A DNA stretch of 64,000 nt from Nemertoderma westbladi (Eukaryota; Animalia; Xenacoelomorpha). Positions within the stretch are counted from its first letter, which is position 1; each line of letters starts with the position of its first letter. Location: the NCBI GenBank assembly GCA_032718475.1, contig JAUCBJ010007101.1, forward strand, positions 55,381 to 119,380, read 5' to 3'. A program made the translations under genes and the position numbers. The notes under the pieces were generated by a model, which made no database searches, was not told where the DNA came from, and saw only the letters and a list, made by a program, of their open reading frames with translations. Positions 1 to 64,000 of the stretch are shown here, piece by piece.

Positions 1-2584
1 GGTTAACGTTATGCACTCTCGTTCTTTCTTCGGGCTTTCTTCCGTGAATTCTCTTAGGAGACGTAGGAGGAGTTGTTGTTACCTGTTCTCTCCTGTCACT
101 GGTTCGAGACTTGTATTTACTTACGTCTTTATAGGTCTTGTTATCATAGTAAGATTTTGCTGTGTCTTTCCCGCTGTCCTCTTCTTGAGAAGCTTGGCTT
201 TCGCCGTCGTCAGTATAACACACTGGTATTATCCTTCTCCTAGAAACGGGTTTCTCACTTACCTTATTTTCCGATGTTTTCTCTCTGGACTGCCTTATGA
301 GTTGTAATTTTACTTCACTATCTAAGAAGGACATGAGATCAGCCATGGTAGGACTTCGTCGTTGTTGTTCATTCATGTACAACACTTTCTTGTCCCAGCG
401 TGTACATACTCCACCCTTTGGTAAAGTAGAGACTACGGCTCCAATAACCATGGAACTCTGATATTCATGCGACTTACCTAACCAGTCCAGTTGTCTACAG
501 ATTTCCTGATTTTCATCAGAAAACTCTATAATCCCGCTACTAAGGAAGTGTCGAGGGGCTACTAATTTTGCATACAAATACTTAGCTATGTTATCCTTGT
601 TACCATACCTGATGTTTAATGTATCCCAAACTTGTCTTAATCCTTCTGGATGTCCAATAAACTTTAACGCCATTAACTTGGGAGGTCCTTCCAAGCACTT
701 GCTGAGGAACCTAAGTTTCTCTTCGTTAGATAGCACAGAGTTCTGTATGCTGTCTTTGTAATATTCGTTGAAAGGTAACCATTTCATCTCATCTCCATTG
801 AATTTGACGATCTCTCCCACTTTGACCGCTTGGCGGGCTTCTGTTCTAGCCATCTGACGCGTAAAGCTTTCTTGGGCCATCGTGTTATTTAATATCGAAT
901 TATCGGTATATAAAATTCTCGGATCATTATCAGGTCTATAGGGAATATCATTAATAACAGGTCTATAATCACCCTTAATAGGGTTTGCTATAGGAGTTTC
1001 AACTTCACTAGCAGTATATATGCGTGTAGGCTCCACACCTTGCGCATGTATTACTTCAGACCTAACAGGTTGACACAATGTTACAGGGGGTATTGGTATG
1101 CCCTTTTGTATATTGACTAATTTGTCGCGTTCTAGCGCGATACTTTGCTGCACTTCTTGCAACTCTGCTCTACCTTCCCTCACTGTTCCCTTAAGTTGGT
1201 GGACAGTCTCCTGCATCTGTCCTAGCAGGAGATTCATCCCCCGCCGTCCCTCTTCCACCCACTCAACCGCCGAAGCGGGAGTCGCCAACATAGTAGCGGG
1301 CTGACGCGGGACGACGGGAGACAAATTTTTGATTTCTCTCTCTGCTATCTGGACAGGGATATTCTCTTGGACTGTTCTACCGGGTACAGGCAGTGTAGTA
1401 CTATGTAAAGGGAATTTAGAGTTAAGCTCTGGAAGTACAGGGGTCTCTAACACAGAAGTGACTTTGGGAACGACAGGCCTAATTATTTCAGGCTCATCAA
1501 CTATTGTAGGGAGTCTTTTGACCTTAATACTTTGGGCTGTAGGTTCTATACTACTCAAGTCTGTGCTAGCTAGCTGTCTTCTAACAGCTGGGGGCAAATC
1601 AGGCAATTTGCGACGGTAAGATGTTTTTCTACGCCTACTTAGATGAGATCTATTTCCTCCGCCTTCAGGATCGGTGGTCTCGCCTTCCTCCGAGGATGTG
1701 TATCCCTGGCGCTTGGGAGTAGATTTTCTCATCATCTGCATTTGTTTAGCAGTAAACTGTTTATTTATACTGTCTTGCGTCTCTTGCAGATTTTCCAACT
1801 CCAGTTGGATAGTCTCCTCAGAAGCTCTCCGTTCTGCTTCTGCCACCTTTCTTTCGGCTTCTGCTTCTGCTTCTGCTGCCTTTACTGCTGCTGCCTTTCG
1901 GTTCTCTATCTGTTTTTTCTTTATTTGTTCTTCTTGGACTCTAACGAGGCGGAGTTTTTCATCAAATTTAGCTTGTTCTGCAGCTAACATTTCCGCATCG
2001 ATTGCGTCCAACACAAGCTTGGTTCTTTCACTATTAGGGCGAAGTCCAGACAGTCGTCTCCTCAACTCTTCGTCTCCTATGAATCGCTGATAGTCTGACA
2101 GATAGATGTCAATGGCGTCTCTAGTTCGCGGCTTCTCTGCTGTTAATTCGCTTTCCACTTCGCTTTCCACTTGAGAAGAAGTGGCGTCGGTTGATTCTTC
2201 ATAGGTTGGCCGTTCATCATAAACCGTATCCACCATCTTCGCTCCGCGTTCGGGCGTCCGCTCAGCAGTATCCGAACTACTGGAGCTATCGGGCCGCTGA
2301 GAACTAGGTTCTAGGCTAGGATGTTGCTGCTGTTTGACAGCGGCTTCTTGATCCCGCTTGACTTGGGCCCGAGTACCGATGATAGACCTATGTTGTTCTA
2401 CCAGCCTAGGGTCTGACACTACTACTGTAGGGATGGCCTTTTTTACAATAGTAGGTGACTTAGACTTGGATCTAGGATGTTCTATACTTGGATCTGGGTC
2501 ACTGATCTTTTTAAGGCACTGTCTAACAGTCATTCTAACACTTTCTAAGAGACTATCCGACAGTGATTGGGTTGTGTCTGACAT
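1..2584 (-). CDS. gag: BEL/Pao Gag (partial, apparently open to window edge)
   Basis: ATG at 2584 (MSDTTQSLSDSLL...); frame matches the 1386-aa ORF of copy C including KFNGDEMKWLPF...EKLRF..KCLEGPP; absent from the ORF track because it runs off the window. Confidence 0.88.
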   Translation of the reverse strand, partial: MSDTTQSLSDSLLESVRMTVRQCLKKISDPDPSIEHPRSKSKSPTIVKKAIPTVVVSDPRLVEQHRSIIGTRAQVKRDQEAAVKQQQHPSLEPSSQRPDSSSSSDTAERTPERGAKMVDTVYDERPTYEESTDATSSQVESEVESELTAEKPRTRDAIDIYLSDYQRFIGDEELRRRLSGLRPNSERTKLVLDAIDAEMLAAEQAKFDEKLRLVRVQEEQIKKKQIENRKAAAVKAAEAEAEAERKVAEAERRASEETIQLELENLQETQDSINKQFTAKQMQMMRKSTPKRQGYTSSEEGETTDPEGGGNRSHLSRRRKTSYRRKLPDLPPAVRRQLASTDLSSIEPTAQSIKVKRLPTIVDEPEIIRPVVPKVTSVLETPVLPELNSKFPLHSTTLPVPGRTVQENIPVQIAEREIKNLSPVVPRQPATMLATPASAVEWVEEGRRGMNLLLGQMQETVHQLKGTVREGRAELQEVQQSIALERDKLVNIQKGIPIPPVTLCQPVRSEVIHAQGVEPTRIYTASEVETPIANPIKGDYRPVINDIPYRPDNDPRILYTDNSILNNTMAQESFTRQMARTEARQAVKVGEIVKFNGDEMKWLPFNEYYKDSIQNSVLSNEEKLRFLSKCLEGPPKLMALKFIGHPEGLRQVWDTLNIRYGNKDNIAKYLYAKLVAPRHFLSSGIIEFSDENQEICRQLDWLGKSHEYQSSMVIGAVVSTLPKGGVCTRWDKKVLYMNEQQRRSPTMADLMSFLDSEVKLQLIRQSREKTSENKVSEKPVSRRRIIPVCYTDDGESQASQEEDSGKDTAKSYYDNKTYKDVSKYKSRTSDRREQVTTTPPTSPKRIHGRKPEERTRVHNVN

Positions 2585-4771
2585 GTTTGTTTACACAGTT
2601 GAATGCCTACGGCTATAAATACAGTTAAAGCAAGTCTAGCAATTCAGTATCACTGTTAGCCTAGTACCGGTAATTACAGTATTAGAATACCGGTATATAC
2701 TTATAGTATGTATAAGTATTGTAAACTAGTTTTGTCACAGAGTACCGGTATATAAATTTAGCACAAATATATATAAATATATAATAGGCCTATCGTGAAT
2801 ACCGGTATGCAGCTTACACTTATAGTATATCAGTATAATTTTGGACTAGAATTAATTACAGAGTACCGGTATGATTTCAGCTCAAATTTATAGAAATAAA
2901 TCTAATAAGCCTATGGTAAATACCGGTATGTCAATTATTTTAGAATAATTGAATTTCTGAATATTTTAGGGTTACTTGGTTACTTTAACTTACTTTATTA
3001 CCGTTATTTAAGCAGTAGTCCAACTGATATGGAGACCTAGTTGTTGTATGGCAGGCCTACTATTTATAAATCGTTTGAGTTGATTTATAATAGATATATA
3101 CCCGTTTAAAATGGGTTTGTCAATACTTGAAATAAATGTTATTATTTCTGGGGGTTCACTACACAGAAGCTGTGCGCTCTCAGTGAAGTGCTATTTATTT
3201 GACACTAAAACTGATAATTCTAATTTACCTAAGTTACTTAATACTACAAATTACTTACGATACGGGTGAGATTAAATCTCTAATTAACCACAACAAAAAA
3301 TATTACGTACGAATTTTTAGGGTAATTTTACAGGAAGTCTACAAACCAGCCTAACAAAGGGTTAGATTTCTGGTTATTACAACGGACAGGGTACTACGGT
3401 ATTTGAAAATAATAAGTAGTAGTAAATATATTGCACTGTCCAGATAGGAAAATACCACCGCCTGACGACCTATAACCGTATCGCTATAGGTACTACGTTA
3501 TGTATCACGGATTGTTCCTACCTAGAAGTTAATTACCGCGGACTACCAGATCCAGCGTGCCTATTAACCACTTTACAACACAAATATACTGCCTACACAC
3601 TAATTACTTCGGAAAGCACTGTACACTAAACCCTAAATTAGGTACAAGTATTGGTATAACAAATAATCAGCAGTTAAATATACTTGAACAGTTAAAAGAA
3701 CCACGGCATCTGCTGGAGTGACCGAAGCACAAAGTCACCAGTCTTTACCTACGCCAAGCAGCCCGTGTAGTACCGGGGTTAATTTAACTATAACGGTATG
3801 TGTAACAAACACAATTACTGTAGGAATAAACTTGGGGACATGAATGTTGCGAATAATCGCATAAACTCTGAATAATAAATATTACGCTACCCGTACAGAA
3901 TACTCAAACAAATACAAACCAAAACGCTGGCAGACTACCACCAAGCCTAAATAAACTACCGTACGTGTAGATTCTGAAATAGTTAGTTAGTATGCGTTCT
4001 AACACGGTAGTACGACTTATTCTTTAAGAGGGGATTGACCTTACCGCTATGGCTGCCCCAACTTACTAACGGAGCTTTATCAGACAAACTCTACACACGC
4101 AGCAATCTCTTCAGGCCTAATAATAGCTAGACAACAATCCAGCCTACAAAATATCTGAGTAATAACTATTACGGTACCCGAACAGACCACACAAACAAAC
4201 ACAGGCCAAAACACTGGCAGAATACTGTCAAGCCTAAATAAACTACAGTATGTGCAGATTCCAAAACGGTTAGTTAGTATGCGTTCTAACACGGTAGTAC
4301 GACTTATTCTTTAAGAGGGGATTGACCTTACAGCGATGGCTGCCCCAACTTACTAACTGGCACTCTATCGGACAAACTCTACACACGCCGTAATCTCTCC
4401 AAACCCAACAACAATCTAACAACAGTCTGGCCTACAATTATCTGAACAATCTGAGCAGACTTACACGTCTTCAGCTCAATATTAACTTACTAGGAAATAA
4501 AACTGACAGAAATAAGTAAACTATACAAAAGAATGAGGGGTGATCAATCCCTATTCCTCTGGTAGCCTACAATATACTATAGATCACAATCGAAATAATA
4601 CTAATGTACTTATACTGGAAGTACCGGTTAGGACAGTTGGGCCTACAGACCTACAGAAGTACCGGTTCTGGCAGTTGGGCCTACTGACCTACAGAAGTAC
4701 CGGTTCAGGTTTACCGGTTGACCAGTACTTTCAACTTTATTGCTTACTGCAATAAAGTCAATGACTGTTAT

Positions 4772-6052
4772 TGTACGCGCTTTTGAAGACCTTTAGCAGT
4801 TTAACCTGCCAAAATTTATATGTCTTTTGATTTATAAATATACTTTAGAAGATGACAAATATTTAATACCAATAAACACAACATTAGCAGAAGCCAGCCT
4901 AGTGCGCGTCCATTCACCCGCTGGATAATCCCGGGAGGCTGGATTCTGTCGGCTTAGATTATTATTGCAGTGAAGCTTACGGTATTGTATTATTCGATTG
5001 ATCGTTAATAATTAATTTCTGACTAATATTATTCACTTTCGGGAAATATTAACAGTTCCTTTTAGGACGTGGCGCTCTATCTAAGTAAACAGAGATATGA
5101 CTTATACTAATCACAACGGTAAGTCGGTAAGGCTTATGATTCACGTATGAGGCGCATTCTTTAGGAAATGCTTAGTTATCAGCCACAATCATGCACACTA
5201 CCGGTAACGCACAATACTGCTCACTAATTTGCCGACCGTCAATGAATTTTATCATATATAAAGAGAATAGCAACGGACTCATGTAGGGCTTATCAAATAG
5301 CATTAAATTCAATACACACCACAATAATATAAGTCGCAATCGCTATATATATAACCCGCCTCTCTAACCTGTAGTGTATCAAGAAAATTGGGAAATTTGG
5401 GTTCTTTATAAATGTTCTCCAAATAATATTCAATCCACTGATATAAGATATGACAACAGTAAAAACATTAAGACGGTAGGTTAAGATATGATATGAACAG
5501 ATATGTACAGCGATATGCACTGATATGGACCGATATGTGAGTTGTTATGAACCGTAAGACTGATAACAGTCATACGCTCTATAATCTTAAGCCTACTAAT
5601 GTTTCTTGCTAGAGCCGTTGTTTCTGGCTTAGACAGCAATAACAACAAAGTATCAGTAAAAAACTGTAAGACTGAACACTCTCCCTATGATCGACCGAAA
5701 AGCTACACGTCGACAGGAAAAATCGCTCTGATTGGCTCAAGCCAAACAAAGAACCATGCGTCCAATGGCTGTTTCCATGTCAGCAACCAGCTGTTAGATG
5801 TCGTAATATGAATCATCACGGCTAAGCTATGAAAGGTATTTTTCGCATTGCAGGTTTTTTGCCTTACCATGTCCGCTAAAACACGTATATAGCAGAATGA
5901 CTTTTATGTCCGTTAAAACACCTGTAACGGTACCTTGCGGGCGAGGGGAATATATATACAGTTAGAGAACCTTTTTTAGAGTATTCCAGCGCCTGGGGGG
6001 AAACTGGATTGCGAAGCAAAAGGGCCAGTTATATCCCACAGAAGCTTTTACA
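4772..6052 (-). repeat. 5' LTR of copy A (1281 bp)
   Basis: Sense TGTAAAAGCTTCTGTGGG...AAAAGCGCGTACA; homologous to LTRs at 44346-45578 and 55635-56867. Confidence 0.93.
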
Positions 6053-6156
6053 ATCCCACACTTAAAATGAAAATCATCACATCCATCACTGATCACTCTT
6101 ATTTGTTTCGGCAATTAATAATAGTATTGGTACGGTGTTAATATGTTTTATTATTA

Positions 6157-6846
6157 TTAAGTTCCCATTTGTTGGCTCTGTAGTGTATCGTTCATATGAC
6201 TATCAGTGCTACTAGCTAATGGACTGTAACTATTAACGTTCCGTTGTGATTTAATCCAACTGGCTTTACTACGGAACATCGCCAAACGGAACCACGGAAT
6301 ATTCCGTCTGTCAGACCCCCAGGATGGGGAAAGGGACACCATATCGGACAGACTGAAACCGGTCGAATGGAGATACATCACCGGGTAGAAAATCAACGGC
6401 GTAACCAGGACAACCGCCAGTGTGAGTATTACCCACGGGTCGTATTTCTTTATCGCTTTGCAACGGTACTCTATGGACCACAACAATCTTGTGTGATTCA
6501 TCGCGTCAAAAACATCGAAACAAACATTTCTTTCGCCACCATCCATCTCCGAACTATTCTTGTAACGTCTGTTTGAATCTTTATAAAGCGTTTCGCATGC
6601 TTCACAAACTGTGCAGTTAACTCCAGCGATGCACATGTTGATAGGGTTGACTTCCTTGTGGTCCTCAAAACAACTTTTGACGATTTCAACATCTTTAATG
6701 AAGTCCAGGGTTGTCTTGGTAATTGCGTGGTGGACAGTCCCATTGATAGTGACATTACGGAAACACGCGTCGCAATGCGATTCGTACCAAAGTTTCTTTA
6801 CGAATGTAAAGGATAAACGTATTGGGTTTGAGACTGGCGTCGTTGA
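6157..6846 (-). CDS. 229-codon open frame resembling a Cys-rich single-pass membrane glycoprotein fragment
   Basis: Frame of track ORF 6157-6636 stays open upstream to the stop at 6847-6849; sequons NVT, NGT, NCT, NSS, NHT; hydrophobic WVILTLAVVLVTPLIFYPVMYL followed by a polar tail; no family recognised. Confidence 0.4.
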   Translation of the reverse strand, partial: STTPVSNPIRLSFTFVKKLWYESHCDACFRNVTINGTVHHAITKTTLDFIKDVEIVKSCFEDHKEVNPINMCIAGVNCTVCEACETLYKDSNRRYKNSSEMDGGERNVCFDVFDAMNHTRLLWSIEYRCKAIKKYDPWVILTLAVVLVTPLIFYPVMYLHSTGFSLSDMVSLSPSWGSDRRNIPWFRLAMFRSKASWIKSQRNVNSYSPLASSTDSHMNDTLQSQQMGT

Positions 6847-7229
6847 TTATTTTGTTACAAACTGGATTCCTTTGGATGGATTTGTAAACGTCTACGAACC
6901 CTTCGAACGCATAGTGTTGCACTGAGGTGCACACTAACATTTCCTGTTCTTATTTCTCCTAAGTAGGAAAACAGCCAATGAGGTACAAGCAGTGAGAAAG
7001 AGGGTATATTAAGCGTTCATTTGATTGGTCACTTGACATATTTAGTCCAGCTGGTAACTCAATGATGTAATTTAAATATTGTATATCCATAATTGTAAAT
7101 TTCTTGAATTTCAACAAATTTAGCTTCCGGTAGAAAGTTACATAGACAGTCTGGAGGTCTGAAAAAATTCATAATAATAATAAAATATGTATTTGTTCAT
7201 AAAATAACATTAACTTTCCATATAATATC

Positions 7230-8887
7230 TGTTAGGGGCGCGCAGACCTGAAAAACTGACCGTTGCACAAATGCAACATCATGCAGGAAGGTACAAAATT
7301 TGTTCGGCTGATTGTTCAGAAATTTAGGTTGATTTTATACATTTATGTTAATTATTGAGTTAATTTGGGTGTCTATTACATGGCTTCCTCGAAATTGACT
7401 TCAATTTCATTAGGTCATTAGGGGGGGGGGGGGGTGGGGAATGTGCGGGTCGCGCTACTTCAATAATTTTTTGCAAAATTTTTTTTTTATTTCATCTAGA
7501 GCAGAATTTTATCAAGATTCCAAATTTGAAATCCGACTAGCAAGATCTGTCTCACTTCTCGAGATATGGTTTCCTGTCCATTTTACTGTCGGTTTTGTCC
7601 GTCAGTTCAAAGTCTGTCGGTCAATACAAATCAGACTATCTTTCTAAAAATTCCCTGAAAGGGTTTTCGTGGTCGGTAACTTAATTTATTATGTCATAAA
7701 TCAAATTTGGCCTTGTCGGTTCTGTCTGTATGCCTGTCAAAATATAACCGACAGTCTGACAACCAAACAGACAATTTGGAAGTCATAAAATGTTAAGATT
7801 GACACTAGAAATGAATTCTGCGACCAAGAAAACCCCTATAGCTAAACTTTTAGCTAAATGGTGTGCCTTATATATTTGACAGACAGATAGTCGGATAGTC
7901 TGATAGACCGACAGACAGACACACACTAGATTTCATTAAAAGTGAAAACTGACCTCAGAAATGAAATCAGCGACCAGGAAAACCCCATAGCAAAATTCTT
8001 AGCATGGTTTTGTGCTTTCTTGTTACTAGATATATATTGACAGACATTCACACATATTATGATAATTAAAACTTACTAACGAAATAAGACAATAATAAGA
8101 CAATAATAGGAAGAAAGCTAGTGGGGGGAAGGGGTGTAGTTACCTACTGCAAAGTAAAGAAGTGACACTGAAAATAGTGAAAGATAAGAAGTGGTACTTG
8201 AAAAATAAAAACGGTTTCTTAGATTTACAAAAAAAATAGAAAACATTTAGAACCCTTATAAATCGTATAACGCGGGAAACAATATGTCACACAACAATTA
8301 CTATTGGATATATTTTCAAAATTTTGTGCCGGGCACCAAATTTTACACCCACCGCCAAAATATGCGATTTTGAAAGGTCTAGTGACCCCAAGATGTCACA
8401 ATAAATTTATCTATTGGAAGTATTTTCAAAAATTGGAGCTGGCACCTAATTTTGCACCCACCACCGAAATATACAATTTTGAGATGTCTAGTGTCATTTT
8501 TATTAATTGCATTACTTTCAGAATCGCCATAAACCAGTATAACGCAATATGTTAAACAATATAAAAATAAATAAAAATAAACAAAAAAAACATTAAAAAA
8601 AATTATTATACTTTGAAAAAATTTCCCGATTTTTTCCCGAATTCCCAAAGTTCCAGAATTTTACAAAAATGTCAGAGTGTTTTATAATGGAGACCGCCGG
8701 GTAGTAACTAAATTTTGAAAAAAAATAGAAGTCTTTTCCCAGAGAGGTCTGTTTTCGAGCAAAAGTCGGTACCCACTGGTACGGATTTGCCACATTACCT
8801 TTCGCTAGGGAGGGGGCAAGCCCCCCCCCCCCACGATACCTGGGGAGGGGCAAATGCCCCCTTGCCCCCCCCCTAGAACCGCCACTG
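7230..8887. mobile_element. Non-coding DNA-transposon/MITE-like debris truncating the 5' LTR of copy B
   Basis: Ends in CCCCCCTAGAACCGCCACTG (reverse complement CAGTGGCGGTTCTAGGGG, TIR-like) abutting LTR sequence; internal direct repeats (~7800-7855 and ~7952-8005), GACA microsatellite, G/C runs; left boundary uncertain. Confidence 0.45.
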
Positions 8888-9330
8888 ATTAGTGTGAATT
8901 AGTGTGAAGTAGTGTGAATGAAAGTAGTGTGAAAGCATTTCCTAAAGAATGCGCTATTTGTGAGATTCTATAGCCATCTAGTTGTGATTAGTGTAAGTCA
9001 TAACTCTGTTTTATACTTAAAACGCCACGTCCCAAAGGAACTGTTAATATTTCCCCGAAAGTAAATATAGTTGTCGGAGATTATATAGTAGCATATAGTA
9101 TAGTATATATAGATTATATAGTATATCGAATGATACAAAGTTACCTACACTGCAATAAATTTCTCTGGACCCGAATCCAGTCACACAGTGGGTGATACGC
9201 TGCACACGGGCTGGTTTCAGCGGATGTAAATTCAGTACACCAGGTAATTGGTAAGGGCAAAAGTCGATTTATAATTAAAAGGACATTTAAATTGGCAGGT
9301 TAACTGCTAAAATGTCTAAAAGCGTGAACA
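8888..9330 (+). repeat. 3' part of the 5' LTR of copy B
   Basis: Ends AAAAGCGTGAACA; closely matches ~40570-40991. Confidence 0.88.
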
Positions 9331-10858
9331 TTAATAGATTTAGTTTCTTTTATTGCTCAGTAGGCAATAAAACCGAAACGTACCGGTCGGACGGTAGATT
9401 GTAGGCCTAGTTAATCCGAACCGGTACTTTACCCAGTATTATTTGATTGTGAAATATTGTATATTGTAGGTTGTTGGGGGATTAGGGATTGATCACCCCT
9501 TACTCCTTGTATGGTTTACTTATTCCTGTCAGTTTTATTTATCGGTAAGTGTAATATTGTGCAGAAGGTGTGTAAGCCTGCTCAGATTGTATAAATAACT
9601 TGTAGGCCGGATTGTTGTCTGATTGTTGTTAGGTCTGAGGTGATTACAGTGTATGTAGGGTGTCTGTCCGATAAAGTGCTAGTTAGGAAGTGGAGGCATC
9701 CAGTGCTATAAGGTAAACCCTCCACGAAGGAATAAGTCGTACTACGTAGTCGAGAACGCTTACTTAACCATTTCGGAGATTGCATATACTGTGGTTTATT
9801 TAGGCTTGACGGTAGTCTGCCAGCATTTGGTCTGTGTTTTATTTGAATAGTCTGTTCGGGTAGCGTAATATTTATTATTCAGAGTTTATGCAAGTAATTT
9901 GCAACCTTCATGTCCTCAAGTTTATTCCTTACAGTAATTATGCTTGTTATGCATACTGTTATAGTTAAATTAACCCCGGTACTACTTCAGGGCTGCTTGG
10001 CGTAGGACAGACTGGTGATTTAGTGCTCCGGTCACTCCAGCAGATACCGTGGTTCTTTTGGCTGTTCACTTATATTTAACTGCAAGTTATATGTTGTATA
10101 AGTGCTAGTACCTAATTTAGAGTTTAGAGTACTGTCAGTCTGTAAGAACCAGAAATTCTAACCCATTGTTAGTCTGGTTCGAAAAACTCTTATTAAATTA
10201 CCCTAAAAATTGTACGTGTAACTTGTTCATTGTTTATTTAGAGATTGTGTAATCTCAACCCGATACGTAAGTAATTTGTAGTGATAAGTAACTTAGTTAA
10301 GTAGAATTATCAGTATCTAGTGTCCAACAAGTAGCACTCCACTGAGAGCATCCAACCTCTGTGTAGTGACTTCTTACTCAGAAATAATAACATTTATTTC
10401 AAATATTGACAAACCCATCACGGGTATATATATATATATATTTATAAATTAACTCAATCAGATTTATAAATTAATAGGCCTGTTATACATCAATTAGGTC
10501 TTAATATTAGTTGAACCTACTGCTTAATATCAGTCATAAGGTAAAGGGAAATAATTCCTAAAAATTTGGATAATCAGTTATTTTTAAATTATTGACATTA
10601 CCGGTGTTTACAGTAAGCTTATTATATATTTATATAAATTAGGCTAAACTTATATACCGGTATTCTGTGACTGACCCTAGTCTGTAGTAATACTTTTATA
10701 TATACTATAGGTGTATACCGGTATTCTAACACTAGATATATATACCATGTTACATGAGTAGCAATATCGGTAACTACGAGACTGACAGTTGATACTGATT
10801 TCCCCTAGACTTACTTTAACTGTTATTATCGTGATAGGCATTCAACTGTTAACAAATT

Positions 10859-13800
10859 ATGTCTGACACAAAACAAACACTGTCAGATAGTCTCTTGGAA
10901 AGGACGATCTGTATCCCCCAGATCAAAGTATAAAAAGGCCCCGACGAAAATCTAAGTCCCCTCCTACTGTAAGAAAAGCCATCCCTACAGTAGTTGTGTC
11001 GGACCCTAGGTTAGTGAAGCATCATAGGTCTATTATAGGCACTAGGGCTCAAGTTAAGCGAGACCAAGCGACGGCTGTAAAACAGCAGCAGTACCCTAAC
11101 TGAGAAGTTATTTCTCAACTACGTAGTAACTCTAGTTCCAACACTGAAGAGTTAACACCCGAGATCGGATCAAGGATGGAAGAAGTGGTTTACCCTGACC
11201 CACTTGTGATTCTTCCTGGGGCAATGCTCACTAGAATGCTTATAGCTGTAGAATCCGATCAAGCGGACTGAATTAGAAATAAGAGATCAACCAGGGATAG
11301 TTACACCGGATACCCGCTGGAAGAATTAAGGTCTATTGAGAAGACTCAATGGAACTTCCCCGGACCCGGACTCCCGTTTAACTTATCGGAAGCTGCCTGG
11401 GAAGACTTACATCAAATGGGCGTAGTTAGAGATACCAGAGATCCCGCTGTATGGAAGAGGTCAGCAGCCGGATATGTCCAGGGATTCTTCAACTCCTCGG
11501 GACAAACAGAAGCACAGTTATTCCACAGACAACTGGAACCTCAAGAGCAGGGAGAACTACTATACCAAGTGAGAGAACGGATATTGAGGATCAGATTAAT
11601 CCTTTCAGCTTTTGAAGAAGCCTCAAAGAGAAGTCAAGATACATCACTGCAGGTGGCATTAAAGACTTGGTTCCAATGAGTGAATGCTAAAGTCCAGGGA
11701 ACAACACGATGGAAGGCTCAGTTAACGGAACGAATAGCCTGTGGAGAATCAACCGATGCAACTTTCTCCCATGTGGAAAGCGAGGCGGTATCCGAAAAAC
11801 CTCAGAAGAAAGATGCCATTGACATCTATCTGTTGGATTATCAACGATTTATAGGTGACAAAGAGCTAAGGAGACATCTAGCTGGACTTCACCCCAATAG
11901 TGAAGAAGCCAAATTCATTTTGGACTCCTTAGATGCGGAGATATTAGCTGCGGAGCAGGCTAAATTTGATGAAAGCATTCTCATCCAGATGGACAAAAGA
12001 GAACAAATAAAGAAAGGACAGATAGAAGACAGAAAACGAGCTGCAACAGCTGAAGCGGAATAAAAAGCTGCAGCGGCAGAAGTTGATAAAAGGGCAGCAG
12101 CTGCAGAAGCTGATAGAAAGGCGGCGGCGGCAGAAGTAGAACGCAAAGCTGCCACAGTAGAAACTGAAAGGAAGGCAGCTGAAGCAAAGGCACAGCTAGA
12201 ATTAGAGAGTATACAGGCGAGACAAGATTACTTAAATAAACAAAGGGCAGCCACTCAGATGCAACTACTGAGTCGATCTACTCCCAGAAGACATGGATTT
12301 ACCTCCTCAGATGAAGGTACTACAACGGATTCCGAGTGTAAAGGTAATAAATCTCGTTCGAACGGACGTAGAAGAGCGCCCCAAAGACACAAGTTGCCTA
12401 ACTTACCCCCTACGGTGAGAAGGGAATTAGCTCATGTAGACTTAAGTAATAGAGAGTCAACAGCCCAAATTATAAGAGTAGAAAGACTCCCTACTATAGT
12501 AGATGAGCCAGAAATAATTAGGCCTGTTAGCGAAGCCACTCCTTTAATGGAGACCCCTTTACTCACAGAACACAACTCTAAATTCCCTTTGCATATTACC
12601 AAACTACCCTTGTCCAGTAGACAACCGCCCGAATCTCGGACTGTTATTGACGCCGAGCAAGATATAATAACCAGACTGTCCCCGGTCATCCTGATGTGCC
12701 ATCCAGCTACGACGTTGGTGGCTCCCGCACCCGCGGTTGAGTGGATGGAGGAAGGACGACGGGGGATGGAGGAATTGCTCGGACAATTGGAGGAAAACAA
12801 AATCAATTCCTCTAAACAAGTCCGAGAATTGGAAGGGACTGTTCAACTGTTAAAGGGAACAGTAAGAGAGAGTAAGTTAGAACTGCAAGAAGTACAGCAA
12901 CTTATCGCTCTCGAACGCGATAAATTAGTAAATATACAAATGGGTATACCACCACCCTCTGTAACAATGTGTCAGCCCGTTAGGTCTGAAGTATTTCATG
13001 TGCAAGGTGTGGAGCCTACACGCATCTATACTGCTAGTGAAGTAGAAACTCCTATAGTAAACCCTATTAAGAGTATTAATAAGCCTGTCGATAATGATAT
13101 CCCATACCAATCTGATAACAATCTGAGAAATTTATATACCGATAATTCGATATTAAATAGTACGATGGCTCAAGAAAGCTTCACACGGCAGATGGCTAGA
13201 ACGGAAGCCCGTCAAGCGGTAAAGGTGGGAGAGGTCGTCAAGTTTAATGGAGATGAGATGAAATGGTTACCTTTTAATGAATATTACAAAGATAACATAC
13301 AAAACTCCGTACTATCCAGCGGAGAGAAATTATGATTCCTCATCGAGTGCTTGGAAGGACCTCCCAAGTTAATGGCGTTAAAGTTTATTGGACATCCGGA
13401 CAGATTGAGACAAGTTTGGGATACACTTAACATCAGGTATGGTAATAGGGCTAACATAGCTAGATATCTGTATGCGAAATTAGTAGCTCCCAGAAAGTTT
13501 CTTAGCAGCGGGATTATAGAGTTTTCCGATGAGATTCAGGAGATCTGTAGACAGTTAGACTGGTTGGGTAAGTCTCATGAATACCATAGTTCTATGGTTG
13601 TAGGAGCCATAGCATCAACTTTGCCAAAGGGAGGAGTAGGTACTCGCTGGGACAAAAAGGTTCTCTATTTGATGGACCAACAACATAGAGATCCAACCAT
13701 GGCAGACCTTATGTCATTCTTAAACGGAGAGGTAAGACTACAGCTCATAAAACAGTCTAGAGAGAGGACTCCTGAAACCAAGGTAAGTGAAAAACCCATT

Positions 13801-16800
13801 ACTAGGAGAAAGGTAACACCAGTGTGTTATACGGATGATTATGAAAGTCAAACGTCTTATGACGAAAATAGTGGCAAAGACACCGAAAGATCTTATTACA
13901 CGAATAAAGTCAAGAAAGACGTAAGTAAACCTAAGGCTCGAACCAGTGGCTAGAGAGAACAGATAACAACTCCCCCTACGTCTCCCAAGAGAATTCCTGG
14001 TAGGAAGCCCGAAGAAAGAGCTAGCGTAGAAAATACAATGCAAGTTAAGGTAAGTAACATCAAACCTAAGTGTGTATTGTATGACGGGCCACATCACTTG
14101 AGTGGGTGTGAGGAATTCTTGAAGAAAGAACTAAAGGAGAGACGTGATGTCATGTGGGACAAAAGGATGCGTTACAATTGCCTCAGGCGAGGACATCAAA
14201 GGAAAACCTGTTACTCAGACGTGAGGTATGCTAAGTGTGGAGCGAAACATAATATCCTGCTACACACCCAGTTTGATAAGGTACCGGTAAGTTAACCCAA
14301 ACTACATGTAAAATTCAGTGATGTGAACGACACTGACCAAAGATGGAAGATGGAAGGATTCTACACAGATGAATTTTCTGATTAAAATGAATCTTGTTAT
14401 ATGATCAACACAACCATATATCGAGCCCTTACATATGAGACAGAAACGGAGGGAGAAGAACACCAACTATATATTCCGGATCGACAGCTTTCATGGAAAG
14501 TTTCGACACCATCTGTCGGCATCCGAGAGTTCCCAGTGGTGCAACTCAGAGTACATGGCCAAGGTAAGAGCTTAATAGTAAATGCACTCCTTGACTCTGG
14601 ACCTGGCCTGGCCGAAGATATCTTTGCTGGTCAACCAAGGTTCCGAACCAAACTGAACCTTTCCGGGATTATGCAGGTTTGGAAATCTACTGTATCCACG
14701 GACTTTTATGTCGGATCGTTGTCTACTCCCCAAGACAAACTAGGTGAGAACAGTGTAAGGTCAGTTAAAATGGTGGCAATAAAGAACTTTGCTACTAGCC
14801 AAGTAGAGCCTTACAACTGGGATGAAGACCATTTTACCCAGCAATACAACTTACCTAGATTCAGAACAGATTACCCCGGGGTACAGATACTGCTCGGCCA
14901 GATTGCTCACGAAGTGCTTGAAAACCTAGAGAAACGGCCTGCTCAACCGCGACCATTACAAACTTACGCGGGAAGAACGAGAGTAGGTTGGTATTTCACG
15001 GGACCTTCCCACAGGACTTTACAAGAGAGATCGTAGGGAGAGCAAGTCCATCAGGTAAGTGAGTGTGAGGAAGCCGTGAGCGAAGAGGATATCCCAGCTG
15101 AGGAAACTCTATGCTCCTCAGACAACGACGACATCCAGACTCTATATGATGAGGAAAATACCATTGAACTCCTCACGGAGAATCAAACTTGGTCAAACCA
15201 AGTTAATTTGTGTAACCTCATCTGTCAAAACAACGGACTATTGACTTACGACGACGAACTCAATGAGGTGGTAGAGCGATATAATGATAAGATACGTGAT
15301 GAACACACGGTACGATTCTTTACTCAAGAAAGAAGAGAGAGCTAAGCAAATTCAAGAAACGACTACTCGTTATCTGAAGGAGGAGGGTCGCTATGAGATT
15401 GGCTGCCTTTTAGGCGGAGAGAACCCAGCTTCATTAATAACCGACCTTTAGCGGAAAAGAGAATCGCACAGCTACATCGGCGCTTAACATCTAACGATCG
15501 AGCCAAAGAGATGTATAAGACGCAACTAAAGAAATTCATCGACAAGGGATACGCAGCGCGAGTTCCGGAAGATACACCCATAACGGAAAGAACGTATTAC
15601 TTGACACACCATTATGTTCCCAAGCCTGGTAAACCTAACGAAGTCCGGGTAGTGTTCGACGGCTCCTCCCTTAACATGGGACAATCCCTAAACTCAGAAC
15701 TGTTGCCGGGACCCAACTTAGTCCAATCTTTGTTGGGTATATTATTACGACTGCAGCAATATTCAATCGCCTTCGCCTCCGACATTGAAGGCATGTTTCT
15801 ACAAGTTAAAGCGTTAGCTAGGGATCGAGATAGCCTACGATTTCTGTGGTGGCCTGAAGGAGACCTCAACCGAAAACCGGTGGAGTACTGGATGACAATC
15901 CGGGCTTTCGGGATCATATCGAGCCCCTCAAACGCTTGTTCGGTAGTGCGCACCACTGCCGACGATAATAGAGACGCCTTCTCTAAAGTGGTTATCGACA
16001 ACATCAAATGGGATATTTATATGGATGACAATCTAAAGTCCCTCTCATCGGTGGAAGAAGCAATCGATGTTGCCAAGGGAACGGTAGAGTGCTTACAACG
16101 AGGTGGATATCGCCTAACCAAATTCACTAGTAACTCCCGTGAGTTCCTGGAATCGATCCCAGTAGAAGACCGAGGTGTTAAAGATCTTGACCTCATTAAG
16201 GATGATCTTCCCAAAACCAAGACCCTTGGACTGAAATGGGACATGGAGAGAGACATTTTATTTTTCCAACGGAAACAACGTGATAATCCCGTTCGAACTA
16301 AACGGATTTGCCTGAGTATTCTGAGCACTTATTTCGATCCATTGGGATTCATTAACCCCATAATCCTAGTTGCTCGGAGCTTGGTACAACAAATGTGGCT
16401 CGAAAACCACTCGTGGGATGATCCACTCCAGGGAGAACTGCTAAAGAAGTGGATGAAGTGGGAGGATTCTTTACCATCTATCGAGAACTTTAAGATTTCC
16501 CGCTCATATTTCGGTCATGTTCTCCCCACGTATTTCTATCAGCTCCATGTTTTTGGAGACGCCAGCGATATTAGAATAGGTATAGTAGCCTACCTGAGGG
16601 TTGATACTCCCGATGGAATTAAAGTTTCATTAGCCACCTCCAAGGCCCTAATAAACAACAAACTGCGGGTTCCCAGAGAGGAGTTAAAGGCGGCGCTATA
16701 CGCTACAGCCATCGGCCGGAATGTAACGGAATAGATTGACTATCCACTAGAGGAAACTGTCTATTGGACTGATGCGCTACTCATTCTGGAATATATAACT

Positions 16801-18898
16801 AATGAAGTCTGTCAGTTCAGCGTCTTTGTTACCAACAGAGTAGCTATTATACTCAGTTGCACTAATATAGATCAATGGAGACATTGCCCTGGGACGATTA
16901 ATCCAGCCGATATCGCTTCCAGAGGAGCAACTCCTCAAGAACTGATAGACACTCCAGATTGGTTAGGTGGCCCCGACTTCCTAGGTAAAGAAGAGGAGGA
17001 ATCAGCGGAGATCAGACAAGCCAAGGGAGCGGAGAAAGTCAAACCGAAAACCCGGACGAGTAAATCAAAGCTGTTTAAGCCAGCGATAGATCTGTCTGTG
17101 CTACACACCGCCGGTGATGCCACTGTGGATCCGAATCCATCCATGGATGTTACTCGAACCAAAAATAAATCCGTCATAGAAATAAGGGAAAGAGATTGGA
17201 AATCTGGAACACCAGACGTCTCACAAGGACTCTCTCCTCTCATCCAAAGAGCGATAGCTCATTATAGCTCCTGGAACCGGCTTTGCAAAGCCATTGTGTA
17301 TTTAAAACGATGTTTCCATCATCACTATTCCAGGACGAAGATTGCTAATGATGCCACTTCAGTAGTAGCTGAAAAGGTCCATGCTACCAAAGACCTTCCC
17401 ACTTATCGGCTACCTGATAGGTTTCTTACTGAGAAGATCAGTTACCAAGAACATGATGATGCCAACAAGCAGATACTGAGACTCCTGCAATGTTACGAGA
17501 ATTCTGAAAAGTATTTCCTGTTGTTGAGAAATCCACAGATGCGCATAAGGGATCCTTTCTCTAGCACAATGATAGATGGGCTAATACGTGTCGGAGGGAG
17601 ATTAACAAATGCTCCATTGTCCTTTGACACTAAGTTTCCCATACTCATTAGAAATCTTGAAATACAAATCAAGATGATTGTAGATGTTCACAGTAAGCTT
17701 TACCACGCTGGTAGTGAACGAGTTCTTAGCGAAATTCGAACTTGCTGTTATTTCCATAAGCCCCGTAGAGCTCTAAACCAAGTTCTTAGGAACTGTATAC
17801 CCTGTAGGAAAGCATTTAGTAGGCCTTTAACACAGCGAGAGGCAGAATTACATAGGGAAAGAGTAAGCTGTTATGAACCACCCTTTACCAATACTGGTGT
17901 GGATTTATTTGGCCCTATTGAAGTATATCGTGCTAGGACTATAGTCAAGCGATGGTGCGTAATCTTTGTTTATATGACTTGTAGAGCGATCCATCTTGAT
18001 ATGGTGAACGATCTATCTACCAACAGCTTCATAGTGAGTTTACGCCGACAAATCGCTCGTTTTGGGACTAGCAACACTATGAGATCTGACAAAGGTACTA
18101 ATTTCATTGGCGCCAATAACGAGATTAAAGCTTACGTAAACGATTTGAACCAAAGACAGGTGAACGATCAGCTAGGAGTAACAGCATCTCGCTAGACCTT
18201 CAACGCCACTGATGCCCCTTGGTGGGGAGGAAGTTGGGAGAGATACATACGTAGCGTGAAGACCGCATTTCACTTTGTAGTGCCGTGCCATGCATATCTC
18301 ACCGACGAACTTTTGCGGACGTTAATGGAGGAAATCGCTGCCTATCTCAACGAGAGACCGCTTATGCCAGTCTCATCAAGTCCCGACTCCCTAGAAGCGC
18401 TAACACCCGTGCATTTCCTACTAAAGAAACCTGTAGCCATGCTCCCGCAGTCGGAAATAACAGACGGAGACGAGAACTGCCGACAAACTTGGCAACTTAT
18501 GCAGTTATTATCCCGTCGTTTCGCTGACCATTTCGAAAAATATTATCTTCGATCTACAACTTCGATCAAAGTGGTTTGCGCAGCAAGAAAACGTCAGCGC
18601 CGGAGACATGGTCCTCATTGTGGAATCAGATCTTCCCCGTAAGAGGTGGCAGACAGGTCGTATCATCGAGACTCATATATCTGATGATGGTTTAGTGAGA
18701 TTGGTGGAACTCGTCGTCATGCGACATAACTTCAAGAAACCTGGAATTGTGTTCGAAACTCAACAACTTAATCGCCCGGTTGGTCGTTTATGTTTATTGG
18801 ACAGAGACCGAGAGTTGTCCGGTAACTATGGAAAACAAGAGACTCTTCCCACGATCACCTCCCTAATCCAGCAAACATCTAGGGACTCCCCAACGTAA
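10859..18898 (+). pseudogene. pol: BEL/Pao gag-pol polyprotein pseudogene (Gag, Zn knuckles, protease, RT, RNase H, integrase)
   Basis: LLDSG protease (damaged); RT VRVVFDGS, SDIEGMFLQV, LRFLW, YMDD; RNase H LHVFGDAS, NPADIASRG; IN H..H..CIPC, TGVDLFGP, SDKGTNF, APWWGGSWER; order PR-RT-RH-IN with Pao-type motifs; many stops and frameshifts. Confidence 0.95.
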
Positions 18899-19399
18899 CA
18901 GCGTTTGGAGTGGGTGTGTGACTACATTATTTTATTTGTTTATTTTATATTTATGTATGTATTATTATGTAATTTTATTATAATCATTTTCTTTAATTTT
19001 ATTTAGTAGAATAATATTTTAACGATTATTTAGTAGATTAGTGCAATATATTTCGTATTTTATTACTTAATTACTTAGTATAATATATTTCGTTAACGGC
19101 ATGAAATAATTTCGTTTTCTCTTTCCTTACTGTCCGTATCATACTATAAATATGTGACTACAGTAAGATGAAATGTCAGTATTTATTAAAGTACAATATA
19201 CTGCTCCTACTATACTTAGGTATTATTGGTAAAGTAGAGTATTAGGAATGCAAAGTTCAGATCCTCGTGTCTCGGCTAAACCAAGCTCTGGGTAGACCGT
19301 GGAAACAACTTGCCTCTTCTCACTGACATTGCTTCTTGCAATATTGCTCTCGTACCGTATTTTAATAATACATATAGTAGAAAGATGTCCATTTAACAC

Positions 19400-19990
19400 T
19401 AGCACTGTCAAAGTAAATCTGTTAAAATCTTTGACCCATAAATCTGTTAAACCCTTTGACCATCTGAAATTCTAGTCGATTAAGATATCGCGGCACCCAC
19501 CGATATACTAGAAATCCTTACTTAAACTTAAAAAACTTGAACAACTTAAACTTAAATAACTTAAACTTGAAAAACTTAAAAATTCAGAATCAGTGGTTAA
19601 CGTCCCAAGACATGTTCTGGAATAAATCAGTGCCCATCCCAAATATTAACTATTTGTTAAATATTCAGAACGTTTGTTATAACAAAAGTTAATATAAATT
19701 AAATAGGTTAAAAATCTGTTAAACCCTTAAATCCTTTAAAAATTTAGTCGATTGAGATATATAAACATATATCCTTATTACAACAGGTTGTTAACCTGAG
19801 AAAAATCTGTTAAATTTTTACAGCATTATTATAATAAAATGCTGACAAAATCTGTTAAACCCTTAGATCCTCTACAATTTTAGTCGATTAGGATATCGTA
19901 GTACTTACCGATACCCTTAAAAGACAAAAAATTTCTGGAATCAACGATCAGAGTCCCCAGACCTGTTCTGGAATAAAACTGTGTCTATTT
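19400..19990 (+). repeat. Degenerate tandem repeats in the pol-to-accessory-ORF spacer of copy B
   Basis: Recurring AATCTGTTAAACCCTT...TAGTCGATTAAGATAT and GTCCCNAGA...TTCTGGAATAAA units; fewer units in F (~53000-53290) and C (~24375-24665). Confidence 0.7.
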
Positions 19991-20547
19991 TAATATCAAA
20001 TAATAAAATTCACAGGAACAAATTTCAAATTCATATCCTCTCATGAATTTAATAAATTGTCATTTTACACAACTTATAAACATTCTCAAAATTCCGTTAA
20101 TTAATAGATCATGGGAGCGGTAATTCACCCTATTAAGTATATCAGTGTGAGAGAATCTCCAGTGTACAGTCAATAGCCGATAAAATTCATAAAATCATGT
20201 ATAAGGGGAATATTGATAACTAAAGAGTCACTATTAAATAGCATCCCAGATCTGTATGCATGAGAAATACCCTAATTCTACCGCTAGCTTTGCATAATGT
20301 CACCATAGTAACAACCACACTAGAATTCGAAGTGAGTTAAAATAACAATAGAAAGTTTACCCCATTGAATAGCATGAATAGCAATTACTAATTGATAGTA
20401 TCTAAGGATACATAATAATAACGTGTAGTAACAATGTGTTGGCAAGCTGTATTTTTCGAGGTGTTTGTTATTATACATTTATTATAGGAAGGGATGTAGG
20501 GGTCTTAAATGGCAGCTGGCTTTGAAATTAATACTCCATATCTCAAG

Positions 20548-20612
20548 AACCTGTGGCCTAGTGGTTGTAGTATCGGCTTCTACCTCGAGGTCCCAGGTTC
20601 GAATCCGACACC
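20548..20612 (+). promoter_or_regulatory. tRNA-derived Pol III promoter (A and B boxes)
   Basis: A box TGGCCTAGTGG 20554-20564; B box GGTTCGAATCC 20596-20606; no intact cloverleaf. Confidence 0.8.
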
Positions 20613-20651
20613 ACGGTGATGAGACCCAGTAAGGTTGAAACGCGTACGTGG
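20611..20651 (+). ncRNA. Minimal type I hammerhead ribozyme motif (C3G variant)
   Basis: CCACG-gUGAUGA-GACC(cagtaa)GGUU-GAAA-CGCG-UA-CGUGG: stem I, core, stem II, GAAA, palindromic stem III, UH site. Confidence 0.75.
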
Positions 20652-20960
20652 TTTGAAGAGATATGAGATATTAATTTGAAGAAAAATTACGCGATTCCTA
20701 AATTTGTACACTTCCCGGTTAAAAAGTACGCATGTGATGGGATTAGTCCTACAATTGCGCCAATAAAAGATAAGTCATTTTCGGTAAAATGAACTTATCA
20801 TTCGAGGTTAAGAACCCTAGATCCCTTCCTATAATAAATATAATAATAACGTGGCATTCTGGAAGGCCTCTGACTAACGGACAAATGGCCCTAATTTGTA
20901 CAAATTGTGGCAGGAATGTGGAATTTGTGTATTTATAGGTGAATGTTACTACTAAAGTGT

Positions 20961-22194
20961 TGTTCGCGCTTTTGAAGACCTTTAGCAGTTTAACCTGCCA
21001 AAATTTATATGTCTTTTAGTTAATTAACACACCTTTAGCATACGACAATATTTTATGCTAATAAACAAAACATTAGCCGAAGCCAGCCCATGCGCGATCA
21101 TTCACCCGATGGATCTACACCCGGGAGGCTGAATTCGGATGCTTAGATTTTATTATTGCAGTGTAAGGTTGCAGTGTAAACCTATTGTATTATTCGATAG
21201 ATCACTAATAATTAATTTCTGACAGATATTATTAACTTTCGGGAAATATTAACAGTTCCTTTGGGACGTGGCGCTCTATCTATTTAAACAGAGCTAGGAC
21301 TTATACTAAACGCAACGATAAGGCTTATGATTAAAGTATAAGTCGCATTCTTTAGGAAATGCTTTGTTACCAGTCACATCACACTCACAATCATGCACAC
21401 TATTCTGCCGACCGTCAGTATATTTGATCACACATAAAGAGAGCAGCAATTGACTCACGTAGGGTCTGCTAAATAACATTGGATTCAATACACACCACAT
21501 TAATATAAATCGCAATTGTTATGGATAGCCGGTCTCTCTAACCTGTAGTGTATCAAGAAAATTGGGAATTTGGGTGATTTATCCGTATTATCCAAAGAGC
21601 AATATTTCCATCAACAAATAGGTACAATTAATAACTGACGGTAAATAGCAGTACAAACAATATGATTAGTGCAATTAAATTAAGTGAGGTAACACTGCCG
21701 CCGTTAACAGTTATACTTTCTATAATCTAAGCAGTTTACTAGAGTTCTTCCCAAAAAGCCGGTGTTTCTGGCTTAGACAGCAATAACAACAAAGTATCAA
21801 GTAAAAACAGTAAGACTGAACACTCTCCTTATGATCGACTAAAAGCTACACGTCGACAGGAAAAATCGCTCTGATTGGCTCAAGCCAAACAAAGAACCGT
21901 ACATCCAATGGCTGTTTCCATGTCAGCAACCAGCTGTTAGATGTCGTAATATGAATCATCACGGCTAAGCTGTGAAAGGTAATTAATGCATTACAGGTTT
22001 TTTGCCTTACCATGTCCGCCAAAACACGTATATAGCAGAATTACTTTTATGTCCGTTAAAACACCTGTAAAGGTACCTTGCGGGCGAGGGGAATATATAT
22101 ACAGTCAGAGAACCTTTTTTAGAGTATTCCAGCGCCTGGGGGAAACTGGATTGCGAAGCAAAGGGGCCAGTTATATCCCACAGAAGCTTTTACA
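20961..22194 (-). repeat. 3' LTR of copy C
   Basis: TGTAAAAGC...GCGCGAACA; preceded in sense by purine-rich TGGGAGCGG (22195-22203). Confidence 0.96.
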
Positions 22195-22272
22195 CCGCTC
22201 CCAGAAAATGGGATTTAAGTCTATAAAATATACAAAATCACAGTTTCTCAAATACGAAAATACTCTAAACAG

Positions 22273-23562
22273 TTAGTCTTTCATGCGCGGACGGCGTTTA
22301 CGCAGTTTTTTAAAGCTAGCCAGAGTCTTTTTCTCTTTGGGGCGAGCCACTTTACAAGGAGGGCTATAACTCCTGGGTGAAGGGTGCAACATGATTGCAT
22401 CAGAGGGTATAGGATTATGGTCGGTGTATCCGCCAGTCGAAGTGCCGAGTTGATTGACATCAACGTCGGGGGAGAGGGGTCTAACGGCTTTGAGAGCTCG
22501 TTTCAAGACAGCCGCTCTTACGGGTCCTTTACGAGTGGTCTGAATGAGGGCCGTGGGTGGACCATAGGCAGTTAGAAACTTCCTTGGTTTAATGGTTCTT
22601 TCCAACTCGCGTTCGCGGGCTCGATACTCGTAAGGCCGTCGATATACTTCCTGTAACTCGATATGCGTGATTTCTGTTCGACAGAAGCGAATAGATAAGG
22701 ATGGAACGCATAAATTCCTTCGTAAGCGCGTCCAGGATAATAGCGATGGCGCGAATCACGATGTAAATCAGCGTTCGCTTCCCAAGCTCTAATGTAACGT
22801 AGTGTGATCATTTCATCTACGCTTTCCAAATCGCGATTAAAAGGGCAATCGAAACTGGCGTGTCCCTTTAGTGGACAGTGGTGACATTGAGTCATAAATT
22901 GGGGGCAAACCGCAAAAATATGCAAATTATTAAATCTGCAATACGCTCAATAAATTTCCATCGCCGGTTGTTCGTGGAAATAGGAACAGCGGACGTTTGT
23001 GTCTATGGGCGTAACATGGTCTCTCGATGCGCATAACCGACAACGTTGCCGAGAAACATAGTTGGCCTGGCGATAATCGTACGCAGTGAGACACTGTGGA
23101 CCTTGATACCATTCTAGGATGTAATCGTTGTCGCTGTTCCGAGCGCGATAGGCTGAATCTCCTCAGATTCTAGGCATATTGGTTCGTCTTCCCAGTCTGT
23201 TACGAATATAATTTTCGTGATCTATTCTCGGTTTATCGTTACGACTCCGCTGGGTATGATATTTAAATAGAACCATTTTCCTTTAGGGTGTCTACATCGT
23301 CCGTATCATGTAAATCGATAGGATGGCCGGTAGTTAAGAAGTCCATATACGTACCATTACGATGCGTATAGCGAGCGGTTAATTTTCGATAGTCCAATTC
23401 ACGCGTAAGTTGCTCTTGGGACATCGGCGGTTCGATATAACGACCATCGTCCTCCGTAATAGTCGGATCGGCTTCACCGCGTATCAAGCTATCCACAAAC
23501 GCTTGTAAAGGTAGAGTATATCGCTCTCTAATACCAAGGTCATCTTCTATTAATTCCATCAT
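22273..23562 (-). pseudogene. Accessory ORF of copy C (disrupted; Zn-knuckle central module)
   Basis: Fragments MMELIEDDLGIRERYTLP..., QCHHCPLKGHASFDCP, ...KKLRKRRPRMKD; homologous to 54108-55556 and to the ends of 33102-36853. Confidence 0.8.
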
Positions 23563-25188
23563 ATCTGCTATCTGAGTTTATTAATATTAGTATGAGTCAA
23601 TATTTAGGCAAGCGGGCGTCGCTGCCTACTAGTCTTTGACCCCGGACAGTGGCTTTCTCAGCGCCGATGTACCGTTGTCGCGGTGTTTGCGCCAACATGT
23701 AGCAACAGCACGACAACGATAATCGACACAAGTCCCACCACTGTCCGTCCCAAAGGCTTGAATCCACTTGAGGTTATCTCGGTAGAGTTAGGCTACTTTA
23801 CAATTGCGATTAGCTACTGTAAACACACTTTAGTAGTATCATTCACCTATAAACGCACAAATTCCATACAATCATTACTTACTGCACACATGCAAGCCAT
23901 TTGGTCCGTTAGTCATTGTCTTCCAGAATGTCACGTTATTACTATGTATCCTTGGATACTAATAGTGCGCTATGTATTCTCTTATGCTACGCAATGGGTT
24001 AAACTTTTTATTGTTCCTTTAACTTGCTTCTAATTCTAGCGTGGGTGTTGCCATGGTGACATTAAGGAAAACTAGCGGTAGAATTAGGTCAATTCTCATG
24101 TATACAGATCTGGGATGTTATTTAATAGTAATTCTTTAATTGTCAATCTTCTCTTTATGCCTGATTTTATAAATTTTATCGGCTATTGACTATATGTTGG
24201 AGATTCTCACACTCTAGTACACTCAATATGAATCTCCGCTCCCATGATCTATTAATTACTGGAATTTTGGGAATGTTATAAATTGTACAAAATGACAATT
24301 TATGAAATTCATTTGAATATGAATTTAAATTTATTCCCGTGAATTTTATTATTTGATATTAAATTGACATAAATTTTATTCCAGAGCATATCTGGGGACT
24401 TAGGATCCTTAATTCTATAAAATAGTCCTTCTAAGAATATCGGTAAATACTGCGATATCTTAATTGACTAGAAATTTTAAAGGATCGGGATTTTACAGAT
24501 TTTAACAAAATATTAAATTAATATTTAGGATGGGCACCGATTTATTCCAGAACTTGTCTGGGGACGTTAACCACTGATTCTAGAATTTGTCTTTCAAGTA
24601 TATCGGTGGGTGCCACGATATCTTAATCGACTAGAATTACAGATGGTCAAAAAGTTTAACAGATTTATTTGCGATTTACGCTACTGTTAGAGGGACATCA
24701 CGCTACTATATGTATTATTTGTTATAAGGTAGAAGAGCAATATCGCACGAAGCAATGTCAGTGTGAAGAGGCAAGTCGTTTCCAAGGTCTACCCAGAGCT
24801 TGGTTTAGCCGAGACACGAGGATCTGAACTTTGCATTCCTAATACTCTGCCTACCAATAATACTTAAATATAGTAGGAGCTTTATTGTACTTTAATAAGT
24901 ACGGACATTTCATCTTACTGTAGTCACGTATTTATAATATGATACGGACAGTAAGGAAAGAGAAAAAATAATTATTTCTCGCCGTCGCACTAAATATATA
25001 TTATAAATAATTACGTACGTAATAAACACTAATATATTGCACTAATCTACTAAATAATCCCTAAAATAACATTCTACCAAATAAAATTAAAGAAAACGAT
25101 TATAATAATATTACATAATAATACATACATAAATATAAAATAAAAACAAATATAAAATGATATAGTCACACACCCACTCCATATGTTA

Positions 25189-28100
25189 TTACGTTATGGA
25201 GTCCCTAGATATTTGTCGGATTAGGGAAGTGGTCGTAGGAAGAGTATCTTGCCTTCCATAGTTTCCGGACAGTTTTTGGTCTCTTTCCAGTAAACATAAA
25301 CGACCAGCTGGGTGATTGGGTTGTCGTGTTACTTTCTCCGCTCCCTTGGCCTGTCTACTCTCCGCCGTGGTAAGATGAGGAGGCCATTCATCTTCTTCTT
25401 TACTTAGGGAGTCGGGTCCACCTAACCAGCCGGGAGTATCTATCCGTTCTTGAGGAGTCGCTCCTCTGGAAGCGGTGTCGGCTAGATTAATCATCTCGGG
25501 GCGATGTCTCCATTGATCTTCATTGGAGTTAATATCGTCATTATCTGAGGAGTATGGTGTTCCCTCAGTTGGATCGTCCACATCACTGCTCTCCACTTCC
25601 CCCTTTACTTGGTATACCTGTTGTTGAGGTAATCTCTCTTTGAGAGTTCTACGGGAAGGGCCAGTGAAGTACCAACCTACTCTAGTTCTTACCGCATAAG
25701 TTTGTAATGGCTGCGGTTGAGCAGGCCGTTTCTCCAATGTCTCGAGCGCCTCATGCGCGTTTTGGCCGATGAGGATTTGCACTCCAGGATAATCGGTTTG
25801 GAATCGAGGTATCTCAAGATGTTGGATGCACTCGTCCTCGTCCCAGTTATAAGGTTCTGCTTGAGTAGTAGCAAAGTTCTTTATGGCCACCATTTTTACT
25901 GACCTTATACCTTGTGTTCCTAACTTATCCTGGGGGGTGGACAACACACCTACATAGTAATCTGCCGTTAGGGTAGATTTCCAAACCTGCATAATTCCTG
26001 ACATATTCAATTTAGTCCGGAACTTGGGTTGTCCAGCAAAGATATCTTCGGCTAGTTCTTGATTGATGAATGTTCCTGTGCTGCCGGAGTCAAGGAGGGC
26101 GTTCACTATGTAGCTTTTGTTAAGACCGTGAACTCTTACTTGAACTACAGGAAATTCTCTGATTCCTACGTTGGAAGCTGGAACTTTCCAAGATGGTTGT
26201 TTGGCGAAAGTAGTTGGGGGAAACTCATCGTTGATGTCCTTTTCGTAAGTAAGTGCTCGATACACTGCGGTATTTATTAGATAACAGGATTCGTTGGCAT
26301 CGGAGAATTCGTCCGTATAGAATCCTTCCCACTCAGAACTTTGGTCAGTGTCGTTCACATCACTGAATTGGACATGTGATTTGGGCTCACTTACCTGACT
26401 CGGGCTGTTTCGTTCGAATTCCGTGTGCAACAAGCTATGATGTTTCGCGCCGCACTTAGCACACCTTGCGTCAGAGTAACAGGTTCGCCGCTGGTGTCCG
26501 CGTCTGAGACAGTTATAACATAACCGCTTATCCCACAGGACTCCACGTCTATCTGCCAGGGATTTCTTTAGGAATTCTGCACACGCACTCAAACGGTGGG
26601 GCCCGTTGCACAGCGCACATTTTGGTTTGATGTTACTCACCTTAACTTGGTTAACGTTCTGCACTCTCGTTCTTTCTTCGGGCTTTCTTCCGCGGATTCT
26701 CTTAGGAGACGTAGGAGGAGTTGTTGTTACCTGTTCTCTCCTGTCACTGGTTCGAGACTTGTATTTACTTACGTCTTTATAGGTCTTGTTGTCATAGTAA
26801 GATTTTGCTGTGTCTTTCCCGCTGTCCTCTTCTTGAGAAGCTTGGCTTTCGCCGTCGTCAGTATAACACACTGGTATTATCCTTCTCCTAGAATCGGGTT
26901 TCTCACTTACCTTATTTTCCGATGTTTTCTCTCTGGCCTGCCTTATGAGTTGTAATTTTACTTCACTATCTAAGAAAGACATGAGATCAGCCATGGTAGG
27001 ACTTCGTCGTTGTTGTTCATTCATGTACAACACTTTCTTGTCCCAGCGTGTACATACTCCACCCTTTGGTAAAGTAGAGACTACGGCTCCAATAACCATG
27101 GAACTCTGATATTCATGCGACTTACCTAACCAGTCCAGTTGTCTACAGATCTCTTGAATTTCATCGGAAAACTCTATAATCCCGCTACTAAGGAAGTGTC
27201 GGGGGGCTACTAATTTTGCATACAAATACTTAGCTATGTTATCCTTGTTACCATACCTGATGTTTAGTGTATCCCAAACTTGTCTTAATCCATCTGGATG
27301 TCCAATAAACTTTAACGCCATTAACTTGGGAGGTCCTTCCAAGCACTTGATGAGGAACCTAAGTTTCTCTCCGTTAGATAGCACAGAGTTCTGTATGCTG
27401 TCTTTGTAATATTCGTTGAAAGGTAACCATTTCATTTCGTCTCCATTGAATTTGACGATCTCTCCCACTTTGACCGCTTGGCGGGCTTCTGTTCTAGCCA
27501 TCTGACGCGTAAAGCTTTCTTGGACCATCGTGTTATTTAATATCGAATTATCGGTATATAAATTTCTCGGATCATTATCAGGTCTATAGGGAATATCATT
27601 AATAACAGGTTTATAATCACCCTTAATAGGGTTTGCTATAGGAGTTTCAACTTCACTAGCAGTATAGATGCGTGTAGGCTCCACACCTTGCGCATGTAGT
27701 ACTTCAGACCTAACAGGTTGACACAATGTTACAGGAGGTATTGGTATGCCTTTTTGTATATTGACTAATTTGTCGCGTTCTAGCGCGATACTTTGCTGCA
27801 CTTCTTGCAACTCTGCTCTACCTTCCCTCACTGTTCCCTTAAGTTGGTGGACAGTCTCCTGCATCTGTCCCAGCAGGAGATTCATCCCCCGCCGTCCCTC
27901 TTCCACCCACTCAACCGCCGAAGCGGGAGTCGCCAACATAGTAGCGGGCTGACGCGGGACGACGGGAGACAAATTATTGATTTCTCTCTCTGCTATCTGG
28001 ACAGGGGTATTTGCATGGACTGTTCCACCGGGTACAGGCAGTGTAGTGCTATGTAAAGGGAATTTAGAGTTAAGCTCTGGAAGTGTAGGGGTCTCTAGCA

Positions 28101-29349
28101 CAGGAGTGACTTTGGGAACTACAGGCCTAATTATTTCAGGTTCATCGACTATAGTAGGGAGTCTTTTGACCTGGATAAATTGTTCTATGGGTTCTGCACT
28201 ACCTAAATCTGTGCTAGTTAGCTGTCTTTTAACAGCTGGGGGCAAATCAGGCAGTTTATGACGGTGAGATGTTTTTCTACGCCTGCTTAGACGAGATCTA
28301 TTTCCTCCGCCTTCAGGATCGGTGGTCTCGCCTTCCTCCGATGATGTGTATCCTTGGCGCTTGGGAGTAGCTTTTCTCATCATCTGCATTTGATTAGCAG
28401 TAAACTGTTTATTTATACTGTCTTGTGTCTCTTGCAGATTTTCCAACTCCAGTTGGGTAGTCTGCTCAGCGGCTCTCCGTTCTGCTTCGGCCACTGCCCT
28501 TTCCGCCTTTGCTTCTGCCGCCGCTGCCTTTCTTTTTGCTTCTGCTTCTGCCGCTGCTGCCTTTCTTTCTGCTTCTACTTCTGCCATAGCTGCCGCCTTT
28601 TGTTCCTCTATCCTTCTTTTCTTTATTTGTTCTTCTCGGACTCTAATGAGGCGGAGTTTTTCATCACATTCAGCTTGGTTTGCAGCTAACATTTCGGCAT
28701 CGATTGCGTCCAACACAAGCTTGGTTCCTTCACTATTAGGGGAAAGTCCAGACAGCCGTCTCCTCAACTCTTCGTCTCCTAGGAATCGCTGATAGTCGGA
28801 CAAATAAATGTCGATAGCGTCTCTAGTTCGCGGCTTCTCTGCTGATGTTAATTCGCTTTCCACTTCGCTTTCCACCTCGCTTTCCACTTCGCTTTCCACC
28901 TCACTTTCCACTTCGCTTTCCACCTCACTTTCCACTTGAGAAGAAGTGGCGTCGATTGATTCCCCACAGGCTGGCCGCCCATCATAAACCGTATCCGCCA
29001 TCTTCGCTCCGCGTTCTGGCGTCCGCTCAACAGTATCCGAACTACTGGAGCTATCGGACCGCTGAGAACCAGGTTCTTGGCTAGGAGGTTGCTGCTGTTT
29101 TATAGCTTCTTCTTGATCCCGCTTGACTTGGGCCCGAGTGCCTATGGCAGACCAACGGCGCTTCACTAACTTCGCAAATTGCGAAATCTTTTCTACCAAC
29201 CTAGGTTCTGTCACAACCACTGCAGGGGTTGCCCTTCTTACAGTATGAGGGGTTTCAGACCTCGGTCTGGGATTCTCTACACTTTGATCTGAGAAACAGG
29301 CTGTTGTTTCTAGGAGACTATCTGACAGAGTTTGCCTTGTGTCAGCCAT
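25189..29349 (-). CDS. gag: Gag-protease polyprotein (1386 aa) ending in short RNase H-tail and integrase C-terminal remnants
   Basis: Pao Gag core; three knuckles CALCNGPHRLSAC, CYNCLRRGHQRRTC, CAKCGAKHHSLLH; ALLDSGSTGTFI protease; no RT or IN core. Confidence 0.95.
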   Translation of the reverse strand: MADTRQTLSDSLLETTACFSDQSVENPRPRSETPHTVRRATPAVVVTEPRLVEKISQFAKLVKRRWSAIGTRAQVKRDQEEAIKQQQPPSQEPGSQRSDSSSSSDTVERTPERGAKMADTVYDGRPACGESIDATSSQVESEVESEVESEVESEVESEVESEVESELTSAEKPRTRDAIDIYLSDYQRFLGDEELRRRLSGLSPNSEGTKLVLDAIDAEMLAANQAECDEKLRLIRVREEQIKKRRIEEQKAAAMAEVEAERKAAAAEAEAKRKAAAAEAKAERAVAEAERRAAEQTTQLELENLQETQDSINKQFTANQMQMMRKATPKRQGYTSSEEGETTDPEGGGNRSRLSRRRKTSHRHKLPDLPPAVKRQLTSTDLGSAEPIEQFIQVKRLPTIVDEPEIIRPVVPKVTPVLETPTLPELNSKFPLHSTTLPVPGGTVHANTPVQIAEREINNLSPVVPRQPATMLATPASAVEWVEEGRRGMNLLLGQMQETVHQLKGTVREGRAELQEVQQSIALERDKLVNIQKGIPIPPVTLCQPVRSEVLHAQGVEPTRIYTASEVETPIANPIKGDYKPVINDIPYRPDNDPRNLYTDNSILNNTMVQESFTRQMARTEARQAVKVGEIVKFNGDEMKWLPFNEYYKDSIQNSVLSNGEKLRFLIKCLEGPPKLMALKFIGHPDGLRQVWDTLNIRYGNKDNIAKYLYAKLVAPRHFLSSGIIEFSDEIQEICRQLDWLGKSHEYQSSMVIGAVVSTLPKGGVCTRWDKKVLYMNEQQRRSPTMADLMSFLDSEVKLQLIRQAREKTSENKVSEKPDSRRRIIPVCYTDDGESQASQEEDSGKDTAKSYYDNKTYKDVSKYKSRTSDRREQVTTTPPTSPKRIRGRKPEERTRVQNVNQVKVSNIKPKCALCNGPHRLSACAEFLKKSLADRRGVLWDKRLCYNCLRRGHQRRTCYSDARCAKCGAKHHSLLHTEFERNSPSQVSEPKSHVQFSDVNDTDQSSEWEGFYTDEFSDANESCYLINTAVYRALTYEKDINDEFPPTTFAKQPSWKVPASNVGIREFPVVQVRVHGLNKSYIVNALLDSGSTGTFINQELAEDIFAGQPKFRTKLNMSGIMQVWKSTLTADYYVGVLSTPQDKLGTQGIRSVKMVAIKNFATTQAEPYNWDEDECIQHLEIPRFQTDYPGVQILIGQNAHEALETLEKRPAQPQPLQTYAVRTRVGWYFTGPSRRTLKERLPQQQVYQVKGEVESSDVDDPTEGTPYSSDNDDINSNEDQWRHRPEMINLADTASRGATPQERIDTPGWLGGPDSLSKEEDEWPPHLTTAESRQAKGAEKVTRQPNHPAGRLCLLERDQKLSGNYGRQDTLPTTTSLIRQISRDSIT
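28852..28935 (-). repeat. 12-bp coding tandem repeat (VESE x7)
   Basis: Seven TTTCCAC-containing units; copy A has two. Confidence 0.9.
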
Positions 29350-31597
29350 GTTTGATTGTACAGTTGAATGCCTACTGCTATATTACAGTTAAAGCAAGTC
29401 TAGTAATTCAGTATCACTGTTAGCCTAGTAATTAATTACCGATACTGCTACTCAGTGTAGCGTGATATATATATAATATATTAGAATACCGGTATGCTTA
29501 TAATATATATATAAGTATTATTACAGACTAGATTTGTCACAGAGTACCGGTATATAATTTTAGCACAAATATATATAAATATATAATAAGCCTATCGTGA
29601 ATACCGGTATACAGCTTACACTGATAGTATATATAAGTATAATTATGGACTAGAATTAATTACAGAGTACCGGTATGATTTCAGCTCAAATTTATAGAAA
29701 TAAATATAATAAGCCTATGGTAAATACTGGTATGTCAATTATTTTAGAATAATTGAATTTCTGAATATTTTAGGGTTACTTGGTTACTTTAACTTACTTT
29801 ATTACCGTTATTTAAGCAGTAGTCCAACTGATATTGAGACCTAGTTGTTGTATGGCAGGCCTACTATTTATAAATCGTTTGAGTTGATTTATAATATTTA
29901 TATACCCGTTTAAAATGGGTTTTTGTCAATATTTGAAATAAATGTTATTATTTCTGGGGGAGTCACTACACAGAAGCTGAACGCCTCTCAGTGAAGTGCT
30001 ATTTATTTGACACTAAAACTGATAATTCTAATTTACCTAAGTTACTTAATACTACAAATTACTTACGATACGGGTGAGATTAATTCTCTAATTAAACACA
30101 ACAAAATATTACGTACGAAATTTTTAGGGTAATTTTACAGGAAGTCTACAAACCAGTCCAACAAAGGGTTAGATTTCTGGTTATTACAAAGGACAGGGTA
30201 CTACGGTATTTAAATAATAAGTAGTAGTAAATATATTGTACTGTCCAGATAGGAAAATACCACCGCCTGACGACCTATAACCGTATCGCTATAGGTACTA
30301 CGTTATGTATCACGGATTGTTCCTACCCAGAAGCTAATAGAGCTAACGAATGTGCCTATCAACCACTTTACAACACAAATATACTGCCTACACTAATTAC
30401 TTCGGAAAGCACTGTACTCTAAACCCTAAATTAGGTACAAGTACCGGTATAACAAATAATCAGTAGTTAAATATACTTGAACAGTTAAAAGAACCACGGC
30501 ATCTGCTGGAGTGACCGAAGCACCAAGTCGTCAGTCTTTACCTACGCCAAGCAGCCCTGATGTAGTACCGGAGTTAGTTTAACTATAACGGTATGTATAA
30601 CAAGCACAATTACTGTAGGAATAAACTTGGGGACATGAATGTTGCGAATAATCGCATAAACTCTGAATAATAAATATTACGCTACCCGTACAGAATACTC
30701 AAACAAAATACAAACCAAACGCTGGCAAACTACTATCAAGCCTAAACAAACTACAGTATGTGCAGATTCTGAAACTGTTAGTTAGTATGCGTGCTAACAC
30801 GGTAGTACGACTTACTCTTTAAGAGGGGATTGTCCTTACAGCATATGGCTGCCCCAACTTACTAACGGCACTTGATCAGACCAACTCTACACACGCAGCA
30901 ATCCCTTCAGACCTAAAAATAGCTAGACAACAATCCAGCCTACAAATATTTGAGTAATAACTATTACGGTACCTGAACAGACCACACAAACAAACACAGG
31001 CTAAAACACTGACAGACTACGATCAAGCCTAAATAAACTACAGTATATGCAGACTCTGAAACTGTTAGTTAGTATGCGTTCTAACACGGTAGTACGACTT
31101 ATTCTTTAAGAGGGGATTGACCTTCAGCATATGGCTGCCCCAACTTACTAACGGCACTTTATCAGACAAACTCTACACACGCCGTAATCTCTCCAAACTC
31201 AACAACAGTCAGACAGCAGCCCAGCCTACAATTATCTGAACAATCTGAGCAGGGTCACACGCCTTCTGCTCAATATTAGCCTACTAGTAAATAAAACTGA
31301 CAGAAATAGACCTAAGTAAAATCCCAATAAAAACCAGGCGTCCCCGATTTAATATCGAGACCTACCGGTATACAATAATCAAAATCGAATAATACTAAAT
31401 GTACTTGTACAGCAGTACCGGTACCGGTGATGACAGTTAGGCCTACTGACCTACAGAAGCACCGGTTCAGTTTTACCAGTCACTACGGTATTTTGCAACC
31501 TTATTGCCTACTGCAATAAGATTATAAACTGTTACTGTTCGACAGAACAGTATTAAACTGTATTTAATGCTTACACTGCAATACAAGTAACTGTTAC

Positions 31598-32831
31598 TGT
31601 TCGCGCTTTTGAAGACCTTTAGCAGTTTAACCTGCCAAAATTTATATGTCTTTTAGTTAATTAACACACCTTTAGCATACGACAATATTTTATGCTAATA
31701 AACAAAACATTAGCCGAAGCCAGCCCATGCGCGATCATTCACCCGATGGATCTACACCCGGGAGGCTGAATTCGGATGCTTAGATTTTATTATTGCAGTG
31801 TAAGGTTGCAGTGTAAACCTATTGTATTATTCGATAGATCACTAATAATTAATTTCTGACAGATATTATTAACTTTCGGGAAATATTAACAGTTCCTTTG
31901 GGACGTGGCGCTCTATCTATTTAAACAGAGCTAGGACTTATACTAAACGCAACGATAAGGCTTATGATTAAAGTATAAGTCGCATTCTTTAGGAAATGCT
32001 TTGTTACCAGTCACATCACACTCACAATCATGCACACTATTCTGCCGACCGTCAGTATATTTGATCACACATAAAGAGAGCAGCAATTGACTCACGTAGG
32101 GTCTGCTAAATAACATTGGATTCAATACACACCACATTAATATAAATCGCAATTGTTATGGATAGCCGGTCTCTCTAACCTGTAGTGTATCAAGAAAATT
32201 GGGAATTTGGGTGATTTATCCGTATTATCCAAAGAGCAATATTTCCATCAACAAATAGGTACAATTAATAACTGACGGTAAATAGCAGTACAAACAATAT
32301 GATTAGTGCAATTAAATTAAGTGAGGTAACACTGCCGCCGTTAACAGTTATACTTTCTATAATCTAAGCAGTTTACTAGAGTTCTTCCCAAAAAGCCGGT
32401 GTTTCTGGCTTAGACAGCAATAACAACAAAGTATCAAGTAAAAACAGTAAGACTGAACACTCTCCTTATGATCGACTAAAAGCTACACGTCGACAGGAAA
32501 AATCGCTCTGATTGGCTCAAGCCAAACAAAGAACCGTACATCCAATGGCTGTTTCCATGTCAGCATCCAGCTGTTAGATGTCGTAATATGAATCATCACG
32601 GCTAAGCTGTGAAAGGTAATTAATGCATTACAGGTTTTTTGCCTTACCATGTCCGCCAAAACACGTATATAGCAGAATTACTTTTATGTCCGTTAAAACA
32701 CCTGTAAAGGTACCTTGCGGGCGAGGGGAATATATATACAGTCAGAGAACCTTTTTTAGAGTATTCCAGCGCCTGGGGGAAACTGGATTGCGAAGCAAAG
32801 GGGCCAGTTATATCCCACAGAAGCTTTTACA
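31598..32831 (-). repeat. 5' LTR of copy C
   Basis: 1234 bp, matches 20961-22194. Confidence 0.96.
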
Positions 32832-34754
32832 AGTGTGTTTACAGTAGCGAGTCGCAATTGTGAAAGTTACCCTACATCTGTATCAGGTGCCTCTGGTGTA
32901 TTCGAGCCCTTGGGACGGACAGTGGAGTGACTCGCGCTGGTTATTGTTGTCATTGTGTGGCTACCACGTTGGCGAGGGGCACAGCGACAGCAGTACATCA
33001 GCACTGAGGATCTCAGGGCTGTCCGGGGGCAAAGGAGGGGTGAAGGCAGCACTGCCCGCTAGCCTTATTAGCTATAATATCGATAAACTCATACAGCAGC
33101 TATGACTGAGTTGATAGAAGATGATCTTGGTATCAGGGAGCGATATACCCTACCATTGCAAACGTTTGTTGATAGTTTGATAAGCGGCGACGCGAGTCAA
33201 CACACGACGGAAGACGATGGCTGTTATATCAAACCGCCAATGTCAAAGGAAAAGCTGAAGCGTGAATTGGACTATAGAAAATTCACCACTCGCTATATGC
33301 ATCGTAATGGTACGTATATGGACTTCTTAACTACTGGTCATCCTATCGATTTACACGATACGGACGAGGTAGACACCAAAAGGGAAATGGTCCTATTTAA
33401 ATATCATACCCAGCGGAGTCGGAACGATAAACTGAGAATCGAACATGAAAATTCAATTCGAAACCGACTCGAAAGAGAAGACATTGAAGAGCCGGATAAA
33501 CGCAGTGAATTCAACGAATATTTGGAATTCTTGAGAGAAACATATCTCAATGTAGCCAGTCAACAAAATCTAGAAACTCGAAATCCTCAAGGTATACATC
33601 ATAACCCTATGATAGAACTCAAACGACTCTATTTCACTATGATGTATCTTACCGCCGATCGACCGCTACCTGTTGTACCGGATAGCTTCGAACAGATGGA
33701 GGAATATTGTAAAACCGGAGAAAGATCACCCGCGTTTCCCCTACAAGACGTGCGTCTTTGGTATTATTGCAATGAATGCCCTAGACCCAACCAACAAACG
33801 GAAAGACATAAACATCCACGGAGACGTTGCTCTAAACACAGTTTTACTCGCTGTACTTACGGGAGTTTCGAGCGAAACTTGTTCGATGTATCATCTACGC
33901 TCGCTCGACTCAAATGATGCTTACATAAAGCGATGATCAGAGTTCCGGAATACTCGGTCAGACCTCCTCATTCCCTGGTGAGACCTCCAACTCTTGATCC
34001 TAATAGTATAACGGATTCTCCTGAACTGTACTCACTGTTCAAAGATCTAGTGTTACCCGAACAATTAATCGGTGGCACTCCGGTAGTGGGCTCTCTAGAT
34101 ATTCGCCCATCCTACCTAGCCGGATTGGGACGCGGACATTTAATATCGCCGTTCAACCCGTATAATCGTCCCGGTTTAAACCCGATACAACCCGTCACCG
34201 AGGTGGAGGAGAGCGTTGTACGAAACGCGTTAGACGCTATTCGGCAAAAGATCGGAAAAGGAACTTACGATTGTTTAGATAAACGTAAATTGCAGCAGCA
34301 AGTCCAAGCGGTAAAAGAATTAGCTTTACCTCAGTTCGATCGGGAAATCCAGAATCTCGAGGAAGACATCGAACTTGGACGAACCTATTCTCTGCAAGAG
34401 TTTTTGGACGAACGCTTCCAACGACAAGCGGAGGAAAATCAGCTCGAGGAGAAGCATATCGAAATGGACGAGAGAGAAGAAGGAGCTTTAGCCCAGCCAG
34501 AAGCTGAAATCCGTATGACTGATCTCTATTCAAAAACCATCATTCATCCATCGATGGTTCCCCATTTCGGAGACAAACTCTTCGCCACGGTACAACCCCA
34601 ACCAGTTGATATCAACCTAAGATCTAGAGATCTTATCGCTGATGCTCCTATGTTACAACGTCCACCAATCGAGGCTGCTCGTGTCGACGGTATACTCGTT
34701 GAACCTCCGGTCAATCGAGCGGATCTTGTCCGTCGTATGGTACATGAGGTCAAC

Positions 34755-36290
34755 TACTACTACTAGGATCGGCATGCTGCATTGCAGCTGCATTTTTAAG
34801 AATGCTGTGCCGGCTTGTCAACAAAATTGCACCGCCACAACTCCCTATCACCCATGACATTTGCTAGATCATCCGCATCTTTAAGGCCAGTGTCCTTTAA
34901 GATGCGTCTCAAGAAAGTCATGGGCTGTCCACCATGCTTATTCACTCCATGAGGCTGCCAAAGTACAAGATTATGCACTGGCTGGTCCTCACGGCGAAAG
35001 CAATGTCCTGCAAAGCGGAGGCGATTTTGTTCTAGTGTCAAGCTTGGGGGAACCAATGAGACACCTCCAATGTTATATAGTGTCTGGTTGGAGATGTGTG
35101 CATTGTACTTGACACAATGTACCCGGCGTAGCATTCTTGTGAATGTGCCATCCAGAGATTTGGTGTCCTCAGCAGTTAGAGCCCAGCATGGACTCCCGTA
35201 GAGGAGTACTGGAACTACTGCTGCTCTAAATAATCGGACCTTAAGTTTCCGATTAATTCTAGGTGACTTCCAAATCCTGGAAAGCCTATTCAAGGCTGCC
35301 CATGCCTTTCCCTTACGTATTCGAAGGTCCTCACCTGACTTCCGGATCCATGATCCCAGGTAACAGAAGTCGTCCACATGCTCAAGCATACCATCCTTTG
35401 AGCTTATGCTCATCCGATCAGAGACTTGCTGAGGACTTTCAAAGTTAACTGTCAGAATTTTGGTCTTTCTGGAGTTAATAAAAAGACCAACACTAGAAGC
35501 AGCATGTTCTAATGAGCTGAGGAGCCGCTGGGCTCCCTCTAATGATTCTGAGAGTACTCCTAAGTCATCAGCAAAGTCTAGATCAGTTAGGTACTTGGCA
35601 GGATTTCCTCGACTTCTGGAGCCAGTAGGTGGAGTTATCATCACCCCATCATCATTATGATGATCTAAGGACATGCGTAGAACATAGTCAACCACAATAA
35701 TGAACAAGAATGGTGCAAGTGTGTCTCCTTGGAGGACGCCCCATAACACTTCAAATGGTTCTGTGTCACCGTCAACAGTAGACACAAATGTTGTCGAACC
35801 ATCGTATACTGATCTGATTGCTGCAATAATTTCATCAGGAATCCCATATAATGAAAGTATGCTGAACATACGTGAGCGAGAGACTGAATCAAAGGCCTTG
35901 AAGAAGTCAACAAAGATAACAGCCAGATGCCTGTCTTTCTTTTTTGATAACTCTTCAATTATCCTTCTAAGTGCCAAAATGGGCTCCATGGTCCCACGAC
36001 CTTTACGGAACCCATTCTGATTTCCACGTAGCAGTCTCTCAATGGGATCCCTGATGCGATTTAATAGAATTCTATTGTATAGTTTTGCAGCAATCGAGAT
36101 CAATGAGATTCCCCGAAAAGAACCATAGAGTGTTAGGTTGCCCTTCTTGGGAACTGGCACCAACTTATTTGTTTTCATTTCTTGTGGGACTCTTGTTGTA
36201 CGGTACATGTCTACTATGATGGGATAGATGAGCTTTAAACACTCAGGTATTTTAAAGACCTCAGGGGGAACACCATCTACTCCACTACTC
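34755..36290 (-). mobile_element. 5'-truncated RTE-like non-LTR retrotransposon inserted in B's accessory ORF
   Basis: 12-bp TSD CATGAGGTCAAC (34743-34754, 36291-36302); (TAG)n tail; RT ORF. Confidence 0.95.
34796..36290 (-). CDS. RTE-like reverse transcriptase (N-truncated, no endonuclease)
   Basis: FRGISLIS, QNGFRKGRG, FVDFFKAFDSV, GVLQGDTLAPFLF, DFADD, FCYLGS, LLYGSPCW, RLRFAGH. Confidence 0.92.
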
Positions 36291-37765
36291 CATGAGGTCA
36301 ACCTACACGCTAGACCTTTACCAAACTCATTTTATGGGATCAAAGACCATCCCTATTATGTCAATTTAACTCAATATTATATGGTGAAACCAGAAGATCC
36401 TACATACAGTTTAAAGTTTCTACCATTGATAAATCCCGCGGTGACTTGTTCATAAACTCGCAACTTGAACTACAAGAAGTTCATAGACGACCCTATGAAT
36501 ATAGAGCCCGAGAACGCGAGTTGGAAAGAACCATCAAACCTAGGAAATTTCTCACTACTCACGGTCCGCCTACCGCTCTCGTGCAAACGACCCGTCAGGG
36601 ACCAGTAAGAGCTGCTGTCCTGAAACGCGCTCTAAAGGTTGTTCGACCTCGTTCCACTGAGGTTGATATCGATCAACCAGGTACCTCAACCGGCGGATAC
36701 ACCGACCGCAACCTGAAACCTTCCGATGCAATTGTATTGCACCCCTCACCCAGGAGATATAGCCCTCCTAGTAAAGTGGCTCGCCTCAAGGAGAAAAGGA
36801 CTCTTGCTAGCCTTAAAAAACTTTGTAAACGCCGTTCACGTAAGAAGGACTAATAGTTTAGAGTATTTTTATATTTTAGAAACTGTGATTTTTTATATTT
36901 TATAGACTTAAATCCCATTTTCTGGGAGTGGTGTAAAAGCTTTTGCGGACATAACAAGTTATTTTTCCCGCAATGCGCAGTGTAGGTGCTTTTGCGGACA
37001 TAACAAGTCATTTTTGCCGCAATGCGCAGAATACTCTAAAATAGCCCTAAATGTATTCAACTCCGTGACGGGAAGGAATCAGAGCCCCGATGACGAAATC
37101 TATCAGCTGATTCTCTGTGGACGTGAAACTTTTCTTTGTTCTGCTCAGCCAATCAGAGCGATTTCACTTTATGTCTTACAGAGGCCTATGGAAACCCGCG
37201 CAATGCATTACGGTCTTTGTTTACCTTTCTGAGCCTCAGAACCGGCTTGGAATCTTCTGTACTTCTGTTTTGAAAGTTTCAGACTTTGGCCTAAACATTA
37301 GATGGCTTCGATTATAAGAACGTAAATTTATTATCTCGATGCATTACTCTCGTAACATTACGGTCTTTCATTACGTAACACATACTGACTGCTCACCGCA
37401 TTATTTTACTTCTGTTTACGGTCTGTTGTTAATTGTTGTTATATTGATGTATATTGCTGATATATTTGGAGAATACCGATAAATAATCATAAAACCCCCA
37501 ATCTTCTTGATTACTGAAGGTAAGAGGAACAGCTTACCGGTAGCAATTGCGACTTAAATAATAGTGGTTTTTGTGTGAATTAAATGCTATTTCATAATCC
37601 CTACTTGTGTCAGTTGCAATCCTCCTTATATATGATCAAATTCAGTGATGGTCGGCAGATTAGTGCGCAGTAGTGTGAAGTAGTGTGAAGTCGTGTGAAG
37701 TAGTGTGAAAGATAATAAAGCATCTCCTAAAGAATGCGCTATTTACGAAACTCTGTGGCCATCTA

Positions 37766-39780
37766 CAGTCGGGGTCTCAAAGTGCATCTGTTCTTTGAGA
37801 TTTTCTCAAAGAACTAAAAGTGTCTCAAATTTCTAAAAGTGGTCCAAGAAAATGACAAAGTGTCCTCAAAGATTTCAAAGTAGTACTGTCAGTCATTTCA
37901 TACAGTTCTGCCTGAAACTGGCTATGGTATGGGGTATATTGACTTTGACTATAGGGTAAAATATAAGTAATAAAACCTCTATGAAACAATAAAGATGCCT
38001 CCAAAAAATACTGCAGTAATAAATATTTGTTACTGAAAGTAAGAATTAAACTGTTTTTAGAAGTACTAAACTTACTGCAGTAATAAAAAATTGTCTTTTT
38101 CTGCAGTAACAAATAATTTGTTACTGCAGTATAAATGTTTATTCAATTATTTATTCATTTATTAATATTGATTATTGCAGTAATAAATATTTGTTACTGC
38201 CGCAGTAATAAATATTTGTTACTGCAGTAATAAATATTTATTACTGCAGTAATAAATATTTGTTACTGCAGTAATTATTATATGTTACTGCAGTAACTAA
38301 TATTTAATACAGCAGTATTTTTTGTAGGTATTTTTATTGTTTCATAGAGGATTTTATTAATTTATATTTGGACTCTTTAGAGACGCCATAATTGCGGGCT
38401 ATCGGAATGTGTTGGTGTTTGTGTCATAGACAGTTTGTCTGTTGCCCTATCTATATTAATGTATAGTGCTAAAACTGTACTGTTTAAATTTGTTTAGCCC
38501 ACGTGAACGCCGAATACCTTTACCAATGCATTTCAATGGTCAACCAGCCATACTTTGCCGCACTGTAAATTGTGTTATACAAAGTAAAGAATAACGATAG
38601 AGGCAGGAATAAAGATAAATGATTCAAGCGCACTAATTGGCTGTTCCCATAGATGTTTTAGGCATTGTTGGTGCGCAATGCATATGGTCAGAGCGACCGC
38701 CAAGTCTGCCAAAATCTATTATGTAATCAAATGGTACACCAAGCAAAGCAAAGCCTCCGACAGTTCTTTCCGGCTCTGCACCTGTTTGTTGGAAGGTCAC
38801 CGTCCGTAGGTCGCCACTCGCTAGCTGTGATTGATAGCTTAAACTGGGTGCCGCTTTGTCAGAAGGCGGTACACATCAATTGAATATCAGGCAAACATTT
38901 AAAATATGCTCAAATATAAACGCCAGCGGCAGGGGATATTTTAATATCTCTATTAAGTTAAAACAACACAAGAGTGTAGCCGTTCTATCGTACTTGAAAG
39001 TTGAAAGACTTTCTTCGTTTTTAAGAAGAAATTCTCGCGCTCTCGTCACCATAGTTATCATATTAATTAATCAGTTAAGGTAGTACGGTTTGACCTGAGG
39101 TGACTAATGAAATGAATAACAAATGTTATTACAAGCTTTCTCCCAACGGGGCTTCTTTAGGTCATTATAATGAAACTGCATATACACAGAGATACTACAG
39201 TGCAGTTTCTCTTATATTAATTGTTAATATTATATTGTATTATGTTATTAAAATAATCAATCTTGTCAAGCATTAATCTTGTTTCACTAATTATGTTTCA
39301 TGTATTATTTGAATGAATGTTTTTTAGAAAGACTTTAGGGTGCCGTAAATTCAATTTGTACTTGCGACCTAAAACCCATCCCGTAATGACCTCAGGAACC
39401 TCAATTTGATAAATTAATGGGAATATAGCTTCTATGCAACAACTGGCCAGCACACAAGTATCACTTTGTTGCCCGCATAATATTGTTCCCGAGAATGCCT
39501 ATGCCTCTCAGTTAACTTACCACGAGCTGTCAATCAGGAATACCTCGGAGTTTATTTTCTCAAAGAATTAAAAGTGCCGCAAACTACCTCAAAGTGACAT
39601 TTCTCAAAGATTTCAAAGAATTAAAAGTGCCTAAAAGCAGGAAATCACTTTGAGATTCCCAACTAAAAGTGTCTACAAGAATTCAAAGCGGCCGTTGGGA
39701 GTAATGTAATGACTTTTAGACACTTTTAGAAAAACTTTGAGAAAATCTCAAAGAACAGATGCACTTTGAGACCCCGACTG
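37766..39780. mobile_element. Non-autonomous Tc1/mariner-type DNA transposon (2015 bp)
   Basis: Perfect 46-bp TIRs CAGTCGGGGTCTCAAAGTGCATCTGTTCTTTGAGATTTTCTCAAAG; TA duplication; empty site GCCATCTAGTTGTG seen in the other LTRs; no transposase. Confidence 0.9.
37950..38380. repeat. Foldback-like segment with ~22-bp tandem repeats
   Basis: ~60-bp imperfect inverted ends enclosing CTGCAGTAATAAATATTTGTTA repeats. Confidence 0.7.
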
Positions 39781-40110
39781 TAGTTGTGATTAGTATAAGT
39801 CATAACTCTGTTTTTATACTTAAAGCGCCACGTCCTAAAGGAACTGTTAATATTTCCCCGAAAGTAAATATATTGTCAGAGATTATATAGTAACGATCAA
39901 TCGAATAATACAGTAGGTCTACATTGCAATAACTTTCAAGGCATCCGAATCCAGTCTCCCTTAACTGTGGGTGAATGATCGCGCACAGACTGGCTTCGGC
40001 TGATGTAACTTCAGTACACTAAATAAACGATATAGGCTAAAGTCGATTTATAAACAAGAGGACAACTAAAATTGGCAGGTTAAACTGCTAAAGGTCTAAA
40101 AGCGCGAACA

Positions 40111-40991
40111 ATGCCAATAGAGCCCTATAGAAAAAGGGCGTAATGCGGCAGTTTTTCTGAGAATCCTATTCCATTCTGGATTCAGTCCTAAGTTCAGACG
40201 TTTCAGACTTTGCCCAAGAACATCTGATGGCTAGAGTTATAAGAACGCAAATCTAATAACTTATCATACCATATTTCATACCATCACATCAACACATACT
40301 GACTCTGTTCACCGCACTGTCTTAATGCTGTTTTATATTGTTGTTAATTGCTGTTTATATTAATGGATGTTATATTTGGAGAACACCGATAAATAATCGT
40401 AAACCCCTCAACTTTCTTAATTACTGAGGTAAGCAGAAGGGTGTACCGGTAGCAACTGCGACTCAAATTATAGTGGTTTTTGTGTGAATTAAATGCTATT
40501 TCATAATCCCTACGTGTGTCCGTTGCAATCCTCCTTATATATGATCAAAATCAGTAACGGTTAGCAAATTAGTTTGAATTAGTGTAAATTAGTGTGAAGT
40601 AGAGTGAATGTTAATAAAGCATCTCCTAAAGAATGCGCTATTTACGAAACTCAGTAGCCATCTAGTTGTGATTAGTGTAAGTCATAACTCTGTTTTATAC
40701 TTAAAGCGCCACATCCCAAAGGAACTGTTAATATTTCCCCGAAAGTAAATATAGTTGTCGGAGATTATATAGTAGCGATCAATCGAATGATACAAAGTAG
40801 CCTACACTTCAATAACTTTCTCTGGACCCGAATCCAGTCTCCCACACAGTGGGTCATATGCCGCGCACGGACTGGCTTCGGCGGATGTAAATTCAGTACA
40901 CCAGGTAATTGGTAAGGGCAAAAGTCGATTTATAATTAAAAGGACATTTAAATTGGCAGGTTAACTGCTAAAAGGTCTAAAAGCGCGAACA
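40111..40991 (+). repeat. 5'-truncated LTR matching B's 5' LTR
   Basis: Shares TTCAGTACACCAGGTAATTGGTAAGGGCAAAAGTCGATTTATAATTAAAAGGACATTTAAATTGGCAGG with 9231-9299; ends GCGCGAACA. Confidence 0.88.
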
Positions 40992-41146
40992 TGGACGACC
41001 GGCCATAACATATATAGATCAACTTGAAAGGTATACTGAACTTGGGAGAAACGAAATCGCGACAACTATGGAGAATCGGGAAGCCTGGAAGGATCTCATT
41101 TCCACTGTCCGAGTTCGCTCGACCTAGTAGTAGTAGTAGTAGTAGT
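40992..41146 (+). mobile_element. 3' end of an RTE-like LINE
   Basis: Encodes GRPAITYIDQLERYTELGRNEIATTMENREAWKDLISTVRVRST*, followed by a (TAG)n tail. Confidence 0.8.
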
Positions 41147-41368
41147 GTTTTTTTACTAGCTACTGTAGTATTTTTTTGAAAATAACAACATTTCCCTTTT
41201 TTTGTTAACATTATTACAGTAGTTATGGTAGCTATGGTGTTTTTATGGAGCTTGTGAATTATTTACTAGCCAGTAATAGTATGTATGCATTTAAAATGTT
41301 TAAAGCTGATTTTTTTTATATATTGCGCAAGTATACTGTATGTGTTGTTGGTTGGTTAACAAGCTTAA

Positions 41369-44345
41369 GGGGGGGGTATAATAATAGACCATAAATTTTG
41401 GACGCTCTATAGATGCATCTAAAATTATTTTTTTGCTAGGAGTCATATTTTGAGTTTTGTGACTAAGGAATTAAAATTTTGGAAAAATTCAAAATTTTTC
41501 AAAAATTTTATTTTTTCGCCAAAATTTTGCCAAAAAGGCAAAAAATGAAAAAAATGCTAAGGCTTCTAGCCAAATTATCCAAATACTTCAAAACTCACGT
41601 GAGAAAGTCAGTAGGACGTCCCAAACGATTTGCATTGACAAAATTTGGATATCTTGTCGAGAAGAGCAAAAAGCACCAAAAGGGACATTTTTGGTCCAAA
41701 AAATGACCAAAATTTCAAAAATTTGGCCCAATTTTTCGAAAAAATTGAGTTTTTAAAAAAATATCAAAATTTTGTCAATGCATTTTGTAAAGGACCCCAC
41801 AATCATCGATCATGCAAAAAATCAGCACATTTGGGCCATTTTTGACAGAGCCTTAGCATTTTTCGTTTGAAAAATGCTAATTGGAGAAAAACAGGTTTAA
41901 AGTTAAAGTTTGTTTATTTTATTATGAAGTTAAATTTTTGAAATTTCGATTAAATGAGATAAACTCAGTGAATTCTAATAAAATTTTTTTCATCTAGTTC
42001 CAAATTTTATGTAGATTCCAAAAATTGTATTATTATCGCATGTTAATCTTAAGGTCATATTATTTCATATAAAAGACATGTTAAAGGGTGTGAATTTTTT
42101 GACAAAATTTGAACAAAAAACTGAAATCAATAAAAAATAATAATTCAAATTAGGCACTATATTAATATTCATTAATTAAAATTAAATTTAAAAATTTAAA
42201 ATGAAATTTAAAAAGTTAATTAAAAGGCCCCAGATTTATATGACTTATGATCGGGTGCTTGCCATTTCTTTGATGGTTTGTGTTCAGTACTTTTCTGTTT
42301 ACGTTTTAGGTTGACCTTCTTTGCTCGTTCTGCAAGGTCACCATCATCTTCCTCAAGGCCAAGCTTCTTCAAAATTATCTGTTCTGCTGAACACCCCCGA
42401 TTGTGAACTAAAACAGTATACGAAACATGAAACATGAGTGTACTTAGACCCACAAACGTTTCTTTAGATAGACGAGTCCATAGCCGTGAATGCAGAGATT
42501 CGTTCGGATTTTGTGTGAGGCCAGGGATACAGCGTTCCAGAATTTCGCTCGTTGTTAGGCGTTCATAAACAGGTAAAATAAACTTCATGTTTGCCTCTTT
42601 TATAAATGTTACATTTTTGTAACTTATAGCATTGTTTTTGAATTTACACCACTTATTTTCAGGGCATAACTCATGTTGTTTCTCAACATTATCTCCATAA
42701 TCACAATAGTGATGTGTTGCAGCTACGATTTCACTTCGAATCGTGCTTATGAGCACTGATTTTTCAGTCTCTGAGAGTTTATCTATATCAACATCTGCTA
42801 TATTCTTCACGATCGTATTTCGGTAATATGACTGCAATTGGTGACATCGACTATCAGTCAACCCTCCCTTGCCTCCAAGTTTATGAGTTTTGCGAGCATT
42901 GGAAAGACCTGTATATAGACGCTTCGCAACGTGGTTCAGGCACTCTTTCTTCTGCACTGTTACATTCTGCTCTCTGTAAGGATCGGACTCCAATATGTTC
43001 TTCATAACGCTGCTGTCGCCATCCGATACCATTGATTGATATATGACACCATTATTTGATAGCGATCTATTGAATAGTTTAACAGCTAAATGAGGTTCCA
43101 TACCTGAACTGGACCCTGAATAATTTATATTACACTCATGATCAGCATTGCCATCTTCTTCTTTGTTGCGGCTACAAATATTACAGTATTTTGAACAAAC
43201 ATCGAAATCAATGACATGTCCTGTATTTTCGGATATGATAAACGCGGCACCATAAAGTGATTGATGGCCTCTTTTCATCCATGTACCGTCAAAAGATATA
43301 CATATTTCCCTGTCAATCTCTTTCATTGCACAATTTTTTGCATTTCCTCGTGCAAGTGATTCCGTGACCTTCGAGATTTCGTTGACATGAAATTGCCAGG
43401 CTCTCTTCGCAACAGGAGATGGTAGTGACATTATTCTAGAAAACGTCTCTGCATCACCATGGGTCCCACCAACACAAAGCCAAGCCAGTACTGCACGAAG
43501 ATTCACATCCGCTGTTTTTCTTCCAGGACGAGGTTCAGTTCGAGAAACTTGGTCGCTCGTGAAAGTAGAATATTGCCAATCACAACGTGAACATTTCCCC
43601 TCAAAATTGGTACTATAACCACGATGTGACTCATTTATCACTACTGTACCGTCACATTGCTTATCATCATGTTTCTCCATTATCAGTTTCTTTATTATTT
43701 GCGTTGCTACAACGTTATATCCCTCCAACTTTCCATCTGAGGGTAGGACATTCAGATTCGATGCTATTAGCGACGGTCATGACGGTTCTCGATCTTTTGG
43801 CACTACCGGTACCGGTACTGAAATCGATTTCATATGCGCGAGGTTCAATGTACCGGTATCTTGTTTCTTGGTTCCTCGAAATCCTGCTTTCCGTTGTTGA
43901 GTTATTCGTGGCATACTGTATTATAAAAATTATATCGTCAACGATGTATGTACAATTTTCGATTCGAAGATGGAGGACGCTCTATAGTCTGTGTCCGTCA
44001 AAACTGCTGATTGCATTGATTGAAACACCAATACAGCATACAGTTAGTAACTAAAACATAACAATGTGCAAATTCTCGTTTTAAACTTCCCGCTAAAATA
44101 CATTCCAACCTGTAATAACTTATTAGCCAATACAATGATTTCAGTGCAACAAGCCGGAAATTTTGTTAATTTTTGTCATTTTTTTCAAATAATTTTCAGG
44201 ATGCGTGTCGATATAATGAGCCATAACTCGAAAACTAGACAAGCTAGAAATAAACTGTTTACAGATTTGAAATCTCCATAAAATTTGCTACAAGAAACGG
44301 GTATAAAATTTTTTTTATATTTTTTGACCCCAATTATTATACCCC
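41369..44345 (-). mobile_element. Kolobok-type DNA transposon, right TIR cut by copy F
   Basis: TTAA (41365-41368) then GGGGGGGGTATAATAAT; inverted ATTATTATACCCC at 44333-44345; DDE transposase inside. Confidence 0.75.
42220..43914 (-). pseudogene. Kolobok-like ('Mutator-like') DDE transposase with one premature TGA
   Basis: SFDGTWMKRG, KYCNIC, SDGDS, ECLNHVAKR, TQNPNES; in-frame ATG at 43914 (MPRITQQRKAGFRG...) with a single TGA at 43777-43779 ahead of the 502-aa track ORF. Confidence 0.85.
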
Positions 44346-45578
44346 TGTAAAAGCTTCTGTGGGATATAACTGGCCCTTTTGCTTCGCAATCCAGTTTCCC
44401 CCCAGGCGCTGGAATACTCTAAAAGGCTCTCTAACTATATATATGTCCCCCTCGCCCGCAAGGTACCGTTATAGGTGTTTTAACGGACATAAAAGTCATT
44501 CTTATATATACGTGCTTTGGAGGACATGGTAAGGCAAAAAACCCGCAATGCACCAAATACCCTTACACAGCTTAGCCTTGATGATTCAGATTGCGACATC
44601 TAACAGCTGGTTGCTGACATGGAAACGGCCATTGGACACATGGTTCTTTGTTTAGCTTAAGCCAATCAGAGCGATTTTTTCTGTCGATGTGGAGATATTC
44701 GGCCGATGATACTAGGAGTGTTCAGTCTTACTGTTTTTGTGATACTGTTGTGTTCCTTCTATCTAGGCCAGGAACACCGGCTCTAGAGTCAATTCGTTTC
44801 AGACTTTAGAAGAAACATTAGTAGGCTTAAGATTATAGAGCGTATAACTGTTATCGGTCCAGTCAAACAGTGTTACCATCTTAACCTACCGTCTTAATGC
44901 TATTTACTGTTGTGTTTTGGTTGAATATTATTATTTGGAGAACATTTATAAAGAACCCAAATTTCCCAATTTTCTTGATACACTACAGGTTAGAGAGACG
45001 GGTTATATATAGCGATTGCGACTTATATTGTTGTGGTTTGTAGTGAATTTAATGCTATTTGATAAGCACTACATGAGTCCGTTGCTGCTCTCTTTATATA
45101 TGATAAAATTCATTGACGGTCGGCAAATTAGTGAGCAGTATTGTGTGTTACCGGTAGTGTGCCTGATTGTGACTGATAACTAAGCATTTGCTAAAGAATG
45201 CGTCTCATACGTGAATCATAAGCCTTACCGACTTACCGTTGTGATTAGTATAAGTCATATCTCTGTTTACCTAGATAGAGCGCCACGTCCTAAAGGAACT
45301 GTTAATATTTCCCGAAAGTGAATAATATTAGTCAGAAACTATTTATTAACGATCAATCGAATAATACAGTAAGCTTACACTGCAATAATAATCTAAGCCC
45401 TCAGAATCCAGTCTCCCGGGTATATCCAGCGGGTGAATGGACGCGCACTAGGCTGGCTTCTGCTAATGTTGTGTTTATTGGTATTAAATATTTGTCAACT
45501 TCTAAAGTCTATTTATAAACCAAAAGACATATAAATTTTGGCAGGTTAAACTGCTAAAGGTCTTCAAAAGCGCGTACA
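44346..45578 (+). repeat. 5' LTR of copy F
   Basis: TGTAAAAGC...GCGCGTACA; CCAAT motif near 44662. Confidence 0.96.
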
Positions 45579-45589
45579 ATAACAGTTAT
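45579..45589 (+). promoter_or_regulatory. Putative self-primer binding site (no tRNA PBS)
   Basis: ATAACAGTTAT is the exact complement of ATAACTGTTAT at 44844-44854; co-varying equivalents in A, B and C. Confidence 0.7.
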
Positions 45590-45644
45590 TGACTTTATTG
45601 CAGTAAGCAATAAAGTTGAAAGTACCGGTCGACCGGTAAACCTG

Positions 45645-45770
45645 AACCGGTACTTCTGTAGGTCAGTAGGCCCAACTGCCAGAACCGGTACTGCTGTAGG
45701 TCCGTAGGTCCAACTGCCAGAACCGGTACTTCTGTAGGTCTGTAGGCCCAACTGTCCTAACCGGTACTTC
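45645..45770 (+). repeat. 38-bp tandem repeat in the leader (about 3 units)
   Basis: AACCGGTACTTCTGTAGGTCAGTAGGCCCAACTGCCAG; about 2 units in A (4620-4710). Confidence 0.85.
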
Positions 45771-47813
45771 CAGTATAAGTACATTAGTATTATTTCGATT
45801 GTGATCTATTGTATATTGTGGGCTGCCAGGGGAATAGGGATTGATCACCCCTCATTCTTTTGTATAGTTTACTTATTTCTGTCAGTTTTATTTCCTAGTA
45901 AGTTAATATTGAGCTGAAGACGTGTAAGTCTGCTCAGATTGTTCAGATAATTGTAGGCCGGACTGTTGTCGGATTGTTGTTGGGTTTGGAGAGATTACGG
46001 CGTGTGTAGAGTTTGTCCGATAGAGTGCCAGTTAGTAAGTTGGGGCAGCCATAGCTGTAAGGTCAATCCCCTCTTAAAGAATAAGTCGTACTACCGTGTT
46101 AGAACGCATACTAACTAACCATTTTGGAATCTGCACATACTGTAGTTTATTTAGGCTTGACAGTACTCTGCCAGCGTTTTGGCCTGTGTTTGTTTGTGTG
46201 GTCTGTTCAGGTACCGTAATAGTTATTACTCAGATATTTTGTAGGCTGGATTGTTGTCAAGCTATTATTAGGTCTGAAGAGATTGCTGCGTGTGTAGAGT
46301 TTGTCTGATAAAGTGCCAGTTAGTAAGTTGGGGCAGCCAGTGCTGTAAGGTCAATCCCCTCTTAAAGAATAAGTCGTACTACCGTGTTAGAACGCATACT
46401 AACTAACCATTTTGGAATCTGCACATACTGTAGTTTATTTAGGCTTGGTGGTAGTCTGCCAGCGTTTGGTTTGTATTTGTTTGAGTATTCTGTACGGGTA
46501 GCGTAATATTTATTATTCAGAGTTTATGCGATTATTCGCAACATTCATGTCCCCAAGTTTATACCTACAGTAATTGTGCTTGTTACACATACCGTTATAG
46601 TTAAATTAACCCCGGTACTACACGGGCTGCTTGGCGTAGGAAAAGACTGGTGACTTTGTGCTTCGGTCACTCCAGCAGATGCCGTGGTTCTTTTAACTGT
46701 TCAAGTATATTTAACTACTGATTATTTGTTGTACCAGTACTTGTACCTAATGTAGGGTTTAGTGTACAGTGCTTTCCGAGGTAATTAGTGTGTAGGCAGT
46801 ATATTTGTGTTGTAAAGTGGTTAATAGGCACGCTGGATCTGGTAGTCCGCGGTAATTAACTTCTAGGTAGGAACACTCCGTGATACATAACGTAGTACCT
46901 ATAGCGATACGGTTATAGGTCGTCAGGCAGTGGTATTTTCCTATCTGGACAGTGCAATATATTTACTACTACTTATTATTTTCAAATACCGTAGTACCCT
47001 GTCCGTTGTAATAACCAGAATTCTAACCCTTTGTTAGGCTGGTTTGTAGACTTCCTGTAAAATTACCCTAAAATTTCGTACGTAATATTTTTGTTGTGTT
47101 TAATTAGAGATTTAATCTCACCCGTATCGTAAGTAATTTGTAGTATTAAGTAACTTAGGTAAATTAGAATTATCTGTTTTAGTGTCCCATAGGTAGCACT
47201 TCACTGAGAGCGCACAGCTTCCGTGTAGTGACTCCCCCAGAAATAATAACATTTATTTCAAATATTGACAAAACCCATTTTAAACGGGTATATATCTATT
47301 ATAAATCAACTCAAACGATTTATAAATAGTAGGCCTGCCATACAACAACTAGGTCTCAATATCAGTTGGACTACTGCTTAAATAACGGTAATAAAGTAAG
47401 TTAAAGTGACCAAGTAACCCTAAAAATATTCAGAAATTCAATTATTCTAAAATATTTGACATACCGGTATTTACCATAGGCTTATTATATTTATTTCTAT
47501 AAATTTGAGCTGAAATCATACCGGTACTCTGTAATTAATTCTAGTCCATAATTATACTTATATATACTATCAGTGTAAGCTGTATACCGGTATTCACTAT
47601 AGGCCTATTATATATTTATATATATTTGTGCTAAAATTATATACCGGTACTCTGTGACAAACCTAGTTTACAATACTTATATATACTATAAGTGTATACC
47701 GGTATTCTAATATACTGTAATAAATTAACGGTACTAGGCCAACGGTCATACTGAATTACTAGACTTGCTTTAACTGTAACTATAGCAGTAAGCATTCAAC
47801 TGTATAGCTAAAC

Positions 47814-50800
47814 ATGTCTGACACCCAGCAAAACCTATCAGACAGTCTAATCGATACAACCATCTGTGACACAGATAGGAGTGTGGAGCGATTAAGAAAG
47901 GAGTTCAGCTCACCTCCTACTGAAAGAAAGGTCATCCCTCCAGTAGTAGTATCAGACCCTAAGCTAATCCAACACCGTAGGTCTATCATCGGCACTCGAG
48001 CCCAAGTCAAACGGAACCAGGAAGCAGCTGTCCAACAGCAGCAACATCCTAGTCAAGAAACTTGTTCCCAGCGATCCGATAGCTCCAGTAGTTCGGATGC
48101 TGTAGAGCTGACCCCCGAACGCGGAGTGCAGATGACGGCTACAGCCTACTCGGATCCCCTTCTCACCCTTCCTGCCGCAGTGCTAACTACTATATTGATT
48201 GCGGTGGAGGAACATCAAGCCGATTGGGCGAGAAGTAAGCGAGCGACCCAAGATAGTTATGCGGGATACGCCAGGGAAGAATTGATGTCTATTGTCGAGT
48301 CACAATGGAACTTTCCCGGACCCGGACTCCCGTTAGATTTGTCCGAAGCTACTTGGGAAGATATACACAGGATGGGAGTGACTAAAGATACAATGGATCC
48401 AGCTGTTTGGAAGAGGTCGGCAGCAGGATATGTGCAGGGATTCTTCGGCTCCTTGGAGCGATTGGAAGAACAACTGTTTCGACAACCCCAAGGACCTCAA
48501 GAGCAGGAAGAGCTGCTATATCAAGTACGCGAAAGAACCCTACGCATTAGACTAATCCTATCAGCCTTTGAGGAAACTTCCAAAAGAAGACAGGACACGT
48601 CGCTGCAGGTTGCTGTCAAAACTTGGTTCCAGCGGGTAGGTCTCAAAGTAAAGTACAAGAAACGGACCAGTGGAAATCCCAGCTGTCTGAGAGACTAACC
48701 TATGAAGAACCAACCGATGCCACCCTTTCTCAAGTGGAAGGCGAAGAGACCGCAGAGAGACCACGAACGAGAGACGCCATCGACATTTATCTGTCCGACT
48801 ATCAGCGTTTCCTAGGAGACGAAGAGTTGAGGAGACGGCTGTCTGGACTTTCCCCTAATAGTGAAGGAACCCAGCGTGTGTTAGACTCAATCGATGCTGA
48901 AATGTTAGCTGCTAACCAAGCTGAGTTTGATGAAAAACTCCGCCTCACTAGAGTCCAAGAAGAACTAGTAAAGAAAAAAAGGATAGAGGACCGAAAGGCA
49001 GCTGCAGTAACAGCGGCAATGGCCGAAGTGGAAGCAGAAAGAAAGGCAGCGGCGGCAGAAGTAGAAGCAGAAAGAAAGGCAGCGGCGGCAGAAGCAGAAG
49101 CAGAAAGAAAGGCAGCGGCGGCAGAAGCCGAAGCAGAAAGAAAAGCGACTGTGGCAGCAGCAAAGGCAGTGGCAGAAGCAGAACAGAGGGCGTCTGAAGA
49201 GACCACACAACTGGAGTTGGAAAATCTTCAAGAGACGCAAGATTGCATAAATAAACAGTTAACTGCTAGTCAAATGCAGATGAGGAGTCGATCTACTCCC
49301 AAACGCCAGGGATACACCTCATCAGAGGAAAGCGAAACCACCGATCCTGAAGGTGGAGGAAATAGATCTCGTCTAAGCAGGCGTAGAAAAACATCTCACC
49401 GTCACAAATTGCCTGATTTGCCCCCAGCAGTTAGAAGACAACTAGCTAGCCCAGACTTAGGTAGTATAGAACCTACAGACCAAATTATTCAGGTCAAAAG
49501 ACTCCCTACAATAGTTGATGAGCCTGAAATAATTAGGCCTGTCGTTCCCAAAGTCACTTCTGTGCTAGAGACCCCTGTACTTCCAGAGCTTAACTCTAAA
49601 TTCCCTTTACACAGTACTACACTGCCTGTACCCGGTAGAACAGTCCATGAGAATATCCCTGTCCTGGAAGCTGAGAGAGAAATCAAAGATTTGTCTCCCG
49701 TCGTCCCGCGTCAGCCCGCTACAATGTTGGCGACTCCCGCTTCGGCGGTCGAGTGGGTAGAGGAGGGACGGCGGGGGATGAATCTCCTGCTCGGACAGAT
49801 GCAGGAGACTGTCCACCAGCTTAAGGGAACAGTAAGGGAAGGTAGGGCAGAATTGCAAGAAGGGCAGCAAAGTATCGCACTGGAACGCGACAAATTAGTC
49901 AATATACAAAAAGGCATACCAATACCCCCTGTAACATTGTGTCAACCTGTTAGGTCTGAAGTATTACATGCGCAAGGTGTGGAGCCTACACGCATCTATA
50001 CTGCTAGTGAAGTAGAAACTCCTATAGCAAACCCTATTAAGGGTGATTATAGACCTGTTATTAATGATATTCCCTATAGACCTGACAATGATCTGAGAAA
50101 TTTATATACCGATAATTCGATATTAAATAACACGATGGCCCAAGAAAGCTTTACGCGTCAGATGGCTAGAACAGAAGCCCGCCAAGCGGTCAAAGTTTGA
50201 GAGATCGTCAAATTCAATGGAGATGAGATGAAATGGTTACCTTTCAACGAATATTACAAAGACAGCATACAGAACTCTGTGCTATCTAACGGAGAGAAAC
50301 TTAGGTTCCTCATCAAGTGCTTGGAAGGACCTCCCAAGTTAATGGCGTTAAAGTTTATTGGACATCCAGAAGGATTAAGACAAGTTTGGGATACATTAAA
50401 CATCAGGTATGGTAACAAGGATAACATAGCTAAGTATTTGTATGCAAAATTAGTAGCCCCCCGAAACTTCCTTAGTAGCGGGATTATAGAGTTTTCCGAT
50501 GAGATTCAGGAGATCTGTAGACAATTGGACTGGTTAGGTAAGTCTCATGAATATCAGAGTTCCATGGTTATTGGAGCAGTAGTCTCTACTTTACCAAAGG
50601 GTGGAGTATGTACATGCTGGAACAAGAAAGTGTTGTATATGAATGAGCAACAACGACGAAGCCCTACCATGGCTGATCTCATGTCCTTCTTAGATAGTGA
50701 AGTAAAATTACAACTCATAAAGCAGTCCAGAGAGAAAACATCGGAAAATAAGGTAAGTGAGAAACCCGTTTCTAGGAGAAGGATAATACCAGTGTGTTAT

Positions 50801-52477
50801 ACTGACGACGGCGAAAGCCAAGCTTCTCAGGAAGAGGACAGCGGGAAAGACACAGCAAAATCTTACTATGACAACAAGACCTATAAAGACGTAAGTAAAT
50901 ACAAGTCTCGAACCAGTGACAGGAGAGAACAGGTAACAACAACTCCTCCTACGTCTCCTAAGAGAATTCACGGAAGAAACCCCGAAGAAAGAACGAGAGT
51001 GCATAACGTTACCCAAGGTAAGGTGAGTAACATCAGACCAAAATGTGCGCTGTGCGACGGGCCCCACCGTTTGAGTGCGTGTGCTGAATTTCTAAAGAAA
51101 TCCCTTGTAGACAGACGTACAGTCCTGTGGAATAAGCGGTTATGCTATAATTGCCTCAGATCAGGACACCAACGGCGAACCTGTTACTCCGACGTAAAGT
51201 GTGCAAAGTGTGGCGCGAAACATCACATCTTGTTACACAGTGAGTTCGAACGAGACAACCCGAGTCAGGTAAGTGAGCCCGAACTACATGTCCAATTCAG
51301 TGATGTAAATGACACTGATCAAGAGTCTGAGATGGAAGGATTCTATACTGACGAATTCTCCGACGCCAACGAATCCTGTTACCTAATAAATACCGCAGTG
51401 TATCGAGCACTTACGTATGAAAGGGACACCGACAATGAGTTCCCCCCAACTACCTTTGACAGACAACCATCTTGGAAACCTCCAACTTCCAACGTAGGAA
51501 TCAGAGAATTTCCGGTAGTGCAGGTAAGAGTTCACGGTCCTAACAAAAGTTACATAGTGAACGCCCTCCTTGACTCCGGCAGCACAGGAACATTCATCGA
51601 TCAAGAACTAGCCGAAGATATCTTTGCTGGACAACCCAAGTTCCGGACTAAATTGAATATGTCAGGAATTATGCAGGTTTGGAAATCTACCCTAACGGCA
51701 GACTACTATGTAGGTGTGTTGTCCACCCCCCAGGATAAATTAGGAGCACAAGGGATAAGGTCGGTAAAAATGGTGGCTATAAAGAACTTCGCTACTACCC
51801 AAGCAGACCTTTATAATTGGGACGAGGATGAGAGCATCCAACATCTTAAGATACCTCGATTCCAGACAGATTATCCTGGAGTGCAAATACTCATCGGCCA
51901 AAACGCGCATGAGGCGCTCGAGACATTGGAGAAACGGCCTGCTCAACCGCAGCCACTACAAACCTATGCGGTAAGAACTAGAGTAGGTTGGTACTTCACT
52001 GGCCCTTCCCGTAGAACTCTCAAAGAGAGATTACCTCAACAACAGGTATACCAAGTAAAGGAATGGGAAGTGGAGAGCAGTGAGGTGGACGACCCAACTG
52101 AGGGAACACCATACTCCTCAGATAATGACGATATTAACTCCAATGTAGATCAATGGAGACATTGCCTTGGGACGATTAATCCAGCCGACATTGCTTCCAG
52201 AGGAGCAACTCCTCAAGAACTGATAGATACTCCAGGCTGGTTAGGTGGATCCGACTTCTTAAGTAAAAAAGAAGAAGAATGGCCTCCTCATCTTACAACG
52301 GCGGAGATTAGACAGGCCAAGGGAGCGGAGAAAGTAACACAACAACTCAATCGCCCAGCTAGTCGTTTATGTTTACTGGAAAGAGACCGAAAACTGTCCG
52401 GAAACTATGGAAGGCAAGAGACTCTTCCTACGACCACTTCCCTAATCCGACAAATATCTAGGGACTCCATAACGTAA
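47814..52477 (+). pseudogene. gag: Gag-protease ORF of copy F (frameshift near 48640, GGA>TGA at 50198-50200)
   Basis: Three consecutive ORFs colinear with copy C; same RT/RH and IN deletions. Confidence 0.93.
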
Positions 52478-52495
52478 TAACATATGGAGTGGGCG

Positions 52496-52905
52496 TGTGA
52501 CTATATCATTTTATATTTGTTTGTATTTTTATATTTATGTATGTATTATTATGTAATTTTATTATAATCGTTTTCTTTAATTTTATTTAGTAGAATGTTA
52601 TTTTAGTGATTATTTAGTAGATTAGTGCAATATATTAGTGTTTATTACGTACGTAATTACTTATAATATACATTTAGTGCGACGGCGAGAAATAATTATT
52701 TTTCTCTTTCCTTACTGTCCGTATCCTATTATAAATACGCGACTACAGTAAGATGAAATGTCCGTACTTATTAAAGTACAATAAAGCTCACTACTATACT
52801 CAAGTATTATTGGTAGGCAGAGTATTAGGAATGCAAAGTTCAGATCCTCGTGTCTCGGCTAAACCAAGCTCTGGGTAGACCTTGGAAACGACTTGCCTCT
52901 TCACA
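52496..52905 (+). repeat. Internal LTR-like block after the polyprotein stop (also in B and C)
   Basis: Preceded by PPT-like TGGAGTGGGCG; TGTGA...TCACA termini; TATAAATA and AATAAA inside. Confidence 0.5.
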
Positions 52906-54107
52906 CTGACATTGCTTCGTGCGATATTGCTCTTCTACCTTATATTAAATAATACATATAGTAGCGTGATGTCCCTCTAACAGTAGCGTAAAACGCAAAT
53001 AAATCTGTTAAACCTTTTGACCATCTGTAATTCTAGTCGATTAAGATATCGCGGCACCCACCGATATACTTGAAAGACAAATTCTAGAATCAGTGGTTAA
53101 CGTCCCCAGACAAGTTCTGGAATAAATCGGTGCCCATCTTAAATATTAATTTAATATTTATTAAAATCTGTAAAATTCAGATCCTTTAAAATTTCTAGTC
53201 AATTAAGATATCGTAGCACTTACCGATACTCTTAAAAGACAATTTTAGAGAATTAAGGATCCTAGGTCCCCAGACATGCTCTGGAATAAAATTGTGTCAA
53301 TTTTACCATCAAATAATAAAATTCACGGGAATAAATTTAAATTCATATCTTAAATGAATTTCATAAATTGTCATTTGTGCAATTTATAACATTCCCAAAA
53401 TTCCATTAATTAATAGATCATGGGAGCGGAGATTCATCCTATTGAGTGTATTAGAGTGCGAGAATCTCCAACATATAGTCAATAGCCGATAAAATTAATA
53501 AAATCATACATAAAGAGGATATTGACAATTAAAGAATTACTATTAAATAGCATTCCAGATCTGTATGCATTGGAATTACCCTAATTCTACCGCTAGCTTT
53601 CCATAATGTCACCATAGCAACACCCACGCTAGAATTAGAAGCAAGTTAAAAGAACAATAGAAAGCTTGTCCCATTGCATAGCATAGAGAATACATAGCAC
53701 ACTGTTAGTATCCAAGGATACACAGTAATAACGTGACATTCTGGAAGGCACTGACTAACGGACAAATGGCCTGTATGTGTACAATTGGTGACAGTTATGT
53801 GGAATTTGTGCGTTTATAGGTGAATGTTACTGCTAAAGTATGTTTACAGTAGCTAGTCGCAATTGTGAAAGTAACCCAACTCTCCTATAGAAAGAACCTA
53901 AAGTGGATTCAAGCCTTTGGGACGGACAGTGGAGTGACTTGTGCCGGTTATCGTTGTCGTGCTGTTGCTACATGTTGGCGTAAACACCGCGACGACGGTA
54001 CATCGGCGCTGAGAATCCCACTGTCCGGGGGCAAAGAGAGGTAGGCAGCGACGTCCGCTCGCCTAAACATAAACTCATTTCGATATTAATAAACTCAGAT
54101 AGCAGAT

Positions 54108-55556
54108 ATGACGGAGTTGATAGAAGATGATCTTGGTATCAGGGAGCGATATACTCTACCTTTACAAGCATTTGTGGATAGCTTGATACGCGGTGAAACC
54201 GATCCAACCATTACGGAGGACGATGGTCGTTATATCGAACCGCCGATGTCCCAAGAGCAACTTACGCGTGAATTGGACTATCGAAAATTCACCGCTCGCT
54301 ATACGCATCGTAATAGTACGTATATGGACTCCCTAACTACCGGCCATCCTATCGATTTACATGATACGGACGATGTAGACACCGAAAGGGAAATGGTTCT
54401 ATTTAAATATCATACCCAGCGGAGTCGTAACGATAAACCGAGAATAGATCACGAAAATTCTATTCGTAACAGACTGGGAAGACGAACCAATATGCCTAGA
54501 ATCTGAGGAGATTCAGCCTATCGCGCCCGGAACAGCGACAACGATTACATCCTAGAATGGTATCAAGGTCCACAGTGTCTCACTGCGTACGATTATCGCC
54601 ATGCCAACTATGTTTCTCGGCAACGTTGTCGGTTATGCGCATCGAGAGACCATGTTACGCCCATGGACACAAACGTCCGCTGTTCCTATTTCCACGAACA
54701 ACCGGCGATGGAAATTTATTGCGCGTATTGCAGACTCAATAACTTGCACATTTTTGTGGTTTGCCCTCAATTTATGACTCAATGGCACCATGGTCAAGTA
54801 AAGGGACGCGCCAGTTTCGATTGCCCTTTTTAATCACGATTTGGAAAGCGTAGATGAAATGATCACACTACGTTACATCAGAGCTTGGGAAGCGAACGCT
54901 GATTTACATTGTGATTCGCGCCATCGTTATTATCCTGGACGCGCTTACGAAGGAGTTTATGCGTTCCATCCTTATCTATTCGCTTCTGTCGAACAGAAAT
55001 CACGCATATCGAGTTACGAACTACTGAAGTGCGTCGGAGAATGTATTTCAACCAAGTTCGTACGCAAATTCTCAGGAGTGTTAATCCTAGCGACCTTCAT
55101 TCCTATAGCTTAATCAATTATATCCGTCAGGACCCGGACTATGGAGACTTCTTTGTTAACTCACACCCCGAGTTACAGGAAGTATATCGACGGCCTTATG
55201 AATACCGAGCCTGCGAACGCGAGTTGGAAAGAACCATTAAACCCCGGAGGTTTCTAACTGCCTATGGTCCACCCACGGCTCTCGTTCAGACCACTCGTAA
55301 AGGACCCGTAAGAGCGGCTGTCTTAAAACGAGCTCTCAAAGCCGTTAGACCCCTCTCCCCCGACGTTGATGTCAATCAACCCGGTACTTCGACTGGCGGA
55401 TACACCGACCATAATCCTACACCCTCTGATGCAATCATATTGCACCCTTCACCCAGGAGTTATAGCCCTCCTTGTAAAGTGGCTCGCCCCAAAGAGAAAA
55501 AGACTCTGGCTAGCTTTAAAAAACTGCGTAAACGCCGTCCGCGCAAGAAAGACTAA
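54108..55556 (+). pseudogene. Accessory ORF of copy F (disrupted; Zn-knuckle central module)
   Basis: MTELIEDDLG...; in frame beyond a TGA: CRLCASRDH...C, CAYCRLNNLHIFVVC and a decayed third knuckle; basic C-terminus. Confidence 0.8.
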
Positions 55557-55634
55557 CTGTTTAGAGTATTTACGTATATTAGAAACTGTGATTTTGTATA
55601 TTTTATAGACTCAAATCCCATTTTCTGGGAGCGG

Positions 55635-56867
55635 TGTAAAAGCTTCTGTGGGATATAACTGGCCCTTTTGCTTCGCAATCCAGTTTCCCCCCAGGCGCTG
55701 GAATACTCTAAAAGGCTCTCTAACTATATATATGTTCCCCTCGCCCGCAAGGTACCGTTATAGGTGTTTTAACGGACATAAAAGTCATTCTTCTATATAC
55801 GTGCTTTGGAGGACATGGTAAGGCAAAAAACCCGCAATGCACCAAATACCCTTACACAGCTTAGCCTTGATGATTCAGATTGCGACATCTAACAGCTGGT
55901 TGCTGACATGGAAACGGCCATTGGACACATGGTTCTTTGTTTAGCTTAAGCCAATCAGAGCGATTTTTTCTGTCGATGTGGAGATATTCGGCCGATGATA
56001 CTAGGAGTGTTCAGTCTTACTGTTTTTGTGATACTGTTGTGTTCCTTCTATCTAGGCCAGGAACACCGGCTCTAGAGTCAATTCGTTTCAGACTTTAGAA
56101 GAAACATTAGTAGGCTTAAGATTATAGAGCGTATAACTGTTATCGGTCCAGTCAAACAGTGTTACCATCTTAACCTACCGTCTTAATGCTATTTACTGTT
56201 GTGTTTTGGTTGAATATTATTATTTGGAGAACATTTATAAAGAACCCAAATTTCCCAATTTTCTTGATACACTACAGGTTAGAGAGACGGGTTATATATA
56301 GCGATTGCGACTTATATTGTTGTGGTTTGTAGTGAATTTAATGCTATTTGATAAGCACTACATGAGTCCGTTGCTGCTCTCTTTATATATGATAAAATTC
56401 ATTGACGGTCGGCAAATTAGTGAGCAGTATTGTGTGTTACCGGTAGTGTGCCTGATTGTGACTGATAACTAAGCATTTCCTAAAGAATGCGCCTCATACG
56501 TGAATCATAAGCCTTACCGACTTACCGTTGTGATTAGTATAAGTCATATCTCTGTTTACCTAGATAGAGCGCCACGTCCTAAAGGAACTGTTAATATTTC
56601 CCGAAAGTGAATAATATTAGTCAGAAATTAATTATTAACGATCAATCGAATAATACAGTAAGCTTACACTGCAATAATAATCTAAGCCCTCAGAATCCAG
56701 TCTCCCGGGTATATCCAGCGGGTGAATGGACGCGCACTAGGCTGGCTTCTGCTAATGTTGTGTTTATTGGTATTAAATATTTGTCAACTTCTAAAGTCTG
56801 TTTATAAACCAAAAGACATATAAATTTTGGCAGGTTAAACTGCTAAAGGTCTTCAAAAGCGCGTACA
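55635..56867 (+). repeat. 3' LTR of copy F
   Basis: Preceded by TGGGAGCGG; matches 44346-45578. Confidence 0.96.
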
Positions 56868-58106
56868 GCGATTTTGTTCTAGTGTCAAGCTTGGGGGAAC
56901 CATAATGAGACACCTCCAATGTTATATAGTGTCTGGTTGGAGATGTGTGCATTGAACTTGACACAATAAACCCGGCGTAGCATTCTTGTGAATGTGCCAT
57001 CCAGAGATTTGGTGTCCTCAGCAGTTAGAGCCCAGCATGGACTCCCATAGAGGAGTACTGGAACTACTGCTGCTCTAAATAACCGGACCTTAAGTTTCCG
57101 ATTAATTCTCGGTGAGTTCCAAATCCTGGAAAGCCTATTCAAGGCTGCCCATGCCTTTCCCTTACCCATTCGAAGGTCCTCATCTGACTTCCGGATCCAT
57201 GATCCCAGGTAACAGAAGTCATCCACATGCTCAAGCATACCATCTTTTGAGCTTATGCTCATCCGATCAGAGACTTGCTGAGGACTTTCAAAGTTAACTG
57301 TCAAAATTTTGGTCTTTCTGGAGTTAATAAAAAGACCAACACTAGAAGCAGCATGTTCTAATGAGCTGAGGAGCCGTTAGGCTCCCTCTAGTGATTCTGA
57401 GAGTACTCCTAAGTAATCAGCAAGGTCTAGATCAGTTAGGTACTTGGCAGAATTTCCTCGACTTCTGGAGCCAGTGGGTGGAGTTATCATCACCCCATTA
57501 TCATTATGATGATTTAAGGACATGCGTAGAACATAGTCAACAACAATTATGAACAAGAATGGTGCAAGTGTGTCTCCCTGGAGGACGCCCCATAACACTT
57601 CAAATGGTTCTGTGTCACCGTCAACAGTAGACACAAATGTTGTCGAACCATCGTATACTGATCTGATTGCTGCAATAATTTCATCAGGAATTCCATATAA
57701 TGAAAGTATGCTGAACATACGTGAGCGAGAGACTGAATCAAAGGCCTTGAAGAAGTCAACAAAGATAACAGCCAGATGCCTGTCTTTCTTTTTTGATAAC
57801 TCTTCAATTATCCTTCTAAGTGCCAAAATGGGCTCCATGGTCCCACGACCTTTACGGAACCCATTCTGATTTCCACGGAGCAGTCTGTCAATGGGATACC
57901 GGATGCGATTTAATAGAATTCTATTGTATAGCTTTGCAGCAATCAAGATCAATGAGATTCCCAGAAAAGAACCATAGAGTGTTAGGTTGCCCTTCTTGGG
58001 AACTGGCACCAACTTATTTGTTTTCATTTCTTGTGGGACTCTTGTTGTACGGTACATGTCTACTATGATGGGATAGATGAGCTTTAAACACTCAGGTATT
58101 TTAAAA
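56868..58106 (-). mobile_element. Second, more decayed RTE-like RT fragment, 3' end cut by copy F
   Basis: Colinear with 35021-36257; stop and frameshift present; FADD mutated to LADY. Confidence 0.93.
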
Positions 58107-59128
58107 CCATTATTGGCTGTGTAGCTAATCTGCTTGGCCATGCCCTGTACCCCTGCTGGCAGGTGCAGGTCGCAGTGAAGTGCACTCAGAGAGAGTGGAC
58201 ATGAGAACACTCTACTCCTGACCAGCCATTAGTAGAATACCATCTGCCTGGCCAAGCCATATACCCCTGCAGCTAAGTATATGGGTCCTTAATCCAGGAC
58301 GAAGGTCCTGTCGTTATCCCAGAACGATGGGGGTCCTAGTTACAGGGCCATAGTTGTCCCACTAAAAGGGTCAATCTATACAGCCACAGGTGGGACAGAT
58401 TGGATGCAGGCGAAGCTTACTCGCGGGGGAAGTTTGATGCGTAACCCACGTATTGTAGGATATTCAAAATGGACCTGTAGCAGCACTCCGATAAAGGGTG
58501 CAAGTGCCAGAAACATTACTCGGAGTTTATAAATATGTTACAGATGGAAGTATCTATTGAACATTAAATGAATTATTATACTCATTTACAAACATGATCT
58601 CAGATAAGCTGTAAAGAACCATGTCTTATTTGAATTATCGCTTACAACAAATGAGAAATTTGTACATATAAATACAGTAACTTATTTTTGGACATTTCAT
58701 ATTCAATTAAATTAATATATGTCAGGATACCTCATCATCCATGTTTCGGAAATTTATCACAATCTGTGTGTGAAAGTGGAACAAAAGATGGCGACATACA
58801 ATGGTTATGTCGAACAATGGTGGAAGATGTATTGATGATAGTGCTATCTATTGTGGGGTATAGATCGTTGTGGTGTGCGAAATTACAGTTAATTAAGTGG
58901 GTTTTAAAATAAAGTTGTAAATGATAAAAAGGGAATTGGTTTTAAATCGAAGCAGGACCTTATCAGCAGGCCCGCCCCTGGAACTTTATCGCCCCTATAA
59001 ATTGCATTTTTGTTGAGAACTTATCGCCCCCATGTTCTGAGTTTTTAGGAACTTATCGTCTCTGGGTCTTTATCGCCCCTGAGTCTTTATCGCCCCCGAG
59101 TCTTTATATCCACTGGTCCTTTATAGCC

Positions 59129-59300
59129 CCTGTGGGGCGAGCCACGAAGTGAGTGAGCCTTAGCGTAGTGGTACCATTAATCAACCTGTGGGGCGAGCCA
59201 CGAAGTGAGTGAGCCTTAGCGTAGTGGTACCATCAATCAACCTGTGGGGCGAGCCACGAAGTGAGTGAGCCTTAGCGTAGTGGTACCATTAATCAACCTG
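59129..59300. repeat. 56-bp tandem repeat x3
   Basis: CCTGTGGGGCGAGCCACGAAGTGAGTGAGCCTTAGCGTAGTGGTACCATTAATCAA at 59129, 59185, 59241; preceded by TTATCGCCCC repeats. Confidence 0.93.
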
Positions 59301-60341
59301 TCGTTCTGTCGTGTTCAATTTTAAACGTTAATAACTCGGCCAATCTTTGATGAAATCTATCCAAACTTGGTATACATGTTGTTTGGCAAAAGTTTAGAAA
59401 TTTTCCAAGTAGAATTTCCGTGTGGCCTTCGAGAAGCTAAGATAATAGCAGTTAATTAGTTAATTAAGTTGATTACGGTGAAAACACCATTTTCAACCTG
59501 CCTTTTAAGGGAAATTAATTGTTTTACAGTATAAGATTTAAATAATTATACTTAAAAATTATACAGATGTAATCCACATACGCCATTCTATTATAGTTTT
59601 TAATTAGTTCAAGTGATTTGCTTTAATAAATGTGTCTTTAATTGATCTAAACGTAATTAAACGGCACAATTATTGAGTAAAAATTTAATCCTTCCCATTA
59701 TTGGTCAAGTCTCTGCTGGTGTGGAGCTAGCTAGCTGGGAGTTGTGGCTGTAGACTAAACCAGAGAGGAATTGTAATAGGCAACCAGTATTGCTATTCCA
59801 GCCCAGACAGCATTCTTTAAATCCAACATCCCAACATCCTTCCTGTATTCCAATTCCTATTGACTCTACTATAAGTGTTGTATTATTATCACTATCACTG
59901 AATTGTGTTTATTATAGGCTGGACGGGCCGCATAACCGTTCGACTACTACTGTACTACTATTGCTATCTCAGGTAAATGACAGATATAATAACATAAATA
60001 CAATCCATGGCATGGCTGTTGTAGGCTTCTGAAATAGTTTATTCCACAATGTATATGTCTGGTTATTTTTTAATTGAATTTTTGCAAAGTAGTAAAATTA
60101 ATGTTCTTAAAAATAATATTATTATTTTATATGACGAGATATGTAACCTAGGAAATTAGCTACATTTTTTTGCTGCAGCTTTAAGAGTGTACATTGATTT
60201 AATATTATTTCAATACCCATATTACTACATCGGCATAAGATGCGTTGGCGTGCTATCACACATCTCCACATATCACACATCTCCACATAGATGTATCAAC
60301 AGTTACTCGCACAGTTTCGAAACTTCGCATAGTTATAACTG

Positions 60342-60635
60342 TATAAAGATCGTCAGTCTGCGTTTAGGAAAAATATTTTATGACAAAACAGGACAAGCGA
60401 CGAGCGCAACGAGGCATATAATGAAGACGAGTACTGCGTTGACTAAATTATTATATAAACCACCTGGCTTCACATATTGATCGCATCCCTAGTTATTATT
60501 ATTATAAAGATCGTCCTAGCCTGCGTTTAAGAAATATATTTAAATACAAAACAGGACGAACGCAACGAGGCTTATAATGAAAACGAGTACTGCGTTTATT
60601 ATATTCCTATAAACCACCTGGCTTTGCATATTGAA
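60342..60635. repeat. Diverged ~135-bp direct repeat x2
   Basis: TATAAAGATCGTC...CGCAACGAGGC...GAGTACTGCGTT...TATAAACCACCTGGCTT..CATATTGA occurs twice. Confidence 0.8.
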
Positions 60636-60695
60636 CGTGCGATTGGTTCGTTATTATTATATTGGTTCTATCTATTATGCATCTATCGGTCAAGT

Positions 60696-60770
60696 GGTTC
60701 AGTAGCTCAGTTGGTAGAGCGTTGGAAATTATATGTGTAGTAGGTATCGAGTTCGAATCCTAGTAAGTGC
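60696..60770 (+). pseudogene. tRNA-derived sequence (SINE head or tRNA pseudogene)
   Basis: A box TAGCTCAGTTGG, B box GTTCGAATCC; anticodon and acceptor stems broken. Confidence 0.65.
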
Positions 60771-60863
60771 GAATTATTTTTTGTGTAGAATTTCAACTCA
60801 TTTAAATTAACCGCTACAAATTAATTGCATTTGTCTGTACCAATAAGGCTGTAGTTATTTGAT

Positions 60864-63800
60864 TGTAACCAATGTCGTGCAAGTTATATATTAGCTGGAC
60901 CAATAGCTATCTTTAAAACCTTGTTAGAATCTATAGAACAATCGAGAATTTTCTCGATTGATTGCGGCACAAATTTAGTATATAAAGGTGCGATTTGTTC
61001 ATTAGTTATTCACTTCACATCAATTTCCATCATTCACTTTCTGTCTTATTTCAGATTACATTGTTTATTGTATAATAGTTATTATATGTTTTGTAATAAA
61101 GTCAGAAATACTAGTCACATCTCTCAGCCTTTCTATCTGTTTTAATATGGTTTCACTACGGTGAACAAACTCAGGGACAGGATGGCCGGCTAGAGATCGG
61201 GCCGCAGCAATGAACGGGAACATCACGGGAATGTAGACGAGAGACAACCCGCAATACCATCTAGTGTTATTCGCCCATCGCCTGAAAGGTTAGACAGCGT
61301 TCGATCCTTGCTACCTAAGTGTAAGACCAAAAGATCAAAAGGTAGACGTAGTGACACGCTGTAAGCCCAAAATTACATCATAGGGACTGTACTGTCTTGA
61401 TTCAGGGAAAACCGCAGTAGACCTTCATATTCCTACGGGGGGGAGAGGGAGAGAGAGCAGATACTAGTACGCAGATAGGACGTAGGCACACCGGTACAAG
61501 GCATACACATTGGTTAGGGTGCAGCAAACTGTACGCTTAACTCTTGCTAAGTACAGGTGTGTGTGCGACTATTTGCAGTACGACCGTGTCTATTACATCA
61601 GAACTTGTAGGCTAGGGGGTTGCTGTGTTTTCACCTGAATTGGGATTGTACCGTTCAGGCGGTAGGGCAGTTTACGCTAGGCGCAAATAAATTGAGGCTA
61701 TCAGGGATATACTAACATCTACCGTGTCCCCGCCAACGCCCTAATAGGAAGTTACCCGGACTACCTGGGTGACTAAAATTCTAGATAGGAGCCAGGATAG
61801 CTATTAGTACCCGTACGCCTACAGTAGTAAACTAACACATCTCTTCTTAGTATCAGGGACCTGGTACCTAAAATTGCCGAATTCTGGGCGTAGTATTAAC
61901 CTTATGCCTGAATTTGAGTCCTGGAAATACGCAAGAGGGGAAGGAACCTTATCATTCGTGAGTATTGGACCTACAAGTTATAAAATTAGAATATTCGTAA
62001 AATGCACACCGTACCCAGTAATTATATATGTGAAGGAGCAAAACTGCTTTGACCGTTCAGAATTAACACACGCGCGTTAGAAATTATTTACACCTCGAAA
62101 TATATAAAATTAACTTTCGTCCTTACTGCACTTTGCTCGCTAGTTAGACATCTCCAAATCTGCTCTGTACCTAGCTAGCGTCCCTTTGCCCAACCATATA
62201 AATCACACCGCGGCAAAGTATACGAGCCTCTTAGTCCGTCAGTGAGTCAGCCTGATTTTAGGATTCGCTGCGCGGGATTTTGTTTTATCGAAGTTTGTCT
62301 GCTCGTAGACTGTTTTCTGCCTCACCGGTTAAAAGAGATCGATACTGCAATATATTCGCTTACTTGGGGTTTACTGTTTTGGTGAGAAGGTCGGATTTAT
62401 GATTTGATTTACAAACTTTACAGTAGGATATTGCAGGTATTGTTACCGTCTCTTCCGATAGTAGGAATAGGCGTATCTCTCCAATTTAGTAGGAATATGT
62501 TTTACTGAACTACGGTTCGGTAGGACTAAAGTTATTTGAAAATTTTGTATTTTGAGGTAAAAATTTGTATTTGATTAGCTAAGTGCTAATTTTTTGAAAT
62601 AAAATTTGATTTGAACCGCGTGTAAAATATTTTGGAATTGAATACCGGTGTTTAAAAGGGTTTAAATACCATATTGTACCGGTACAAAATTTTCGTAAAG
62701 TAAAACCTAACTCTTTTGTTTTTTCAGGATTCAGAACTCATTTCTAGACTGTAACGGGAGCAAGACCGTGTTTAGCAAGTTTGGGAGATAGATAACTCAA
62801 CAACTTTGGTTGGGAAAATCGCGTTTCGTCCGCAACGTTAAAAACGGAAAGGTTCACGTCCGGTTTGTATCTGGGAATCTGTTTTTCTGGAGAATTATTG
62901 GAGTGGGTGAGTTCGAAAAGTTGCATAAATAAGTTAGGCATTACCGTATTAGTTAAAATTATTGTGGGTTCCACTGTCTCAAGTATTTATGCATTCCGTA
63001 TGATTTCTTTGTTCATTGCTGAATTAGTCCGTATTATTGTATTTAATTTACCTTTTGATAACGCATATCGTTATCCGATTTATTTGTTGTAAAATTGGCC
63101 GCTAGGCTAATTTTATTATATACTTATTCCGTGACATTTATTTGCTGTAAAATTGGCCGTTTAGGCTAATTTTATCCATCTGCTATAAAATCGGCCGGTA
63201 GGCTAATTTTATAAGACTGTAATTAGTACCGTTTTATATAAATACGGTAAACTCGATACTTTGACACTCACTTTACTTGACTTACAACTACCGAAATGAG
63301 TGACAAACAAGACTATACGAAGAACACACAAACCGACTATGACTCATGTGACGCGGATAAGTCAGCAGCGGAAGAACAACAGGGGAAGACTCGCGAGCCT
63401 ACCGAACCTACACCGTGTGCGTCACCAGTACATCCAACGGGAGTACCGGATGCCGTAGTACGAGGCGACGGCAGGACCGAGGACTTTCTAACTGTTCCGC
63501 AACCTAGATACAGGGAAACGGAAATGGTAAGTTCAGCAGGAAGCACAGAAAGTGTGGTTAGAAGCGTCGGAGGTTACATGGCGCATATAACCAGGAGCAT
63601 TGGAGAAGGCCAACGCATATTAGACGGGTTGACCGCTCCGATGTCTCGATTCGAGTTCTACACCCTCCAGGTTAGAGTACAGAGTAAAGTATATAAGTCC
63701 GTAGATAATCTAGTTGGCCTACAAGATCTAGCTAGACAGAGACAGGACATGGATACTCAACTTAGAATCCTCGAGAAACTAATGATCACTAGAGAGAAAC

Positions 63801-64000
63801 TGATTCAGTTTAAGTCGACGATTAGACAGATACAACAGGAACAAGCGGACCAGTTGTTAGGTGAGTCAGTTTCGGACGAATTATTACAGCCCGAGGAAGA
63901 ACAGGAACTGTACCGACTGGATGGACAATTGAAACACCTGACGGATCACTTGCGCATGTGCGGCGAAGACGTCGGAGATTGGGAAACCGTGCCGGAGGCT
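60864..64000 (+). mobile_element. Probable 5' part of a different LTR retrotransposon (copy G)
   Basis: TGTAACC start, TATATAAA ~60980, AATAAA 61095, TGG at 61148, ~2.1-kb leader, then a long ORF; no second LTR or diagnostic domain in the window. Confidence 0.45.
63296..64000 (+). CDS. Open ORF running off the window (235 codons), probable Gag N-terminus
   Basis: MSDKQDYTKNTQ...QDLARQRQDMDTQLRILEKL...; disordered start then coiled-coil-like; no stop to the window end. Confidence 0.6.
   Translation, partial: MSDKQDYTKNTQTDYDSCDADKSAAEEQQGKTREPTEPTPCASPVHPTGVPDAVVRGDGRTEDFLTVPQPRYRETEMVSSAGSTESVVRSVGGYMAHITRSIGEGQRILDGLTAPMSRFEFYTLQVRVQSKVYKSVDNLVGLQDLARQRQDMDTQLRILEKLMITREKLIQFKSTIRQIQQEQADQLLGESVSDELLQPEEEQELYRLDGQLKHLTDHLRMCGEDVGDWETVPEA

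Follow-up and report, generated by a model that had tools for sequence, protein, structure and literature searches.

It was found that, in a family of BEL/Pao retrotransposons of Nemertoderma westbladi, the 11 bases abutting the 5′ LTR are fully or largely complementary to a site inside the LTR, and that these bases probably bind a primer cut from the element's own RNA and not a tRNA. A self-derived primer is suggested because the site lies at the start of the minus strand, lacks a tRNA complement and varies together with the LTR of the same element in many lineages. Judged from sequence, this points to a tRNA-independent priming system in BEL/Pao that is probably wider than the family described here and built unlike that of Tf1. 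Self-priming itself is already known; what appears to be new is its signature in BEL/Pao, a group not known for it.

The window, meaning the whole stretch of 64,000 nt that was analysed, is animal DNA packed with one LTR family. An OSTM1 coding segment of 229 aa is located at 6157-6846, between elements A and B. The elements and LTRs of the family are as follows.

44346-56867 (+): element F, about 12.5 kb
44346..45578 (+): 5′ LTR of F, 1233 nt, TG...CA, differing from the 3′ LTR at 7 of 1233 bases
55635..56867 (+): 3′ LTR of F, carrying a second copy of the 11-mer at 56133-56143
47808..52477 (+): gag-protease frames of F, broken, with DUF1759, placed by self-BLAST against B
4772..6052 (−): 5′ LTR of A, with the LTR site at 5563-5573; element A runs out of the window
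4761..4771 (−): 11-mer of A at the primer-binding site (PBS) position, with a double-sided change at pair 3 relative to F
20961-32831 (−): element C, inserted within B, with a 5-nt target duplication and LTRs that differ at 1 base
31598..32831 (−): 5′ LTR of C, with the LTR site at 32341-32351
20961..22194 (−): 3′ LTR of C
31519..31597 (−): leader of C, with PBS-position copy 1 at 31587-97 and a second copy of LTR end plus PBS at 31519-35, 62 nt on
8888..9341 (+): truncated 5′ LTR of B (8888-9330) and its PBS-position 11-mer (9331-41)
12064..18195 (+): gag-PR-RT-RNase H-integrase frames of B, decayed, with DUF1759, Peptidase_A17 and Integrase_H2C2 (translation and tblastn)
36932..40110 (+): LTR S1, following the purine tract of B, split by a 2-kb insertion at 37766-39780, with the site at 37324-34
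40111..40991 (+): LTR S2, 5′-truncated, with the site at 40249-59, 94 % identical to the 5′ LTR fragment of B

Element B alone in the window has an RT; its frames for RT, RNase H and integrase are broken. F, A and C are deletion derivatives from which RT is missing; self-BLAST against B showed that RT, most of RNase H and integrase are deleted from F, which is non-autonomous. B ends in a compound LTR region, S1 followed by S2. Its 5′ LTR fragment is less similar to the adjacent S1 (81 %) than to S2, and S2 is plausibly the remnant of B's own 3′ LTR.

Despite the missing tRNA PBS, the proteins bear out the BEL/Pao identity proposed in an earlier sequence-only reading of this DNA. The assignment follows from DUF1759 (detected in F, C, A and B), Peptidase_A17 (E 8.9e-31 in B), three Cys-His motifs in Gag and the Pol order PR-RT-RNase H-integrase between the LTRs, present in the B frames at 14386-18195. 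RNase H-type acidic motifs are visible in the B translation, and no chromodomain match was obtained in the 22 frames scanned in the window. All 30 RT homologues were of BEL/Pao type, the best at 38 % identity. In a quick RT tree of 74 rows with no named reference elements and no outgroup (7 of 81 rows, shorter than 250 aa, were dropped), B formed a long branch outside the relatives' loci, so that its placement is unsure. The family shares with the Belpaoviridae (Semotivirus: Tas, BEL, Pao and Sinbad) the DUF1759 Gag, the three Cys-His motifs, Peptidase_A17, the Pol order and TG...CA LTRs of about 1.2 kb. The ICTV profile gives Belpaoviridae an 18-nt PBS for tRNA-Arg or tRNA-Gly with host tRNA priming and an element size of 4.2–10 kb, and calls their replication poorly understood (PMC8742986). 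In contrast, the typical tRNA PBS is absent in the window family, and F at about 12.5 kb exceeds the stated size range.

Several further features of these elements and their surroundings were recorded. The 2.2-kb 5′ leader of F contains 38-nt and 288-nt tandem repeats (45644-45770 and 45943-46521) and many ACCGGT palindromes. A second sense ORF lies downstream of pol in B (33087-34766 and 36314-36853), F (54093-55556) and C (22273-23577), at the position of an env-like or accessory gene. It is about 80 % conserved among the three, even in RT-less copies, and gave no Pfam match and only weak atlas matches (at most 0.83) with no family. A splice-donor-like motif occupies the same place in all five LTRs, including 44987-44993 (F), 37519 (S1) and 40428 (S2), and may be used to make a subgenomic RNA for gag or for the second ORF. 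The 2-kb insertion in S1 (37766-39780) has long terminal inverted repeats and is likely a non-autonomous DNA transposon. Two non-LTR RT insertions (34796-36331 and 56868-58228; RVT_1, DUF6451) are 97 % identical, one lying within the second ORF of B and the other immediately after the 3′ LTR of F. An open frame of 518 aa at 42220-43776 encodes a Mutator-like transposase (PF20700).

The two strands of the proposed duplex in F are the following.

44844..44854 (+): candidate primer strand of F, LTR position 499-509, followed by an unpaired C; complementary at 11/11 to 45579-89
45579..45589 (+): PBS-position 11-mer of F, directly abutting the LTR, with no TGG

The sequence-only reading had claimed that a TGG-type tRNA PBS is missing, and the first TGG after the LTR indeed lies at +241 (F), +48 (A), +120 (C) and +145 (B); the first 47 nt of all four leaders are free of it, and the typical 18-nt tRNA PBS is absent. 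The window and 80 loci of relatives yielded no tRNA genes. The pairing in F (44844-54 with 45579-89) was recovered at 11/11 exactly where it had been placed, and that in A (5573-63 with 4771-61) at 11/11 with the compensatory change, A-T to G-C at pair 3. In C (32351-41 with 31597-87), where a 9-bp core had been reported, 9/11 bases pair and both end pairs are mismatched. For B, 10/11 pairing of 40249-59 with 9331-41 was confirmed, but the LTR site is not in B's own 5′ LTR, which is truncated; it lies in S2, 31 kb away, and would be a fair but indirect proxy. The S1 site (37324-34) pairs with the B leader by 9 Watson–Crick pairs and 1 G-U. The published criterion for self-priming is at least 10 bp of complementarity starting 0–5 bp after the LTR (excerpt of PMC6317226); F and A, at 11/11, fall within it as stated there, B having 10/11 and C 9/11 for a post-LTR complement of at least 10 nt.

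An exact 11-mer complement arose anywhere in a same-length Markov-1 LTR in 5/3000 cases for F and 1/3000 for A. Compared with other internal positions, the longest-complement statistic was 0.008 for F, 0.006 for A, 0.053 for C, 0.35 for B/S2 and 0.19 for B/S1, and a match of at least 9/11 is expected by chance for C in 22 % of cases. C and B are thus not significant alone, and count as evidence because their sites stand in the same alignment columns as those of F and A; the sites share these columns in all five LTRs. Five of the 11 pairs change on both sides, namely pairs 2, 4, 7 and 11 in B/S2 and pair 3 in A. The co-variation proposed for four copies stands as regards double-sided changes, but the compared part of the LTR is about 95 % the same in F and A, which leaves about three independent subfamilies. 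In a cross matrix of duplex energies, each of the five LTR sites paired best with its own leader. The helix is followed on the LTR strand by C, and a pyrimidine-A step is present at the site, in five of five LTRs; the loop between the paired strands measures 735–800 nt.

Some observations count against self-priming. C is the youngest copy (1 LTR difference), yet both end pairs are mismatched in both of its LTRs, and the palindrome of its leader has been kept through changes at both ends. The caveat raised earlier, that the F motif is quasi-palindromic while the A and B pairs are not explained in this way, was sound for those three but had missed C (leader self-palindromy F 10/11, C 10/11, A 8/11 and B 2/11). 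The leader of C also carries a 62-nt duplication of LTR end and PBS-position sequence (31536-31597), the two copies of which match the LTR with different bulges; unduplicated forms are present in contigs of sequencing run X1. In favour of self-priming, the letter at 32341 is changed in one X1 contig of a C-type LTR (depth 5.2) to one able to pair with the first leader base of C, and this sibling LTR thus pairs at one position more with the C leader than C's own LTR does.

To place the layout among relatives, 80 loci were fetched by RT alignment from metagenomes, mostly 30–45 % identical. The RT alignment search returned no relative in viral contigs and one in genome contigs, the LTR-end pattern search returned 0 matches in metagenome contigs, and atlas searches gave no host assignment. 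Scanning for LTR pairs in the 58 of 80 loci of at least 3 kb gave 11 with matches. Scanning of 26 loci for inverted repeats gave 5 at a likely LTR end, 5 elsewhere and 16 with none, many of these 16 being without one of the two sites.

An exact match of 10–12 bp, 0–6 nt after the LTR and each at 0.006 or below against internal positions, was found in seven of the 11 relatives tested (L019, L021, L011, L053, L004, L074 and L005); five of the seven had been chosen after the repeat scan of 26 loci, and most positives belong to one clade. Where a second LTR fixes the LTR end (five loci), L019, L021 and L005 match exactly, L061 matches at 10/11 with a 1-nt gap and L046 fails. The unspliced match fails in the remaining four of the 11 (L061, L023, L046 and L041), and splicing gives no rescue in L041 and L046. 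The leader 10–12-mers vary widely among families, each being matched to its own LTR in the cross matrix. Common to these loci are a helix of 10–14 bp, an unpaired C on the LTR strand immediately 3′ of the helix (9/10 relatives) and usually a short bulge with a second helix on the 5′ side; this second helix is significant in L019 and L074 and mixed in L004. The suggestion that self-priming arose in the window family is not supported as it stands, since the same layout occurs in BEL/Pao elements only 35–40 % identical in RT, and the co-variation first noticed in the window extends to these unrelated loci. As far as the sequences tell, the self-pairing layout is a wider trait of the BEL/Pao group.

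In three relatives, removal of a predicted LTR intron creates or lengthens the leader complement.

4558-4939: predicted LTR intron of L001
4018-4138: predicted LTR intron of L023
6781-6854: predicted LTR intron of L005

An 11-bp match exists only across a GT-AG junction in L001 and L023, and in L005 predicted splicing lengthens the match from 10 to 14; a random-site control for junction-spanning matches gave 0/150 in each of the three. Appearance or lengthening of the match across a splice junction indicates that the pairing acts at the RNA level. L001 (JAWKNJ010000003.1) is a BEL/Pao contig inside a Flavobacteriales MAG, probably eukaryotic contamination of that bin. A splice-made primer was also considered for the window family and rejected: no spanning match of at least 9 nt was found in the 276–604 possible GT-AG junctions per LTR. 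No GT-AG joint is among the 6 and 2 joints listed for X1 (contigs of unknown type).

Sequence around the primer strand was then considered for features of transcription and folding.

44662..44727 (+): CCAAT motif (F, A, C and S1) and initiator-like TCAGTC (F, A and C only), from motif scan and alignment
44818..44847 (+): flank on the upstream side of the primer strand, with predicted pairing to 45201-45234 (helix X) or to the leader following the PBS (helix 2)
45201..45234 (+): partner of helix X, internal to the LTR, about 370 nt downstream of the upstream flank
45589..45619 (+): leader hairpin just past the PBS-position 11-mer, competing with helix 2

The region 44662..44727 is a candidate promoter, 120–180 nt upstream of the 11-mer. 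Pairing goes beyond 11 nt, weaker helices reaching into the LTR sequence upstream of the 11-mer. For helix 2, the second leader copy of C forms 8 bp (0.012 against LTR windows and 0.006 against shuffles) and B/S2 is borderline (0.010 and 0.092, respectively); it is not significant in F, A, C copy 1 and B/S1 of the window or in the relatives L021, L011 and L053. The leader hairpin has a predicted energy of −13.3 kcal/mol in F and A and is weaker in C and B. Helix X was first spotted in F and then checked at the same place in the other LTRs. Its letters co-vary between F/A, C and S1/S2, and in each of the five LTRs it stands among the best 1.1 % of LTR windows or higher. When position is disregarded, the statistic reaches significance for F (1/40), A (2/40) and S2 (0/40) but not for C (15/40) or S1 (10/40). 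Helix X was not seen in any of six relatives tested (13–59 of 60 shuffles as good).

These features bear on how closely the system follows Tf1. In a strict Tf1 version, a sub-case of self-priming that we regard as on the unlikely side, the RNA would start at 44844 and the primer would consist of the 11-mer alone; helix X would be confined to the 3′ copy (U3-R) and keep the second 11-mer from reaching the PBS. This would suit the perfect block of exactly 11 nt in F and A, the pyrimidine-A step in all five LTRs and the nested-only fold, in which helix probability is 0.83–0.98 when the RNA starts 0–4 nt before 44844 and, in F and A, falls from 0.9–1.0 to 0 when 22 nt or more of upstream sequence is included. 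However, helix X crosses the primer helix, forming a pseudoknot beyond what the folding program can model, and the nested-only fold is thereby weakened. It could mean that the RNA starts at 44844 and helix X locks the 3′ copy, or it could be an artefact of the ban on pseudoknots. The 8 further pairs of the second C leader copy with upstream sequence, and the significant upstream helices of L019 and L074, also argue against the strict version, as does the first exon of only 4–7 nt that the spliced relatives would need if the primer were the RNA 5′ end. In F, A and B, the 22 nt just downstream of the 11-mer show weak pairing with U5 or the leader (−4.8 to −6.2 kcal/mol in F and A), and there is no canonical TATA 30 nt upstream of 44844, as had been observed before. 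The earlier equation of the 11-mer with the first 11 nt of the RNA, exactly as in Tf1, is not supported, in view of the upstream side helices and the short first exons. An RNA start at 44844, as far as modelling goes, is somewhat unlikely, and the predicted start is doubtful since the additional helices draw on the LTR upstream of the 11-mer.

Self-priming by an internal LTR segment, the reading preferred here, would probably proceed by a mechanism different from the Tf1 'pretzel'. Pol II would start in the LTR, most likely 10–130 nt upstream of 44844; a start somewhat upstream is favoured by the downstream position of the Tf1 side duplexes and by the 4–7 nt first exons otherwise needed. The segment 44844-54 would then pair with 45579-89 across about 735 nt, aided by a second short helix past a bulge. 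Cleavage immediately 3′ of the paired block, ahead of the conserved unpaired C, would free a 3′-OH, the enzyme being, by analogy with Tf1, the RNase H of RT. RT, supplied in trans for F, A and C, would extend the primer into U5. Plus-strand synthesis would finally copy the primer into the PBS, keeping the two sites matched, which would yield concerted changes at both. In some relatives, the host would first have to splice an intron out of the LTR for the primer strand to form.

The main rival to self-priming is that the duplex is a structural or switching element (in packaging, dimerisation or translation control), comparable to retroviral U5-leader pairings, and that the true primer is a host tRNA half or small RNA. 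The palindromic leaders of F and C, the end mismatches of C and the competition among helix X, helix 2 and the leader hairpin are consistent with such a switch, and in several relatives the helix adjoins the gag ATG. Leader positions 2-7 could presumably pair with the tRNA-Asn anticodon loop. Half-tRNA priming is known in copia lineages (excerpt of PMC6317226). We nevertheless consider this explanation unlikely: the leader 10–12-mers differ among families and follow their own LTR, which one host RNA cannot do, and the A and B leaders are not palindromes. In addition, the gag start of F lies about 2.2 kb past the LTR, the primer helix following the LTR end and not the gag start, and a structural role gives no reason for the loss of the tRNA site.

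Alternatively, the primer could act in trans, being either a short transcript of its own from a solo or sibling LTR, which some families would splice, or the second packaged RNA. Such a self-encoded tRNA substitute would also be a form of self-priming. The C leader fits the sibling LTR in X1 better than its own, and the introns in the primer strand of relatives must persist in the inherited copy yet be removed in the primer, both as a trans primer would have it. However, the leaders of F and A differ and each is a perfect match to the LTR of its own element, as predicted for cis action, and the C mismatch is equally explained by one change in the parental 3′ LTR copied to both new LTRs; a trans primer is quite improbable. 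Chance complementarity in AT-rich, quasi-palindromic sequence is largely refuted and highly improbable: 9/11 matches are common (22–40 %) and would cover C and B, which lack significance alone, but not the 11/11 pairing in F and A, the shared columns in all LTRs, the double-sided changes at five pairs and the recurrence of this geometry in distant loci, in some of them across splice junctions.

For self-priming in its fullest form, much of the radiation of marine-invertebrate BEL/Pao elements would have swapped the tRNA for a self-made primer by a non-Tf1 route, with an internal LTR segment, helix-bulge-helix docking and a cut before the conserved C, assembled by splicing in some lineages and gated by a co-varying pseudoknot (helix X) in the window family. 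We offer this combined scenario tentatively, at somewhat under even odds.

Among known systems, the closest likeness is to Tf1, Tf2 and Tj1 of the Tf1/sushi group, which likewise lack a tRNA site and in which some 11 nt beside the 5′ LTR are the complement of a site in the LTR. The superfamilies differ, Tf1/sushi being Ty3/gypsy chromoviruses and the window elements carrying BEL/Pao domains. The Tf1 primer is reportedly retained, as the title of one paper has it. RNase H cleavage in Tf1 falls between bases 11 and 12 (excerpt of PMC7175516), and two side duplexes use LTR sequence downstream of the primer (excerpt of PMC10085805). As far as these excerpts go, the Tf1 primer is the RNA 5′ end, whereas the side helices of the window family use upstream sequence and its loop spans 735–800 nt; the BEL/Pao relatives also differ from Tf1 in their spacers of 0–6 nt and spliced primer strands. 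Self-priming has been predicted from the same kind of sequence evidence for plant Tcn1 (gypsy) and TAR/Houba/Osr-1 (copia), which belong to other superfamilies and hosts and for which the excerpted text describes no spliced primer strand (PMC6317226). Hairpin priming has been proposed to precede tRNA priming (excerpt of PMC3601003).

The statement of the sequence-only reading that it knew of no prior description agrees with the literature covered, in whose titles and abstract openings no report of BEL/Pao self-priming was found, Repbase Reports and older subscription papers lying outside this coverage; primer or tRNA terms gave no match in PMC3118150, PMC554778 and PMC12440569. Given that coverage, prior notice of BEL/Pao self-priming is possible. 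Within the BEL class, the Caenorhabditis elegans element Cer7 has been proposed to encode its own tRNA-like primer; this would be a tRNA mimic with a CCA end, unlike an LTR site pairing with a non-TGG leader.

Self-priming has been described for gypsy elements (Tf1/sushi and Tcn1) and proposed for one copia lineage (TAR). Its presence in a third LTR superfamily, if true, bears on whether self-priming is ancestral or has arisen repeatedly. It would also explain why such elements go unnoticed in annotation based on the PBS, and suggests that tRNA fragments would not control them. The coordinates given here for the candidate cleavage site are exact and testable. For the spliced cases, if true, primer supply would be tied to host splicing, and reverse transcription would depend on it.
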